This document shows positions 1-64,000 of a stretch of 64,000 bases of DNA, piece by piece. Source of the stretch: Snodgrassella alvi (GTDB taxonomy: Bacteria; Pseudomonadota; Gammaproteobacteria; Burkholderiales; Neisseriaceae); contig MEIR01000089.1 in assembly GCA_002777825.1 (NCBI GenBank), forward strand, positions 25,562 through 89,561, read 5' to 3'. Position numbers and translations under genes: made by a program. A model generated the notes under the pieces. That model saw nothing but the letters and a program-made list of their open reading frames with translations. It did no database searches and had not been told where the DNA came from. Position 1 is the first letter of the stretch, and each line of letters opens with the position of its first letter.

Positions 1-133
1 CAATTATTTTTTCTAAACCGGCAAGGTGAGACGATGTTTAAGATTTTTGTTGGCCATGATAAAAAGCAGCCGTTGAAAGCAGAGCAGCTAAGTGGCTTGG
101 CACAACACTTTGATGTTGCCTGAGGAGAAGCTA

Positions 134-778
134 ATGAAAACTTTATTGCTGTTTGGGGTAAGCCCGAAAATGGGTACGGGCTATCAGGTATTGCAACTGG
201 CGTTGCAGCAACCATTGCAGTGGCGCTGTGTTGCGCTGGTACGAGATGCGGATTTTGCCCGACAGTTAAGCCAGCAAGGGGTAGCAACGGCGGTTGGCGA
301 TGCCACTGATGAATCCAGTGTCAAGAAAGCTTGTGAGCTGGCCGGTAACTATGCGGTGATTGTATCGACGTTAGGCGGCTCGGCAGGTGCGCACTATCTG
401 GCACAGAGGCTGATTATTGATACTGCCGAACACTGTGGTATCAAGCAGATGCTGCTGGTTACTTCTCTGGGCTGCGGTGATTCATGGGCTACGATGTCAG
501 AACGGGCAAAAAAGACTTTTGGACATTCAGTACGGGAAAAGTCTCTGGCAGAAGTATGGCTGCAAACCAGTACGCTGAATTATGAAATTCTGCGCCCCGG
601 TGGTTTGGTTAATGGTGCAATTACCAGTACAGGAAAATGCTTTTATCAACAACAAATGCATGGTTATATTCATCGGGCGGAGCTGGCGAATGTGATTATG
701 CAAAGAATCAGCGCTGCTGCACTGGATAACTGTATTTATACAGTGATTGACCCGGGTTTGCACCCTGCGGATAAATAA
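134..778 (+). CDS. NAD(P)-binding oxidoreductase (NmrA/atypical SDR-like); likely start at MKTLLLFG
   Basis: ORF 92-778; N-terminal Rossmann-like glycine-rich motif LLLFGVSPKMGTGYQV; family-level call only. Confidence 0.55.
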   Translation: MKTLLLFGVSPKMGTGYQVLQLALQQPLQWRCVALVRDADFARQLSQQGVATAVGDATDESSVKKACELAGNYAVIVSTLGGSAGAHYLAQRLIIDTAEHCGIKQMLLVTSLGCGDSWATMSERAKKTFGHSVREKSLAEVWLQTSTLNYEILRPGGLVNGAITSTGKCFYQQQMHGYIHRAELANVIMQRISAAALDNCIYTVIDPGLHPADK

Positions 779-896
779 ACCGGAACCAACCAGATTGTGG
801 GTAAACTGTACTTATCCACAACCAGAAAAAACTGGCCAGCCCATCTGCAAGTATGACTAAGCAGACAGACTGGCCATTATTTCGTTATCCTGTTAC

Positions 897-1232
897 TCAG
901 GCTTTTTTCACAAAACACGCTTTAAGCATGATTTTCATGCCATCTACTTTGCAATCAATTTCGTGGTCGCCTTCAACCAGTCGGATACCTTTGGCTTTGG
1001 CGCCTTTTTTCAGCACGGTGCTGCTACCTTTGAGTTTAAGGTCTTTAATCAGGATAACATCATCACCATTGACCAGCGGATTGCCGTTACTGTCTTTAAC
1101 ATCCAGCTCCTGTGTGCTGGTAATACTGGCAGCATCCCATTCATGTCCACATTCAAGGCAGACAGTAAAGGTGCCATCAAAGTAATTCTGTTCGCTGGCG
1201 CATTGTGGGCAGATTGGGGTTGATTCAGACAT
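897..1232 (-). CDS. phnA: PhnA/YjdC-family protein (N-terminal zinc ribbon CPQC...CLEC plus C-terminal PhnA domain)
   Basis: 111 aa; MSESTPICPQCASE...CLECGHEW... matches PhnA-like architecture; overlapping plus-strand ORFs 853-1185/963-1223 considered spurious. Confidence 0.8.
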   Translation of the reverse strand: MSESTPICPQCASEQNYFDGTFTVCLECGHEWDAASITSTQELDVKDSNGNPLVNGDDVILIKDLKLKGSSTVLKKGAKAKGIRLVEGDHEIDCKVDGMKIMLKACFVKKA

Positions 1233-1619
1233 GGTTAAACCTCTGCAATGGTAAAAGCGGCGATTGTACCTAATTCTGTAACAACCACCACATTTTTATG
1301 TACTTCTTACGCTCTTTTGCAGCACTACGCTGCTGGTACAGAAATTATGCCTGATTCTGGTATTGTTGCGCTGTTTTTTCTGAGTGTATCGTCATTAGCT
1401 CGTGTTGATTAGATTTATTTGCTACAAACTGATAATCCTGTGTAGCAAATTTGGGCAGCATTTTCGGTAACGCCAGCTTAGTGAACACTTGGCGGTATTG
1501 ATGGCAACAGGCTGTTTATCGTTGCCGTGGCATTAGAGAAAGAGGAGAAATTTGTCTGAAGATAAGATACAAATAACAGGGTGGCTATTTGGCCACCCTG
1601 TTATATTATTGTACGCTGC

Positions 1620-3011
1620 TTAGAATTCAGCATCGATATCGGCAATGCTTACCAGTTTGGCATTAACAAATTCTTTTAAGCCCAAATCCAGCAATTCACG
1701 TCCGAAGCCGGAACGTTTTACGCCACCAAAGGGTAAATCGGCTTTCACCATGGTGGGGTGATTGATAAATACCATGCCGGTATCAATCTGCTGTGCCAGC
1801 TGTGCACCGCGTTCTTCGTCTGCGGTAAAGATGGAACCGCCAAGGCCATAAGGGGTATCGTTGGCAATTTCAATGGCGTGAGCAGCATCTTTGGCACGAT
1901 ACACGGAAGAAACTGGGCCAAAGAATTCCCAGTGCCGTGCCGGATTATCCTGCTGAATATTAGTCAGGATAACCGGCCGGAAAAAACAGCCTTGCGCAGG
2001 CATATCCAATGCAATTTCTTCGGCATGCGCACCCAGTTTAACCGCCTCGTCCAGTTGCTGTTGTAGGCCAGTGACGGCAGAGCGGGAAGACAGTGGTGCT
2101 AATGTCGTGGCTGCATCCATCGGGTCACCCATGCGCAGTTGCTGGATACCCTCACGATACAGTTTCAGGAAACGATCATATACGCCATCTTCCACGATAA
2201 TACGCTTGGCGCTCACGCATACCTGTCCGGCATTCCAGTGACGGCCGAACACTGCCCATTTAGCGGCTTTTTCGATATCGGCATCGTTCAGTACGATAAA
2301 GGCATCGGCGCCACCCAGTTCCAGCGTGCATTTTTTCAATGCTGCGCCTGCCTGTGCAGCCACAATCGCACCAGCACCTTCCGAACCGGTTAAGGCCACG
2401 CCGCGTACGCGCGGGTCGGCAATAATTTTGGCCAATTGGGCATGGGTTGGAAAGAGATTTTGAAAGGCACCATCCATCAATCCGGCCTGTGACAGCATGG
2501 CAGCCATTTTAGCGGCACACTGAGGAACATTAGAAGCATGTTTCAGCACAACAACATTACCGGCAGCCAGTTGTGGTGCGGCAATACGGGCTATCTGGTA
2601 ATACGGGAAATTCCATGGTTCAACCGCCAAGATAATGCCCTGCGGGGCAAATTCGATGCGGGCACGATTACCTTTATTGGAAGTAACCGGCAAAACTTCC
2701 GGCTGAAGCTGACGCTCGGCATTGACTGCATAATATTCGAAAATCTGTGCAGACAGCTCGGTTTCTGCCTTAGCTTCACTAAACAGCTTTCCCATTTCCA
2801 GTGTCAGCAAGCGGGCATATTCATCAATATTGGCACGTAAAATGTCGGCAGCGGTTTGCAGGATACACGCACGCTGGGCAAATGTAGTGTTTTTCCACTG
2901 TTGGAAAGCAGCATCAGCACGATTTAATGCTGTTTCCAGTTCGACATCGGTAGTATCAGGAAATGCCATTACTTGTTGCTCTGTATAGGGATTGGTACTA
3001 GCGTACGCCAT
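1620..3011 (-). CDS. NAD(P)+-dependent aldehyde dehydrogenase (succinate-semialdehyde dehydrogenase-like)
   Basis: 468-aa ORF; ALDH family motifs (VLELGGADA, catalytic Cys region GQVCVSAKR, EPWNFP); probable start MAYAST. Confidence 0.85.
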   Translation of the reverse strand: MAYASTNPYTEQQVMAFPDTTDVELETALNRADAAFQQWKNTTFAQRACILQTAADILRANIDEYARLLTLEMGKLFSEAKAETELSAQIFEYYAVNAERQLQPEVLPVTSNKGNRARIEFAPQGIILAVEPWNFPYYQIARIAAPQLAAGNVVVLKHASNVPQCAAKMAAMLSQAGLMDGAFQNLFPTHAQLAKIIADPRVRGVALTGSEGAGAIVAAQAGAALKKCTLELGGADAFIVLNDADIEKAAKWAVFGRHWNAGQVCVSAKRIIVEDGVYDRFLKLYREGIQQLRMGDPMDAATTLAPLSSRSAVTGLQQQLDEAVKLGAHAEEIALDMPAQGCFFRPVILTNIQQDNPARHWEFFGPVSSVYRAKDAAHAIEIANDTPYGLGGSIFTADEERGAQLAQQIDTGMVFINHPTMVKADLPFGGVKRSGFGRELLDLGLKEFVNAKLVSIADIDAEF

Positions 3012-3476
3012 ATAATTACCTTTCATGAGTAAGAGTTACACCACGGATACCGCCCTATTTACGGGCAGATTCTGAGAAAATCTGTTATGTATTACTATCC
3101 GGAAATGTTTTTTGCCTGATGTGTATGCTACCGCTGCTGCTAATTATCTATAAGCTGATAAAGGCAGACGGCAATATTATTTATCATACCTGAATACCAA
3201 TATTTAGGAATGATTTTGTATTTAATTCAGTTTAACAATTATTTACCGCATTATCAAGCATACAAGAAATCAATAAAATATGGCTGTCAGGCTGAACAAT
3301 TTTAAAGCATCAGGTAAACTGTCTTCAGGCATGTGAAGATTTCTGCATTGGTATATTCATGGTTTCCTGCCAGGCAATAATGGATATTTTTGTTTCCTGA
3401 AACGCTCTTGCCGTAGCAACACTTACCGGCTTAAGCTGTTTTAGCTTTTAATCAACCATACATAAGGGATATACAA

Positions 3477-4028
3477 ATGAGTAAACTGGCAATTGTATTT
3501 TTTTCCGGTTACGGCCATACCCGTAAAATTGCTGAAGCAGCGGCAGCAGATACCGATGCAGCGCTAGTGGAAATCGATGCGAATGGTGATCTGGATGATG
3601 ATCAGTGGCAACAACTGCATACTGCCAGAGGGATTATTTTTGCAGCTCCAACTTATATGGGCAATGTACCATGGCAATTCAAGAAATTTGCCGATGCTAC
3701 TTCGACATTGTGGGCAAAACGCGCCTGGCAGGATAAAGTATTTGGCGGCTTTACTAATAGTGCCAGTTTTAACGGCGATAAACAGGTAACACTAATCTGG
3801 ATGCAGACTCTGGCGGCACAGCATGGTGGTATCTGGGTAAGTCTGGGACTGTTGCCGGCAAATACCAAAAATGCACAACGTAATGATGTCAATACACTAG
3901 GCGGCTCTGTTGGTGCTCTGGTACAGACACCAGCCGATGCCAGTGTGGATGAAATTCCGCACGGCGATATTGAAACAGTTAAAATTTATGTAGCACGAAT
4001 AAGTGACATTATTAACAAGTTAGGTTGA
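3477..4028 (+). CDS. Flavodoxin-like fold NAD(P)H-dependent oxidoreductase (WrbA-like)
   Basis: 183 aa; N-terminus MSKLAIVFFSGYGHTRKIAEAAA typical of flavodoxin/WrbA FMN-binding loop. Confidence 0.6.
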   Translation: MSKLAIVFFSGYGHTRKIAEAAAADTDAALVEIDANGDLDDDQWQQLHTARGIIFAAPTYMGNVPWQFKKFADATSTLWAKRAWQDKVFGGFTNSASFNGDKQVTLIWMQTLAAQHGGIWVSLGLLPANTKNAQRNDVNTLGGSVGALVQTPADASVDEIPHGDIETVKIYVARISDIINKLG

Positions 4029-4134
4029 AGGTATTCCAACCAATCCCGCATATCAGCCCGGTATGTCATCGCTTTATCCCTGAAAGACAAAGCAATGGCA
4101 TACCGGGCTGTTTGGATAAGTGTAGTGTATTGTT

Positions 4135-5115
4135 TTAATGAGTATCCGGCTGCTGTCTGGTTTTCTGCCATGAAGCAAGTATGGCAATCAGTAAGGCACT
4201 GAACACTACTGCCAGTGAAGCAAAAGAAGGAATATGCCACCACTTGGCAACCAGCATTTTGCCGCCAATAAAAGTTAATACCACCGCCAGCCCGTATTTG
4301 AGATAGATAAATTTTTCTACCACATTGGCCAGCAAAAAGTACATCGCGCGCAAACCCAGTACCGCAAGAATATTGGAAGTAAAAACAATAAACGGATCGG
4401 TGGTTACCGCAAATACAGCCGGAATGCTGTCAACGGCAAACACCACATCGCTTAATTCAATCACTACCAAAGTAAGCAGCAAGGGAGTAGCCATGCGCTG
4501 GCCATTTTCAACAGTAAAAAATTTCTCCCGGTTCAACTGCTCACTAACACGCATATGCCGGTGCAGCCAGTGCACCAGTGGATTATCAGCCAAGCCTTTA
4601 TCCTCAGTTTTTTCCGGTAGCATCAGCTTAATACCACTATAAAGCAGAAATACGCCAAACAGATACAGTACCCACTCAAAGCGGCTGACCAGTACCGCAC
4701 CTAAAGCCACCATAATGGCGCGCAGAACAATCGCCCCCAGCACCCCAAAAAGTAAAACCCGATGCTGATATTCAGCCGGTACCTTAAAATAACTGAATAT
4801 CAATACAAATACGAAAATATTGTCGACTGATAGCGATTTTTCCAGCACATAACCTGTGAGAAAATCCATTACCGAATCCGCAGCTACTTCCGAACCAAGC
4901 GCAGGATTATGTGCCAGTTCAAAATACAGCCAGGCAGCAAATCCCAGAGAAACAGCAATCCATACAGTTGTCCACAGCAGGGCTTCTTTTGTACTGACAC
5001 GATGTACACCCTCTTTTTTCAGCGTGAACATATCAATCGTAATCATAACAATCACAATGGCGATAAATACGCCGTAAAATAAGGGTGTACCTACTGAATT
5101 CAGTTGTGGTTGCAT
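4135..5115 (-). CDS. TerC-family integral membrane protein (Alx-like)
   Basis: 326 aa, multi-TM, conserved TerC motifs (LSVDNIFVFVLIF..., ELSDVVFAVDSIPAV). Confidence 0.85.
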   Translation of the reverse strand: MQPQLNSVGTPLFYGVFIAIVIVMITIDMFTLKKEGVHRVSTKEALLWTTVWIAVSLGFAAWLYFELAHNPALGSEVAADSVMDFLTGYVLEKSLSVDNIFVFVLIFSYFKVPAEYQHRVLLFGVLGAIVLRAIMVALGAVLVSRFEWVLYLFGVFLLYSGIKLMLPEKTEDKGLADNPLVHWLHRHMRVSEQLNREKFFTVENGQRMATPLLLTLVVIELSDVVFAVDSIPAVFAVTTDPFIVFTSNILAVLGLRAMYFLLANVVEKFIYLKYGLAVVLTFIGGKMLVAKWWHIPSFASLAVVFSALLIAILASWQKTRQQPDTH

Positions 5116-5940
5116 GTATTCTTCCTGCTAAATATTTTTATCATACAAAATCCGGTGACAAGACTAATTCCAGATACAACAGTCCTGTGAATGGCACTTT
5201 ACAGGCCAATAATCGAACAATAGCATAGATAATCCCCCTATTGTCATTAGTTGTGCCGATACAAAAAGTCTGGTTATGCTATGGATACCGGTGGTGTGCC
5301 CATGATTGCACTGCTGCCAGAACAAACACTGTTTGTATTTTGGATACACATTGTATTATTGTATCCATGTTATTGATGGCAACTTTGGTATCCGGTTAAG
5401 GTGAAAATTAATAAAGAGAAATCTGCATGAAAATGCCATCTGTATGCCAAGACTGATATAAGTTAACCAATACCAGCCATCTTTGCTAGTTTATTGATGT
5501 TATTCTGCGCAGCCACGGACGGCTTATGTTGCAGACTAATCCTCTTTCCGGGCTAATTTTTTGGTAGGCGTATTGCTTGGTAGCTATATTGCCGACAAGC
5601 CGCAGATTGGTCTGACCTGTTTACTAGCCGTTATCTCTGCCAATGTGGCGGCGTATCTGTATCAGCTTAACCGCAAAGCTTAGCATTAACAATTTTAATT
5701 CCTGTCTGATCGATACTGTCTTAACCCCTTTGTGTGTAAAGGCACTATATTGATGGTTAAAAGTATAATGATTCACACTTTTTAGTTCCCACTGCATACC
5801 TATTATCAGTAACTGTATTTCTATTTTAATATCTAAAACACCAGATAAGGCATTGAATAGTATTAATGCATGAAAACAGGGCTTAGTGCCCTGCTGTTGT
5901 ATTTGCTGTGTGATTACGCCATCAAGCCAATTATTTCAGT

Positions 5941-6393
5941 TTATTTTGTTTCACAATCAGCAAGTGAAAGATGCACACTAAATATTTCTTTATCTTTTAT
6001 ATAATAATAATGGTTAACACCATTTGCGAATGACTCTCTGAATTTGACAAGCTCAGGATTGGTGCCACAATAGACCTGTTTCAGGTTACTAGTAGTAATT
6101 TTTTTAGTCCTAGGCAAATCTAGTTCATCTTTATTTATATCCATAACATATTTATAATTAATCGTATCATTCTCTTTATAGATATCAACTAGGTTGGAAT
6201 TTGAATCAACTTTTTTAGGAAGATACCGCTTAGCATCGTTAATATACGCATCTTGAATTTTACCAAGCTCTGATTTTTCAGTTGATTGTGCTATATCACT
6301 ACTGGCTTTATTTGCATCTGCTGATTTCGAATTGTCACAACCAAAGAGTACAAGGCTCATTGACATCAGTGCTATTATTTTTAAAACTTTCAT
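5941..6393 (-). CDS. Hypothetical lipoprotein (signal peptide + lipobox LFGC) in AT-rich islet
   Basis: 150 aa; MKVLKIIALMSMSLVLFGCDN; low-GC surroundings 5700-7100. Confidence 0.5.
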   Translation of the reverse strand: MKVLKIIALMSMSLVLFGCDNSKSADANKASSDIAQSTEKSELGKIQDAYINDAKRYLPKKVDSNSNLVDIYKENDTINYKYVMDINKDELDLPRTKKITTSNLKQVYCGTNPELVKFRESFANGVNHYYYIKDKEIFSVHLSLADCETK

Positions 6394-7173
6394 GTTTATT
6401 CCCTTTTAGTAAATTTTAAAAATATTATTATTATCATTGATTAAATAAAATAACAAGTTTTTTCATAATATTCGTATTAATTAATATTTGCATAATTTTC
6501 TAAACCTATCAGATTTAATTTAAACTTATATAATACCAATGGTTTTTTTAACTACCTTAGTTTCTAATTGATATTTTGATCAGAAATTAAGTTTGAAGAA
6601 AACTGCTAGCCTGTTCACTGCCATGGTATTTAATCTGCTGTATTTTGCACCGGATAAGGTTCTTGGCTTTGCTGGCGTATTTATATGTAACAGCACGCTG
6701 GCAGGAATAATTTTTTAGCAGAACTAGCAGTCAACACACTCAGAATAGCTATTTACGCGCTGGCCGGTTCTGTACTTGCAATTGGTATTGCGTTGTTGTA
6801 CGGCGGTCAGATAGCTATCATTTCTCTATGCTCTACTCTTTTAATGCTATTCTAATTGCTATTACACTGGCTACTTTCAGCAGTAATCAGATGTTAAAAC
6901 CAGTCTTTAATATTATGTTTAGAATTATACTAACCATATTTACTCAGGCAGCCTTCACCACGCTACTCAAATCATTTGCCATACCAGTACTAACTATGCC
7001 ATTTATACTAGTAAGCTGGTTATGGTTATTATTTAATCAGACTCTGAATCAACGTTAATTGCTAGCGATATGATGTTGCATTAATCACACAGAAAACTAT
7101 TTTTACTGATCAATAGATGCCCAGGCAGATACAGTTCATTAGCATAGATTACAAATATCAGTTTACCCAATAA

Positions 7174-7200
7174 AAAAGACTGCCCTTAGAGCAGTCTTTT
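7174..7200 (-). terminator. Rho-independent terminator downstream of rpmE
   Basis: hairpin AAAAGACTGC...GCAGTCTTTT followed by T-run on minus strand. Confidence 0.6.
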
Positions 7201-7226
7201 CAGATGCAAGATGTTGCAAACTATGA

Positions 7227-7442
7227 TTAACGTTTGAACATATTGCCGTATTTTTGGTTGAATTTGTCCACACGACCGGTAGAGTCAACAATTTTCTGTT
7301 TACCGGTATAGAACGGATGACATGCAGAGCATACTTCAATATTGAAAGTATCTTTTTCCATTGCGGATTTGGTTACAAAAGTATTGCCGCAAGAGCAGGT
7401 CACGGTTACGTCGTGGTAGTTTGGTTGAATGCTGTTATTCAT
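7227..7442 (-). CDS. rpmE: 50S ribosomal protein L31 (zinc-binding C+ form)
   Basis: 71 aa; CxC...CxxC motifs and HPFYTGKQ...[10 protein letters not shown] conserved L31 signature. Confidence 0.9.
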
Positions 7443-7692
7443 AGTATCGTCCTCGGTTGGCGGGTACAGGGGTTGTGCCTGTACCTCTTGAAACGGATGT
7501 TTGCAATCGGATAATTATACTCGCATGAGTAAGATTTTCAAGTGAATCAGTACACAGCAGCTACAACATTAAGCTGGCTGACAAACGCAAAACAGCAGAA
7601 GCTACCCGACTGATTACATCCTGCTTTTTTCAGTGTAACACTGCTGTCAAGACCTATACGTCTGACTAAAGCAGCCATTTAAACAGAACAAT

Positions 7693-9102
7693 TCAGGCAC
7701 GGCGCCAGGTAGTACCACTGGCACCATCTTCCAGCACAATACCGGCCGCAGTAAGCTCATCGCGAATCCGGTCTGATTCTGCCCAGTTGCGCGCTGCACG
7801 TGCCTGTTGCCGTGCGGCAATCAGTGCCTCAATCGCTGCGTTATCCAACCCCTGCGCTTTCTCGCCTACCTCACCCTGCAAAAAAGCCTCAGGTTCACGT
7901 TGCAATAAACCCAGCAAACCGGCCAATCCTTTCAGGCATCCGGCCAGTTCAGCATCATGAGTTTTGTTGATTTCATTAGCAAGTTCAAACAGAACTGCTA
8001 CTGCTTCTACAGTAGCAAAATCATCGTTCATAGCTGCATAGAAACGACGCGTATAGTCATTTAATTGCGCATGCACGGTTATATCTGCTGCCGACGTATT
8101 TTTCAGGGCAGTATACAGACGGGTTAACGCACCTTTGGCATCATCAAGATGAGCATCAGAATAATTTAACGGGCTGCGGTAATGCGCACGCAGAATGAAA
8201 AAACGCACAACTTCAGCATCGTATTTTTGCAACACTTCGCGGATAGTGAAGAAGTTTCCAAGAGATTTGGACATTTTTTCATTATCCACACGAATAAAAC
8301 CATTATGTAACCAATATTTAACATGGCTGGCAAAGTGATTCTGCTCATCACAACAACCTTGTTTTTCGGCGCCACAACTTTGGGCAATTTCATTTTCATG
8401 ATGCGGAAACTGCAAATCGGCACCACCACCATGTATATCAAATTTTTTGCCCAAAAGAACCTTGCTCATGGCAGAGCATTCGATATGCCATCCCGGGCGA
8501 CCGCGTCCCCATGGGCTGTCCCACGCAGGTTCATGTGGCTTGGCAGCTTTCCACAACACAAAATCCAGCGGATCACGCTTATGCCCGTCAACATCAACGC
8601 GCTCTCCGGCACGCAGATCATCCAGACTTTTTCCGCTCAGCTGGCCATAGGGCGGATATTCACGCACCGCATAAAAAACATCACCGTTATCAGCCACATA
8701 TGCTTTGCCATTTACAATTATGTCTTCAATCATGGCTATCATTTGCGCTATATACTCGGTGGCGCGTGGTTCATGGTCAGGCTGAAGTACGCCCAAAGCC
8801 GCCGCATCTTCACGCATGGCCTGAATATAGAAATCTGTAAGCTCGGTAATACTGATGCCTCGCTCATTGGCACGGGCAATAATTTTATCATCTATATCCG
8901 TGATATTACGTACATAATCTAGCTGATAACCCAATTCACGCAACCAGCGTGCTACCACATCAAATACAATCATTACCCGTGCATGGCCAAGGTGACAATA
9001 ATCATAAACCGTCATGCCACAAACATACATGCGCACCTGTTGCGGATTAATCGGTGTAAATTCCTGTTTGGTTCTGGTTAAGGTGTTATACAAGCTGAGC
9101 AT
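7693..9102 (-). CDS. cysS: Cysteine--tRNA ligase
   Basis: class I aaRS HIGH (HLGHAR) and KMSKS motifs; strong overall similarity to E. coli CysS; start probably MLSLYNT. Confidence 0.95.
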
Positions 9103-9417
9103 GTCTGTTTCCAAATTAACTGAATGGTAGCACTGTACCCGGGTAATTTATTTGTATGAGGTTAAACTGGTTGTTTTCAAGAGCCAGAGAGCCTAAAAGC
9201 ACGATTACAGTAGTCTGAATTGTAATATAGCGCAGTATAAGTTGTCGTCTAAAGCAGTTTTAAACCAAAACAAATACCTTTTGCATACAGATAGTACTGC
9301 TTTTTCTGTTTATGTGTATAACTCTCTAAGCCGGGTGTCTCACTTGCTTTTCTGCTACAGATGACATAAAACATTAATCGTAGGAACCAAAACAAGTTTT
9401 AAAGAGAAGGAGTAAGT

Positions 9418-10113
9418 ATGACTATCATGAAACCATTGGCTGCACTGGCAGCCGCCACCACTCTGGCCTTAACTGGCTGCGTTACTGATCCAACTACTGG
9501 CCAGTCACATGCCAGCAAAACTGCTGTATATGGCTTAAGCGGTGCTGCCGTGTGCGGCATTGTAGGCGCAATTACCCATAACAGCCGCGGTGCACGCAAC
9601 GCAGCACTGGGTTGTGGCGCTGTTGGTGCTGGTATTGGTGCCTATATGGATTATCAGGAAAAACTGTTACGCCAGAAATTGGCCAATACCAATGTTGACG
9701 TTCAGCGCGAAGGCGATCAGATTAAACTGACTATGCCTGAAAACATTACTTTTGCTACCAACAGCTCAGAATTGAGCGGCAGCGCTACTTCTTCTCTGTC
9801 TTCAGTAGCTGAAGTGCTGGCCAAATATGTGGATACCACCATTACAGTCGCTGGCTATACTGATAGTACTGGCAATGATAGCATTAATATTCCATTGTCA
9901 CAGCGTCGCGCCCAATCAGTATCCAACTTCCTCACCTCCCGTGGCGTAGCCTATAACCGTATCAGTGCTATGGGCTATGGTTCGGCCAGTCCGATTGCCA
10001 GCAATGCCACTGTTGAAGGCCGTGCGAAAAACCGGCGTGTGGAAATCCGGGTAAATCCGGCACCGCAGGCGCAAACCATGACTACACAGCAAACTACAAC
10101 CTACGTACAGTAA
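9418..10113 (+). CDS. OmpA-family lipoprotein (glycine-zipper + OmpA C-terminal peptidoglycan-binding domain; YiaD-like)
   Basis: lipobox LALTGC; GxxxG zipper; OmpA_C motifs ...NRRVEIRV. Confidence 0.8.
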   Translation: MTIMKPLAALAAATTLALTGCVTDPTTGQSHASKTAVYGLSGAAVCGIVGAITHNSRGARNAALGCGAVGAGIGAYMDYQEKLLRQKLANTNVDVQREGDQIKLTMPENITFATNSSELSGSATSSLSSVAEVLAKYVDTTITVAGYTDSTGNDSINIPLSQRRAQSVSNFLTSRGVAYNRISAMGYGSASPIASNATVEGRAKNRRVEIRVNPAPQAQTMTTQQTTTYVQ

Positions 10114-10259
10114 TTGCTGAATCAGGCCTGACTGATTACAGTGCAATTTAATCAATCAGGCCTATACACCAACAAACCAAATTTTTTCATAGCATATTTA
10201 TTTACATTTACAACCATGGTAAAATAAATTACATTCATTAACCATAAAATTAATTAAAT

Positions 10260-10532
10260 ATGTCAAATCAAACAAACTCTAATATTAATACCTCTTCTGG
10301 TAACATTAGCTCAGTCATGTCTGTAGGTGACTGGTTAATCACGCTTCTTATTTTCTGCATCCCCCTTGTCAATCTAATTATGATGCTAGTATGGGCTTTT
10401 GGTGGCAATAGCAATCCTAATCGCGCCAACTTCTGCAAAGCCTATTTAATACTAGGGGTAATTGGAATAATATTATGCTTTGCACTCATGGCAGTATTTG
10501 GAAGTATTCTGGCCAGCTCCACACCTGTATAA
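10260..10532 (+). CDS. Small hypothetical membrane protein (2 TM)
   Basis: 90-aa ORF, hydrophobic, AT-rich context; no recognisable family. Confidence 0.3.
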   Translation: MSNQTNSNINTSSGNISSVMSVGDWLITLLIFCIPLVNLIMMLVWAFGGNSNPNRANFCKAYLILGVIGIILCFALMAVFGSILASSTPV

Positions 10533-10701
10533 TTAATTCATATTCTTATAAACCGGTATTTGATGTCGGCCTGCTTGTTGGATTTTCTTTATTTCTAAGT
10601 GGAATATTAACAATTTTTTCACTTAGCCTCTTTACACCAATTATTTTTTACAAAAAAGAAAACAAACGTTCACAACAGAAACTTATAACGGAGATAGCCA
10701 A

Positions 10702-11262
10702 ATGAAACATTGTATTATTTATGCACATCCCTATGAGCTTAGTTTTAATCATGCTATTAAGGACAAAGTCATTAGCCTTATCAATAGTCGTGGAGAACAG
10801 TATAATTTGATTGATTTGTATCAGCAACGATTTCAGCCAGTGTTGTCTACTGACGATTTTATTGCACTGCAAAACAATACAGTCAATGATGATGTAAAAA
10901 GTCATCAGCAATTGGTAACTGAAGCTGATAATCTCATCTTTATTTATCCTATATGGTGGTTTGGCCAACCTGCCATTTTAAAAGGCTGGATTGACCGAAT
11001 ATTTTCTTCAGGCTTTGCCTATAGAGATGATGAAAATGGGTTCACTCCACTATTGACGGATAAATCTGCAACGTTAATTGTTACGCTTGGTTCTACACAA
11101 GAAGTACTTTTGCAACATGATATGAATGATTTCATGAAAAGTATGATTGTTGGCACATTGAATCTAGTTGGTATAAGTAATGTAAATTGCCAACAGCTTT
11201 ATGAGGTACCTACGTTAACAGACGACGAGCGTCAAACTATGCTAGACAATATCTCTATTTAA
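10702..11262 (+). CDS. Flavodoxin-like NAD(P)H oxidoreductase (KefF/MdaB/YwrO-type quinone reductase family)
   Basis: MKHCIIYAHPYELSFNHAIKD... and IWWFGQPAILKGWIDR motif typical of Flavodoxin_2 family. Confidence 0.7.
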   Translation: MKHCIIYAHPYELSFNHAIKDKVISLINSRGEQYNLIDLYQQRFQPVLSTDDFIALQNNTVNDDVKSHQQLVTEADNLIFIYPIWWFGQPAILKGWIDRIFSSGFAYRDDENGFTPLLTDKSATLIVTLGSTQEVLLQHDMNDFMKSMIVGTLNLVGISNVNCQQLYEVPTLTDDERQTMLDNISI

Positions 11263-11457
11263 CCATTCTAGCCTAATCAACATTGCTAATATAACACTAT
11301 TAAAAGATAGCGTTATATTAGCCCGAATCTGTGCAGATTTATTGCTGATGCTGGACTAAAAGTGTGATTAATCGACTTAGATATACAACCAATTTTGGGG
11401 CATGTATTCAATCCAGTGCTTAACCTGTAATATAGGGTAATTTACTGGAGAATATTC

Positions 11458-11826
11458 GTGGCTAAAGTCGATGGAAGGTGCTCATTTTGTCAACAAACTC
11501 CCTCAGTGAAAAAACATGGATTAGGAAGCACTGGACATCAACGTTATCATTGCTAAGATTGCTGCCGAAGCTTCCAGCTCGATTATGAATATCATGCCTG
11601 CCAACCCAGAACTAAAGATAAAATTATCGACCTCACGATGAATAATGCCAGTATTCGTGATACTGCTAGGCCCTTCATATCAGCAGTAATGAATTCAAAT
11701 GTCAAGAAATCGATTTTATTATCAACCCCAATTCATCAAACGAGCAGATATTGTTGCTGAGTATGACCTGACTAAATCTGCATTAGACAAGTGGATTAAG
11801 CCATATAGTAGTAACCAGAAAATTTG
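11458..11826 (+). mobile_element. Degenerate IS1-family transposase (InsA-like) remnant with frameshifts
   Basis: translation gives zinc-finger N-terminus VAKVDGRCSFCQQTPSVKKHGLGSTGHQRYHC* and later KIIDLTMNNASIRDTARPFI..., collinear with IS1 InsA (CPSC...[33 protein letters not shown]); multiple stops. Confidence 0.45.
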
Positions 11827-11900
11827 ATTTGTTATATATTAAGATTTAGCCTATCTAGTATACTGAATCGATTTCAAAGCATAAAATATACAATGTGTGT

Positions 11901-11931
11901 AAAAAAGCACTTCTACTTGAAGTGCTTTTTT
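11901..11931. terminator. Bidirectional hairpin (AAAAAAGCACTTC-TAC-TTGAAGTGCTTTTTT), copy 1 of a repeated element
   Basis: perfect 11-bp stem flanked by A-run and T-run. Confidence 0.5.
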
Positions 11932-12623
11932 GATTTTAAATCATCTGCACTACATTATTATTTAAGCATAAATATTAATTTAATGATTGATTTAGTATAG
12001 TAGTTGACAATATTTACATTTAATACCAAATTATTTTAAATCATTATTATTTTGAGTCCTGTCAAGTTTACAAATAAGGCCTAATCAGGCAGATATATCT
12101 CCACAACCTCAAAAATTGTCTGCCATCTTAACGGATACAATTTAAAAATCTGAATCCGCCCTGTACAATCAATGGCCACACATCATTCAAATCATTTCTA
12201 TTAAAGCCATCACAGAAACCAGCATCATCAATTACCAAAACATTTTGATTAAACCATCCAGTTTATTAATTGTGCATAATTCAAAAACCACAATCAAAGT
12301 TAATAGCATGGCTATAAATTCATACAAATATAATAGAGATTCTCAAGCAAAACATTACTGGTTATGAGCACAGTCCACAGGATAATCAGCCAGACTACCT
12401 AAATATTTTACAGTTAATTTAATTATGACGCCAATATGGCATTTGGTGAAAGTGGTCATTCTAATCGATTTAAATATTATAAATCTTAAATCGTTATCTT
12501 TGCTGTCTGCATAGCAATTGGTAAGTATCATGTCACCACATACGAATAAGAAATCATCATACCATTCGAATATATATACGCATAAGAACCAATAATCAGC
12601 ATAGCTCTGATCAGGCAAATCTG

Positions 12624-12655
12624 TAAAAAAAGCACTTCATTCTGAAGTGCTTTTT
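12624..12655. terminator. Bidirectional terminator just downstream of yidC (AAAAAGCACTTCA-TTC-TGAAGTGCTTTTT), copy 2 of same hairpin family
   Basis: near-identical stem to 11901-11931; sits 14 nt after yidC stop. Confidence 0.6.
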
Positions 12656-12668
12656 ACTATCGTTTCGT

Positions 12669-14321
12669 TTATGCGTCCAATGGACGGTGCAGCTTCGCCT
12701 GCCGCTCAATGCGTTTGTTGACAAACCATTGCTGTGCCAGCGTTAAAATATTATTCGTCAACCAGTACAGTACCAAACCAGCAGGGAAGAAGAAGAACAT
12801 CACTGAAAACGCAACTGGCATGATTTTCATCATTTTTGCCTGAACGGGGTCTGTTGGCGGCGGATTCATGAATGTTTGCAGATACATGGTTAGCGCCATC
12901 AGCACAGGCAGGATGAAATAAGGGTCTTGACGTCCCAGATCGGTAATCCAGCCAATCCATGGTGCACCGCGCAATTCTACTGAAGCAAACAGTGCCCAAT
13001 ACAAACCAATAAACACCGGAATCTGCAACAGCATTGGCAAACAACCGCCTACCGGATTGATTTTTTCCTTTTTGTACAGCGACATCATTTCCTGCTGCAT
13101 GCGCATGCGATCGTTACCATACTGGTCTTTCAATGCCTGTAGGCGTGGCGCCACAGCACGCATCTTGGCCATAGATTTATACGATGCATGGGTAAGCGGA
13201 AATAGAATCGCTTTTACAGTGAGTGTCAGTAGAATAATCGCCCAGCCCCAGTTATGTACCAAACCATGCCACCAGTTCAGCAGCCAGAACAAAGGCGAAG
13301 AGAACAGCGATACTTTACCGTAGTCTTTAATCATCTGTAGATGATCAGCAACTTTGGTAATCACTGAATAAATCTGCGGACCAGCATACAGAGAAATACC
13401 AAAGCTACCGGTAGCATTAGCACCAATATCTTTTAACGGCACGCGCACACCAGCCGAATACAGGCCATCACTGCGTTTACGGATATCAATCCGACAATCA
13501 CTGCTGCCACAAACACTGCTACCCTCTTTAGGTTGCAGAATCCATGTGGTCATAAAGTAATGCTGAGTCATGCCGATCCAGCCAGTATTAGTCTTACGCT
13601 GATAATCTGCCTGATCGCGGCCGGAAGCGTAATCACTGTCCAAATCCTTAAAGGCTACTTTTTCAAATTTGCCATTCGGGGTATACAACACCGGGCCAGT
13701 ATAGGTATGGTCAAAATAACCGCTACCTTCCGGTTCCTTGTCATCACGCAACACACGATAGGCCACATCCATTTGCAGTGGCTGGGCATTGTGATTGGCA
13801 ATTTCATAACGCAGTCCAATTAGATAGCTGCCTTTGGTGAAGGTGTAAATTTTGCTAACCTGCACGCCGTTTTGTTCCGCAGCAGTCAAACGCACATCCA
13901 GTTTGTCACCATTAAGCGTGTACTGTTTTTGTGCAGCAGTAAATGTCAGGTTTTTAAACTGATAGTCCCCCTGACGGTTCAATAACACCGACTGGGCAAT
14001 ATACTGATGGCCATTAGCACCGTTATCCAGCAACACAAAAGGCTTACTGGCATCACTGGTAGCTTTGTATTTATTGAGTGTAAGCTGGCGTAAATCACCG
14101 CTTTTTTCATCAATAATCGCCTTAACGGTATCGGTGGTAACCGTTACCGGATCCGTTTTACTCAATGCACCTTCAGCAGTCATATCGGTAGAAGTAGCAT
14201 TGCTGGTGGATGATGTTTGTTGTGTTGCAGGCTGATTTTGGGGTTGTGGGTATAATTTTTCCCAACCCAGCAAAATTGCCATGGTGAGCACAAAAAATAT
14301 CAGTAATCGTTTGAAATCCAT
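12669..14321 (-). CDS. yidC: Membrane protein insertase YidC
   Basis: 550 aa; large periplasmic domain then conserved C-terminal 5-TM insertase core; gene order rpmH-rnpA-yidD-yidC. Confidence 0.95.
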   Translation of the reverse strand: MDFKRLLIFFVLTMAILLGWEKLYPQPQNQPATQQTSSTSNATSTDMTAEGALSKTDPVTVTTDTVKAIIDEKSGDLRQLTLNKYKATSDASKPFVLLDNGANGHQYIAQSVLLNRQGDYQFKNLTFTAAQKQYTLNGDKLDVRLTAAEQNGVQVSKIYTFTKGSYLIGLRYEIANHNAQPLQMDVAYRVLRDDKEPEGSGYFDHTYTGPVLYTPNGKFEKVAFKDLDSDYASGRDQADYQRKTNTGWIGMTQHYFMTTWILQPKEGSSVCGSSDCRIDIRKRSDGLYSAGVRVPLKDIGANATGSFGISLYAGPQIYSVITKVADHLQMIKDYGKVSLFSSPLFWLLNWWHGLVHNWGWAIILLTLTVKAILFPLTHASYKSMAKMRAVAPRLQALKDQYGNDRMRMQQEMMSLYKKEKINPVGGCLPMLLQIPVFIGLYWALFASVELRGAPWIGWITDLGRQDPYFILPVLMALTMYLQTFMNPPPTDPVQAKMMKIMPVAFSVMFFFFPAGLVLYWLTNNILTLAQQWFVNKRIERQAKLHRPLDA

Positions 14322-14342
14322 AGTGTATTCCGTGTGTGTTCG

Positions 14343-14552
14343 CTAAGGAAGTGGGTCATGACCGCAACCACCCCATGGATGACAGCGGCAAATGCGCTTT
14401 ATCGCCAGCCAGCTACCCCTGAATACCCCGTATTTTTGCAGCGCCAGTACTGCATATTGCGAACAGGTCGGGCTATATCGGCAACGTGGTGGCAGCAACG
14501 GGCTAATGGCATACTGGTAAAACCGAATCAGACCCAGCAATAAATATTTCAT
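14343..14552 (-). CDS. yidD: Membrane protein insertion efficiency factor YidD
   Basis: 69 aa; conserved YQ..ISP...C.Y.PTCS.Y motif. Confidence 0.9.
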
Positions 14553-14908
14553 TGCGACGTTGTTTTACACCCGTCACTTGCCACAAGCAACTGCTGTAAA
14601 GTTCTGACAACGCCAGTATAATCCTTATGCTGGAAAGGCTGGCGTATACGAATGATTATATCTACCGGCGGCAATTCATGTCGGTGCAGGCGAAACCATT
14701 CCCGTAACACCCGTTTCATGTAATTGCGCCGGTTGGCACGTCTGGCCACTTTTTTGGCAACTATCAGCCCCAGACGCGGGAAACCCAAAGCATTGCGTGC
14801 CTGAAATACCTGAATCCAGGCACGGCTTTTTTGGCAACGTAACGCAAAAACGGATGAAAAATCATCCGTTTTTAATAGGCGATATTTTTTGCCAAAATGA
14901 TAATCCAT
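14549..14908 (-). CDS. rnpA: Ribonuclease P protein component
   Basis: 119 aa basic protein; RNR-like motif region ([19 protein letters not shown]); synteny. Confidence 0.9.
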
Positions 14909-14916
14909 TCTTGTTC

Positions 14917-15051
14917 TTACACAGCCAAACGTTTACGACCCTTGGCACGACGGGCAGCCAGTACAGCACGTCCGCCACGGGTTTTGCTGCGAACCAGAAA
15001 GCCATGAGTGCGTTTGCGACGGGTAACGGATGGTTGATAAGTACGTTTCAT
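14917..15051 (-). CDS. rpmH: 50S ribosomal protein L34
   Basis: Not in ORF track (44 aa). Reverse-complement translation: [44 protein letters not shown]. Confidence 0.92.
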
Positions 15052-15273
15052 AATTTATTCCCGAATTAACTTTAAATAAAACGTGGCATTACACAACAAG
15101 AACAGCACTTTGTCAATCAATATAATCTACAGCAAAGCTTTATGGCAACTGCTTTAACATAAAGTGCAAATCATGGTCAGAAATCTGTTTATTGCGTATA
15201 ATTAGCATAATAGGCACTTTTTACTTCCAGCCTTTAGCCCGTCCCGATTGACAGACAAATTTAAGCTTCACGC

Positions 15274-16902
15274 ATGACCCTGACAGAATTTTGGCCACAG
15301 TGCCTATTGCAATTAAAACAGAGCCTGCCCTCCCAGCAATACCAGATGTGGATTGCTCCGTTAACTGTAGGCGAGGAAAATGGCAATTGGGTAATCTTTG
15401 CGCGTAATACCTTTACATTTAATCATATCCGCGAACGTTTCTGGCCATCTGTCGAAAGCGCCAGACAGGCTATCCTGCCGGATGGCAACACACCATTAAT
15501 TCTGAAAATCGGCCAGGGACAATCCTTGCAGGCGGCCACACAGGCAATACCGCTAAACGTCGCAGCCAGCCCGGTTCCTGCTGCGGTTACGCCACCGGCT
15601 ACAGCGGTGATTGAGAATCTGCCAGCAGCCAAACCAGAAACAGACGCAGCAACTCCTGAGGTGGCACCCAAAACACGTGCAACACCAAAACAGACTGAAT
15701 CTGCTCAGGACATCATCGCCAAACGACTGCGTCACAGCCAGTCTAAAAGCGATAGTAGCCCTGCTGACAATAGCGAAAGCGGCAATACCAAACCGGCCAA
15801 AGCCGAAAAACACGAAGCGGCTGCACCAGCAACCGCATCTGATACAGCACATGAAAACAATAAAAAATCTCGCTATACCGAAACCAATCTGAATCCCGAG
15901 CACACTTTCGCAGCTCTGGTACAAGGTAAAGGTAACCGTTTGGCTCATGCTGCTGCTCTGTCTATTGCAGAAAATCCCGGCAACAGCATGTACAACCCGT
16001 TTTTCGTCTATGGCAGTACCGGTCTGGGTAAAACCCATCTGGTACAGGCAATTGGTAACCAGCTTTTTGCTACTGATGCCAAAGTAAAAATACGTTATAT
16101 TCATGCCGATGAATTTATCCGCGGCATTATGAATGCATTCCATGCCAAATCATTTGATGCCATGCGTCAGCAATATCAGCAGGTAGACTTGCTTATCATG
16201 GATGATGTGCAGTTTATTGCCGGCAAAGACCGTACCATGGAAGAGTTTTTTTACGTCTATAATCATTTAATTGACGAAAAAAAACAGGTTATCCTTACCT
16301 GTGATACCCTGCCTACCCATATTGATGGCATGGACGACCGCCTGAAATCACGTTTTTCCTGGGGGCTGAGTCTGGAGCTCGAACCGCCAGAGCTGGAAAT
16401 GCGTGTCGCTATTTTGCAGAAAAAAGCTGAGTTGGCACAGGTAAAATTGGAAGACGAAGCCGCGTTTTTTATTGCCAAGCATATCCGCAGTAATGTGCGC
16501 GAACTGGAAGGTGCATTCAAGCGTGTAGTCGCACAAAGCCGTTTTGCCAGCCGTCCGATTGATGTGGGCTTGGCCACTGAAGCATTACAGGATATTCTGG
16601 CAGTCAATCACAAACCCATGACTCTGGAACACATCCAGAACACTGTAGCCAAATTTTATGGCATCACCATTAGTGACATGGTGGGCAAAAAACGTACCCG
16701 CACTCTGGCTCGTCCGCGCCAGATGGCCATGACATTAGCAAAAGAACTTACTCCACTTAGTTTACCCGCTATTGGTAGCGGATTTGGTGGCCGCGACCAC
16801 ACAACGGTCATGCATGCGGTAAAAAGCATCTCCAAACTCCGTAAAGATGATGCTGAAACAACCAAAGCGTATGAAACCTTAATGATGATTTTGCGAGATT
16901 AA
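15274..16902 (+). CDS. dnaA: Chromosomal replication initiator DnaA (with extended Pro/Ala/Thr-rich linker)
   Basis: AAA+ Walker A GSTGLGKTHL, Walker B LLIMDDVQF, C-terminal DNA-binding domain; 542 aa. Confidence 0.95.
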   Translation: MTLTEFWPQCLLQLKQSLPSQQYQMWIAPLTVGEENGNWVIFARNTFTFNHIRERFWPSVESARQAILPDGNTPLILKIGQGQSLQAATQAIPLNVAASPVPAAVTPPATAVIENLPAAKPETDAATPEVAPKTRATPKQTESAQDIIAKRLRHSQSKSDSSPADNSESGNTKPAKAEKHEAAAPATASDTAHENNKKSRYTETNLNPEHTFAALVQGKGNRLAHAAALSIAENPGNSMYNPFFVYGSTGLGKTHLVQAIGNQLFATDAKVKIRYIHADEFIRGIMNAFHAKSFDAMRQQYQQVDLLIMDDVQFIAGKDRTMEEFFYVYNHLIDEKKQVILTCDTLPTHIDGMDDRLKSRFSWGLSLELEPPELEMRVAILQKKAELAQVKLEDEAAFFIAKHIRSNVRELEGAFKRVVAQSRFASRPIDVGLATEALQDILAVNHKPMTLEHIQNTVAKFYGITISDMVGKKRTRTLARPRQMAMTLAKELTPLSLPAIGSGFGGRDHTTVMHAVKSISKLRKDDAETTKAYETLMMILRD

Positions 16903-16917
16903 ACCAAGGAACAGAAT

Positions 16918-18021
16918 ATGCTGATTTTACAAGCAGAACGCGACAGTTTGCTCAAACCGCTGCAAGCCGTAACCGGTATTGTTGAGCGTCGCCACACTTT
17001 ACCGATACTGTCTAATGTATTGTTGGAAAACCATCAGGGGCAAATCAAAATTCTGGCTACCGATCTGGAAATTCAGATTGATACCGTAGGACCAAAAAGT
17101 GAAGCAGAAGATTTTCGCATCACCACCAATGCCAAAAAACTGCAAGACATCCTGCGCGCCCTGCCTGCTGGTGCCATGGTGTCACTAGACTGGAACAACA
17201 ACCGTCTGGTGCTGAAAGCCGGTAAAAGCCGTTTTAATCTGCAAACCCTGCCAGCAGAAGATTTCCCGCTGATGAGCGTTGGCGAAAATGTCGATGCCAC
17301 CTTTACCCTGCCACAGGAAATGTTCCGCGAGATGCTGTCACAAGTACAGTACAGCATGGCTATTCAGGATATCCGTTATTATCTCAACGGCCTGCTGATG
17401 CAAACTGAAGGCAATCAACTGCGTCTGGTGGCTACCGACGGGCACCGTCTGGCCTATGCAGCCTGCAATATCGAAGCAGATTTGCCCAAAGCCGAAGTGA
17501 TTCTGCCCCGCAAAACCGTACTAGAGCTGTTTAAGCTGCTCACCTTCCCCGAACAGCCGATAACCATTGAACTTTTGAATAATCAGGTGCGTTTCCGCTG
17601 CAATGACACCATTATCGTTTCCAAAGTGGTAGATGGTAAATTCCCAGACTACAACCGTGTTATTCCATTAGATAACGATAAAATCTTTCTGGCCAATCGT
17701 ACCGAGCTGCTGGGTGCACTGGAACGAGCTGCCATTCTGGCCAATGAAAAATTCCGCGGTGCCCGCCTGCAAATCCAGCCCGGCCTGCTCAGTGTCACCT
17801 GTAACAACAATGAACAGGAAGAAGCACGCGAAGAACTGGAAATTGCCTATCAGGGCGATACACTGGAAGTGGGTTTTAACATCAACTATCTGATGGATGT
17901 ATTGCGCAATGTACATGCGGAAGACTTACAGCTAGCTTTTGGCGATGCAAACCGCTCCACCCTGTTTACCATCCCCAACAACCCCAATTTTAAATATATT
18001 GTCATGCCAATGCGTATTTAA
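16918..18021 (+). CDS. dnaN: DNA polymerase III beta sliding clamp
   Basis: 367 aa, three-domain clamp; synteny after dnaA. Confidence 0.95.
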   Translation: MLILQAERDSLLKPLQAVTGIVERRHTLPILSNVLLENHQGQIKILATDLEIQIDTVGPKSEAEDFRITTNAKKLQDILRALPAGAMVSLDWNNNRLVLKAGKSRFNLQTLPAEDFPLMSVGENVDATFTLPQEMFREMLSQVQYSMAIQDIRYYLNGLLMQTEGNQLRLVATDGHRLAYAACNIEADLPKAEVILPRKTVLELFKLLTFPEQPITIELLNNQVRFRCNDTIIVSKVVDGKFPDYNRVIPLDNDKIFLANRTELLGALERAAILANEKFRGARLQIQPGLLSVTCNNNEQEEAREELEIAYQGDTLEVGFNINYLMDVLRNVHAEDLQLAFGDANRSTLFTIPNNPNFKYIVMPMRI

Positions 18022-18048
18022 TCGTTATTCATACAATCACTTAGCTAT

Positions 18049-18099
18049 GGCCGTAAACTAGCCTGCTGTTTTTATAACAGCCTAATCTGGTTTACGGCC
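18049..18099 (+). terminator. Long inverted repeat (GGCCGTAAAC ... GTTTACGGCC) after dnaN followed by T-rich run; likely terminator/structured element
   Basis: perfect 10-bp arms separated by 31 nt; T-rich tail. Confidence 0.4.
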
Positions 18100-18326
18100 G
18101 TTTATTATTTACATTGAGCATTATTATCCATAAATAAAAATCAGCCAAAACATCATGTTAAATATAACAACTGGCTGAAAAAAAGCTGGTTTTCTGTTAT
18201 AATATTCTTTTGGTCAATTGCCCTGAAACAGGCCTGTGAATACTGGCAAACCGGAGTATGCTTATCATCATATCAAGGCTACAGGCGCATTTTTTAACGG
18301 CATGACCACTGCCCCAGATTTAGTAA

Positions 18327-20726
<2,400 letters not shown>

Positions 20727-20745
20727 AAAATCACCTGCTCACACC

Positions 20746-20775
20746 AAAAAGGATGGCACAGCCATCCTTTTTTGT
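20746..20775 (+). terminator. gyrB intrinsic terminator (AAAAAGGATGG-CACAG-CCATCCTTTTTT)
   Basis: perfect 11-bp stem + T-run directly after gyrB stop. Confidence 0.8.
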
Positions 20776-20894
20776 TCATTATAAGAGCGCTCGCTATAAT
20801 TAAGGTATAGGTTTATCCATCAGAAAATAAAGAAAACTAAATCATATGGTGATTTTATTGTTACATTCAGGCCAAGATTTGTACGGGTACTAAA

Positions 20895-21185
20895 ATGAAA
20901 AAAATTAATATGGTTATATACCCAATAATTTATATGATAGGACTTTTAATATTATTGTGTACTTCTGATAATAAATATGAGTGGATGCAGGAGATAGATA
21001 ATACGATAGTTCAATTGCCAGAAGATAGCTCTGCAAATACGGCGATTGGAATGACTATTTTAACTTTAATATTAGTTATTATGCAGATAGTGCGTTTCAA
21101 ATTTGCCAGAAGCCATCTTGAGAAAAGCACTGTACTTATACTGGCATTGCTTGCAATCATTGTATGGGCGATTAAATTTAGTTAA
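20895..21185 (+). CDS. Hypothetical small membrane protein at the left edge of the R-M island
   Basis: 96 aa, 3 predicted TM; very AT-rich. Confidence 0.3.
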   Translation: MKKINMVIYPIIYMIGLLILLCTSDNKYEWMQEIDNTIVQLPEDSSANTAIGMTILTLILVIMQIVRFKFARSHLEKSTVLILALLAIIVWAIKFS

Positions 21186-22023
21186 TAATTAATTTTATTT
21201 TATTTAAATTTTTTATACTAAATCTTACTTTAAGATTAAGATAGATAGTTCTGCTTGAAAACTTTTTCAACAAACAGCTTACTGCACTGGCACAGATTAA
21301 TCTACTACACAGCTATTACTACTCAAAAAGTGACGCCAATTCTTATCATAAAATACCAATACTTATTTTCATAAAGCGATTATAAAAAAATTATCGGCAC
21401 TTATTAAGTAAAGTGCTATCGAACAATCGATTTTATGCATGACGGTTATCAAAATCTATGGCGCTTTAAATCATTAAATATAATAAATAAGTATCATCGT
21501 AAAATATTAGGCATTGGCATCTGTCAGATGCCCCGTAAGTAGAATAACTTCGTTATCAGAACAAGCTAGATAAATATGCTGGCTACCAGTAAACAGACAG
21601 ATAAATAATGAATCAAAACCTACCGGAATAACGGTCATCAACTGGAAAAATTATATGGATATCCACAAACTATATTCAATCCAATAGCATATCCAAACCG
21701 GTATATTGCATAATCGTCTCTATCCAACAAAACTACTGAATTGATATCTTTTTAATAATCTGGTACCGGCAAGAAAAATAAGCGAAGAATGACTAATGCT
21801 TTATAACACTGTCCGCCCATCATACATTAAATAATATTAATCCAATCAAATATAAGACATTGAAACAGATAGCGTAATTTTCTGCGGGCGTTTTAACTGA
21901 GGATGGAATACTGACCATTCAATTGCCGATTGTATGCAAGCATACTAAGCACGCCTGAATTAATCAGTTTTAATCAGGAAGCGGAAACGTTAATTCCCAT
22001 TTCCTCTTCCTGATAGTTCGCAA

Positions 22024-25000
22024 TTAAATTTCGCCACCTATGCCTTTAAACTTCTCCACTAGCTCAACAATTTTCTGGTATACCTTTTGTTTTTTGGGCA
22101 AATATTGCGGATTAAGCGGGCTCATTTTGGGCAAGACTTCGTTCAGTTCCGTGCCGTTGTCAGTAGCATATTCACGCCTTAATGAGGATGCAATATAACG
22201 TTTAGCAGCAGCTTCATTTAAATTTTCATCACCAATTAATGTCTTAACCTCAGCCTGTTGCTGCTGTTGGGCATACTGGTAAAAGGCATCAATCATACTG
22301 GCTTTATCAGCAATAGTATTTAAATCGGTATGTTGAATAAATTCAATAACCAATTCCTCTTTGGCACGATAGCCTAAACTGGAGCGGATTAAGCGCTGTG
22401 CATCTTCAACAATGACTTGTTTATTCTTATCTTGCTTGTTCTGCTCAAAAATTAACTCCAGAATATAATCCAAATTGATTTCTTGCGATTTTAATAAATC
22501 CACCTCAAAAACCACATCATCCCAATCTATGGTTAGCTGCTCCTGTTCTTCAGCGGCTTTTTGTCTATACAGCCAGTCACGAATATCATGGTAAGTTGAG
22601 CGGTAATTCTGGATCGCTCTTTCTGTTGGTATCTTAATCTTTTGCAACCGTTCAAAAGCTTCATCTGAAACATAATACTGCGCTTTAAACTGTTCGACTG
22701 CTTGTTTATCTGTAGTATCCAGCTGTTGCAATGTCTTTAAAGCGATATATTCATCATAATTTTGCAATGCATTATCGGCACGTAAATACTGGCCAAATAA
22801 TTTAATAAACGCTTTTTTATCTTTTTCAGTAATAATCTGATCCGGATGAGGAAAACATTGCTGTAGCTCAGCCACAATAGCTAAATATCCGCTATGGATT
22901 TCACCGGAAATCTCATCGGTGTAACCCTGCATATGTTCCTCATAACTTTTTTCTAATACCACATCCTGAGTATTTCTTTGGCCAAATAGTTTGATGGCGG
23001 CAATAGTAGCTGGTTCTAAATCACGAAATGCCACAATATTACCAAACGCTTTAGTGTCATCGTAGATGCGATTGGTGCGTGAAAAGGCTTGGATTAAGCC
23101 ATGAAAACGTAAGTTTTTATCGACAAATAGCGTATTGAGGGTTGGCGCATCAAAGCCGGTTAGAAACATACCCACCACGATTAATAAATCAATTTCCTGC
23201 TTTTTAACGCGCAAAGATAAATCACGGTAATAATTCTGAAATTGCCCGCTGCTAACATCATAGTTGGATCTGAACATTTGATTATAATCATCAATCGCAG
23301 AAGCTAAAAATTCTTTCGCACTTTGATTCAACGCATTGGTTTCAAAGCTTTCATCAGCAATACCGCCTGCAGGGTCTTGTTGCTCATTAGCAGCAAAGGA
23401 AAAGATAGTAGCAATTTTCAATGGTTTACTGGATGATTGTTGCAGCTTTTTTAACGACTCATAATACAGCTTTGCCGCGTCCACACTGCTCACGGCAAAC
23501 ATAGCATTGAATCCTGTACCGTTACCATTTAAGCGGTGTGTTTTCTGGTTAAATTTGTTCAGAATATATTGGCTGATTTGCTCAATTCGTTTCGGATGCA
23601 GTAATGCTTGCTTATTTTCAGCGGCACTGAGTTTCTCCAGATTTTGCTCACATTCAATCGCTTTAAAATGCGGGCGTACATCATTGTAGTCGACTTTAAA
23701 TTTAAGTACTTTTTCATCGCGAATAGCGTCGGTAATTAAATAGCTATGCAACTCACGCCCGAATACCTTGGCAGTAGTTTGCTCGCCAAACGCATTAGCG
23801 TCCAGAATTGGCGTGCCGGTGAAACCAAATTGATAGTATTTTTTAAACTTTTTCTTAATATTTTTTTGTGCTTCGCCAAATTGTGAGCGATGTGCTTCAT
23901 CAAAAATAAACACGACCTGTTTATTATAGATCGCTAAATCATCCTTAGCTTTTATCAGATTATTGAGTTTTTGAATGGTGGTGACAATAATCTTATTATC
24001 CTGTTTTTCAATATTGCGCTCCAGTCCGGCAGTACTATCGGAACCATTGACACTGTCTTTTGAGAATTTCTGATATTCTTTCATGGTTTGATAATCCAGA
24101 TCCTTACGATCCACCACAAAAAACACTTTATCAATAAATTCCAGCTCGGTGGCCAGACGCGCTGCTTTAAAGCTGGTGAGAGTTTTTCCTGAGCCGGTGG
24201 TGTGCCAGATAAAGCCGCCACTATGTAAGCTACTCCAGTTTTTGGCCTGATAAGCACTGATAATCTGCCATAAAATCCGTTCGGTTGCCGCAATCTGGTA
24301 AGGGCGCATAATCAATAAAGTATCATTGATATCCAGAACGGAGTAAGTGATTAAAACACTTAACAGCACACGGCTGGCAAAAAAAGTGGCGGTAAAATCT
24401 TTTAAGTCTTTAATTGGTTCGTTTTCAACATTCGCCCAGTTTATGGTGAAATCAAAACTGGCCTTATCCCGTTTGGTGGTATTGGCAAAATACCGGGTAT
24501 CGGTACCGTTTGAAATCACAAATAACTGTAGATATTTAAACAGGGAATTGTCCTGATTAAAACTCTCTTTACTGTAGCGATGAACTTGACCAAACGCTTC
24601 ACGAATGGCAAGGCCACGTTTTTTAAGCTCCACATGTACTAAAGGCAGGCCATTAACTAAGATGGTAACATCGTAGCGATTAGCATAATTACCGGTTTGC
24701 TGAAACTGGCGAATCACCTGTAATTTATTGTTGCTGAGGTTTTTTTTATCGAGCAGATAAATATTCTGAATATGCCCATCATCAAACACAAAATCGTAGA
24801 TATGATTATGGTGAATTTTACGGCTTTTATCGACCATCGATTCATTCGGTTTATCCAGATACTCTAATACAAATCGCTGCCATTCCTCATCGCTAAACTG
24901 CATATTATTGAGCGTTTGCAACTGCACCCGAATATTGGCCAACAATTTCTGCTGATTATTCAGCTCAGGCAGATATTCATATCCTTGACGGCATAAATCC

Positions 25001-25125
25001 TGAATCAATTCGTTTTCTAATTCATTTTCCGTTTGATACGCTGCCGCCGGCTCTTCAAGCTTGGTGTAGTTATCTAAAATAATATAGTGATCAGTTTCGG
25101 CAATCGGGGTTGTGTAATTGACCAT
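22024..25125 (-). CDS. hsdR: Type I restriction enzyme R subunit (HsdR)
   Basis: 1033 aa; SF2 helicase motifs incl. Walker A TGSGKT and DEAH box ([10 protein letters not shown]); operon with hsdM/hsdS. Confidence 0.9.
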
Positions 25126-25128
25126 CGT

Positions 25129-26271
25129 CTATTCCTCCTCCTTCTCGTAAAAATTGTAATTTTCGAGTAAATGATTCAGTAAAAAGGCAACTATCTTTTT
25201 TTCAGGTTCGGAAGGCTCGGGCACCATTTCATTGGATAAGGTTGAATGACTGGTAAAATTGATTATGCGGGTTAAATATACTTCTCTATCATCAGGCAAC
25301 AAGTCTGACCAATGCCGATAGCCTAAAAAACAGGCGGTTTTTTCATACAAGTTACGTAATAGGGTAAAATGATATTTTTCAATTTTATTTTCCTCAATCG
25401 CTTGTTGCAGCAACTGCTTTAAATACAGATGATAGGAAAAACTGTGGTTTGAATCGCCTTTTTTGCCCTCTAATTCAAAATAGCCATCTGCCAATCGTCT
25501 TAGAATATAACCGTTTTTTAATCCTAACTCATTATAAAGTACATTATAAAACAGTGGATTATGGGTAGTGATGATAAATTTAATGTCAGATTCATTGGAT
25601 TTGATTAATTGGGCAATATCTACTGCCAATTGAATCAAATGATTCTCATCTAATGAGCTTACCGGATCATCAATAAAAATATAGCGTAATTGGTCAAATT
25701 CATTAGTAGAACGCTCGCTTTTTTCCGCAATATTGCGCTCGGCAATCACCAAACTAATCAAGGTGAAAAAAATACTCCAAATTAAGTTATTTTCTTCCCC
25801 CTTGGAGATTTTAATATTAGCAATACGCTGATCATTACCCGCTGCGAGCGAAAAAGTAACAGCGGAAAAATCCTCATTGAAATGCGGCGTCAGGTTTTGC
25901 TGAGTATACGATTGGAAGTAACGAGCAATATTTTGCTCCTGCCCTTGCTCTTTCAGAATCCAGTCCGTAAATGAATTGGGTTGTATGCTTAGCTGATGCT
26001 CACCTTGCTGATATTGATCGTTATTCCAGACAAATAAATCCTCGGTAAATGCGTTATAGTAAAGAATTTTATGCCGTGTTAAGGCTCCACTGTTTTCTTT
26101 ATCCGCTTTATCCTGCGATACAATAAACTCTTTAAACGCTTGCGATAAACGTGTTTTACCGGTGCCATTAAAAGCATAAATCAATTGGGCTTTGTTTCCC
26201 TTTTTCCCTTTTTGGGTGCTTTGGGCGTTTCTATCAATCTGCTCAGCAATATTTATCAGTGTATTATTCAT
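25129..26271 (-). CDS. ABC/Rad50-like P-loop ATPase embedded in the Type I R-M operon; PrrC/RloC-like anticodon-nuclease candidate
   Basis: Walker A AFNGTGKTRLS near N-terminus, Walker B + D-loop IFIDDPVSSLDENH, H-loop TTHN; occupies the prrC position between hsdS and hsdR. Confidence 0.5.
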   Translation of the reverse strand: MNNTLINIAEQIDRNAQSTQKGKKGNKAQLIYAFNGTGKTRLSQAFKEFIVSQDKADKENSGALTRHKILYYNAFTEDLFVWNNDQYQQGEHQLSIQPNSFTDWILKEQGQEQNIARYFQSYTQQNLTPHFNEDFSAVTFSLAAGNDQRIANIKISKGEENNLIWSIFFTLISLVIAERNIAEKSERSTNEFDQLRYIFIDDPVSSLDENHLIQLAVDIAQLIKSNESDIKFIITTHNPLFYNVLYNELGLKNGYILRRLADGYFELEGKKGDSNHSFSYHLYLKQLLQQAIEENKIEKYHFTLLRNLYEKTACFLGYRHWSDLLPDDREVYLTRIINFTSHSTLSNEMVPEPSEPEKKIVAFLLNHLLENYNFYEKEEE

Positions 26272-26288
26272 ATTCTGATTGTCTTGTG

Positions 26289-27533
26289 TTATTTATCTTC
26301 TACCTTAGGAAAGTTCAATAATAAATTACGATAGTACTCGTACTGTTTTTGGCGTAATTCAATCTCACGCGGTAAACCCTCGGTGATTGAATTAGTGAGT
26401 ACATCGAATTTATCTAGGATTTTGACAATACGGTCTTGTTCCTCGAGGGAGGGGATGGGCAAGCGATATTTAAGAATAGCTTCTTTATTTCCACGTGGCA
26501 TTTTTGCGCCTTTAGAATGTTGCATATTGTATTCAAAAAAATTATCATTTGCTAAGATATGATATAAATATCTGTAGGTTAACAGATTATTTTTTAGACG
26601 AATGACTAAAACATCACCATTAGTGCCTCCAGAAGAATCTGCCTGCCAAATTTTTTTTAAGTACGGACGAATATTTCCAATTAAAATATCATTGGTGAGA
26701 TATTCTGTAAAACTTCCTTCTTTAGGCACGTGATTTGAATCAGTTTTTCCTGCTCGGTTTTGTAATAAATTATCAACACCTACATAATTTTTTTCATTAA
26801 GTTTATCAAAGCTGATTCGAGTATTTGAATAATTAGCTACTTCGCCTAAAGCCTTCCACTCAACCTCATCCTCTTTAAAGGTCAACAATTGATCACGATA
26901 ATAGTTGTATTGTTTTTTCCGTGCTGTAAGCTCTGCTGTAAGCTCTGCTGTAAGCTCTGCTGTAAGCTCTGTAAATATGTCTAAGATACGGGTAATTTCA
27001 GTCTGTATGTGTAGCGGAGGAATAGGAATTTGAATTTTTTTTAATTCACTCATTGGTAAACTAATAACTGGCGAACCAACAATTTTTTTACTATATTCAT
27101 TTACTATATATTTTGAATTAAATAAATGAGATAAGTATTTTGAAACAACTATTTCTTGAACAGGTTTTATTACATAGACTCCTTCTTTGATATTCCAATT
27201 TTTAGGTTTTTCATCAATAACAGCTGTTTTTCCTACCGTCCCTGTCCCCGAAAATAAGATGTCGCCAGCCTCTAAATTCGAGCGGTTGTTTATAAGCTCT
27301 AAAGCTTGGTTATTAATTTTATCAGTCTTATCAAGGAATACTATCTTTCCATTCTGAATTTCTCGAACAGTTATATAGAAATTCATAGCATCGGATGTAT
27401 TCAACTTAAAGTTATTTCGTGGATTTAGCCCCGTTTTCAAAGATTTTATTACTTCCCCTAATGGTTTCCACTCAACCGCTACCCCATCAAGTAATTTAGC
27501 GATACTATTGTGCATATTTAAATTGTTACTCAT
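26289..27533 (-). CDS. hsdS: Type I R-M specificity subunit (HsdS) with two target-recognition domains and a TAEL-repeat central conserved region
   Basis: 414 aa; duplicated TRD architecture; central ...ELTAELTAELTAELTA...; conserved C-terminal YEYYRNLLL-type motif. Confidence 0.85.
   Translation of the reverse strand: MSNNLNMHNSIAKLLDGVAVEWKPLGEVIKSLKTGLNPRNNFKLNTSDAMNFYITVREIQNGKIVFLDKTDKINNQALELINNRSNLEAGDILFSGTGTVGKTAVIDEKPKNWNIKEGVYVIKPVQEIVVSKYLSHLFNSKYIVNEYSKKIVGSPVISLPMSELKKIQIPIPPLHIQTEITRILDIFTELTAELTAELTAELTARKKQYNYYRDQLLTFKEDEVEWKALGEVANYSNTRISFDKLNEKNYVGVDNLLQNRAGKTDSNHVPKEGSFTEYLTNDILIGNIRPYLKKIWQADSSGGTNGDVLVIRLKNNLLTYRYLYHILANDNFFEYNMQHSKGAKMPRGNKEAILKYRLPIPSLEEQDRIVKILDKFDVLTNSITEGLPREIELRQKQYEYYRNLLLNFPKVEDK
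26923..26970 (-). repeat. Perfect 4x 12-bp tandem repeat (GCTGTAAGCTCT) encoding TAEL repeats in the HsdS central spacer
   Basis: four identical in-frame 12-mers read directly from sequence. Confidence 0.95.
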
Positions 27534-27733
27534 TTCTTGCGACTTTCCTGTTTCGCTTTGTTCGCTAATGCATTGATGGTTTCCAGATAAGATATTTCTA
27601 CCCCACTAGAAATATTTCGTGAACTATGTTGTTGAACTGTTCGGATTTTCCGAACAGTTGCTTTTTTAAAGTAAGCATCAACACGAACTTTTTGATTATT
27701 AACATGATAAATTTGAATGTGATTATTGCTCAT
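27530..27733 (-). CDS. Small hypothetical protein translationally coupled between hsdM and hsdS
   Basis: 67 aa; start overlaps hsdM stop and stop overlaps hsdS start (ATGA-type overlaps); basic C-terminus. Confidence 0.4.
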
Positions 27734-29274
27734 GCTTCAATCTCCGCCACAATTGCATCAATTTGGGCGCGTAAGCTATCAATTTTAGCTACAGTGTCTT
27801 TTAATTCAGCATTAAGCTGGGTGATATCAATAATTTCGCGGGTATCTTCGGCTTCCACATATGAGCTCACCGATAAATTATAGTCATTGTCGGCAATGGT
27901 TTGATTAGCAACCGATTTGGCAAAATATTCGACGTCTTGCTTGCTGGCAAATACTTGCACAATTTCTTCAATATGCTTATCAGTTAGGACATTATTATTG
28001 GTTTCTTTTTTAAACAGTTTGCTGGCATCAATAAATTGCGTGGTTCTGACGGTTTTGTTTTTCGCCAGCACCAAAATATTAACCGCAATCGAGGTACCAT
28101 AAAATAAGTTTGGTGCCAGTGATATCACGGTTTCAACAAAATTATTATCGATTAAATATTTACGAATTTTTTGTTCGGCGCCACCACGATAAAAAATACC
28201 CGGAAAGGTAACAATCGCCGCCCGCCCTCGCTCAGACAAGTAACTTAATGAATGCAGAATAAAGGCAAAATCGGCTTTTGATTTTGGCGCAAGTATGCCA
28301 GCGGGGGCATATCGTTCATCATTGATTAAGGTTGGGTTATCACTGCCAATCCATTTAATTGAATAAGGGGGATTGGAAACAATGGCATCAAATGGCTTTT
28401 CGTTGCCAAATTTAGGATTAAGTAGTGTATCCCCCAAGACAATTTCAAATTTATCGTAGTTGATGTTGTGTAAAAACATATTCATACGGGCAAGATTATA
28501 GGTGGTATGGTTAATTTCCTGACCATAGAATCCGTCCTCAATGATATGCTTATCAAACTGTTTTTTTGCCTGTAATAATAAAGAGCCTGAGCCTGCCGCT
28601 GGGTCATAGATTTTATTGATCTTTGTTTGATTATGTAAGGCTAATTGTGCGATTAATTTGGATACATTCGGCGGAGTGAAAAATTCTCCTCCTGATTTAC
28701 CGGCTTTAGAAGCATAATTAGAGATTAAATATTCATAAGCATCACCAAACACATCAATATGGTTATCTTCAAATTGCCCAAAATCCAGCTCGGCAATGCC
28801 ATTAAGTACGGCGGCTAGCCGTTTGTTTTTATCGGCTACGGTATTGCCTAAGCGGTTGCTGGTGGTGTCAAAATCGGCAAATAACCCTTTAATATCGCTT
28901 TCGGAAGGATAGCCGATAGCTGAACTTTCAATCGCATTAAAAATATTGGCCAAGTGGGTATTTAAGTCTTTATTGGTATTGGCCTCGGCAACGGTATGGC
29001 AGAATAATTGACTTGGATAGATAAAATAGCCTTTGGATTTAATGGCATCCTGTTTGATTTCGTCGGTGATAGCATCATCGGGAATTGATTTATAATCAAT
29101 ACTCTCGTCGCCTGCTTGCATATAATCAGCAAAGTTTTCACTAATAAAGCGATAAAATAAGGTGCCAAGTACATATTGTTTGAAATCCCAGCCATCAACC
29201 GCGCCTCTTACTTCGTCGGCAATTTTCCATATTTGGCGTTGTAATTGGTCTCGTTGCTGGATACTGATGGCCAT
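27730..29274 (-). CDS. hsdM: Type I R-M N6-adenine DNA methyltransferase subunit (HsdM)
   Basis: 514 aa; N-terminal HsdM_N domain, AdoMet motif [10 protein letters not shown] and catalytic NPPY ([11 protein letters not shown]). Confidence 0.9.
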
Positions 29275-29721
29275 GATTAAATTCCAATAAAAATCTGTGT
29301 GTTAAATATTAGGCTTATTGTGATATTTAAGCGGTAATTGTGTATTTTATCAGTATGGCTGCTTATTGGTGCATCAGGGTACAAAATAATATACGCCACA
29401 AGGCAATAATTGTATTATGGGTTCTTCGATATCAAGGTTCTAGCCTGCATTCTATGTATATTGCTTTTATAAGTGGCGATTCATTCTGGCCGCAGATTCT
29501 GTAACAGCTCAGCACATTGCATTTTGCCTGTGCCGATTGAGCATGATTGATTTTCTGGTGTTTGCTGTATTGCTCAGTCATCAATTATTTAATGTTGGTA
29601 GCAGTTGCGAAGGAGGCATCATTACAAGTACTTTATTTTCTTCCATAGCACTTTTTGCAGTAATAAGTTGCATTGAATTTGGTATTTAACCGACTAAGGC
29701 AGAGAAAATCGAAGTGGTCAT

Positions 29722-29821
29722 GGCTGCGGATAATGGCGTTGTTACCCTGATGGGTGATGCAGTAGAAGCACAGCGGGCACTGATTGAATACGATGCCTTA
29801 AATGCGCAGGTAGATGTTTGA
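29722..29821 (+). pseudogene. Orphan diverged copy of the gyrB 3' end (last ~32 codons: KIEVVMAADNGVVTLMGDAVEAQRALIEYDALNAQVDV*)
   Basis: ~75-80% identical to 20623-20726 ([34 protein letters not shown]); no upstream gyrB body. Confidence 0.75.
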
Positions 29822-29837
29822 ATCACTTTATTACATC

Positions 29838-29866
29838 AAAAAAGATGGCATAGCCATCCTTTTTCA
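29838..29866 (+). terminator. Diverged copy of gyrB terminator (AAAAAAGATGGCATAGCCATCCTTTTT)
   Basis: same hairpin as 20746-20775 with 2 substitutions; right-end direct repeat of the island. Confidence 0.7.
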
Positions 29867-29936
29867 TTGTCATGATTATATTCAGTAGCCAATCTGAGCT
29901 GGCTAAATATCTGATACAGTAAAACCAGCTAAATCA

Positions 29937-31163
29937 TCAGCCTTTAACACAGATAACCTGACGTAACTGATGTCTGATTTCTACCAGTTCCTGCTGTGCC
30001 TGCATTACGGCATCGATATCTTTGTACGCCATGGGAATTTCGTCGATTACTTCTGTATCCTTACGACACTCTACATGGGCGGTAGCCTGCATCTGATCGG
30101 CAACGGTGAATCTCCTTTTGGCTTCGGCGCGGCTCATTACCCGCCCTGCACCATGCGAACAGGAATGAAAACTCTCGGTGTTTCCTAAACCGCGCACGAT
30201 ATAACTTTTTGCGCCCATTGAGCCCGGTATAATTCCCAGTTCGCCCTCGCGTGCAGAAACGGCACCTTTACGGGTAACAAAAACATTGTGGCCAAAATGC
30301 CGCTCTTTTTGTACATAGTTATGATGACAGTTTATTGTTTGCAGATGCGTGGTAAACGGCACATCAATCACTTGGCGTAATGCAGCAATGGTGTTGTGCA
30401 TCATTACTTCACGGTTTACGCGGGCAAAATCCTGCGCCCAATGCACAGCTTCCAGATAATCACGACAATATTCGGTGCCTTCGGCAAAATACGCCAGATC
30501 GTTATTGGGCAGGTAGGTATCAATAAAATACTTTTTCATTTCTTTTTGTGCCAGTTCACTGAAATATTTACCAATGGCATGGCCAATACCACGGGAACCA
30601 CTATGCAGCATAATCCATACCTGATCGGTTTCATCCAGACAAACTTCAATAAAATGATTACCGCTGCCAAGTGTTCCCAGATGATGCAAGCTATTGGCTT
30701 TTAAAAAGCGCGGATATTTGCTGGTGAGTTTTTCAAATCCTGGCAATAGCTGCTGCCAGTACTCTTGTACAATCGGCGGCGGATTATGCCAGCTACCTTT
30801 ATCATATTTTTTATTACCCGGAGTAGAACCATGCGGTACTGCCTTTTCAATCGCCAGCCGCAATGGCATCAGGTCTTCCGGCAAATCCTGCGCGGTAAGT
30901 GATAACTGCACCGCCATCATGCCACAGCCGATATCTACGCCAACCGCAGCAGGTATAACTGCACCAGTAGTAGGAATCACGCTACCTATGGTAGAGCCTC
31001 GTCCCAGATGCACATCCGGCATTACAGCAATATGCTTAAAAATAAAGGGCAGTTCTGCGGTTTGCAGCAATTGTGTTTTGGCGATATCTTCTACTGGTAC
31101 GCCTTTAGTCCACATTTTTACCGGACGGGTTTTATCTTCTTTTAATACTTCATATTCTTGCAT
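29937..31163 (-). CDS. rtcB: RNA-splicing ligase RtcB (3'-phosphate/5'-OH RNA ligase)
   Basis: 408 aa; conserved RtcB metal/GTP-binding motifs (HxGxG region SGNHF, CHHNY, GAGR). Confidence 0.9.
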   Translation of the reverse strand: MQEYEVLKEDKTRPVKMWTKGVPVEDIAKTQLLQTAELPFIFKHIAVMPDVHLGRGSTIGSVIPTTGAVIPAAVGVDIGCGMMAVQLSLTAQDLPEDLMPLRLAIEKAVPHGSTPGNKKYDKGSWHNPPPIVQEYWQQLLPGFEKLTSKYPRFLKANSLHHLGTLGSGNHFIEVCLDETDQVWIMLHSGSRGIGHAIGKYFSELAQKEMKKYFIDTYLPNNDLAYFAEGTEYCRDYLEAVHWAQDFARVNREVMMHNTIAALRQVIDVPFTTHLQTINCHHNYVQKERHFGHNVFVTRKGAVSAREGELGIIPGSMGAKSYIVRGLGNTESFHSCSHGAGRVMSRAEAKRRFTVADQMQATAHVECRKDTEVIDEIPMAYKDIDAVMQAQQELVEIRHQLRQVICVKG

Positions 31164-31213
31164 TTTTATCTTTCATTATTTTTCTGTTTAATCAATCAGC
31201 ATAGGTTAGGCTG

Positions 31214-32794
31214 CTATTTTGCCTGAATGTTAATCAAACCATGTAATAACTGATCCAGACCGCCCACAACTGAAATTTTGTCGATGCGTTCAGCAATGCG
31301 TTCCAGTGTTTCCATTTCTTTCAAGCGTAAAGCCACTGGGTTATTTTCCATTACTCTGGCGGTATTCAGCAGGGAGCGGGTGGCGGAAGTTTCTTCGCGG
31401 CGGCGGATTACATTGGCCTGTGCTGCTTTTTCAGCCTCCACTACCTGCGCCAGTATGGTTTTCATGTCGCCCGGCAGAATAATGTCTTTCACACCTACGC
31501 TAATGGTTTCTATTCCGTAACCAGTCATATTTGCCTGCATATGCGCATTGATAACTTCATCAATCACATCCTTGTTTTCCAGCAATTCATCCAGCGTGCG
31601 GGTACCAATTGCTTCGCGTAAGGCAAATTGCAATTGCCGGTACAAGAGTTCCACAGGCTGGGCAGCTTTGGCGAAAGCAGTTAACACATCGGTATAGCAC
31701 CAGTTGGCTACTAGGTTGATACGCAGATTTACTTTGTCGCGGGTTAGTATTTCCTGCCCGGATATTTCTACCGTCTGCAAGCGTGTATCGACGATTTCAA
31801 CACTGATTTCGCGGTTAAAGCGCCAGTAAGCGGTGATGCCGGCATCCAGTAGCTGTTGTACTTGACCATTTACTTTTAATACACCAACATGATAAGCCGG
31901 TACCTGCGCAATCAGTATGCTGCTGTCTCCAATCACTTCTTTCTTACGTAATTTAGGCTGCAATAACTGCTGCACCATTTGTTCAGATAGCTGATAGCCA
32001 TCAGCCAGTTCTATGGTCTGCATGTGCTGCTTGCTGTTATTCTGCCAATATAATCGTTTTGTTCCCGGCGGCAGGATTTCCACCAGTAAATCATCTTCAA
32101 AGCGTAAACCGGCCTGATTGGCACCTACCTGCATCTGTACACAGTATTGCTGCATCTGCTCCGGTGCATTCTGCTCAATCGTGGCGGCCAGCAGGTCATC
32201 GATACGGTTATCCTGTAATTTGAATTTTCCCAGTACAAGCTTATGTTTGAATTCGCACAAGCCAATTACAGATGTGGGCGGAATAATCTGCACAAACTGG
32301 TTATCCACAAACAGAGTACCAATCTGTTCATCCACAAAATAATGCAGTTTTACATTGTCTATACCGGTAATCAGTCTGGCGGTATTTTTGGCCTGTATCA
32401 GTTCCAGTGCCACTTCATCCGGCAAACGGTAGCCCTGCTGCAAAGTCACTTTTTTAATCGATTGCGCTTTATAACTCTGCCAGTAAAGTGCTTTGGTGGC
32501 CGGCATAATGATCTCTACCAGTATGTCTTCTTCATAACGCAAAGCAATTTCATTATCCGCCACATGGACATAAAGACAGTATTTTTCTACTAGTTGCGGA
32601 TAAAAATTAAGCAGTTTTTCGGCGATGGCCGGCTCGATTTCAGTATCGGCCAGATCCACTAGATAATAGGTTATTGCTGAAAAGGGATCCCAGAAAGTAT
32701 GGCGGCCAGCGCTGACAATGGTATTTATCTCATCCCGTTTATTAACAACAGCCAGCTCACCTTTTTTTACATCGATTATGGTCAACATATTCAT
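31214..32794 (-). CDS. SPFH/band-7 (stomatin-like) domain protein with triplicated N-terminal SPFH-start-like module; co-operonic with rtcB
   Basis: C-terminal ...GIETISVGVKDIILPGDMKTILAQVVEAEKAAQANVIRRRE...NPVALRLKEMETLERIA matches stomatin/HflC core; three ~140-aa N-terminal repeats; SD GGAGA before MNMLTIID. Confidence 0.7.
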   Translation of the reverse strand: MNMLTIIDVKKGELAVVNKRDEINTIVSAGRHTFWDPFSAITYYLVDLADTEIEPAIAEKLLNFYPQLVEKYCLYVHVADNEIALRYEEDILVEIIMPATKALYWQSYKAQSIKKVTLQQGYRLPDEVALELIQAKNTARLITGIDNVKLHYFVDEQIGTLFVDNQFVQIIPPTSVIGLCEFKHKLVLGKFKLQDNRIDDLLAATIEQNAPEQMQQYCVQMQVGANQAGLRFEDDLLVEILPPGTKRLYWQNNSKQHMQTIELADGYQLSEQMVQQLLQPKLRKKEVIGDSSILIAQVPAYHVGVLKVNGQVQQLLDAGITAYWRFNREISVEIVDTRLQTVEISGQEILTRDKVNLRINLVANWCYTDVLTAFAKAAQPVELLYRQLQFALREAIGTRTLDELLENKDVIDEVINAHMQANMTGYGIETISVGVKDIILPGDMKTILAQVVEAEKAAQANVIRRREETSATRSLLNTARVMENNPVALRLKEMETLERIAERIDKISVVGGLDQLLHGLINIQAK

Positions 32795-33066
32795 TCTCCA
32801 GTCTATTGCAGCCAGCAAACAAGATGAACACAATCAAACGGATTAAGTAACGGAATAACAGGGGAAAGATTCATCATCATAACCTAATTATCGCCTGATT
32901 ATGATTAATAAATATTTTGCCTGCTATCCGGTTTTTTTACCCAAACAAAACAGCCATGGCTGAGTTTGCCCGGTTAACCGGTTTTTCCTGTGTCTAAGCT
33001 TTTACTACTGTGCTTATTCCCATTTACTGGCTGGTATTGCTTAATACGACAAGTATTACTATGTGA

Positions 33067-33139
33067 TTTTTGAAACAGGAATCGAACCTGTCACAGATTG
33101 GTTTGGTGCCAATTGCTCTATCCAGTGAGCTTTTCAAAA
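33067..33139 (-). ncRNA. tRNA-like element (cloverleaf with Trp-type CCA anticodon but A8, A33 and no encoded CCA) in leader of the rtcB operon
   Basis: minus strand: TTTTGAA-AA-GCTC-ACTGGATA-GAGC-A-ATTGG-CACCAAA-CCAAT-CTGTG-ACAGG-TTCGATT-CCTGT-TTCAAAA-A; perfect 7-bp acceptor, 5-bp anticodon and T stems; canonical T-loop. Confidence 0.55.
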
Positions 33140-33283
33140 ATACTCCGTGAAAGGGAGGTGTCTTGCATACTCAGGAATACATGTTGATAATGCAAATAGA
33201 TTAACCTTGCGGCGAATCCGGCAGCATTCGCTATGCACCTGACTGCCATATCAGACAGCATGTATTACAGACATAGGCTTTAT

Positions 33284-33299
33284 TGCAATTACTGTACCA
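33284..33299 (-). promoter_or_regulatory. Candidate sigma54 (-24/-12) promoter for the tRNA-like/SPFH/rtcB operon
   Basis: minus strand TGGTAC-AGTAA-TTGCA vs consensus TGGCAC-N5-TTGCW with exact GG-GC spacing; adjacent to divergent rtcR; AT-rich UAS region upstream. Confidence 0.35.
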
Positions 33300-33460
33300 A
33301 CAGGTAAATTTCTTTAGGAAATTTTTATAAACTATTATTTTTATTAATTAAATAATTAAATTTTAAAATTATTTGCCAGCTATTTATTGCTTAAATCCAA
33401 CATTATTTTATAAATTTATATATAATTTTATTTATATTTATAAACCAGTAGAACAATCTC

Positions 33461-35089
33461 ATGAACAGGAAAAACGTTGTATTCGGTTTTTTGGGCAATG
33501 TGCTTGACCAGCGCGGTAAAGGCAGAAAACGCTGGGGGCGCTGGCGGCCAACAGTTGATGTCTGTAATCATCCGGAATTGCCGGTATCTCGCTTTGAACT
33601 GCTTTATCACGTCAATGATAACGAGTTACTGGCTGAAATTATTCAGGATATTAAAACCATTGCCCCGGATACGCAGGTTAATCCGGTTGCAGTACATATA
33701 CATGACCCATGGGATTTTGAGGAGGTGTATACCTGTTTACTGGATTTAGCCAAAAGCTATCAATTTGATTATGAACAGGAGAATTATTATTTAAATATCA
33801 CTACCGGCACGCACGTTATGCAGATTTGCTGGTTTTTGCTGGCAGAATCACGCTTTTATCCGGCCAGACTGCTGCAATTATCGCCAACCAAAGGGGTAGC
33901 ACAGCCAGAAACGGTGTTAACTGAGCCGGCAGAGCATCAACAGCTATGCAGCCGCGGACAAATCAATATCATTGACCTGAATCTGAACCGCTACGACCAG
34001 ATTCTGACCCGCTTTCAGCAATACGCCGGCCAAGCTACTGAATTACTCAAATCCGGCATTGCCACCAGAAACCCGCATTACAATCAGCTAATTACTGAAA
34101 TAGAACAGGTAGCCAGCCGCTCGCATGCGCCTATCCTGCTATGCGGCCCTACCGGCGCCGGTAAATCTTTTCTTGCACGGCAAATTTACCAGCTTAAGCT
34201 GAATCAGCATCAGATAAGCGGCCAGTTTGTGGAAATTAACTGCGCTACTCTTACCGGTGATAATGCCATGTCCACTTTATTTGGTCATAGCAAAGGGGCT
34301 TATACGGGTGCCAGCATGGCCAGAAGCGGCCTGCTCAAACAGGCTGATAACGGCCTTTTGTTTCTGGATGAAATCGGCGAACTGGGATTAGATGAACAGG
34401 CTATCCTGCTCAAAGCCATTGAAGAAAAACATTTTTATCCGTTGGGCTCGGATAAACTGGTTTCCAGCCAGTTCCAGCTCATTGCCGGCACCAATAAAGA
34501 CTTAAAACAGGCAATTGCCTGTGGTGCATTCAGGGAAGATTTATACGCACGGATTAATTTATGGAGCTATCAACTGCCCGGGCTGGCAGAACGTAAAGAA
34601 GATATTGAACCAAATATTGATTTTGAGCTGGCACGCTATGCTAAGGAATATGGCACTATGCCACGCTTTAATCAGCAATCCAGAACCCGCTATGTAAATT
34701 TTGCCACTTCGGCTGCTGCACGATGGACGGGCAATTTCCGTGAGCTCACCGCTTCCATTACCCGCATGGCTACACTGGCCACGCAGGGTAATATCACTTT
34801 GACACAGGTTGAAGACGAAATTCAGCGCTTACAGCAACACTGGCAGCAGACAACACCCGCCGATGCACTGATTCCGGTTGAAATTGATGAATTCGACCGC
34901 TATCAGCTAGAAAAGGTGATTGAAGTATGCCGCAAAAGCCGAACTTTATCCGAGGCCGGCCGCTATCTGTTTGCGGTATCACGGGCACAGAAACAGCGTG
35001 CCAATGATGCCGACAGGCTGAAAAAATATCTGGCCAAGTTTGATTTAAGCTGGGAGCAGATAAAAGATAGTGCCTGTAGCAGCGATTAA
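33461..35089 (+). CDS. rtcR: Sigma54-dependent transcriptional activator RtcR (N-terminal CARF domain, AAA+ sigma54-interaction domain, C-terminal HTH)
   Basis: N-terminus MNRKNVVFGFLGNVLD matches RtcR CARF start; Walker A GPTGAGKS, GAFTGA-like GAFREDLYARINLW motif. Confidence 0.9.
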   Translation: MNRKNVVFGFLGNVLDQRGKGRKRWGRWRPTVDVCNHPELPVSRFELLYHVNDNELLAEIIQDIKTIAPDTQVNPVAVHIHDPWDFEEVYTCLLDLAKSYQFDYEQENYYLNITTGTHVMQICWFLLAESRFYPARLLQLSPTKGVAQPETVLTEPAEHQQLCSRGQINIIDLNLNRYDQILTRFQQYAGQATELLKSGIATRNPHYNQLITEIEQVASRSHAPILLCGPTGAGKSFLARQIYQLKLNQHQISGQFVEINCATLTGDNAMSTLFGHSKGAYTGASMARSGLLKQADNGLLFLDEIGELGLDEQAILLKAIEEKHFYPLGSDKLVSSQFQLIAGTNKDLKQAIACGAFREDLYARINLWSYQLPGLAERKEDIEPNIDFELARYAKEYGTMPRFNQQSRTRYVNFATSAAARWTGNFRELTASITRMATLATQGNITLTQVEDEIQRLQQHWQQTTPADALIPVEIDEFDRYQLEKVIEVCRKSRTLSEAGRYLFAVSRAQKQRANDADRLKKYLAKFDLSWEQIKDSACSSD

Positions 35090-35407
35090 AAATGAGTACA
35101 ATTGATTTATCTATCAATGGTTGCCTGATGATATAAGCTTCCGCTGCTTTCGGTAGCCAAAAGCATTAAAAAAAGCATTTGATGGAAGGTGAAAACCAGT
35201 TATGGATTACTCACTATCTATTGTCTGGTATGCAATTGAACGCATGATGACTGCTCATCATCTATAACCAAGCTCTATCTGTTACCGACACAGAAAAATC
35301 ATCCTCCTAGGTAATATTTACCTGCCTGCAAGACCGCAGACAGGTAAATAATACTATTCAGAGGAGACGTGTATAAATGAATTACGGTATCTGCATTGAA
35401 TACGCTG

Positions 35408-36280
35408 TTAACACACCATCCGTTGCAACAGTTTTTTAAAGTCTTCACCCACTAAAGGATGTTTCATTCCATACGCCACTGTTGCTTCCAGATAACCAAG
35501 CTTATCACCACAATCATAACGTCTGCCGGCAAAAGCATAAGCAAGCATTTTTTGTTCGGTAAGCAAGCGGGAAATAGCATCGGTTAACTGGATTTCTCCG
35601 CCTGCCCCACGTGGTAAATTAGTTAAAAAATCAAAAATGCGGGCAGATAAAATATAACGCCCTACTACCCCCAGATGTGACGGTGCTTCATCCGGATGCG
35701 GTTTTTCCACAATACTTTTGACATAATCAAAGCTATCTTCGCGGGCGGTTTCTACAATACCGTAAGCTCCAGTCTGTTGTGGGTCGACATTCTCCACACC
35801 AAGCACATTACAACCAGTACGATAATAAGCATCCATCATCTGGCTTAATGCGCCGGGCTGGGCATCAATCAGGTCATCGGCCAGTACTACGGCAAAGTTA
35901 TCTTTACCCACCGCTGCACGGCTGCACAGCACGGCATGTCCCAATCCCAGCGCAGCCGGCTGGCGAATATACAGACAGGTAACATTAGGCGGCAATATAT
36001 CTTGTACAAAATCCAGCAGTTTATTCTGATTACGGTAGGCCAGCTCGGTTTCCAGTTCATACGCTTTATCAAAATGATCCTCAATACAGCGTTTATTGCG
36101 GCCGGTAATAAATACCAGCTCGGTACAGCCGGCAGCCACGGCTTCTTCCACTGCATACTGAATCAGTGGTTTATCCACAATCGGCAGCATTTCTTTCGGG
36201 CTGGCTTTGGTAGCCGGTAAAAACCGTGTTCCCATACCAGCTACCGGAAACACACATTTACGGATTGGTTCTGCTTTCAT
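35408..36280 (-). CDS. galU: UTP--glucose-1-phosphate uridylyltransferase
   Basis: 290 aa; [31 protein letters not shown] signature nearly identical to E. coli GalU. Confidence 0.92.
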
Positions 36281-36285
36281 CAGCT

Positions 36286-38727
<2,442 letters not shown>

Positions 38728-38799
38728 CTAAAAAGAAAATGGCAACCCCCATTCTGCGGCTTGCCATCTCATCATAAAATTAAAAAAACTCTGGCAATA

Positions 38800-40074
38800 T
38801 CAGGAAAACAGCCTTTTTGTCAGCTCACTTCCGGGCTTCAGCTCAACCTGCTTCATTTCCTTCTGCCGGTCAACCACATAGCGGCGTACTTCACGCAACC
38901 ATTCTGTGGATAACTCTTCCACTTTATCGTTGACCAGATCCAGGCCTAACTGACTGGACAGCTTAACGGCCATATCCATAAACTGATCAAAACATTTTTC
39001 GCCGTCTGGTATGTGTACTATATCAAATAACATACTGAATCCACGATAATTTTGATTTGCTAACAATGTAGCAGTAAACGGCGAGTTATCCAGTGTGACA
39101 ATACTGAACAAAGGTTCACCATTACTATCGGCATAGTAGAATGCACCATCATGTCCCAGTTCAAAACCCTGCCGCTCAACCGCAGAGCGCAACTCCATAC
39201 CACTGACATTAGTGCGTGATACCAGATGAATAGCAATTGTCTGATCAACGCGTGCACACAAGTCATCCAGTGGCCGCGCTACACTCAGGAAAGTATTAAT
39301 ATCCGTTAACAGTAATTGCCCATCCATTTGCTCGGCAAACCGGTTGGCCTGTTCACCAAAATTTACCAGCTCTTCATGCGTGACCAAGCCACTGCGGTTA
39401 ATGGCCTGCAAGCCAACCACAAATCCCTGATAATAAACGCTGGGAATCGGCTCAGCCACCTGATAACGGTCATCCATGGTACAGCCCACCAGCCGAAAAC
39501 GAGAACGGCTGCTCAAACGTGGCATGGCGTGCAGCTCTTTGGGCTCATACAAAGCAATATAAGCCAGATAATCAAAGCGCACATCAAACCATGGCAGCGG
39601 CTGTTTGGCCATATCGCGCAAGTCTAATAAGGTTTTGCGCCCTTTTACCGGAATAGTTCGTGATAACGATTCCATATCACTGTGTACGGGCGAGCTTTCT
39701 GGTGCGGCATCTTCGTCAGCGACCGGCAGCTCCGGTTGCGCAGTAGCCACTGTTTCTTCCTGTATATAGCCATTCCTGGCTTCAGGCACGGCTTCCTCAC
39801 CTGTAGCCACAGATTCAGCCTGCTCAGTAGATGAATCGGCAGCCATATCCACCCCACTTTCTGGCGACACAGCTTTCTCATTCAGCGCAGACTGTGCCTG
39901 AGCGCCATCACGTACAGAATTCACCTGACTGTCCAGTAAAGCATCCTTATTGGCGTGTCCAAACTGTTCACGCAATTGTTTGCGGTATTGGCTTTCCTGA
40001 TAAATATTATAGACCAGCACTGCCAGAATGAACGCCGCACCCACCACCAACATAATCAATACAGAATCACTCAT
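38800..40074 (-). CDS. zipA: Cell division protein ZipA
   Basis: N-terminal TM anchor, charged/PQ-rich linker, C-terminal FtsZ-binding domain; conserved zipA-ligA linkage. Confidence 0.8.
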   Translation of the reverse strand: MSDSVLIMLVVGAAFILAVLVYNIYQESQYRKQLREQFGHANKDALLDSQVNSVRDGAQAQSALNEKAVSPESGVDMAADSSTEQAESVATGEEAVPEARNGYIQEETVATAQPELPVADEDAAPESSPVHSDMESLSRTIPVKGRKTLLDLRDMAKQPLPWFDVRFDYLAYIALYEPKELHAMPRLSSRSRFRLVGCTMDDRYQVAEPIPSVYYQGFVVGLQAINRSGLVTHEELVNFGEQANRFAEQMDGQLLLTDINTFLSVARPLDDLCARVDQTIAIHLVSRTNVSGMELRSAVERQGFELGHDGAFYYADSNGEPLFSIVTLDNSPFTATLLANQNYRGFSMLFDIVHIPDGEKCFDQFMDMAVKLSSQLGLDLVNDKVEELSTEWLREVRRYVVDRQKEMKQVELKPGSELTKRLFS

Positions 40075-40165
40075 TACATTCCTACTAGGCAATTTGCGGA
40101 AGCCGCAGTTTAATTAACAGCTAAACAGAATTATAACCAAAAATACCCCTGCCGGCAGCCTTAAA

Positions 40166-40750
40166 CTATAGTGGCCACTGATATTTTGTTATCACCGGCA
40201 AGCCCCATGCACGCAACCTGTCCCACTGAAAAAAATGCCCCGGATCAGATTTGCGCTCTGGCGCTATATGCTGATGCCCGGTAATGGCCTGAATCGGATA
40301 ACGCTCACACAGTGCCTGCAATAATTTATTTAACTGTGCATACTGCAACTGGGTAAACGATTCAAAATCACAGCCTTCCAATTCAATCCCGATTGAAAAC
40401 GCATTGCAGCCCTCACGCCCATCAAAACGCGATACTCCTGCCTGAAAAGCTGCATCATCACAGGAAACAAACTGGGTTAATGCCCCGCTACGCTCCAGCA
40501 GAAAATGGCTTGATACCCGCAAATTGATAAGCGAACGCATAAAATCATCTGGTTCATCCGGCTTAATCTGATTGGTAAACAGACGCTGCACAGCCTGTTG
40601 TCCATATTCAAACGGCGGCAGGGAAATATTATGTAATACCACCAGCGATATTTCAGTGTGCTGTGGTCGCTGGCTGAAGTTTGGTGACGGCACATGAATA
40701 CACTGCTGTAACCAACCATCTGTCCATAGCGGCTTTTGTTCGCCCGGCAT
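40166..40750 (-). CDS. ampD: 1,6-anhydro-N-acetylmuramyl-L-alanine amidase AmpD (Amidase_2/PGRP fold)
   Basis: 194 aa; conserved AmpD motifs (HNISLPP, zinc ligands H..H..D pattern, GHQHIAPERKSDPG). Confidence 0.8.
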   Translation of the reverse strand: MPGEQKPLWTDGWLQQCIHVPSPNFSQRPQHTEISLVVLHNISLPPFEYGQQAVQRLFTNQIKPDEPDDFMRSLINLRVSSHFLLERSGALTQFVSCDDAAFQAGVSRFDGREGCNAFSIGIELEGCDFESFTQLQYAQLNKLLQALCERYPIQAITGHQHIAPERKSDPGHFFQWDRLRAWGLPVITKYQWPL

Positions 40751-41006
40751 TCGCTTTGCCTCTTGTAATAAAAGTGTTTACCTTAATACAGCTCTGATTA
40801 GGCGTCTACTTTTAGCACATAATCAAGCAAAAAGCCGAAAATTGACCAGTTACTGCTCATAAGCAGACCAGACCAAAACAGCACTTGGCGTACAAGCAGG
40901 CAAAGTCAGATTATTTCTGTCAAATAAACAGCCACATATACAATCATCCACATAAAACACTTGCCAAACCCGATTATATCTGGTTTAATGCGCACTCTTC
41001 CCCGCT

Positions 41007-41082
<76 letters not shown>

Positions 41083-41524
41083 TTAATAACCGCTAAATGC
41101 GGTTATTTTTTTGTCTATTTTAATAAAATTAACATACCTAGAAAACATCATACTCAAGCAAATTATCGATAATAGGCTTAAACATTTAATATAAACTAAG
41201 AAGCTAAAACAGATAAAAATCGCTAAACCAAAACCTATATTTAAAAATTAGAGAAAAGTAAATACCAGTTTACTCATATAAAATACAACATAGTGAACTC
41301 TGCTTATCAATATAAGCATATACGATAAGGCATGTAATGACCCAATAGTGTATCTATTGGTTAAGAAATATAATTGATGGCAATTCATGCTGATTATTTA
41401 TAACATCAGCAGGATAACTAATCCTGTCTTGTCTGCAATTATCCACCAAAGAGGAATTTTCCTCTTTAAAGCTGCGAAAATAGCTTTATATTCTTATTTA
41501 AGTCATTGATGCAAAGGAAACCGT

Positions 41525-42394
41525 ATGGAATTTACAGAAGTAGAAAAAGAGGATTTTTTAAATGAATTAAACCAATTATATCTTAAATCTAAACCTGTTC
41601 GGTATATAGAACGTTCAGAAATATCAAGCCAAATTTTTGAGAATGAACAAACATTTTTAGAATTTATAAATATTAGTTACAAAGAATTCCACGAGGCTTA
41701 TTGTTCAATGCTCAATAATCCCCTTTTTAAACGATTTCGAGAAAGTTATCATGTTAAAATTTTTTGTAAAAAAGCCATTAAATATTGGAAAGTCCGCTTA
41801 AAGGAAGTAGATGATTTACCTTTGTTTATTTTTAACCAGATAATGAGAAAAAGTTGCCCTAACCTTTACATTAAGAAAAATGGCGAAGCCCAATTATTTT
41901 ATAATTTTCAATTTAATTTTTTTACTTATACTTGGTTAGATGGAATACCGTTTCAACTTTTGATTGATATTGCCAAGTATATTTGTGAAAATCCAGTAAA
42001 AGAACATGTCACATTAAAACAAGCAAAGGCTGCTGCTGAGTATATAGCAGAACATCAATATGAGTTATTAAATCAGAGAAAAATATTAACAAAATATCTA
42101 ATTCAAAATGGACAAGAACCATATTCAAAACTTGTTGGCGCAACGGTATATAATTCACGTTATCATTGCACCTCAGAGGATTTATTACAAAGTATTAGAT
42201 ATTTAAATTCATATGACAATAATAACTCCAGAGCAAAACACTTTATTATAGCAATCTGCAAAAATAAGTATTTTCGACAAAGAATATTCAAACCACCTAT
42301 TTCAGCATTAACAGACTTAGTTCAAATTATTGATGAAAACATATTGATTTCATCAGACACAATTGAAAGATGGATAAAAGAAAGCAATATCTAG
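41525..42394 (+). CDS. Hypothetical protein (AT-rich islet downstream of tRNA-Phe)
   Basis: 289-aa ORF, low GC, no recognisable motifs. Confidence 0.35.
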   Translation: MEFTEVEKEDFLNELNQLYLKSKPVRYIERSEISSQIFENEQTFLEFINISYKEFHEAYCSMLNNPLFKRFRESYHVKIFCKKAIKYWKVRLKEVDDLPLFIFNQIMRKSCPNLYIKKNGEAQLFYNFQFNFFTYTWLDGIPFQLLIDIAKYICENPVKEHVTLKQAKAAAEYIAEHQYELLNQRKILTKYLIQNGQEPYSKLVGATVYNSRYHCTSEDLLQSIRYLNSYDNNNSRAKHFIIAICKNKYFRQRIFKPPISALTDLVQIIDENILISSDTIERWIKESNI

Positions 42395-42565
42395 CGCACA
42401 TTTAGCAAAATATATAATCAAATTTGCGGTGTAATTTTAGAAGAAAGTAATAACAAAATAACGGCATAAAATGATTTTAAATAACTTTATAATTTGCCGA
42501 TACATACCTTTTGTAGGTATTTATAATTTTGTTTTCTTAATTAATACTTACAGAAATGAGCAAAC

Positions 42566-42790
42566 ATGTCAAATAATTCTTTAAGACTTACAAAGGTATT
42601 AAAATACTTTAGTGTATCTGATAGTGCATGGGTCAAAACCATCTCAAATCATAAGCTTGATAAAACATATTTTCTCAAACTTAGCCCATTACCTGTATCC
42701 AGCCATGCATGGCTGGCAAATCAATATTACCGGCTGCATTCTCATCTGATATCACCGAATAAACTGTCAATAAATGCGGAGGGCAGATAA
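42566..42790 (+). CDS. Hypothetical small protein
   Basis: 74-aa ORF, stop overlaps next ORF start (ATGA); weak. Confidence 0.2.
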   Translation: MSNNSLRLTKVLKYFSVSDSAWVKTISNHKLDKTYFLKLSPLPVSSHAWLANQYYRLHSHLISPNKLSINAEGR

Positions 42791-43095
42791 TGAATAATAT
42801 CCCTACTGCTGCTATTTCAGCCCAAAAACACAGTGATGCGGCTGCTCAGTCACTGCAAGGTACCAGCTACGCCACTCAGCGCAGCTTTATTCTGCAACGC
42901 TTACGTGAACATCCGCACAGCACTCTGGAACTGCGCGCATTGGGTATCTGTAGTCCGGCACCACGTATTAATGAATTACGTAATCAGGGCTATGTGATTG
43001 AAACGACGCGACGGCATGAATATGATTCCGCCGGTGTGGTACACAGTATCGCTGTGTATACGCTGTTAACTGATACCCACAAGCACAACGATTAA
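42790..43095 (+). CDS. Putative small winged-HTH DNA-binding protein (island-associated regulator)
   Basis: 101 aa; higher GC than neighbours; TLELRALGICSPAPRINELRNQGYVIET resembles HTH segment; no family assignment. Confidence 0.35.
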   Translation: MNNIPTAAISAQKHSDAAAQSLQGTSYATQRSFILQRLREHPHSTLELRALGICSPAPRINELRNQGYVIETTRRHEYDSAGVVHSIAVYTLLTDTHKHND

Positions 43096-43552
43096 TTACT
43101 CTGAATAAATTAATTACTCTGAATAATCAGAACACAGCAATAGAGGAAGCCGTATATTGTGTTTTATGCTTTCTCTATTGCTACTGTATCTGGTAAACAG
43201 TTTAAAGATTGGCTTCTGCACGTAAAACACTTTCGCCAGCACTGTGGATTAAATCCAGACAGGGATTGCTGGTTGGCTGTATCAGCTATATTGTATATTA
43301 GTTCTCAATTTGCCAGATTGGTTTGATGCAGGCGCTGAGGGAGAGGCAGAATAATTTTTTATCCTTACCAGAAACTGCAAAAACTGTTGGCCGATTCGTT
43401 CTACTAAAGATACAGTTAATATATTCCTTTTTCATACTTCCTAATATTTGACTGATTATTGGCTAGCCAGAGAGATACCCGCTATTGTAATCATCTGCTG
43501 GCTGCAATGGATGTGATAAAAATTTATTCTAATCATGCTGTTGCATATAAAT

Positions 43553-43571
43553 GAAAATAATTATTATTATC
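43553..43571. promoter_or_regulatory. Candidate Fur box upstream of the NRPS adenylation gene
   Basis: GAAAATAATTATTATTATC matches 15/19 of GATAATGATAATCATTATC. Confidence 0.4.
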
Positions 43572-43656
43572 TTTTAAAAATAATTAAGCCTGTATAGAAT
43601 GTTGTCTCTGGTGGATGGCAATCGGTTTCAGTCTATATTTTTGGGAGAAAGCTTAC

Positions 43657-45522
43657 ATGCACTCTGATACTTCTAAGTTACAGCAACAGCAGGATTTTCA
43701 ATCTGGTGTGAATGATGTGTCTGCACGAAGTTCAACCAGTGAAGTGACGGCAGCAGATGCTTTTCGTTTTCTGGAATATATCCAGCACAATCTATTTGAC
43801 GCTGTGCCGGATAAAACGGCGTTGTTTTATGCTGGTGAGGCCATTAGTTATCCACAGGTGGGGCAGAATGTGGCCAGAATCATGCACGCTTTGCGGCAAA
43901 AAGATTTACAGGCTGGCGCAGTGGTGGCGGTATGTCTGCCCAAAAGTGCTGAACATGTTTATGCTGTTTTAGCCTGTGCGCTGCTGGGTATTATCTGGTT
44001 ACCGGTTGATATGGATGCACCTGAGGCCAGACGCGACTATCTGCTGTCTAACAGTAGGGTTGATGTGGTTATCGCTAAGGCACAGCCAGACGGCTGGCAA
44101 TGTGTTTTGATTGATGATGTTCTGGCTATGCCAGTACCCGAAAAGCCTGAGTGTTCTTATGCACTGAATAAGCGTGCGGCCTATTATTTGTATACTTCTG
44201 GCAGTACGGGGATTCCAAAGTGTGTGGTACTGAATAATCTGGCTACAGCCAATGTACTCGGGCAAACGATTGGCCGATGGAATATGCATCGTGACGATGT
44301 GCTGATAGCAGTAACGCCCTTTCATCATGATATGTCTGTATTCGATGTTTTTGCAGCAATGGCACTTGGTGCTTCTCTGGTGATTCCAACGCCGGCACAG
44401 GTGAAGGATGCCTGTGCATGGGCGCAGTTGGTGGCGACGCATAATGTTACGATCTGGGTGAGTGTGCCGGCGATTGTGGATATGTTGTGCAGTGTGGCTC
44501 GGGTGGAACAATTGCAATCGCTGCGACTGGTTGCGCAGGGCGGCGATTATGTTAAGCCGGCGTTGATTCAATATTTACGCCAGCATCTGCCGCATGCGCG
44601 TTTGTTTTCTCTGGGCGGCCCTACGGAAACCACTATCTGGAGTATCTGGCATGAAATTACTGCTGAGGATGTGGATGTGATTCCTTATGGCCGGGCTTTG
44701 GCGCACAATCAATATTATATTCTGAATGAGCAGTTGCAGCCGTGTGCGGTGGGTGAAGTTGGCCAGATGTATATGGCGGGAGTGAATTTATCCAATGGCT
44801 ATTTGCTTGATGGGCAGTTACTCACCGGCGATTTTGTGTCGCTGCAATGCGATGCGGGAAAAACTGCTTTGCGCATGAATGATCTGGGCTATATGCGCGC
44901 GGATGGCAATATTATTTTTGCAGGGCGTGCTGAAGGCTATCTGAAAATCAAGGGGGTGCGGATTTCGGCAGCAGAAGTAGAAGTTGTGCTGGCTAAATCT
45001 GGCTGTTTACAGGATGGTGTGGTGGTGTGCTGTACTCATCCGGTAACGTCTATGCATGAATTGGTGGCGGTGTATACGCTGCCTGCGGGCAGGCAGAATG
45101 TGGATATTAATGCGTTAAAGCAACATTTATTAGCCAGCCTGCCTAAGTCGCACGTTCCCACCAGATGGCTGGCTATTGACCAGATTCCGCTTACGCGTAA
45201 TGTGAAAGTAGACCGGAAACGTATACAGCAGATGGCGCAGGAGCGTCTGTATCAGGCTGCGGCCGCAGCGGAGCAAAATCAGGCAGTGGCAGATAGTGTT
45301 GTGGCTATTTTTCGTGACTGCTGCCCGCAACAGGCAGACGATACAGGTGATGTTTCTGTGCAATCTGAAATTCTGGCCATGGGTTTGCGCCTGAAACAGT
45401 TAATGATGGTGGCCGGCAGGATTACTGAACGGTTTAATATTCAACTGGATGCGCCGGCTCTGGTGCGTTGTAAAACGGTACAGGATGTGGTGTATCAGGT
45501 GCAGCAGAAGATGCTGAATTAG
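43657..45522 (+). CDS. NRPS adenylation-domain protein with degenerate (Ser-less) C-terminal carrier-like region (AngR/BasD-like, lacking Cy domain)
   Basis: A-domain cores (YTSGSTGIPK, NGYLLDG-type A8, GRxD...K); C-terminal 80 aa resemble PCP fold but lack GGxS serine; SD GGGAGA before MHSD. Confidence 0.8.
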   Translation: MHSDTSKLQQQQDFQSGVNDVSARSSTSEVTAADAFRFLEYIQHNLFDAVPDKTALFYAGEAISYPQVGQNVARIMHALRQKDLQAGAVVAVCLPKSAEHVYAVLACALLGIIWLPVDMDAPEARRDYLLSNSRVDVVIAKAQPDGWQCVLIDDVLAMPVPEKPECSYALNKRAAYYLYTSGSTGIPKCVVLNNLATANVLGQTIGRWNMHRDDVLIAVTPFHHDMSVFDVFAAMALGASLVIPTPAQVKDACAWAQLVATHNVTIWVSVPAIVDMLCSVARVEQLQSLRLVAQGGDYVKPALIQYLRQHLPHARLFSLGGPTETTIWSIWHEITAEDVDVIPYGRALAHNQYYILNEQLQPCAVGEVGQMYMAGVNLSNGYLLDGQLLTGDFVSLQCDAGKTALRMNDLGYMRADGNIIFAGRAEGYLKIKGVRISAAEVEVVLAKSGCLQDGVVVCCTHPVTSMHELVAVYTLPAGRQNVDINALKQHLLASLPKSHVPTRWLAIDQIPLTRNVKVDRKRIQQMAQERLYQAAAAAEQNQAVADSVVAIFRDCCPQQADDTGDVSVQSEILAMGLRLKQLMMVAGRITERFNIQLDAPALVRCKTVQDVVYQVQQKMLN

Positions 45523-45596
45523 GTTTTGATGCTGTTGGCGCAAATAAAGTACTTAATTTGAATTTTAAGTACTTTATTTGTTTTATGCGGGTAGTT

Positions 45597-47714
45597 TTAC
45601 TGGCTGCCGCTCTGTGCTGAAGTCTGTGCGGCCAGTTTGCTCAAGAGTTGCTTCACCTCCCGGGCAATGCGTTCGACTACTGCGGTTGGATAGCGGTGTG
45701 CCTGATAGGTAATTATCATGCTCAGGCTATGCTGGTTGTTAATCTGGTTTTCCATGATTTCAAAGTGCAGGCCGAACATGGATTCGTTACGTTCAGGCAG
45801 TATTTGCCGGTATGGGATGGCACCTTGCGGAGTGTTTAGCTGGCCATTTAAGGCGTTGTTTGTGTGGATATGAATGTAAACATCAAACATTAAGCCCTGA
45901 TTATCGGGGATGCCTAAAGCCTGCTGGATATGATTAATCGGGATATCGGCATACTCTATGGACTCGTTGATTTGTTTGCTGGTGTCGGCCAGTAATGAGG
46001 TGAATGGTTGCTGCGGATTAAAGCGGATACGGTGCGCTACCATGGTGGTAAAGTAGCCAACGGTATCGAAATAGTTGGGGTCGGTACGGCCTGAAGCAGA
46101 GGTACCGATTACGATTTCGGTTAAATTACCCTCTTTTTGCAGTACGGTGGCAATGGCGGTATAAAACACGCTGAATATAGAGGCATGGTGTTTTTTGGTA
46201 AAGGCTGAGATGTTGCGATGGAAGGCTGAATCGAATTTGATTTCCAGCCATTCAATCTGTGGAGCGGTATTTTGCGATGCTGTCGCGACTGTCGAATTTA
46301 AAGTCAGTCCTTTTACAGCTCCTTGCAGATGCTTGCACCAGTAATCGAGATGTTGCTGGTTAATGCCGTTTTGCTGCTGCATGCGGGCAAATTCGTGAAT
46401 GCTGGGAACGCTGTTCGGCCAGACGGGTGCTTTGCCTTGCAGCCGTGCTGCATAGGCTATATTTAAATCGGCCATGATGGTGTTTAAAGACCACTCGTCT
46501 ATTACCATGTGATGCACCAGAAACGATAAAATCGTGTTGCCATTGTGTGCTTTTAACAGGCGGATTCGGAGTGGCAGTTCGCGTGTGAGATCGAATTTAT
46601 AGGCTGCTTCAGTAGCTAAGGTGGCATCTTTGCTGTCGCTGCTCGGCAAGAACCATTGATGCTGTTTAAGCTCGGTAATGGGTACGGTATATTGCAAGGT
46701 TTGTTGGTGTGAGGTTTTAAACAGGGTGCGTAATCCAACGTGGCGGATAATTAAATCATTAAATGCCTGATGTAAGGCTTCTTCATTAACCGGCTGCTGA
46801 AATTCTATAGCGAACGGTAGGTTATAAACGGGGCTGAAATCAAAAGCGCTGTAAGCCTGCCATAAAAAATCCTGCGCCAGTGTTAAGGGTGCCTGTTGTT
46901 CAGGCTGTATCTGGGTTGCGGAAGCAACTGGCTGCTCTTGCTGCGCAATATTGGCCAGTGCACGGGCGGATGGTGATTTAAAGAAATCATTGAAGTTCAG
47001 TTTAATGCCATGGTTGTTCTGTAAGTTGCCAATAGCTCGGGTGGCCAGCAGTGAATGGCCGCCAAAATCAAAAAAGTCATCGTCAAGGGTCATATTCGGT
47101 TCAGCCAGTGTGCTTCTGAACTCTGTCAGTATGATGCTGGCCAGTGCTGCTACGTTGGTATGCTGTGTTTTCTTGGCTGGTGCCGGATTTAAACTGCTTA
47201 AGTCTACTGGTGTGAGCTCGAGCTGATGTTCTGAACCGCTGTAGTTGTTGTAGCTGGTGCGGATTTCTTTGATTAATCCATTCAGTGTGAATTGTTCCTC
47301 AAGTATGGGATGCAAGCGAAGTGCCAGAATTACGCTGTTTTCTGTGCTGATTACTGTTGCCAGAAAAGGCGGGGTGATTTCGGGCTGCCAGTGTTGCTGT
47401 GCCAATGTAGATAATAGTGCAGTAACCTGCCCTTGCGCTGCTTGCTCATTCTGTACGCAGGTTGTCCAATCTGTATCGGGGTATTTGTATAAATCGCCGT
47501 CTTCGGTGAATTCATAGCGGGTATTCAATTCTGTATGCGTTGCCAGCAGGCTGTGGATACTTTTATGCAGGATGGCTGAATTGGGATATGGATTCAGCAG
47601 CCATGCTGCAAGCTGATATTTCACTTGTTCTGGTTCTTGTAACTGTTGCATCCAGATATATTCTTCACGCTCATTGGCTAAAGATGGTGCTGTTGCTGTA
47701 TTTGTATCTGACAT
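45597..47714 (-). CDS. NRPS PCP-condensation didomain protein (AngM-like)
   Basis: thiolation motif FFDFGGHSLLATRAI; condensation motif HHMVIDEWS. Confidence 0.8.
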   Translation of the reverse strand: MSDTNTATAPSLANEREEYIWMQQLQEPEQVKYQLAAWLLNPYPNSAILHKSIHSLLATHTELNTRYEFTEDGDLYKYPDTDWTTCVQNEQAAQGQVTALLSTLAQQHWQPEITPPFLATVISTENSVILALRLHPILEEQFTLNGLIKEIRTSYNNYSGSEHQLELTPVDLSSLNPAPAKKTQHTNVAALASIILTEFRSTLAEPNMTLDDDFFDFGGHSLLATRAIGNLQNNHGIKLNFNDFFKSPSARALANIAQQEQPVASATQIQPEQQAPLTLAQDFLWQAYSAFDFSPVYNLPFAIEFQQPVNEEALHQAFNDLIIRHVGLRTLFKTSHQQTLQYTVPITELKQHQWFLPSSDSKDATLATEAAYKFDLTRELPLRIRLLKAHNGNTILSFLVHHMVIDEWSLNTIMADLNIAYAARLQGKAPVWPNSVPSIHEFARMQQQNGINQQHLDYWCKHLQGAVKGLTLNSTVATASQNTAPQIEWLEIKFDSAFHRNISAFTKKHHASIFSVFYTAIATVLQKEGNLTEIVIGTSASGRTDPNYFDTVGYFTTMVAHRIRFNPQQPFTSLLADTSKQINESIEYADIPINHIQQALGIPDNQGLMFDVYIHIHTNNALNGQLNTPQGAIPYRQILPERNESMFGLHFEIMENQINNQHSLSMIITYQAHRYPTAVVERIAREVKQLLSKLAAQTSAQSGSQ

Positions 47715-47910
47715 GTTTTTTAATCCTCTCTTGTTCCGTTGAAGACGAGTAAGTAGCTAATTAATGAATGGCCGGATGTTGATGAAACACGATGAACGCT
47801 GAAGTTTTATTAACAATTGGCTGGATTCGGGCTGTTTTGCAGCGGTAGCTGCTCCTGAGCATTTTTTATTTTATTTATATTACTTTACACTTTATTTAAA
47901 AATATAATAC

Positions 47911-47945
47911 AATTGATTCTCATTTTCATCAATAATAATTGTTCT
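47911..47945. promoter_or_regulatory. Candidate Fur box(es) in divergent promoter between NRPS PCP-C gene and ABC permease operon
   Basis: AATTGATTCTCATTTTCATCAATAATAATTGTT contains overlapping GATAAT/ATCATT-like hexamers. Confidence 0.35.
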
Positions 47946-48152
47946 TAATTTTATTTAATATTTTTGTTTGTGCTAATGGAACGGGTATGAACGTTGCGTT
48001 GTAAGAATATACGGAGCATAAGGAGAAACAATGCGAGGTATGTACGAGCAAATGCAGGGGCAGAAGTCTTCTTGCATACTCCGGTGTTTGCTTACTGAAA
48101 ATTCAATGTTGCCGGTATTAAGCTGCTGTACCGGTGTGAAGGTGTATCTCTG

Positions 48153-49094
48153 ATGTATCTAGGTATGATAGGTGCATTTTTTGTTTTATGCATACTCTCT
48201 TTGCTGGTAGGCTCTGATCCGATTTCATGGACAGGTTTACTGGTCGGTTCAGATGCTGACTGGCTAACTTTGAAAGCCAGCCGTTTCCCGCGCCTGCTGG
48301 CGATTATTCTTACTGGTATGGGGCTTTCTATTGGCGGGGTAATTCTACAACATATTGTCCGCAATAAGTTTGTTGAGCCGGAAACGGCCGGCGGGCTAGA
48401 TGCAGCTAAGCTGGGGATTCTGATGTCACTGGTACTGCTGCCTTCGGTTGGGGTATTAAGTAAGATGCTGGTGGCTCTGGCGTTCTGTTTTGTGGCTGAG
48501 CTGATTTATATCCTGATTATTGCCAGAATCCGCTATCAGCAAATTGTGCTGATTCCGGTAATTGGGCTGATGTATGGCGGTGTGTTAAGTGCCGGCGCTG
48601 AATTTTATGCTTATAAAAATAATCTTTTGCAAAATGTTCAGGGCTGGCTGCTGGGTGATTTTTCGCGTGTGGTACAGGGGCATTATGAGTTGCTGTATGT
48701 TCTGATACCGGTGATTGTGCTGAGTTATGTGTTTGCACAGCGGTTTACGGTGGCAGGTATGGGGCAGGAAGTGGCTACCAGTCTGGGTGTGGGCTATAAA
48801 AGCACGGTGGTGCTGGGGCTAATGCTTGTGTCTGTTACTGTTGCGGCAACGGTGATTACGGTGGGCTCCATTCCTTTTATCGGGCTGGTGATTCCGAATC
48901 TGGTGGCACTTAAGTATGGTGAACATTTAGCCAAAACTTTACCGATGGTGGCTCTGGGCGGGGCATGTCTGCTGCTCGTATGTGATATTAGCGGCCGTTT
49001 AATCATTTATCCTTTTGAAGTCCCTATTGGTCTTACTGCCGGTGCTGTTGGCGGTATTGTCTTTCTGCTGCTGATTTTGCGGGGGCTTCGCTAA
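48153..49094 (+). CDS. Iron-siderophore ABC transporter permease (FecCD family)
   Basis: 313 aa, ~9 TM, FecCD motifs; operon with second permease, ATPase, binding protein. Confidence 0.85.
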   Translation: MYLGMIGAFFVLCILSLLVGSDPISWTGLLVGSDADWLTLKASRFPRLLAIILTGMGLSIGGVILQHIVRNKFVEPETAGGLDAAKLGILMSLVLLPSVGVLSKMLVALAFCFVAELIYILIIARIRYQQIVLIPVIGLMYGGVLSAGAEFYAYKNNLLQNVQGWLLGDFSRVVQGHYELLYVLIPVIVLSYVFAQRFTVAGMGQEVATSLGVGYKSTVVLGLMLVSVTVAATVITVGSIPFIGLVIPNLVALKYGEHLAKTLPMVALGGACLLLVCDISGRLIIYPFEVPIGLTAGAVGGIVFLLLILRGLR

Positions 49095-50038
49095 TGAATC
49101 GCAGATTCTGGCTGTTTTGTGGCTGCATCATTGCTCTGGCTGTGTTTTTTATGCTGTTTGATTCTGGCTTTGATGTTGATTATGTGCTGCCCAAACGTCT
49201 GTTACGGCTGGCTACTATTTTGCTGGCCGGTATCTGTATTGCGGTGTCGTCGGTGGTGTTTCAAACGTTGGTAACTAACCGGATTTTAACGCCGGCAATT
49301 ATGGGCTACGAGGCGGTTTATCTGTTCTGGCAGGTACTGCTGTTGTTCTTTCTGGGGCAAAGTGGTCTGGGATTACTGGGGCTTAATGGCAATTTCTTTG
49401 CCTCGGTAGGCTTAATGCTGCTGTATTCGTGGATGATTCATCATTTTTTACTGCCGCGAGCACGCCATAATCTGTGGCTGTTGTTGTTATTTGGTCTGGT
49501 ACTGACCATGGTAATCACTACTTTAACCCAGTTTATCCAGCTCAAAATCAGTCCGGGGGAGTTTTCGGTATTTCAAGGCATTAATTATGCTTCTTTTAAT
49601 CATTCAGAAACGCTGACGCTGGTATATGCTGCTATAGCGATGCTGGTGGTGGGCTGGGTGGCCTACCCGTATCTGCCTATGCTGGATGTGATGGCTCTAG
49701 GTGAAGAACAGGCCATTTCGCTGGGCGTGGATTATGCCCGCTATGTGCGCTGGGGGTTTGGTCTGATTGCGGTGCTGGTGGCGGTATCCACCAGTCTGGT
49801 TGGACCCACGGCATTTATGGGGGTATTTATTGCCAATATGGCTTACGCCTTTGCCGGCCACTTTCAACATAAACGCATTCTGTTATTTGCCAGTGCTGTG
49901 GCTGTTGTGGTGTTTCTGGTGGCGCAGATTCTGGTGGAACATGTGTTTAATTACAGGACTACGGTAAGTATTTTAATCAATCTGATTTGTGGGATGTATT
50001 TTCTGCTGCTTATTGTCTGTCGTCGAGGAATGGCATGA
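49094..50038 (+). CDS. Iron-siderophore ABC transporter permease (FecCD family, second subunit)
   Basis: 314 aa; start overlaps upstream stop (TAATG). Confidence 0.85.
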   Translation: MNRRFWLFCGCIIALAVFFMLFDSGFDVDYVLPKRLLRLATILLAGICIAVSSVVFQTLVTNRILTPAIMGYEAVYLFWQVLLLFFLGQSGLGLLGLNGNFFASVGLMLLYSWMIHHFLLPRARHNLWLLLLFGLVLTMVITTLTQFIQLKISPGEFSVFQGINYASFNHSETLTLVYAAIAMLVVGWVAYPYLPMLDVMALGEEQAISLGVDYARYVRWGFGLIAVLVAVSTSLVGPTAFMGVFIANMAYAFAGHFQHKRILLFASAVAVVVFLVAQILVEHVFNYRTTVSILINLICGMYFLLLIVCRRGMA

Positions 50039-50811
50039 TTCATATTCAGAATATTTGCAAAATTTATGGTCATAAGCCGGTACTGAATAATATTAATCTG
50101 GCGCTGCCGCTGCATCAGGTGACGGCGCTGATTGGCCCCAATGGCGCGGGTAAATCTACTTTGCTGATGATACTGGCACGGTTACTGGCACCCACTACAG
50201 GCAGTATTCTGTTTGAGCAGCAGGATATTGCCAGTATCCGCATTGCTGATTATGCCCGTCTGGTGGCCACGCTGCGGCAATCGCCCTATTTCGGCCTGCG
50301 TCTGACTGTAAAGGAGCTGGTGTCTTTCGGCCGCTTTCCATATGGACATGGATTGTTGTCTGCTAAAGATCATCAGGTAATAGACGAGGCAATAGATTTT
50401 TTAGATTTAAGTGCGCTGCGTGATGCATATATTGATGAATTAAGTGGCGGGCTGCGGCAAATGGCTTTTCTGGCCATGACTATTGCTCAGGAAACACGGG
50501 TTCTTCTGCTGGACGAACCTTTAAACAATCTGGATATGAATCATGCGGTACAAATTATGGCTGCTATCCGGCGTTTGTGTGAGGAACAGCGGAAAACTGT
50601 GATTATGGTGGTGCATGATATTAATTTCACGGCCAATTATGCAGATTATATTGTGGCTTTAAAACACGGACAGTTAAGTTTTTGTGGCGCTACGCGGGAA
50701 GTGATTACTGAAGAGTGTCTGAGTGAGCTGTATGGGCTGAATTTTGAAATCAGCCACACTAAGCATGGTTATGTCTGTCAGTATTTTCATTCGTTGAAAG
50801 GTAAAGCATGA
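50035..50811 (+). CDS. Iron-siderophore ABC transporter ATP-binding protein (FecE/FatE-like)
   Basis: Walker A GPNGAGKST, signature LSGGLRQ, Walker B LLLDEP; ATGA overlap with permease stop. Confidence 0.9.
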   Translation: MIHIQNICKIYGHKPVLNNINLALPLHQVTALIGPNGAGKSTLLMILARLLAPTTGSILFEQQDIASIRIADYARLVATLRQSPYFGLRLTVKELVSFGRFPYGHGLLSAKDHQVIDEAIDFLDLSALRDAYIDELSGGLRQMAFLAMTIAQETRVLLLDEPLNNLDMNHAVQIMAAIRRLCEEQRKTVIMVVHDINFTANYADYIVALKHGQLSFCGATREVITEECLSELYGLNFEISHTKHGYVCQYFHSLKGKA

Positions 50812-51794
50812 ACGGAAAACTCAAAAAATGTGCTGTCAGTCTGTTGGGGCTGATGGCGGTGATGACTATGGTTTCTGTGTCTGGCTGCGATAAAAAATCG
50901 GCACCAGCCAGCAGTCCTACTGTGCAAAAGCGCGCGGAACCACTGATTATTCAACATCAGTTGGGTACTACCAGAATTGATGCGGTGCCACAACGCGTGG
51001 CGGTGCTGGATATGAATGAAGCAGATTTTCTTGATCAGTTAAATGTGTCGATTGCCGGTATGCCGAAAGATTTTATTCCGCATTTTCTGGCTAAATACCA
51101 GCAGAGTCATGATGACATTGCTGATTTAGGTGGCATTGTCCAGCCGAATATGGAACGTGTCCATACTCTGAAGCCGGATCTGATTTTGATGACGCCGATT
51201 CAGAAAGACCATTATCAGGAACTGACGCAGATAGCGCCCACGCTTTATTATGAAATCAATTTTAATAACAGTGAGCACGGTCATCTGGCTACTGTTAAAA
51301 ATCACCTGCTGACGCTGGGCAAAATTTTTAACCGTGAAGATTTGGCTCGTACTAAGGTGGCTGAGCTGGATGCACAAGTGAATAAGGTGCGTGCCATCAC
51401 TAAAGACCGGCCGGAAAAGGCATTGGTGGTGCTGTACAACAATGGTGCTTTCAGCAATTACGGGGTAGATTCTCGTTATGGCTTTGTTTTCAGTGATCTG
51501 GGGGTAAGGTCTGCCAGTAATGATGCAAGTACCAGTTTGCATGGGCAGCCGATTTCCAGTGAATTTATCAAACGGGCAGACCCAGACATTCTGTACATTA
51601 TCGACCGCACATCGGTTATGCAACATCAGCCTATCATTACTGCTGCTCAGGTAACTAATCCTTTATTGCGCGCCACCAAAGCATGGAAAAATAACCGGGT
51701 GATTTTTGTGGATGCAGATGCTTGGTACACCACCGGTGCCAGCCCTACTTCGATGTACTTGCTCATGCAGGACGTGATGAAGGGCTATCAGTAA
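50808..51794 (+). CDS. Periplasmic siderophore-binding lipoprotein (FatB/FecB-like, class III SBP)
   Basis: lipobox VSGC; Peripla_BP_2 fold hallmarks. Confidence 0.8.
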   Translation: MNGKLKKCAVSLLGLMAVMTMVSVSGCDKKSAPASSPTVQKRAEPLIIQHQLGTTRIDAVPQRVAVLDMNEADFLDQLNVSIAGMPKDFIPHFLAKYQQSHDDIADLGGIVQPNMERVHTLKPDLILMTPIQKDHYQELTQIAPTLYYEINFNNSEHGHLATVKNHLLTLGKIFNREDLARTKVAELDAQVNKVRAITKDRPEKALVVLYNNGAFSNYGVDSRYGFVFSDLGVRSASNDASTSLHGQPISSEFIKRADPDILYIIDRTSVMQHQPIITAAQVTNPLLRATKAWKNNRVIFVDADAWYTTGASPTSMYLLMQDVMKGYQ

Positions 51795-51898
51795 TTGTAT
51801 TGTTAATTATAAAAGAATAATAAGTAACATCAGTGAATTCAATCCTGCCAATAAGCTTTTAAATATGTTGCATAAATTTGGTTAACAAGGAGATATCT

Positions 51899-54163
51899 AT
51901 GGGTAAACACGAACATTATCTGAGGCAGGATGGTCTACACAGGATTAGAAAACGGGGCGACAGTGTCGTAAGTTCTGTCAGCTCCTCCCCCAAAGCGCTG
52001 ATATTGAGTCTGGCCAGTGCTATGCTGGTTTATGCACCGGTACAGTATGCTAAAGCAGCGGATGATGAGGCTAAGCCAGAGATTAACAAAGCAGCAGATA
52101 AAACTATGCAATCTGCTGGCAAGGCCAATTTACCAGATGTGGTGGTAGAGGCAAATCAAAGCACTACCTACACCGGTGGTTTTGTGTCCAGAAACAGCCG
52201 TATCGGTTTTCTTGGTAACAAAAATGCCATGGAAACACCTTTTAATACCGTTAGTTATACTGATAAATTTGTTGAAGATACTCAGGCCAGAAATGTGACT
52301 GATGTGATTGCCGCTACTGACCCGTCAGTATTTACTAATGGCGCTATTGGTGGCTGGAGTGAGAATTACTATATTCGAGGTTTTCAGTCTAATACCAATG
52401 ATATGTCGATGAATGGTTTATTTGGTATTGCTCCTTACTACAGGACTGCACCTGCGATGTTTTCGCGCATTGAGGTGCTGAAAGGACCTTCAGCACTGCT
52501 GAATGGTATGCCGCCTGCCGGTTCTGTGGCAGGCACGGTTAATTTGGTATCCAAGCGCGCAGGTGATGCACCACTGCTACGGGTAACACCTACCTATATG
52601 TCTGATTCACAATGGGGCGGTACTATCGATGCCGGCCGCCGCTTCGGGCAAAATAAGCAATTCGGGATTCGGGTTAATGGCGTTTATCAGGATGGTTCCG
52701 GCCCGGTAAGAAAGCAGGATCTGAAAACTCAGCTTGGTTCGGCAGGCATGGACTGGCGCGGCTACCGGACGCGTATTTCCGCCGATTTTTACATGGCTGA
52801 TGACAAGGTAGACGGTGTAGTGCGCGGTATCAATCTGGGTAAAAATATGGAAGTTCCTGCGCCGCCCAACCCGAAAACCTTAATCAATCCAGACTGGTCT
52901 TATGTCAGTAATAAAGACCGTGGCGCGATGATGCGTGCTGAATATGATATTAGCGACAACATTACTGCCTATGCTGCTTTCGGACGCAGTAAAACCAAGT
53001 ACAAATACAATGGTGCCACTTCTGCAAATTTGCTGGATAATCACGGCACCATACAGACGGTGATGGCACAACTGGCGTTTGATGTGGATAAAAAATCGGC
53101 TGATGTGGGATTAAGGGGGCAGTTTGATACCGGTTTGGTTAATCATCAATGGGTAATCAATACTACCTACTACAAGCATAACCAGCATGATTATGGGGTG
53201 AGAAGTATTCCCTCGGCCACATGGATAACCAATATGTATCATCCGGTATGGGGTAAATCGGTACCGTTTGATGTGCCGCCGATTTCTAGAAGCTCGCTGC
53301 AACTTAAAAGCTATGGGATAGCGGATATGCTGTCATTGATGCAGGACAGGCTGCAACTAACTTTAGGCCTGCGCTATCAGGAAGTGAAAAGTGATAATCT
53401 GAGCCTGATGGGCAAACCGGTTCTAACTGAATATAAAAAACATGCCCTAACGCCGGGGGCGGCCATTTTGTTTAAAGCCACCGAACATGTATCACTTTAT
53501 GGCAATTATATTCAGGGCTTAACCAAAGGCGATTCAGCTCCTATTACTGCGGCCAATTATCCCAAGGTGTTTGCGCCGTATAAAACCAAGCAAACTGAGC
53601 TGGGCATCAAATGGGATTATGGCACGCTGTCTCACTCATTAAGTGTGTTTAATATTAAAAAACCCAGTAGTTATACTGATGTGACTACCAATATCTTTAC
53701 TTCCGGCGGTGAGCAGCGTAACCGTGGTATTGAGTGGAGTTTTATTGCCTCGCCGATTGAAACAGTACGCCTGATGGGCGGTGCCAGCTACATTAAACCG
53801 GAACTAACCAAACTGGCCAAGCATGGTAATGAGGGTAATATTGCTACGGGTGTGACCAAAGTACAGGGCAAACTGGGTGCTGAATGGGATATTGCTGCTG
53901 CTGTGGGGATGGTCACCCTGTCTGCCAATGCCACAGCCGTATCCAAGCAATACCTCAATCAGGAAAACAGTTTATCTGTACCCGGCCATACTGTATTTGA
54001 TATTGGTGCTCGTTATAATGCCAAAGTATCTGGCCATCCCTTTACACTACGGGCAGAGATTAAGAATGTTACCAATAAAAGCTATTGGGGCATGCCACGC
54101 TTGTCTAACCTGTCTTTAGGCGCACCACGGACTTTTCTGCTGTCCGGTTCCTATGATTTCTGA
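51899..54163 (+). CDS. TonB-dependent siderophore outer-membrane receptor
   Basis: signal peptide, plug-domain motifs, C-terminal beta-barrel ending in aromatic residue (..SYDF*); SD AAGGAGA 6 nt upstream of ATG at 51899 (ORF-track 51878 is a TTG). Confidence 0.85.
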   Translation: MGKHEHYLRQDGLHRIRKRGDSVVSSVSSSPKALILSLASAMLVYAPVQYAKAADDEAKPEINKAADKTMQSAGKANLPDVVVEANQSTTYTGGFVSRNSRIGFLGNKNAMETPFNTVSYTDKFVEDTQARNVTDVIAATDPSVFTNGAIGGWSENYYIRGFQSNTNDMSMNGLFGIAPYYRTAPAMFSRIEVLKGPSALLNGMPPAGSVAGTVNLVSKRAGDAPLLRVTPTYMSDSQWGGTIDAGRRFGQNKQFGIRVNGVYQDGSGPVRKQDLKTQLGSAGMDWRGYRTRISADFYMADDKVDGVVRGINLGKNMEVPAPPNPKTLINPDWSYVSNKDRGAMMRAEYDISDNITAYAAFGRSKTKYKYNGATSANLLDNHGTIQTVMAQLAFDVDKKSADVGLRGQFDTGLVNHQWVINTTYYKHNQHDYGVRSIPSATWITNMYHPVWGKSVPFDVPPISRSSLQLKSYGIADMLSLMQDRLQLTLGLRYQEVKSDNLSLMGKPVLTEYKKHALTPGAAILFKATEHVSLYGNYIQGLTKGDSAPITAANYPKVFAPYKTKQTELGIKWDYGTLSHSLSVFNIKKPSSYTDVTTNIFTSGGEQRNRGIEWSFIASPIETVRLMGGASYIKPELTKLAKHGNEGNIATGVTKVQGKLGAEWDIAAAVGMVTLSANATAVSKQYLNQENSLSVPGHTVFDIGARYNAKVSGHPFTLRAEIKNVTNKSYWGMPRLSNLSLGAPRTFLLSGSYDF

Positions 54164-54169
54164 TGTGTA

Positions 54170-54205
54170 GCCATTAAAAAATCGCCCGATGGGCGATTTT
54201 TTAAT
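54170..54205. terminator. Bidirectional terminator between convergent receptor and monooxygenase genes
   Basis: AAAAATCGCCC-GATG-GGCGATTTTTT perfect hairpin flanked by A/T runs. Confidence 0.8.
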
Positions 54206-54215
54206 GGCAGCCTGC

Positions 54216-55532
54216 TTACTCGGGTAATCCATACTGCTGAAATGCAGAGTATTCCGGTACCTGATAATACTGCTTACCTAGTAACTGGTTGATAATCACC
54301 CCGTTTCTGGTTGCGCCCATGCCTAAATCCGGCGAACCAACGCCCTGTTTGGCAATTTCGGCATTCTGGATAAAAATCCGCCCTTGGCCACCATCACAGC
54401 GCACAGCAGTAAAATCCTGATTAATCATATAATCATGCTGATCATCGGTTTGCAGTACAGTGCCTTTCAGCTCTTCAAACCAGCTCGGCCACTGATGGTG
54501 GTAGCCGGTAGCAGCAACAATCGCATTGCTCTGAATAGTTTGTTGTTGATTAAGCTGAGTATGCAGGCAGGTCATATTGATAACGCCTGAAGGCAGCACT
54601 TCTATCGACTGCACATCACAATTTGAAAACAGCGTCAGTCCGGCCGGTGCTCCGGCGATGGTGCGTTCGTACAGCAAATCATAAATATCGCCGATGGTAG
54701 CAAAACTGATGCCTTTGTATAGTTGCCCTTGGCTGGCACTGATTTCTCGTCTTTTCTGTGGTGGCAAAGTCTGGAAATAACGCATATAAACCGGCGTAAA
54801 ACACTCCTGTCCCAATTTGGAAAATTCCATCGGATGAAAACCTGCAGAACGGGTAATCCAGCGAATAGAGGCGCCGGCTCTGATTTGCTCCGGCTGCAAG
54901 GCTTGGTAAAGTGCCAGCACACATTCAGCAGCACTCTGCCCTGCACCAACCACAGTAACCTGCCTGCATTGCTGTAGCTGTTCCTGCATATGGGTAAACT
55001 GAGCAGAGTGCAGAATGAGCGGATGGCTGGTATTTTTCAGCCATTCAGGATAGTAGGGGACGGTGCCAATGCCAATCGCAATATCCTGACTGCAATAAGC
55101 CTGTTTTTTTCCGGCAGAAGATTCACTTTCAATAATAAATTTTTCCTGCTGGCGGTCATAGCTTACTGCCTGCACACAAGAATCAAAATGGCAGGAGGGT
55201 AACTGACGCACAGCCCAGCGACAGTAGTCATCATATTCCTGACGCGGTATCAGGAAACGGTCGTAGTAGCAAAACTGGTACAGACGCTGATGCTGATGCA
55301 GGTAATTCAGATAGCTTAAGGGATGGCATGGATTGGCCATAGTAACCAGATCGGCCAGAAACGGTACTTGCAGAGTGGTGCCGGGTAATAGTAAACCCGC
55401 GTGCCAGTGAAAAGTGGGCGTTTTATCCAAAAACACTGCATTAACTTCCGGATGGCTCGACAACAATGCCGCCAGCCCCAGATTGAAAGGGCCAAGCCCT
55501 ATACCGGCCAAATCAGTTTGTTTCATATCCAT
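54216..55532 (-). CDS. Flavin-dependent N-hydroxylating monooxygenase (IucD/PvdA/BasC/AngU family)
   Basis: N-terminal FAD motif GIGLGPFNLGLAALL, second nucleotide-binding motif VTVVGAGQSAAE; K_oxygenase family. Confidence 0.85.
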   Translation of the reverse strand: MDMKQTDLAGIGLGPFNLGLAALLSSHPEVNAVFLDKTPTFHWHAGLLLPGTTLQVPFLADLVTMANPCHPLSYLNYLHQHQRLYQFCYYDRFLIPRQEYDDYCRWAVRQLPSCHFDSCVQAVSYDRQQEKFIIESESSAGKKQAYCSQDIAIGIGTVPYYPEWLKNTSHPLILHSAQFTHMQEQLQQCRQVTVVGAGQSAAECVLALYQALQPEQIRAGASIRWITRSAGFHPMEFSKLGQECFTPVYMRYFQTLPPQKRREISASQGQLYKGISFATIGDIYDLLYERTIAGAPAGLTLFSNCDVQSIEVLPSGVINMTCLHTQLNQQQTIQSNAIVAATGYHHQWPSWFEELKGTVLQTDDQHDYMINQDFTAVRCDGGQGRIFIQNAEIAKQGVGSPDLGMGATRNGVIINQLLGKQYYQVPEYSAFQQYGLPE

Positions 55533-55593
55533 ATTTATTTCATCCCTATATCTAAGCTGTTAAATATTTATGTGCTTACAGCAGTTGATAACC

Positions 55594-58461
55594 TTATGCC
55601 GTAGACATCATTGATTGAATCAGGTGTTCAACTTCCTCAATATTGCGACAGCCAATCAACTGCCTTGGCTTCATAGCCAGCCCGAAAATCTGGTTAATCT
55701 GGCTGGTAACTTCTTTTACGTGTACAGGACGCAAACCCAGATTACTCAATGATTGCGAGGTTTGGATAATTGTTGCTGGCTTAATATTCAGCACTTTGCA
55801 GTAAATCAGCATTAATTGCTGGCGCTGCCAGTCTGCTGCTGCCACGGGCTGCTCATCAGGATTTGGTGCAGTGCCGGATGGTGTCTGTAGCAGCACTGAA
55901 TCAATATTTTCCAGTCCGCTATCAGCCACCTGCTGGCACACATTCACCAGTGCAGCTAAAAAATCGTGGATGATGGCATCGCTAACAGCAGCCTGAGCAT
56001 AGTCAACGTTAAACAGCAAAGCACCATCATTCCCAAGCATAAAGCGGATATCCATTGCTACCTGTGGTGTCTGAGTCAGCCCGCTCACATAGCGAACCGG
56101 GCTATCTGCCGGCAGAGTTGGCCACGATAGCCCATTGGTAACAACAACTGGTAAAACCGGCGCATGGCCATGCTGTTCAAACAGCAAGCGCGCCAAATCA
56201 ACACCAGAAAAGGCCAAATGCTGTAATCCTTCCAGCGTATCGGTTTGTAATTTTCTGGCCTGTTCGATAAATGCTGCCGTTGGCGCCCAAGTAGTGACAA
56301 TAAAAGTAGACTGATTGGACAATTCACCCTCATACAGCGGTAACACTGGCACCGCCACAGACAATAAGGCTGGTGTCTGCTGCCAGCGATTCAATACCGC
56401 CAGAATCAGCGCCATTAGTAAAGAATTTTTGAACAATCCCTGACGACAACCGAACTGACATAATGTTTGCAACGTTTGCTTGGGCAACATCGCACTTTGA
56501 CGGGTATAAACGGAGGTCATCAGTGTTGCCAACGGCTGTTTCCAAGGTAACTGCGGTATGGAAGTAACTTCTTGCAACCGCTGTTTCCAGTAAATAACCG
56601 CCAAGTTATAACGCTGGCTATCCTGCTGCTGTCTGTTTTCAGGCTGAGGTGACGCGGTCATAAGGGGCGTATCGGTGAATAATTCATACATCAGCGCGGC
56701 AATCGCACGCCCATCCAAAATCAGCGCATCAAAACGAGCAAACACAATAAACTGTTGCGGCGTTAACTGAAAAAGGGTGATGTCCCACGGAGATTCCTGT
56801 AAATCAAATAGCGCCTGCTGATAATTCTGCCGCAGAGTATTTATTTTTTCTGCGGCCACTGACGGTTCCTCACCACACAAATTAATTTCGGTTAAATTAA
56901 TGATTGCCTGCGGGTTTACCCATTGCACACAACGTCTGGCATCAATATAAGTCCTCAAACTGGCATGGTGCTGCACCATATCGGCCAGACGCTGCCGGAA
57001 TACAGGTAAATCCAGCGTGCCGGCATATTCGCGAAATTCCTGCATAGCCACACCACCAAGAGCAAATGCAGTGCTGCGCCCAGATAAATAGGCCTTTTGC
57101 AGCGCATTCAGCGGTGTAGTTACCACATCAGGGTCGGTGATATTCAGGTACTGATTCAATACCGCCAGCGGCTGCGTAAAACGCTCCGGCTGAACAATCA
57201 ACGCATTCATCAGCGCAAGACAACGTTCAAACAGAGCATTTACCCATGTATCCGGCAATGCATCCAGACGGATATCCCAATTAACGAGCAAATGATTGTC
57301 CAGCTGCACAAACTGTGCATCCAGTGCTACCTGCGACCCCTGAGAAATACACCAGTCCATGCTGCCAAAATACTGATGCACCTGTGACGAAAATAAACTT
57401 TTCTCTGCTAAATCCAGCGCAGCAGTAAAAACAACCGGCGCAATTTGCGCCATAGCATGATGGCGTGACAAACACCGCATCACATTTACGCCACTAAACT
57501 GCCGATGGTTCAGACAGCGCTGCCATTCGGCTGCCACGCGCTGGCAAAAAGCATTTAGAGTAGCCGCATCAGACATATCAATATTTAACAGCACCATATC
57601 GGCAAAATCACCAATGGTTTTATCAATATCGGGTACAACTGGTTCGCGCCAGAAAAACGGCACGTTCAGCCGGTAAGCGGCATCATGGGTTACTTTACCC
57701 AGACTGTAGGCAAATAACCCCAGTATCAGAGCAGAAAAAGTCAACTCATGCTGATGGGCAAGTTGGCGTAACTGCTTTGCCTGCTCAGGACTGAAAGTCG
57801 TACTCAGCCGTGTGCTTTGTGCCCCCGCCACAGCACAGTTGGTTAAAGGCAAAGCAGGAGCAGGAGCAATCGCTGCTATACGGGACTGCCACCACTGGCG
57901 TGCACGTTGCTGCTGTTGCTGCTCATGCTTATCCTGCCGTAGGGTGTTGCGCCATACATAAAAAGACGGTGCCGGCGGTAGAGACTTAGTGCTGTCTGCA
58001 TAAAACTGCGCCAAATCTTCCATCAAAATACGAAAGCTGGAAGGATCAACAGCAATCATATCGGCATCAATATGCAACCGAAATGCCTGATTATCCAGAA
58101 GACTGATAGAAACACGTATAGTCTGCCCCTCCTCCAACTTCAGTTGTTGATGCGTCCATTGCTGGCGTTTTTCTTCGAGCTTCTGTTGCTGCTGCGCCTC
58201 ACTCAAATGTAAAAAATCATCTATTTCCAGCGTATTCTGTGGCAGAGAATCCCTGATACTGACTTCCCCCGCAGCACTAAGTTGCAGGCGTAACAGCTCA
58301 TGGCGCCGGTACAGACATTCTATTGCCTGCCTGAGTCTGGCTACATCAATATGGCTACCATTAAATTCTGTATAAAGATGTGCGGCCACACCACCGAGCA
58401 TTGCTGCATGCGTACGCCCAAACCAGCATGCCGACTGCATTGAAGTAAGTTCACGCATCAT
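55594..58461 (-). CDS. NRPS tandem heterocyclization (Cy-Cy) protein (AngN/BasB-like)
   Basis: 955 aa; first Cy motif DADMIAVDPSS (DxxxxDxxS), second degenerate DALILDGRA. Confidence 0.7.
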   Translation of the reverse strand: MMRELTSMQSACWFGRTHAAMLGGVAAHLYTEFNGSHIDVARLRQAIECLYRRHELLRLQLSAAGEVSIRDSLPQNTLEIDDFLHLSEAQQQQKLEEKRQQWTHQQLKLEEGQTIRVSISLLDNQAFRLHIDADMIAVDPSSFRILMEDLAQFYADSTKSLPPAPSFYVWRNTLRQDKHEQQQQQRARQWWQSRIAAIAPAPALPLTNCAVAGAQSTRLSTTFSPEQAKQLRQLAHQHELTFSALILGLFAYSLGKVTHDAAYRLNVPFFWREPVVPDIDKTIGDFADMVLLNIDMSDAATLNAFCQRVAAEWQRCLNHRQFSGVNVMRCLSRHHAMAQIAPVVFTAALDLAEKSLFSSQVHQYFGSMDWCISQGSQVALDAQFVQLDNHLLVNWDIRLDALPDTWVNALFERCLALMNALIVQPERFTQPLAVLNQYLNITDPDVVTTPLNALQKAYLSGRSTAFALGGVAMQEFREYAGTLDLPVFRQRLADMVQHHASLRTYIDARRCVQWVNPQAIINLTEINLCGEEPSVAAEKINTLRQNYQQALFDLQESPWDITLFQLTPQQFIVFARFDALILDGRAIAALMYELFTDTPLMTASPQPENRQQQDSQRYNLAVIYWKQRLQEVTSIPQLPWKQPLATLMTSVYTRQSAMLPKQTLQTLCQFGCRQGLFKNSLLMALILAVLNRWQQTPALLSVAVPVLPLYEGELSNQSTFIVTTWAPTAAFIEQARKLQTDTLEGLQHLAFSGVDLARLLFEQHGHAPVLPVVVTNGLSWPTLPADSPVRYVSGLTQTPQVAMDIRFMLGNDGALLFNVDYAQAAVSDAIIHDFLAALVNVCQQVADSGLENIDSVLLQTPSGTAPNPDEQPVAAADWQRQQLMLIYCKVLNIKPATIIQTSQSLSNLGLRPVHVKEVTSQINQIFGLAMKPRQLIGCRNIEEVEHLIQSMMSTA

Positions 58462-58511
58462 TTCATTAATCTGTTGACAAATTTACTATTTTTGACGATT
58501 ATACCTTTAAA

Positions 58512-58530
58512 TGAAAATGATTACCAGTTT
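58512..58530. promoter_or_regulatory. Candidate Fur box in divergent promoter between Cy-Cy gene and entE-like gene
   Basis: GAAAATGATTACCAGTTTC matches 14/19 of Fur consensus. Confidence 0.3.
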
Positions 58531-58636
58531 CATTTAATAAATTTGAAACAACAGTTAACCTACTAATGGGTTCCACTGAACAGACAGACACAAAAACGAT
58601 GTTGCAAACTAATTATTACTTATAAATCAACATTAT

Positions 58637-59947
58637 TTGTCTGATTCAACCGGTTTAGCAGAAAAGGCTGATGAAATGATTACCTATACACACTGGCCAG
58701 AAGATTTAGCCCGCAAATACCGGCAAAAAGGTTATTGGCTGGATCAGCCGTTAACCCGAGTCCTGACAGACACAGCCAAACAGTCACCACACTCAACCGC
58801 CATTATCTGCGGTGACCGGCGCATCAGTTATCAGGAACTCAACCAGTTTTCCGACAATCTGGCCGCCAGACTGGCGGAGCAGAACTTTGGCATTGGTGAT
58901 ACAGCACTGGTGCAACTACCGAATATTGCCGAGTTTTATATTGTATTTTTCGCCCTGCTCAAGGCTGGTATCGTGCCGCTGAACGCCCTGTACAACCATC
59001 GCCAACATGAATTAAAGAGCTTCTTCAGCCAGATTAAACCCCGGTTGCTAATAGCATCGCGCAACCATGAAGTATTCATGCACAATCATTTTCTCGACCA
59101 GCTGGACAGCCTGCAACTGGCACCAGCCCTCACCCTGATGCTGCATGCCACAGACGGTGATAGAAACTTAAAAAACTGGTACACCTGCCCTCCCGCCACC
59201 AGCAGCAATTATGCCTGCACTCAGGCTGATGAAGTGGCTTTTTTCCAGCTTTCCGGCGGTAGCACCGGCACACCTAAGCTGATTCCGCGCACCCATAATG
59301 ATTATGAATACAGCGTGCGTGCCAGTGCCGAAATATGCGGCCTGAACCAGAATACACGTTTATTGTGTGCCATGCCGGCGCCGCATAACTATATGCTGAG
59401 TTCGCCCGGTGCACTGGGCGTATTTCATGCCGGCGGCTGTGTGGTCATGGCGGCCAGCCCCGAACCATCAAGCTGCTTTGCTCTGATTGAACAACACCAG
59501 CTTACCATGGCCTCACTTGTACCCAGTGCAGTATCCATGTGGATGCAGCAGCCACCGGAACAGTTAGAAAAAACCCGGTCGTTACAACTGATTCAGGTAG
59601 GCGGTGCCAGTTTTCCAGAATCCATGGCGCGGCAGGTATTAAACGTTTTCGGCTGCCAGTTACAGCAAGTATTCGGCATGGCTGAAGGACTGGTGAACTA
59701 TACACGGCTAGATGACAGCGAAGAAGTGATTGTCACCACACAAGGACGTCCCATCAGCCCAGATGATGAAGTAAAAATAGTGGATGAAAACGGCAACGAT
59801 GTACCTGATGGAGAAACAGGCATGCTAAAAACACGCGGGCCTTACATCTGCACCCCACCCCCGCCGTATGCGGTCCCCCCACCGCAACAGCAAGACAGTT
59901 TATCCTTACCCATGAAGGTTACAACCGCCACTACTACAGCGGCCTGA
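58637..59947 (+). pseudogene. entE: 2,3-dihydroxybenzoate-AMP ligase (EntE/AngE/BasE-like), 3'-truncated and fused to an isochorismate synthase 3' fragment
   Basis: first ~400 aa collinear with E. coli EntE through ...TRGPY; then Pro-rich nonsense encoded by C-tracts (CACCCCACCCCCGCC...GTCCCCCCACC) and stop; last ~125 codons of EntE absent. Confidence 0.75.
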
Positions 59948-60132
59948 ATGGTTGGATGGACGCCAGCGGTAATGGCGAATGGGTAGTTACCATCCGCAAT
60001 GGCCTGCTAAATCACAACAAAATCCGCCTGTATGCCGGTGCCGGCATCGTTAAAGGCTCCGAGGCAGCAACAGAATGGCAAGAAACCGAAGCCAAAATGC
60101 AAACCATGCTCAACGTCTTTCAGCAGCAATAA
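59842..60132 (+). pseudogene. 3' fragment (~75 codons) of an isochorismate synthase gene (EntC/AngC-like), frame +1 relative to entE
   Basis: translation ...GYNRHYYSGLNGWMDASGNGEWVVTIRNGLL...IRLYAGAGIVKGSEAATEWQETEAKMQTMLNVFQQQ* matches chorismate-binding enzyme C-terminus (EntC ...YAGAGIVPASSPLGEWRETGVKLSTMLNVF); no N-terminal 300+ codons present. Confidence 0.75.
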
Positions 60133-60154
60133 CCCCAACTTAGGAAAAACCAAA

Positions 60155-60922
60155 ATGCAATCTGCCATCATCGTTACCGGCGCAGCACAAGGCATCGGCG
60201 CCGCCGTAGTCAGCAAGCTACTTCAACAAAACTACCATATTATCGGCATCGACAAACAGCCAGCCCCGGCAAACTGGCCAGTACAACAAATGATAGCGCC
60301 CCAATATCAGCACCACTGGCTTGGCGTTAGTCAGAACATAACCGACTTCGAAGAAACCCAAATCCTGCTCAACACCCTTATCGCCCAACACCACATCACC
60401 GGTTTAGTCAACGTTGCCGGCATACTCATACTTACCCCCCTGCTCAATGCCACAGAAACACAATGGCAAAGCAGCCTAAACATAAACCTACTAGCACCCA
60501 TCTTCATCAGCCAGCATTTAGCTCGACATTTCCATCAGCAACAACACGGCAGCATCGTTACCGTCAGCTCCAACAGCGCCCGTATGCCCCGCACCCAGCT
60601 AGGCCTGTATGCCACCACCAAAGCCGCCCTCAGCCACTTCTGCCGCAATCTGGCATTAGAAGTAGCCCCATACGTACGCGTCAACATCGTTTCCCCCGGC
60701 TCCACCCACACCGCCATGCAGCAACAACTGTGGCCAGACAACCAGCCACCAGCCAGCATAATCAATGGCGACCTAAACCAGTACCGCCTCGGCATTCCCC
60801 TCAGAAAACTGGCACAGCCCGCAGATATAGCCAATACCGTTTCCTTCCTGCTCTCCGAACAGGCTGCCCAGATAACCATGCAGGAAATCGTCGTCGATGG
60901 CGGCGCCACACTGGGGGTTTAA
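60155..60922 (+). CDS. entA: 2,3-dihydro-2,3-dihydroxybenzoate dehydrogenase (SDR)
   Basis: TGAAQGIGAAV NAD motif, catalytic YxxxK (YATTKAAL), SPGST.T.M and C-terminal IVVDGGATLG closely paralleling E. coli EntA. Confidence 0.85.
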   Translation: MQSAIIVTGAAQGIGAAVVSKLLQQNYHIIGIDKQPAPANWPVQQMIAPQYQHHWLGVSQNITDFEETQILLNTLIAQHHITGLVNVAGILILTPLLNATETQWQSSLNINLLAPIFISQHLARHFHQQQHGSIVTVSSNSARMPRTQLGLYATTKAALSHFCRNLALEVAPYVRVNIVSPGSTHTAMQQQLWPDNQPPASIINGDLNQYRLGIPLRKLAQPADIANTVSFLLSEQAAQITMQEIVVDGGATLGV

Positions 60923-62029
60923 TCACGAATCTGAGCGCAGTATCCATAGTCCGATGCTTTTACCATCCCATCACTGCCTAACAAACCAACTAAACCTTCC
61001 TTCTAACCATTATTTAAATCAACAAGCTAATCACAAAAATTCTACTGTGCAGGCTAACTTGAGCTTATCTCAAGCCAAAATAAATAACCGCCGAATACAG
61101 ATATTGTTTAAGAAAATTATTTAAGCCAAAAAAAAATTTATCAAATTAATATACTATTCATTTGGAATATTAAACTAATAAACAACTTTCCGATATACAT
61201 TAGTAACTATCCAAACACGACATTTTAGCTTCAACTAATTTTATAGAATATATTTTTCAAACCAAATAAACTATTCAAAAAATCCCAAAATCTAAACACC
61301 TTATCAGGAACAAAAAATTCATTAACTATGCATTTCTAGACAATAGCCATAAAAGCAACCAATAAATACCTATGTCATCCTATGTCTCATTAGTACCATT
61401 CTAATATTATTTTAACTTCAGCCTACATAGCTACAGGTATAAATAAAAAAATTAATCACGTACCTTTAACTTCAATTAGCATCATGATTTGATTAAAAAA
61501 TATAAATTCATGGTTAGTCAAACCGATAAGTAACCCAACAAACACAATGATTATACTTTTTTGCATTCGGCCATTTTTTACTCTGTAGAATATTTTTTCA
61601 TTAGTTAATTCCCTTCCCTCTATTAATATTTATATTAATTATTTTTAAGCTTACTTAAACATATTAAAAATATAAATATATTTTCATTCGTTAAAATTTT
61701 AATTTTAATATTAAGAATTAGTTTAAAAATATACATTTACATCAAAAGGTTACAACAAAATGTTAATTATTTCTCTAATATGAAAATATTAATAATTAAT
61801 AATTAATATTTTATAAGATTTTATTTTTCAAGCGTAATCTTTAAAAGTAACTGCGTTTAATGATGTGTAAATGGTTTGAAAATATATACAGATAGTTTTA
61901 ATCCTTATTAAGTATCTGTTTATGTATCTGCCAGTTTGCTCAAACAACCAGCAGATGTAATGAACACACACAGTTATTTGTAAAAGAGGTTGAGTTTGTT
62001 AGTTATGTAACTTTAATCAGGAGAAACCA

Positions 62030-64000
62030 ATGAACAAGGTTTACCGTAATGTCTGGAATGAAAATACACAAACGTGGGTAGCTGCATCAGAATTAGCAAA
62101 CAGTAAAACTAAGTCGAATACTGTTTGTGAACTGCCACTTGTCAAACATGTATTAAATATATTTGGGCTGAAAAAAATTGTCAGCCTCACACTTACGACA
62201 CTAGCACTGCAATTGCAGACAGTTTCCCCAGTCTATGCTGCCAATCTGGCCATCACCGGTACTTCTAATATAAGTACCAATGGCACAGGCGTAAGCTATG
62301 CTTCCGGCAGCCACGGCAGTATTGCTCTGGCTGGTGATGATGACTTTTGTGGTGCAGACAAAGTTAACGGACGCAGAAATATCACAACAGGTGGTATCAA
62401 TGCCATGGAAGAATACCTGCGTTTTGCTGAGAATCGTTCGTTTAATGGCCGCAACCCATATGGCACCAGCAACGGTCAGCAAGTATGGACTGGAGACGGT
62501 ACTACTGGCGGAAATACCAGTGGTTCATCCGGCTACATGGGCACCCCAACTGGCGGAGATATAAACAAACTTCCCGTAGCTTATGGTGTGTATTCCTTTG
62601 CATCCGGTTGCGGCTCATATGCCACAGGTAACTATTCAACAGCCTTCGGTAATAATGCAACTGCCACCGCTGGCGGTGCTCAGGCTTTCGGCGTAGCAGC
62701 ACTGGCCTCCGGCGCAACTGCCGTTGCAATCGGAGTAGGTGCTCAGGCTACCAACACTGCAAGTTTAGCGCTTGGTTCCGTGGCTACTTCCGATGGTGCA
62801 GGGAGTGTGGCCGTTGGTTTCAATAGTGCCGCCCAGCAAGATAACACCACTGCTTTGGGAGCTAATGCCATTGCAACAGTAAAAAAAGCAGTGGCACTGG
62901 GTAGCGATTCTCTGGCTAATACCAGTGACGGTATTCAAGGCTATGACCCGGCAGGCACCAATACAGCTACAGAAAATCAGTCTGCAACATGGAAAAGTAC
63001 CGCCGCTGCAGTGTCCATTGGCAATGAAAATACCAAGATTACCCGCCAAATAACTGGTCTGGCCGCCGGTACAGCCGATACTGATGCCGTTAACGTGGCA
63101 CAATTAAAAAATCTGGCCAGCTCCACTTCAACCGGTTTATCCAATTTATCTACGGCGATAAACAGCAATCTTAATGGCTTAAATAACAATGTAGCCAACT
63201 TACAGAAAGATGCTCTGCAATGGAACGGCACTGCTTACGATGCCAGCCACGGTACCGCTAATGCACAGAGAATTACCAATGTAGCCGCTGGACAGATTGA
63301 CGAAAACTCCACCGATGCGGTTAATGCCGGACAGCTTTTCAGCATTTCAACATCTACTGCCGCCAGCCTCAGTACTTTGTCCTCTACATTGAATCAGGCT
63401 GGTGATTTAAGTAACGTCAATGCCAATATCAATACAATTAACAATAACATTAATGGCTTAAATAACAATGTAGCCAACTTGCAGAGAGACGCTCTGCAAT
63501 GGAACGGCACTGCTTACGATGCCAGCCATGGCACCGCTAATGCACAGAAAATTACCAATGTGGCCATTGGCGATACTGGTGAATACTCAACAGATGCCGT
63601 TAATGGCGGACAGTTATATTCCCTCTCCAGCTCTACCATTTCCAGTTTAAATAATCTGTCTACTACTTTCAGTGACAACCTCTCTACCGGCCTGAGCACT
63701 GCCAATTCGCGTATTGATATTGTGTCCCAGTCTACAGCTACCCTGGCCGGTAATCTCTCTACTGCCATTAACAGCATCAGCACCCTGCAAAAAGACGCAT
63801 TGCAATGGAATGGTACCGCTTACGATGCCAGCCACGGCACTGCCAACCCACAGAAAATTACTAATGTAGCTGCTGGGCAGATCGGCGAAAACTCCACCGA
63901 TGCGGTTAATGCCGGACAGCTTTTCAGTCTTTCCAGCTCTACTTCGACTCGCTTGGATTCACTGTCTACTACTTTACACAATGCCGGCGACCTAAGTAAT
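62030..64000 (+). CDS. Trimeric autotransporter adhesin (YadA/Hia-like), 5'-partial within window (continues past 64000)
   Basis: Not in ORF track (no stop in window). N-terminal ESPR MNKVYRNVWNENTQTWVAASELA; Gly/Ala-rich head repeats; three ~150-bp stalk repeats (ALQWNGTAYDASHGTANAQKITNVAAGQI..STDAVNAGQLFS). Confidence 0.85.
   Translation, partial: MNKVYRNVWNENTQTWVAASELANSKTKSNTVCELPLVKHVLNIFGLKKIVSLTLTTLALQLQTVSPVYAANLAITGTSNISTNGTGVSYASGSHGSIALAGDDDFCGADKVNGRRNITTGGINAMEEYLRFAENRSFNGRNPYGTSNGQQVWTGDGTTGGNTSGSSGYMGTPTGGDINKLPVAYGVYSFASGCGSYATGNYSTAFGNNATATAGGAQAFGVAALASGATAVAIGVGAQATNTASLALGSVATSDGAGSVAVGFNSAAQQDNTTALGANAIATVKKAVALGSDSLANTSDGIQGYDPAGTNTATENQSATWKSTAAAVSIGNENTKITRQITGLAAGTADTDAVNVAQLKNLASSTSTGLSNLSTAINSNLNGLNNNVANLQKDALQWNGTAYDASHGTANAQRITNVAAGQIDENSTDAVNAGQLFSISTSTAASLSTLSSTLNQAGDLSNVNANINTINNNINGLNNNVANLQRDALQWNGTAYDASHGTANAQKITNVAIGDTGEYSTDAVNGGQLYSLSSSTISSLNNLSTTFSDNLSTGLSTANSRIDIVSQSTATLAGNLSTAINSISTLQKDALQWNGTAYDASHGTANPQKITNVAAGQIGENSTDAVNAGQLFSLSSSTSTRLDSLSTTLHNAGDLSN

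Follow-up and report, generated by a model that had tools for sequence, protein, structure and literature searches.

The window, by which we mean the whole 64,000-nucleotide stretch of DNA that was analysed, carries a b7a-type tRNA-like cloverleaf on its minus strand at positions 33067..33139, ahead of genes for a slipin and an RtcB RNA ligase. The cloverleaf is conserved in structure and position, and the family to which it belongs is non-decoding. The best explanation of the locus as a whole, and the one towards which we lean, is that the element is a tRNA mimic in the leader of an RtcR/sigma-54 operon, where it would act as an RNA partner of the slipin and aid RtcB.

A complete cloverleaf with unusual positions

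We read the cloverleaf directly from the minus strand. From 33139 to 33067 the letters are TTTTGAA, AA, GCTC, ACTGGATA, GAGC, A, ATTGG, CACCAAA, CCAAT, CTGTG, ACAGG, TTCGATT, CCTGT, TTCAAAA and A, followed by TCA. This gives an acceptor stem of 7 bp, a D stem of 4 bp, an anticodon stem of 5 bp and a T stem of 5 bp, with a 7-nt anticodon loop, a 5-nt variable loop and the T loop TTCGATT. The acceptor stem is U1-A72-rich. Positions 8 and 33 are both A (33132 and 33107), the anticodon triplet is CCA (33106-33104), and the discriminator A (33067) is followed by the tail TCA (33066-33064). The sequence-only reading had described a complete minus-strand cloverleaf with A8, A33 and an A-TCA tail, and all of these are present.

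ARAGORN called the element as tRNA-Trp(cca) at 33065-33140 (minus strand) and found no tmRNA. In a local scan, the Rfam tRNA model RF00005 matched 33067-33139 (minus strand) at 49.0 bits, with a gathering score of 29 and E = 2.9e-9; a 64-kb scan with default speed filters, at the gathering score, returned tRNA-Phe only. This ordinary tRNA-Phe of the window scores 72.4 bits on the same model, 23 bits above the cloverleaf.

Like canonical elongator tRNAs, the cloverleaf has the full fold, the elbow nucleotides, a T loop of the form TTCGAnT and a 5-nt variable loop, and its D and T arms come closest to the tRNA-Phe type. It differs from them in A8, A33 and A73, in a loop that is unconserved among orthologues, in an acceptor that across the family is often just 4-5 bp, and in a CCA that is usually absent.

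Conservation of a non-decoding family

An alignment of the window copy with ten close relatives had 99.6% of stem cells paired across its 11 sequences, with 7 pairs substituted on both sides; the structure is therefore far beyond chance and under selection. Among 52 cloverleaf elements, 92% of stem cells are paired compared with 74% in shuffles, and 16 of the 21 pairs are substituted on both sides. Covariation in this set is 0.489, against 0.169 when shuffled and 0.06-0.11 in slid controls, and is found in all four stems. Synteny excludes the explanation that these are alignments of paralogous real tRNAs. The sequence-only reading had proposed a search for compensatory changes, and covariation is indeed present in both close and distant relatives.

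The same reading had offered a decayed tRNA-Trp as one identity for the element, which was not borne out. Positions 8 and 33 are non-canonical and CCA is missing in this strain, as would be expected of a functionless decaying tRNA pseudogene or integration-site remnant. However, the stems are kept by compensatory changes at both evolutionary distances, the element keeps a fixed place with respect to promoter and slipin throughout Beta- and Gammaproteobacteria, and no integrase or repeat context was seen. We consider a pseudogene or remnant almost certainly wrong.

Next, we built a covariance model (R2) solely from 50 elements of the GC-rich clade, leaving out the window and its own clade. R2 scored the window cloverleaf at 71.2 bits (E = 2.5e-18), and it also scores real tRNAs at 33-69 bits, including the window tRNA-Phe at 68.7 bits. 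The covariance models alone thus fail as separators of the family from true tRNAs, and membership rests on synteny and homology. The score of tRNA-Phe, near those of true members, suggests that the family descended from an ordinary tRNA gene.

In 72 slipin-adjacent elements all four stems show strong covariation. Their anticodon loops range from 2 to 8 nt, with 29 of them at 7 nt, and comprise 50 distinct sequences, GAAA and UUCG tetraloops included. Therefore, the family does not decode. A full 7-bp acceptor stem is present in only 11 of these 72 elements, and CCA in only 4. In 31-62% of family members the outer three acceptor pairs are open, and the stem is often reduced to 4-5 bp. Per-column entropy is 0.04 in the D stem and 0.29 in the T loop, compared with 0.66-1.82 at the seven anticodon-loop positions and 1.27-1.82 at the three anticodon positions. 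The family's 5' half, UAGCUCA..GGUAGAGCA, is highly conserved and resembles that of many tRNAs. Selection keeps the features that set the L-shape, namely the D stem, the T stem-loop, a D loop of the G18G19 type, the inner pairs of the acceptor and an anticodon helix that stays closed; the anticodon loop and the 3' end are not preserved.

The window cloverleaf is atypical for its family in having A8, A33 and a full, A/U-rich 7-bp acceptor stem. U8 is found in 61 of 72 family members and in all 10 close relatives, one of which has a slipin 97% identical to that of the window. CCA is encoded in 6 of the 10, as A/G-CCA after the acceptor. A33 is confined to the Snodgrassella lineage, being common to the three closest lineages only, and the 7-bp acceptor stem is invariant in the window's clade. 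The core of the sequence-only reading, a tRNA mimic that is not decoding, is thus backed by the operon context and by the variability of the loop; the three "defects" that it took as defining (A8, A33 and no CCA) are mostly local traits.

We also considered a reading in which the repair operon co-expresses a functional but unusual tRNA-Trp, or an isoacceptor or suppressor specific to stress. The ARAGORN Trp(CCA) call and the 7-nt loop are in its favor, as is a close relative (L084) that has a G73-CCA 3' end and the same CCA triplet. G73 is an identity element for the bacterial tryptophanyl-tRNA synthetase (TrpRS), however, and the window copy has A73, as well as A33 in place of the universal U33. 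The triplet at the anticodon position varies among orthologous close copies (CCA, AGG, CGG, AGG, UCG, AUU or none), and one copy has a 5-nt loop. Together with the U1-A72-rich acceptor and an Rfam score 23 bits under that of the neighboring tRNA-Phe, this makes a decoding tRNA-Trp very improbable.

An RtcR/sigma-54 operon encoding slipin and RtcB

The cloverleaf is the first feature of the operon that is conserved; its 3' end lies 278 nt before the slipin ATG (32788) on the same strand, and related loci have a comparable spacing of ~255-350 nt. Divergent from the leader is rtcR (33461..35089, plus strand), which encodes a sigma-54-dependent activator with an N-terminal RtcR (CARF-type) domain; Pfam matches are RtcR (2.2e-70), Sigma54_activat (4.3e-49) and AAA_lid_14. 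A divergent RtcR homologue is found in 65 of 80 related loci. Adjoining the rtcR start is an AT-rich repeat block, TTTATAAATATAAATAAAATTATATATAAATTTATAA (33408..33444, without assigned strand), conserved across the AT-rich clade in the alignment. This block is a candidate RtcR upstream activating sequence.

A sigma-54 (-24/-12) promoter, TGGTACagtaaTTGCA, was found by pattern match at 33284..33299 (minus strand); 146 nt separate its -12 GC from the cloverleaf downstream. Two matches to the pattern in 64 kb, against 0.95 expected, are not significant in themselves, and the evidence for the promoter is its conserved position: 58 of 70 related loci have an equivalent site, TGGCAC-N5-TCGCW, at 117-201 nt ahead of the tRNA-like element.

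The slipin (SPFH/Band-7) gene at 31214..32788 (minus strand) encodes 524 aa, with ~300 aa of repeated beta-rich modules followed by the SPFH domain and a long helix; a membrane segment at the N-terminus is not obvious. The slipin model matches the cage-forming proteins stomatin, HflK and MVP; when the N-terminal half was searched alone, MVP-like repeats were unsupported. The last gene of the operon is rtcB (29937..31163, minus strand; Pfam RtcB 1.9e-127), encoding the RtcB RNA ligase, which joins 3'-phosphate and 5'-OH ends and lies downstream of slipin in most related loci. At 29838..29858 (minus strand), 79 nt past the rtcB stop, we noted by eye a terminator-like hairpin, GATGGC-TAT-GCCATC, followed by TTTTTT.

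The operon therefore appears to consist of slipin and rtcB only, reading slipin-rtcB and then the terminator-like hairpin with no gene for the RtcA cyclase. Close relatives have only Band_7 and RtcB before unrelated genes. In one related locus (L012), the ORF downstream of RlaP that was considered for RtcA is DUF1176. The eight neighboring ORFs in the window encode RtcR, slipin, RtcB, HsdM, HsdS, a nucleotidyltransferase, LigA and ZipA. With an RtcR activator, a -24/-12 promoter and rtcB, the locus has the components of an RtcR/sigma-54 rtc RNA-repair operon, and the order RtcR-leader-slipin-RtcB is found in 65 of 80 proteobacterial slipin loci. The slipin protein had no match to a phage collection at 1e-20, and hence there is no sign of phage carriage there. 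A megablast of the region against E. coli genomes returned no match.

A structured leader around the cloverleaf

The cloverleaf forms part of a conserved, modular leader ~460 nt long, in which it follows a 5' domain and a T-arm-like hairpin and precedes a rod of ~220 nt. No Rfam family matched the leader RNA.

The 5' domain (33140..33273, minus strand) was defined from alignments and a consensus fold, its 5' end being placed from the promoter. It contains a hairpin, GCUGUC-UGAUAU-GGCAGU (33259-33242), the conserved segment GGUGC...CGAAUGC, and CUCC-CUUUCAC-GGAG (33157-33143), a hairpin whose loop is 7 nt and which stands where other clades have the T-arm-like hairpin CCGGGTTCGATTCCCGG. Across 25 GC-clade leaders, the consensus fold has 91% of cells paired, 20 of 29 pairs substituted on both sides, and covariation of 0.46 compared with 0.21 when shuffled. 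The window fold of this domain has z = -1.3, which is weak on its own.

Right after the cloverleaf, the minimum free energy fold of the window has a short hairpin, UAAUAC-UUGUC-GUAUUA (33042..33058, minus strand), with the GC-clade counterpart CUGUCC...GGACAG. This hairpin is outside the predicted consensus structure, and its evidence is by eye, with no pair count: paired substitutions in the alignment rows such as TGTCC/GGACA, AGCCC/GGGCT and TGCCC/GGCAG. It is followed by a junction motif, GCAAUACC (33033..33040, minus strand), which reads GCAGUACC in most other genomes, occupies nearly invariant alignment columns and is predicted to be single-stranded.

The rod is a long irregular hairpin (32812..33034, minus strand) supported by the window fold and by consensus folds of two clades. 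Its helices pair 33034-33026 with 32820-32812, 32984-32974 with 32846-32836, and 32933-32908 with 32874-32849; there is also a tip hairpin (32973-32968/32946-32941) and a side hairpin (33016-33012/32999-32995). The window fold has an energy of -80.9 kcal/mol and z = -4.3. In the AT-clade consensus, 93% of cells are paired, 19 of 50 pairs are substituted on both sides and covariation is 0.363 compared with 0.187; in 22 GC-clade loci the values are 92.8%, 26 of 37, and 0.499 compared with 0.216.

A 25-codon ORF, ATGATGATGAAT..., lies within the rod (32880-32803). We rejected it as coding, since no ATG is present at the aligned start in the relatives L084-L086 and L087, the position that this check covered, and the region is conserved as paired RNA. 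Two palindromes, CCGGTTAACCGG (32981-32970) and CAGCCATGGCTG (32962-32951), had been proposed in the sequence-only reading as additional regulatory sites. Both are at the given places, but they fall within the rod and are not separate sites. The first is split between two helices of the conserved rod, and only its AACCGGTTAAC core is conserved, in long-range pairing with TTAATCCGTTT where G-U changes are tolerated. The second sits in an apical loop that is not conserved, and it is already gone in the relative with the 97% identical slipin. We therefore rejected both as DNA operator sites.

The composition of the leader varies. Enterobacterial, Proteus and Providencia leaders have just the T-arm-like hairpin and the rod, and Pseudomonas leaders have two cloverleaves. 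As the full cloverleaf is dispensable in some lineages and doubled in Pseudomonas, it may not be the essential protein-binding part.

We found no intrinsic terminator between the cloverleaf and slipin, and thus rejected the cloverleaf as a separate small gene ended by one. This arrangement fits equally well a purely cis-acting 5' UTR, in which the cloverleaf and leader act on their own transcript only. Such a leader could be an RNase P / RNase Z-type processing signal that parts a stable mRNA from the leader, or a structured 5' UTR that governs how stable slipin-rtcB is or how well it is translated, perhaps upon damage or in response to RtcB. Between the end of the rod and the slipin Shine-Dalgarno sequence there are 13 nt, and the distance from cloverleaf to slipin start is conserved at ~255-280 nt. 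The invariant 7-bp acceptor of the window's clade and the A/G-CCA of 6 of 10 relatives would be expected for RNase P and 3'-end processing, and the leader of L087 is intact despite deletion of rtcR and the promoter. However, the open outer acceptor pairs and the lack of CCA in most of the family make poor substrates for canonical RNase P/CCA recognition. The Shine-Dalgarno GGAG (32799-32796) is free, not sequestered, in the predicted fold, and a covarying structure of ~460 nt, with as many as two cloverleaves, exceeds the needs of a processing signal. We regard an exclusively cis-acting leader as unlikely.

Relationship to b7a-tRNA and YrlA

The b7a-tRNA (band-7-associated tRNA) is a predicted noncoding RNA that strongly resembles tRNA and is found beside a Band-7 protein and RtcB, according to 10.1101/312249, which credits the prediction to Burroughs & Aravind, Nucleic Acids Res 2016, and describes it as proposed to be redundant with YrlA and not validated. 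The window cloverleaf very probably belongs to this class, as the class is defined second-hand via 10.1101/312249. It is a tRNA-like cloverleaf, directly upstream of a Band-7/SPFH gene on the same strand and linked to RtcB, and it shares structure, position and sequence homology with same-position copies in ~65 other genomes; the homology score (R2, 71.2 bits) is supportive only in combination with synteny. Nothing in the window element contradicts membership.

The b7a-tRNA has been a prediction since 2016. Our literature search found no experimental work on b7a-tRNA, on slipin/SPFH with RtcB, or on PA4582, and no expression, processing or binding data for any member of the family. In the literature, PA4582 shows 3.2-fold induction by H2O2, and the description of the P. 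aeruginosa operon leaves out the RNA. The hypervariable loop, the range from a degenerate T-arm hairpin only to two cloverleaves, and the covarying leader may or may not be part of the original b7a-tRNA description.

The element also resembles YrlA and YrlB, tRNA-mimicking noncoding RNAs that lie between an RtcR-dependent sigma-54 promoter and rtcB, beside a putative scaffold protein. In the Salmonella rsr-yrlBA-rtcBA operon, yrlA and yrlB hold the position that the cloverleaf holds here. The sequence-only reading had likened the element to the tRNA mimics of bacterial Y RNAs and had suggested a YrlA covariance-model search. That search returned no RF02553 match at E <= 10 in 32600-33600 and none at the gathering score in ten related loci; one of the related loci (L047) has a sub-threshold score of 21 bits (gathering score 69). 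No TROVE/Ro60 gene is among the eight neighboring ORFs. Furthermore, YrlA lacks an anticodon arm and has its tRNA-like domain inserted in the Ro-binding stem formed by its 5' and 3' ends, whereas the window has a complete, closed cloverleaf followed by a separate rod. We therefore rejected membership in the YrlA/Y RNA family, while the likeness as a mimic in an equivalent operon position holds.

A proposed role in RtcB-dependent repair

In the reading that we prefer, tRNA damage would switch the operon on, and the RtcR-activated sigma-54 promoter would transcribe the cloverleaf as a module of the leader that precedes slipin and rtcB. The RNA, with any processing it undergoes, would be the partner of an oligomer of the SPFH, vault-protein-like slipin. 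Bound to it, the RNA would help to assemble, target or regulate the RtcB ligase and so affect repair, in parallel with YrlA and Ro60/Rsr in rsr-yrlBA-rtcBA operons. We offer this cofactor mechanism, with its binding to slipin or RtcB, tentatively.

A more specific version is possible, though we think it rather unlikely. The leader would then be an uncatalogued multi-domain sigma-54 RNA and the RNA subunit of a vault-like particle of soluble slipin oligomer and RtcB, with tRNA-shaped modules as handles that bring in the ligase or broken tRNAs. From 5' to 3', such leaders consist of the 5' hairpin domain, the T-arm-like hairpin, zero to two cloverleaves, the short hairpin, the invariant GCAGUACC junction and a rod of 220-250 nt, with covarying conservation across Beta- and Gammaproteobacteria that includes ~30% of complete E. 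coli genomes.

Alternatively, the mimic may be a sentinel or decoy, cut by the anticodon-loop nucleases that damage tRNAs. A 5' fragment with a 2',3'-cyclic phosphate would act on the RtcR CARF domain until RtcB reseals the RNA and turns the signal off, or the mimic would simply soak up nuclease. Cleavage of tRNA-Trp(CCA) in Salmonella falls between two adenines, after position 36 (PMC7790460), and the window loop CACCAAA keeps this CCA|AA context; the tRNA-like 5' half conserved in the family also fits. However, ~60% of the family have loops of 2-6 nt, stable GAAA/UUCG tetraloops included, which are poor anticodon-loop mimics, and the loop sequence differs even among close relatives. Furthermore, the mimic would be made only once the promoter has fired, and it therefore cannot be the primary sensor. 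A sentinel or decoy is, in our view, improbable.

The slipin-partner reading is also relevant to the proposal that bacterial RNA-repair operons are linked to the vault and Ro ribonucleoproteins of eukaryotes. The window holds a minimal system of rtcR, one leader RNA, slipin and rtcB, with related copies in Pseudomonas, Burkholderia and ~30% of complete E. coli genomes. The comparison places selection on the tRNA elbow, the closed anticodon helix, the rod and the junction motif, leaving the anticodon loop and 3' end free, and these selected parts make the role of a tRNA mimic in RNA ligation open to mutation and pull-down. For annotation, elements of this kind are called as tRNA genes with arbitrary anticodons, "stop" or undetermined included, and should be kept out of decoding-set counts.

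A tRNA-shaped cloverleaf upstream of slipin and rtcB

The minus strand of the window folds into a cloverleaf at 33139-33067, which reads TTTTGAA-AA-GCTC-ACTGGATA-GAGC-A-ATTGG-CACCAAA-CCAAT-CTGTG-ACAGG-TTCGATT-CCTGT-TTCAAAA-A, then TCA. By direct reading, the acceptor stem has 7 bp, the D stem 4 bp, and the anticodon and T stems 5 bp each. Position 8 (33132) and position 33 (33107) are both A, CCA occupies 34–36, and the discriminator A is followed by TCA where CCA is expected, so every cloverleaf feature listed in the sequence-only reading is present. ARAGORN calls a tRNA-Trp(cca) at 33065-33140, and the Rfam tRNA model scores 49.0 bits in a local scan (gathering score 29, E = 2.9e-9). A default-filter Rfam scan of the whole 64 kb missed the cloverleaf and reported a single match (41007-41079, 72.4 bits), to an ordinary tRNA-Phe(GAA) at 41007-41082 on the plus strand.

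Pfam searches identified the flanking genes as rtcR, which encodes the sigma-54 activator of RNA-repair operons (33461-35089, plus strand), a 524-residue slipin of the SPFH/Band-7 type (31214-32788, minus strand), and the RNA ligase RtcB (29937-31163, minus strand). A -24/-12 (sigma-54) promoter, TGGTACagtaaTTGCA, was found by pattern match at 33299-33284 on the minus strand, with the cloverleaf 146 nt downstream of its -12 GC. No terminator-like site was found between the cloverleaf and slipin; 3′ of rtcB, a terminator-like hairpin with a T run behind it was read by eye (29858-29838, minus strand). On this arrangement, we place the cloverleaf inside the predicted leader of a slipin-rtcB transcript under RtcR control.

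A conserved AT-rich repeat block with TTTATAAA-type half-sites (33408-33444), between the rtcR start and the promoter, is a candidate RtcR binding site. The window holds another perfect sigma-54 pattern match, TGGCACttcgcTTGCA, at 47311-47326 on the minus strand. In the interval 29275-29936, past the hairpin 3′ of rtcB, lie ~550 nt with short gene fragments only, one frame resembling an antitoxin-like peptide, and next comes a type I restriction-modification pair, HsdM (27730-29274) and HsdS (26289-27533), both on the minus strand.

Compensatory change in close relatives

Exact-protein look-ups yielded 10 close relatives, from Snodgrassella lineages, Gilliamella, Entomomonas, and a Neisseria species, with slipins 58–97% identical to that of the window; the Snodgrassella communis slipin is 97% identical, which places the source of the window among bee-gut Neisseriaceae. 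The acceptor stem TTTTGAA/TTCAAAA is near-constant in all 10, with a lone mismatch in one, and the other stems are substituted in pairs: GCTC/GAGC to GTTC/GAAC in the D stem, ATTGG/CCAAT to ATCGA/TCGAT to GTTGA/TCAAC in the anticodon stem, and ACAGG/CCTGT to GTAGG/CCTAC to ATAGG/CCTAT in the T stem. Across this clade, 99.6% of cells are paired and seven pairs show both-side changes; the covariation of 0.303 (vs 0.160 shuffled) was reached by 0/500 shuffles. The anticodon loops are CACCAAA, TACCAAA, TCAGGAA, CACGGGA, CTAGGGA, TTAGGGA, TTTCGAC, TTATTAA, and CACCA.

The sequence-only reading had noted A8, A33, and the missing CCA as departures from a decoding tRNA, and had named random decay in relatives as a result that would refute it. 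All three are present in the window but do not define the family: U8 occurs in 10/10 close relatives, including one with a 97%-identical slipin, CCA is encoded past the discriminator in six (as G-CCA in one), and A33 is restricted to the three closest lineages. From these alignments, the three turn out to be local features. Random decay is absent, as the stems are kept by compensatory changes, and a pseudogene is scarcely credible.

We also built a covariance model from 50 elements of GC-rich homologous loci, leaving out the window and its AT-rich clade. This model scores the window copy at 71.2 bits, 22 more than the Rfam tRNA model gives it; as real tRNAs reach 33–69 bits on the GC-clade model, homology is convincing only with synteny added. 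The AT-rich leader with the TTTTGAA/TTCAAAA stem is common to Betaproteobacteria (Snodgrassella, Neisseria sp.) and Gammaproteobacteria (Gilliamella, Entomomonas), as seen when window 32780-33460 is compared with related loci L004 and L088-L095. This suggests that the whole cassette may have moved horizontally between distant bacteria, several of them of insect-gut genera. Another related locus (L087, 1-1500; slipin 77% identical) has lost rtcR together with the sigma-54 promoter, and its leader borders directly on a nucleotidyltransferase gene; cloverleaf and rod (the long hairpin described below) are nonetheless intact.

A conserved module that does not decode

An alignment of slipin homologues gave 80 loci, one per species. 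ARAGORN and a covariance model place a tRNA-like element 200–350 nt 5′ of slipin, on the same strand, in ~65/80, with a tandem pair in several Pseudomonas loci. The sigma-54 site TGGCAC-N5-TCGCW lies 117–201 nt 5′ of the element in 58/70 loci, and the order RtcR (divergent), leader, slipin, RtcB holds in 65/80, often with the nucleotidyltransferase RlaP next. In a MAFFT alignment of 52 elements, 92% of cloverleaf stem cells are paired vs 74% shuffled, 16 of the 21 pairs show changes on both sides, and covariation is 0.489 vs 0.169 shuffled (reached by 0/500 shuffles; slid-partner controls 0.06–0.11).

ARAGORN identities across the family run through Gly, Met, Ser, Thr, Ile, Val, Asn, Cys, Phe, Leu, stop, and "undetermined." Among 72 slipin-adjacent elements, the anticodon loop spans 2–8 nt (7 nt in only 29) and takes 50 distinct sequences, GAAA and UUCG tetraloops included; all seven acceptor pairs form in only 11, CCA follows in only 4, and position 8 carries U in 61 elements, A in 7, and C in 4. 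Column by column, entropy is 0.04 bits in the D stem and 0.29 in the T loop vs 0.66–1.82 over the seven anticodon-loop positions (1.27–1.82 for the anticodon itself). This contrast points to selection that retains the tRNA elbow and a closed anticodon helix, not the decoding or charging parts. As a family, the elements are a conserved, covarying tRNA-shaped module and no decoder, fixed in position behind an RtcR-type sigma-54 promoter and before slipin-rtcB. The earlier judgment that this is not a decoding tRNA is upheld at the family level by the loop diversity and the rarity of CCA, and a working tRNA-Trp, as the ARAGORN call on the window copy would have it, is very improbable.

The cloverleaf is embedded in a larger structured leader

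We aligned whole promoter-to-slipin intervals and predicted consensus folds. The 5′ domain has a hairpin at window 33259-33242 and an invariant GGUGC closing a second helix. Directly 5′ of the cloverleaf is a hairpin with a 7-nt loop, CUCC-CUUUCAC-GGAG in the window (33157-33143), the T-arm sequence CCGGGTTCGATTCCCGG in GC-rich genomes, TTAGGTTCGAATCCTAA in the Neisseria relative, and replaced in Pseudomonas by a second complete cloverleaf. A short hairpin 3′ of the cloverleaf (33058-33042) is followed by a near-invariant junction, GCAGUACC (GCAAUACC in the window, 33040-33033), and by an irregular hairpin of 220–250 nt, the rod (window 33034-32812), which ends just 5′ of the ribosome-binding site. 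The folds were predicted on the counting alignments themselves, which inflates the contrast with slid controls, but the counts of both-side changes are still high. The values are 91% of cells paired, 20/29 pairs changed on both sides, and covariation 0.46 vs 0.21 shuffled for the 5′ domain (25 loci); 92.8%, 26/37, and 0.499 vs 0.216 for the rod in 22 GC-clade loci; and 93%, 19/50, and 0.363 vs 0.187 for the rod in the AT clade. The window rod folds at -80.9 kcal/mol (z = -4.3). The cloverleaf is thus one part of a larger structured leader, and Rfam 15 has no family over any part of it save the tRNA model, in the window and related loci scanned.

The junction (33033-33040) could pair with the invariant GGUGC (33224-33228), possibly as a pseudoknot or in place of the predicted GGUGC/GYAUGCC helix; as neither side varies, covariation gives no signal here. 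A 25-codon ORF in the rod was rejected as coding, as several relatives have no start codon at the aligned position.

Two palindromes, found where the sequence-only reading had placed them, were proposed as additional regulatory sites, which is not borne out. The left part of the first (32981-32970), AAACCGGTTAA, is predicted to pair at long range with TTAATCCGTTT (32846-32836), and its right part to open the tip hairpin (32973-32968 with 32946-32941), whose apical loop is the second (32962-32951). The second is replaced by unrelated sequence in a relative with a 97%-identical slipin. In this fold model, both appear as by-products of RNA helices, not separate sites.

Relation to Y RNAs and to a predicted class

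In the account of Wang et al. [quoted passage not shown] A 2026 preprint (PMC13404743), citing Burroughs & Aravind 2016, implicates bacterial MVP homologues and their operon ncRNAs in RNA repair. The element therefore belongs to a class already in the literature as a prediction, and the idea behind it is not a novel one; how far the surrounding leader extends, and how modular it is, may be new findings. We found no experimental study of the Band-7-linked RNA in the literature searched, and published descriptions of the P. aeruginosa operon omit it. The slipin-leader system is real, widespread, and little characterized. The D arm and variable region of the window tRNA-Phe(GAA) are near the consensus of the b7a-tRNAs, which hints that such mimics may derive from a tRNA-Phe(GAA)-like tRNA.

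The yrlA and yrlB Y RNA genes of Salmonella rsr-yrlBA-rtcBA hold the same leader position as the window cloverleaf. The idea of a tRNA mimic like those of bacterial Y RNAs stands as to mimicry and analogous operon position, but YrlA membership was rejected: RF02553 has no match in the window locus (E <= 10) or, at the gathering score, in ten related loci, and Pfam shows no Ro60 gene among the window's neighboring ORFs. The sequence-only reading was correct in observation, and its interpretation right in spirit and wrong in particulars.

A possible role with slipin

The window slipin has no obvious N-terminal membrane segment, which is unusual among SPFH proteins. Its AlphaFold model (pLDDT 84.7) has two repeated beta-rich modules of ~145 residues each, the SPFH domain, and a 60-residue helix; by tblastn, the N-terminal half is 25–30% identical to the region that follows, so the protein carries an internal duplication.

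5′ tRNA halves with a 2′,3′-cyclic phosphate end activate RtcR, and RtcB reseals such ends (PMC7790460). We tentatively prefer a reading in which the leader, once induced, would bind a slipin oligomer, either whole or as a processed part, and present tRNA-shaped handles that recruit or organize RtcB and tRNA-recognizing factors, in parallel with what is proposed for YrlA with Rsr. A leader acting purely in cis, in processing or regulation, seems rather unlikely. It is doubtful that the cloverleaf serves as a sentinel or decoy substrate, cut so as to give feedback on RtcR: the window loop has the CCA|AA context at which Salmonella tRNA-Trp is cleaved, but the tetraloops of other members speak against such a role family-wide.

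Variation among loci

In enterobacterial, Proteus, and Providencia loci, the sigma-54 promoter is present along with the 5′ hairpins, a single T-arm-like hairpin, and the rod core GCAGGCAAAA...TTCCCCTG, but a full cloverleaf is not. The leaders of these and of some Pseudomonas loci are ~100 nt shorter, with a degenerate tRNA-like or T-arm hairpin only, TCGGGTTCGAWTCCCGA (5′ of slipin in L007, L008, L009, L011, L025, L049, L050, L053, L056, L057, L058, L068, and L070), so the full cloverleaf is not universal in RtcR-slipin operons. Judged from this variation, T-loop or elbow-type hairpins and the rod are the constant parts, and the complete cloverleaf is frequent, not obligatory.

In E. coli (L001, 4600-6925), a slipin and RlaP cassette with its own sigma-54 promoter, TGGCACGTTTCTCGCA, lies beside P2-like tail genes; its leader keeps the 5′ hairpins, the T-arm-like hairpin, and the rod with no full cloverleaf, and RtcR and RtcB are not adjacent. 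Of 5,426 complete E. coli genomes, 1,635 have this leader, with no RNA annotated at its position in RefSeq.

A group of Burkholderiales loci (L059, 4130-10324; also L052, L054, L072, L081, and L083) has no RtcR or sigma-54 site and carries the cloverleaf-slipin-RtcB unit behind 5–10 ordinary tRNA genes. In L059, the one scanned for ORFs, an HNH endonuclease gene separates the cloverleaf from the tRNA array, and RtcB is followed by a gene for an FtsH-like AAA/M41 protease. The combination of tRNA genes, slipin, and rtcB, with the HNH gene in L059, recalls the TrcR regulon of Anabaena, where translational stress derepresses a tRNA operon together with rtcB, the slipin gene alr0740, and an HNH gene (PMC10272220).

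Follow-up and report, generated by a model that had tools for sequence, protein, structure and literature searches.

The window, a stretch of 64 kb from a strain of the Snodgrassella alvi group (bee-gut Neisseriaceae), carries, judged by gene content, a siderophore locus of the acinetobactin/anguibactin type. Its left part includes a basA-like gene for an NRPS adenylation protein (43615..45522, plus strand; AMP-binding, AA-adenyl-dom), an open frame with 98 % identity in a collinear alignment with the intact producer-type strain L099, which has the same open frame upstream. The basB-like NRPS (PCP-C; 45597..47714, minus strand) was identified by protein comparison as an intact protein of 705 aa, 97 % identical to a 705-aa protein of an intact conspecific and 55-56 % identical to BasB of A. 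baumannii; the GenBank label of the Snodgrassella BasB is 'acinetobactin biosynthesis protein'. An ABC importer resembling bauD, bauC, bauE and bauB (48153..51794, plus strand; Pfam/NCBIfam) consists of two FecCD permeases, an ATPase and a periplasmic binding protein, all intact and equal in length to those of the relatives. The adjacent bauA-like TonB-dependent siderophore receptor (51899..54163, plus strand; Plug, TonB_dep_Rec_b-barrel, TIGR01783) is intact with 754 aa, a length also found in the relatives, and scored 350 bits for TIGR01783 (cut-off 223.5). On the minus strand follow an intact basC-like histamine N-monooxygenase of 438 aa (54216..55532), assigned to BasC/AngU by a full-length match to TIGR04439 with 759.3 bits (cut-off 700), and an intact basD-like NRPS of 955 aa (55594..58461) with tandem condensation-type domains and a PCP (Pfam Condensation x2, PP-binding), whose orthologues in relatives have 954-956 aa. 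The initial annotation had described the TonB receptor, the ABC importer and the remaining NRPS genes as intact, and lengths and collinearity were indeed those of intact strains.

The closest known systems are the acinetobactin locus of Acinetobacter (basA-J, barAB, bauA-F) and the anguibactin locus of Vibrio. For acinetobactin, roles in synthesis, export and uptake have been assigned to basE/F/I/J, barA/B and bauA-E (PMC4394237). A locus of A. calcoaceticus (L001) has the same content and order, bauDCEB-bauA-basC-basD and the divergent basE-basF-...-barA-barB-...-basI-basJ, and domains, BasB identity and the gene order of L001 together identified the NRPS set BasA, BasB and BasD and the synteny of bauA-E. 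In a scan of genome contigs with the BasE fragment, A. calcoaceticus was the best among the matches listed (67 % identity), and none of the matches listed was from Snodgrassella. Compared with the acinetobactin locus, the window misses basF, barA, barB and basI, and basE and basJ are reduced to stubs. The Snodgrassella cluster, intact or deleted, also has no homologue of basG (histidine decarboxylase) or basH (thioesterase) in the regions examined; tblastn with BasG of A. calcoaceticus gave no match to a histidine decarboxylase (BasG/AngH) in the window or in the intact Snodgrassella loci L084 and L087, and this enzyme could be encoded elsewhere in the genome. A further difference concerns entA, which is part of the operon in Snodgrassella and lies outside the acinetobactin cluster in A. 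baumannii (PMC4394237; PMC3343012). In the literature on Snodgrassella and siderophores, acinetobactin or iron, no description was found of the deletion or of the cluster product, which for a locus of this type would be a DHB-(oxazoline/thiazoline)-N-hydroxyhistamine siderophore; the paper that describes the genomes of these strains is silent on iron and siderophores (PMC5727410).

Divergently from basD, the plus strand carries a remnant of basE/entE (58676..59846; NF008192, TIGR02275, PDB 3O82), which comprises codons 1-390 of a 537-codon 2,3-dihydroxybenzoate-AMP ligase. The fusion ORF extends from a TTG at 58637 to 59947, the likely real start being the ATG at 58676. The EntE equivalog NF008192 was matched over positions 1-389 of 534 only, with 609.7 bits (full-length cut-off 783), TIGR02275 over 2-388 of 526, and BasE of A. 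baumannii (PDB 3O82) over residues 8-397 of 544. Ten conspecific contigs have a full-length basE (537/550 aa), to which the window holds no counterpart; its remnant is 99 % identical to residues 1-403 of a 550-aa conspecific protein call. As the initial annotation had it, collinearity with EntE holds up to TRGPY (59831-59845), where the profile and 3O82 matches end. The translation then crosses CACCCCACCCCCGCC and GTCCCCCCACC and runs into a non-homologous, Pro-rich tail of 33 residues before a stop; this tail (59847..59947, plus strand; ICTPPPPYAVPPPQQQDSLSLPMKVTTATTTAA) is an out-of-frame read-through of entC DNA and holds the tracts C5 and C7. The absence of the EntE C-terminus had been recognized too, but its size was set too low: about 147 codons are missing (390 of 537 kept) instead of about 125. 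The N-terminal subdomain of BasE comprises residues 1-439, and adenylation enzymes require the C-terminal subdomain (PMC12005286); the BasE of the window misses the end of the former and the entire latter.

In the frame next to that of basE lies the remnant of entC/basJ (59839..60132, plus strand; PF00425, NF011591, TIGR00543), codons 292-388 of a 388-codon isochorismate synthase. It starts with LALHLHPTPAVCG, has no start codon and misses the N-terminal 75 %. The profile matches covered only C-terminal parts, 174-257 of 257 in PF00425 (Chorismate_bind), 298-389 of 391 in NF011591 (EntC) and 258-348 of 349 in TIGR00543, and the remnant is 98.9 % identical to residues 301-388 of the conspecific EntC. 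An EntC C-terminus without N-terminal part had been noted before, given as about 75 aa from about 59900; the remnant is longer, with 97 codons, and begins at 59839. Thus, of the isochorismate synthase (BasJ/AngC) the last 97 codons are present, and the isochorismatase/aryl-carrier gene (BasF/AngB) is absent. The lack of an EntB/AngB/BasF-type gene in the window, an earlier claim, was borne out by tblastn with the conspecific BasF. The downstream entA (60155..60922, plus strand; TIGR04316, NF006074) encodes, as annotated initially, an intact 2,3-dihydro-2,3-dihydroxybenzoate dehydrogenase of 255 aa. It matched TIGR04316 over 2-250 of 250 with 269.5 bits (curated cut-off 300) and NF006074 with 265.2 bits (curated cut-off 312), in both cases short of the cut-off. 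The protein is identical to PIT50904.1 and 99 % identical to a conspecific protein (P0121).

The gene order basE-basF(isochorismatase/ArCP)-barA-barB(ABC exporter)-PPTase-entC-entA was found in all ten intact conspecific contigs, and also in S. gandavensis and S. alvi. Alignment with intact loci, a check that the initial annotation had proposed, placed a single gap with clean breakpoints and a size of exactly 6,440 bp in the window; these ten contigs served as reference for the gap, and junctions and tracts were compared in 13 conspecific sequences (ten intact, three carriers of the deletion). The deleted intervening genes are basF, two barA/barB-like ABC-exporter genes and a PPTase gene of the Sfp/EntD type. 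A perfect 9-bp direct repeat, GGCCTTACA, is present at both breakpoints of the intact allele. It occurs exactly twice in each of the ten intact loci, at basE codon 388 (537-codon numbering) and entC codon 291, 6,440 bp apart, and is read as the codons G-P-Y in basE and A-L-H in entC. In the intact locus L087 the copies are at 3244 and 9684, with no other copy in its 20.8 kb. The window has one copy left, at the deletion junction (59838..59846, plus strand), as located by comparison with the intact conspecific loci. With a direct repeat at both parental endpoints and one remaining copy, the event is classified as a microhomology-mediated deletion. The repeat pair is confined to the lineage of the window: S. 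gandavensis has the right copy only, and the S. alvi type of L084 has neither. Short direct repeats are known in bacteria as sites of deletion by RecA-independent slipped misalignment or illegitimate recombination. Such deletions have the same perfect repeat at both ends and leave one copy, and the event in the window is in no way unusual among them. The comparison thus supports the initial proposal that one deletion took the 3' end of entE and most of entC together with the genes that lay between them. The junction itself had been sought in the C-tracts and proved to lie upstream of both C5 and C7.

The ancestral operon would have been basE-basF(isochorismatase/aryl carrier)-barA-barB(ABC exporter)-Sfp/EntD-type phosphopantetheinyl transferase-entC/basJ-entA. 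One event of illegitimate recombination or replication slippage between the two copies of GGCCTTACA would have excised 6,440 bp and left one copy. Its predicted products are a dead protein of 423 aa (BasE 1-390 and 33 out-of-frame residues, without the motifs A7-A10 and the C-terminal subdomain), an entC stub of 97 codons without start codon, and an entA placed directly behind the presumably iron-regulated basE promoter. The promoter region between the divergent basD and basE contains a Fur-box-like site (58513..58531, no strand assigned), a consensus match in 15 of 19 positions to GATAATGATAATCATTATC, from which the fused remnant and entA would still be expressed; it is one of the two best matches to GATAATGATAATCATTATC in the 64 kb, the other being at 43553 upstream of the basA-like gene. 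In the carrier, basE and entC are truncated and basF, PPTase and exporter genes deleted. Isochorismate and DHB would not be synthesized, and DHB would be neither activated nor loaded; the remaining carrier domains would be left without dedicated PPTase and the siderophore without dedicated exporter, hence the strain is probably unable to make or secrete it. The earlier claim of a loss of DHB synthesis and loading genes was correct in kind and understated in extent, since exporter and PPTase genes went as well. A loss of siderophore production is very likely from the gene content. With intact TonB receptor and ABC importer, the strain probably still takes up the siderophore made by intact conspecifics. 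We consider a heritable deletion between 9-bp repeats, with production lost and uptake kept, the best explanation overall and hold it with high confidence.

The identical junction was present in GCA_002777575.1 (L097; 99.19 % identity to the window, 120 mismatches over 14.9 kb) and in JGI 3300076093 (L098; 98.78 % identity), hence the two other carriers differ from the window by 0.8-1.2 %. In neighbor-joining trees of both flanks the three carriers group together. This clustering and the identical junction argue for an inherited allele rather than an artefact, and on this comparison the deletion appears as an inherited allele in at least two strains besides that of the window. A recent erosion had initially been offered as one reading, which is only partly right: the allele is common to three strains that diverged by 0.6-0.8 % in the flanks. 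A degenerate pattern of the junction, which matches L098 exactly, had no match in metagenome contigs, a collection evidently without such samples, so that the null result is uninformative on the frequency of the allele. Exact-protein look-ups with EntA, the fusion ORF, BasB and BauD of the window yielded no record in the index used. The fusion ORF is identical to PIT50903.1, and the fusion protein of another carrier (P0248) differs from it at the tail residues 406 and 415. A functional neo-fusion protein was rejected, as the tail is out of frame and variable between carriers, and as the carrier-specific substitutions in the basE remnant are mostly nonsynonymous (4 versus 2 synonymous), a ratio expected in the absence of constraint; over this stretch, the intact strains are polymorphic at 10 nonsynonymous and 16 synonymous sites.

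No stops or indels were present in bauDCEBA, basC, basD and entA of the three carriers. The uptake genes had pN/pS values of 0.17-0.33 among carriers, with mostly synonymous differences (bauA, 0.18; bauD/C/E/B, 0.17-0.33, without stops), which indicates purifying selection on receptor and importer, part of the diversity possibly being a recombination import. The remaining biosynthetic genes entA, basC and basD still look constrained as well, with a pN/pS of 0.14 for basC and 0.04 for entA, the latter with 2 nonsynonymous and 9 synonymous carrier-specific changes. This constraint is unexpected if the pathway was dead throughout the divergence of the carriers. The diversity of the flanks may have been imported by recombination, 11 polymorphisms on the left flank being common to carriers and intact strains, or the deletion may be younger than the flank divergence. 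Persistence through strain diversification together with the constrained entA, basC and basD might also point to some function left in the partial pathway.

Marine Vibrio populations and pyoverdine-negative Pseudomonas offer known cases of 'cheaters', natural strains that make no siderophore but retain the cognate receptor. The carriers resemble them in the deletion of biosynthesis, the retention of TonB receptor and ABC importer, and related producers in the same habitat type. In contrast, Snodgrassella is a core symbiont of the bee gut; the exact event is resolved (9-bp microhomology and 6,440 bp); and exporter and PPTase went together with the DHB genes. A state of siderophore cheating or piracy is plausible for the window strain. 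More tentatively, and with doubt, a producer/non-producer polymorphism may segregate within one Snodgrassella species, kept by exploitation of co-resident producers under negative frequency dependence; intact conspecifics occur in the same sequencing projects as the carriers. If true, an animal-gut symbiosis amenable to gnotobiotic work would harbour a natural lineage of cheaters.

A non-adaptive loss deserves serious weight, even if we do not favour it: the siderophore would be dispensable, the deletion drifting, and the uptake genes merely undecayed without any exploitation of producers. The uptake genes are no better preserved than the biosynthetic genes that remain, therefore intactness alone does not single out uptake. 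Relatives have an iron transporter of the FTR1/P19 type a few kb downstream (Iron_transport, Cupredoxin_1, FTR1, Peptidase_M75), and other iron systems perhaps suffice in the niche or in culture. In honey bees, a colonization study associated siderophore and iron-acquisition modules with a slight decrease in bacterial load (PMC13293248), which also fits a dispensable siderophore. However, the pN/pS of the uptake genes is low among carriers 0.6-0.8 % apart, the allele persisted while strains diversified, and producers of the same species with an intact locus occur frequently in these data sets.

The inheritance of one allele was weighed against a repeated origin, in which the 9-bp repeat pair acts as recurrent deletion hotspot. 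A deletion between the same repeats yields the same junction each time. In addition, part of the variation between carriers within the remnants is also found in intact strains (6 of 12 sites in basE'), and L097 lacks the changes at 59875 and 59892 that the window has in common with L098. Yet the carriers group on both flanks and are separated from all ten intact sequences by 11 and 35 fixed differences, respectively. A recurrent origin is therefore unlikely, and one origin followed by recombination would be the more parsimonious history of the allele.

A compensated deletion, with the lost functions encoded elsewhere by translocation or paralogues and the siderophore still produced, is quite improbable. 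The window covers 64 kb of the genome, and a diverged DHB pathway, an Sfp-type PPTase or an exporter could lie in other parts; split pathways exist, as illustrated by the A. baumannii entA outside the cluster (PMC3343012), and the apparent constraint on entA, basC and basD among carriers would fit an active pathway. However, tblastn with the conspecific BasF, BarA, BarB, PPTase and EntC revealed no other copy within the window, and within the 20-kb regions inspected, the intact relatives hold the deleted genes at this locus only. Five intact GenBank assemblies are represented in the clusters of PPTase, EntC and BarA at 90 % identity; the 94-aa entC stub is the sole protein in them from the carrier assemblies. 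This check covers copies with at least 90 % identity in the two carrier GenBank assemblies, and the BasF cluster, having a single member, says nothing either way. Window tblastn and clusters thus gave no support to a translocation of the missing segment.

The initial annotation had also raised a homopolymer sequencing error and phase variation. For an artefact, by C-tract errors or assembler collapse in a genome with full-length entE and entC, speak the position of the C5 and C7 runs just past the end of homology and the apparent draft state of the source, a contig of 91.5 kb. But the gap to the intact relatives is 6,440 bp and not one or two bases, assembler k-mers are far longer than a 9-bp repeat, and two more independent assemblies with hundreds of SNP differences have the same junction. 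Both tracts lie 3' of the junction inside entC-derived DNA and encode the conserved HPTPAV(C)G(T/P)P segment. The C5 tract represents the native HPTPAV codons of entC, identical in 13 of 13 sequences, and C7 arose from a single A>C substitution at 59875 in two of the three carriers, not from a length change. The artefact reading is effectively refuted by these comparisons. Homopolymer phase variation is used by Neisseriaceae, and C5 and C7 runs do exist in the region, but slipped-strand mispairing as an on/off switch is refuted here by the alignments, as the tracts are downstream of the junction in conserved entC coding DNA, show no length polymorphism or slippage variation among the 13 conspecific sequences, and could by no length change bring back 6.4 kb to a gene that is incomplete in any frame.

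The deletion mechanism and the pattern of lost biosynthesis and kept receptor are already well known in other bacteria, which limits the conceptual novelty. Strain-level coexistence in an animal gut is studied experimentally with bee-gut Snodgrassella as a model. The locus provides a defined natural allele with siderophore synthesis, activation and export removed and uptake intact, and related intact strains are in culture collections; together they would allow public-good cheating and competition for iron to be tested directly in gnotobiotic bees, with no need for engineered strains. In GenBank and RefSeq the remnants carry the labels of normal proteins ('AMP-binding protein / 2,3-dihydroxybenzoate-AMP ligase', 423 aa; 'chorismate-binding protein', 94 aa), so that pan-genome and BGC surveys would miscount the carriers as producers.

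The plus-strand reading frame from 58637 (TTG) to 59947, identified by listing the ORFs of 58.4-61.2 kb and translating this region, encodes an incomplete BasE, the EntE homologue, with the family profile alignments starting at the ATG at 58676. It corresponds to positions 1-389 of 534 in the EntE equivalog NF008192 and 2-388 of 526 in TIGR02275, each with a score below the full-length cut-off; Pfam detected AMP-binding and not AMP-binding_C. The top match among solved structures was A. baumannii BasE (3O82), with homology stopping at residue 397 of 544. The N-terminal subdomain of BasE comprises residues 1-439 and is followed by the mobile C-terminal subdomain (PMC12005286), so the core lacks its end and the C-terminal subdomain is absent entirely. 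Past ...GMLKTRGPY, 33 more codons (ICTPPPPYAVPPPQQQ...) are read before a stop is reached. Shifted to the next frame, the segment 59839-60132 translates to ALHLHPTPAVCGPPTATARQFILTHEGYNRHYYSGLNGWMDASGNGEWVVTIRNGLLNHNKIRLYAGAGIVKGSEAATEWQETEAKMQTMLNVFQQQ and a stop, the C-terminal end of an isochorismate synthase (EntC profile 298-389 of 391, Chorismate_bind 174-257 of 257). The following entA (60155-60922) is complete in length by Pfam and NCBIfam profiles. Profile limits and translations agree with the initial annotation, which had described a truncated entE, an out-of-frame entC end and an intact entA. Protein searches assigned the window to Snodgrassella, with identities for the BasE fragment of 99 % (a 550-aa protein cluster), 89 % (S. 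gandavensis) and 85 % (S. alvi). GenBank PIT50903.1 and PIT50904.1 from S. alvi are exact matches to the fusion ORF and EntA, so the window probably derives from one of the genomes published with Steele et al. 2017 (PMC5727410). Both remnants are publicly annotated as normal proteins, not pseudogenes: 58676-59947 as a 423-aa '2,3-dihydroxybenzoate-AMP ligase / AMP-binding protein' and 59848-60132 as a 94-aa 'chorismate-binding protein' in RefSeq (records PIT50903.1 in GenBank, PIT54444.1/WP_100137731.1, WP_218966864.1).

Intact reference loci were available from S. gandavensis, S. alvi and ten conspecific contigs (left flank 98.4-98.9 % identical). All have the order basE (DHB-AMP ligase, 537/550 aa), basF (isochorismatase with PP-binding domain, 291 aa), barA-like and barB-like ABC exporter genes (533 and 527 aa), a 4'-phosphopantetheinyl transferase gene (PPTase, 262 aa), entC (isochorismate synthase, 388 aa) and entA (DHB dehydrogenase, 255 aa). 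BLAST aligned the window to these loci in two collinear blocks overlapping by nine bases at 59838-59846, between which the relatives carry an extra 6,440 bp (6,443 in one). At the basE breakpoint the intact allele has the sequence ...ACGCG GGCCTTACA CCTTTCGC... and at the entC breakpoint ...AATCT GGCCTTACA TCTGCACCCC..., whereas the window junction is ...ACGCG GGCCTTACA TCTGCACCCC.... The 9-mer occurs exactly twice per 20.8-kb intact locus, both times at the breakpoints, and once in the 64-kb window. This is the trace that a short-direct-repeat (microhomology) deletion classically leaves behind, and the fusion is out of frame because the basE and entC frames are offset. One gap accounts for the loss of the entE 3' end, the intervening genes and most of entC, as had been proposed. 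In the window, tblastn revealed no second copy of barA/B, PPTase or the entC 5' part, and the relatives' basF likewise found no match, in line with the reported lack of an isochorismatase/aryl carrier protein.

The deletion is real and heritable, neither an artefact nor private to the window strain. The BasE 90 % cluster contained three truncated members (423, 423 and 436 aa), and the loci of two of these, L097 (GCA_002777575.1) and L098 (JGI 3300076093), share gene order and an identical junction with the window. Over about 14.8 kb, L097 has 120 and L098 has 164 mismatches to the window, and the two diverge by 1.3 %. The three carriers group together in neighbour-joining trees of both the 3.25-kb left and the 2.05-kb right flank, with 11 and 35 sites, respectively, separating all carriers from all ten intact sequences and a flank divergence among carriers of 0.6-0.8 %. 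A single origin of the allele is most parsimonious. Recurrent deletion between the same repeat pair, with several independent origins, is improbable; eleven left-flank polymorphisms common to carriers and intact strains indicate recombination or incomplete sorting. The 90 % clusters of PPTase, EntC and BarA held proteins from five intact GenBank assemblies and, except for the 94-aa entC stub, none from either carrier assembly, and this speaks against translocation of the genes; for BasF, the look-up gave a cluster with one member. Homopolymer sequencing errors or phase variation at the C-tracts, both raised by the initial annotation, were ruled out, since tract length is invariant across the ten intact entC genes and the three carriers and the C7 tract arose by substitution. 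CACCCCACCCCCGCC is the same in the intact genes (one with an internal C>G substitution) and in 3/3 carriers, and a single A>C at 59875 (Thr>Pro), present in the window and L098 and absent from L097, distinguishes GTCCCCCCACC from the intact GTACCCCCACC. At the sequence level, the tracts represent the codons for the conserved HPTPAV motif in an incorrect reading frame.

The neighbouring genes encode a histamine N-monooxygenase (TIGR04439, above cut-off), BasD-like and BasB-like NRPS proteins, an adenylation protein, a TonB-dependent siderophore receptor and a FecCD-type ABC importer. Receptor, importer and remaining NRPS genes are intact, as first described: bauD (part), bauC, bauE, bauB, bauA, basC, basD and entA are free of stops and indels in the three carriers, BasB has the 705 aa of its intact conspecific counterpart, and the basA-like gene has the same open frame as, and is collinear with, an intact strain. 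Among carriers, pN/pS was 0.17-0.33 for uptake genes, 0.14 for basC, 0.40 for basD and 0.04 for entA. Carrier-specific N:S counts, all small, were 4:2 in the basE remnant, 2:4 in the entC remnant, 2:9 in entA and 13:10 in partial basD, versus 10:16, 0:3, 0:7 and 16:15 for polymorphisms in intact strains. The basE remnant, with one private nonsynonymous change per carrier, is compatible with relaxed constraint. entA looks strongly constrained although its substrate pathway is deleted; this may reflect variation imported by recombination, a deletion younger than flank divergence suggests, or another role of the enzyme.

By gene content and synteny the locus is classed as acinetobactin/anguibactin-type. 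Its gene order is that of the A. calcoaceticus bas/bau/bar cluster (gene roles in PMC4394237), from which Snodgrassella differs by having entA within the operon. Homologues of basG (histidine decarboxylase) and basH (thioesterase) were found neither at 43615-60922 nor in the intact loci L084 and L087; the basG-less cluster still encodes the equivalog-level monooxygenase, and histamine may come from another locus or the gut. Among the matches listed, the closest relatives outside Snodgrassella belonged to Acinetobacter, with 67 % identity in BasE and shared synteny. Together with a G+C content of 49.7 % in the deleted segment (L087 3253-9692) versus 43.5 % in the whole window, this suggests horizontal transfer of the locus between Moraxellaceae and Snodgrassella.

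From established gene roles, loss of EntC/BasJ and the BasF isochorismatase would prevent DHB formation, and with BasE lacking its C-terminal subdomain and the aryl carrier of BasF gone, DHB would be neither activated nor loaded. The remaining PCP domains would probably stay unprimed without the cluster PPTase, and dedicated export would be lost with BarAB. The 6.4-kb microhomology deletion has thus very probably abolished siderophore production. The best two Fur-box-like matches in the window (19-bp consensus matches only) lie upstream of the basA-like gene (43553-43571, 16/19) and between basD and basE (58513-58531, 15/19), thus in both promoter regions of the locus, so the fused remnant and entA are probably still iron-regulated. 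With receptor and importer kept, uptake of the siderophore of intact conspecifics is possible; the kept genes may serve to exploit producers (cheating) or may simply not have decayed. The deletion mechanism is ordinary, and lost biosynthesis with a kept receptor is well known in other bacteria. Our literature search found no description of a Snodgrassella siderophore or of this allele, a ready-made natural genotype to test public-good dynamics in the bee gut.

A gene for a YadA-like trimeric autotransporter adhesin (ESPR, YadA_head/stalk/anchor) is located downstream of entA at 61880-64000 and runs past the window end (L087 11880-17999; L088 11879-17440; L089 11879-16576; L098 13382-19018). 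Internal tandem repeats of ~279 bp occur in it, its products measure 1565, 1853, 1878 and 2039 aa across conspecific strains, and the overlapping ORFs at 62.2-64 kb belong to this repetitive gene. A few kb further, outside the window, lies in conspecific contigs a P19/FTR1/cupredoxin/Peptidase_M75 operon for iron transport (L087 19935-20768; L088 19401-20768; L089 18513-20768), which could provide an alternative iron route and lower siderophore dependence. Between ampD and the siderophore locus, 41119-42759 has no aligned counterpart in L099, an intact conspecific, and may be a strain-variable islet: its 289-aa ORF (41525-42394) has no Pfam or NCBIfam match, and L099 has a 303-aa ORF without matches at this position. 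A small winged-helix (HTH_39) ORF follows at 42790-43095.
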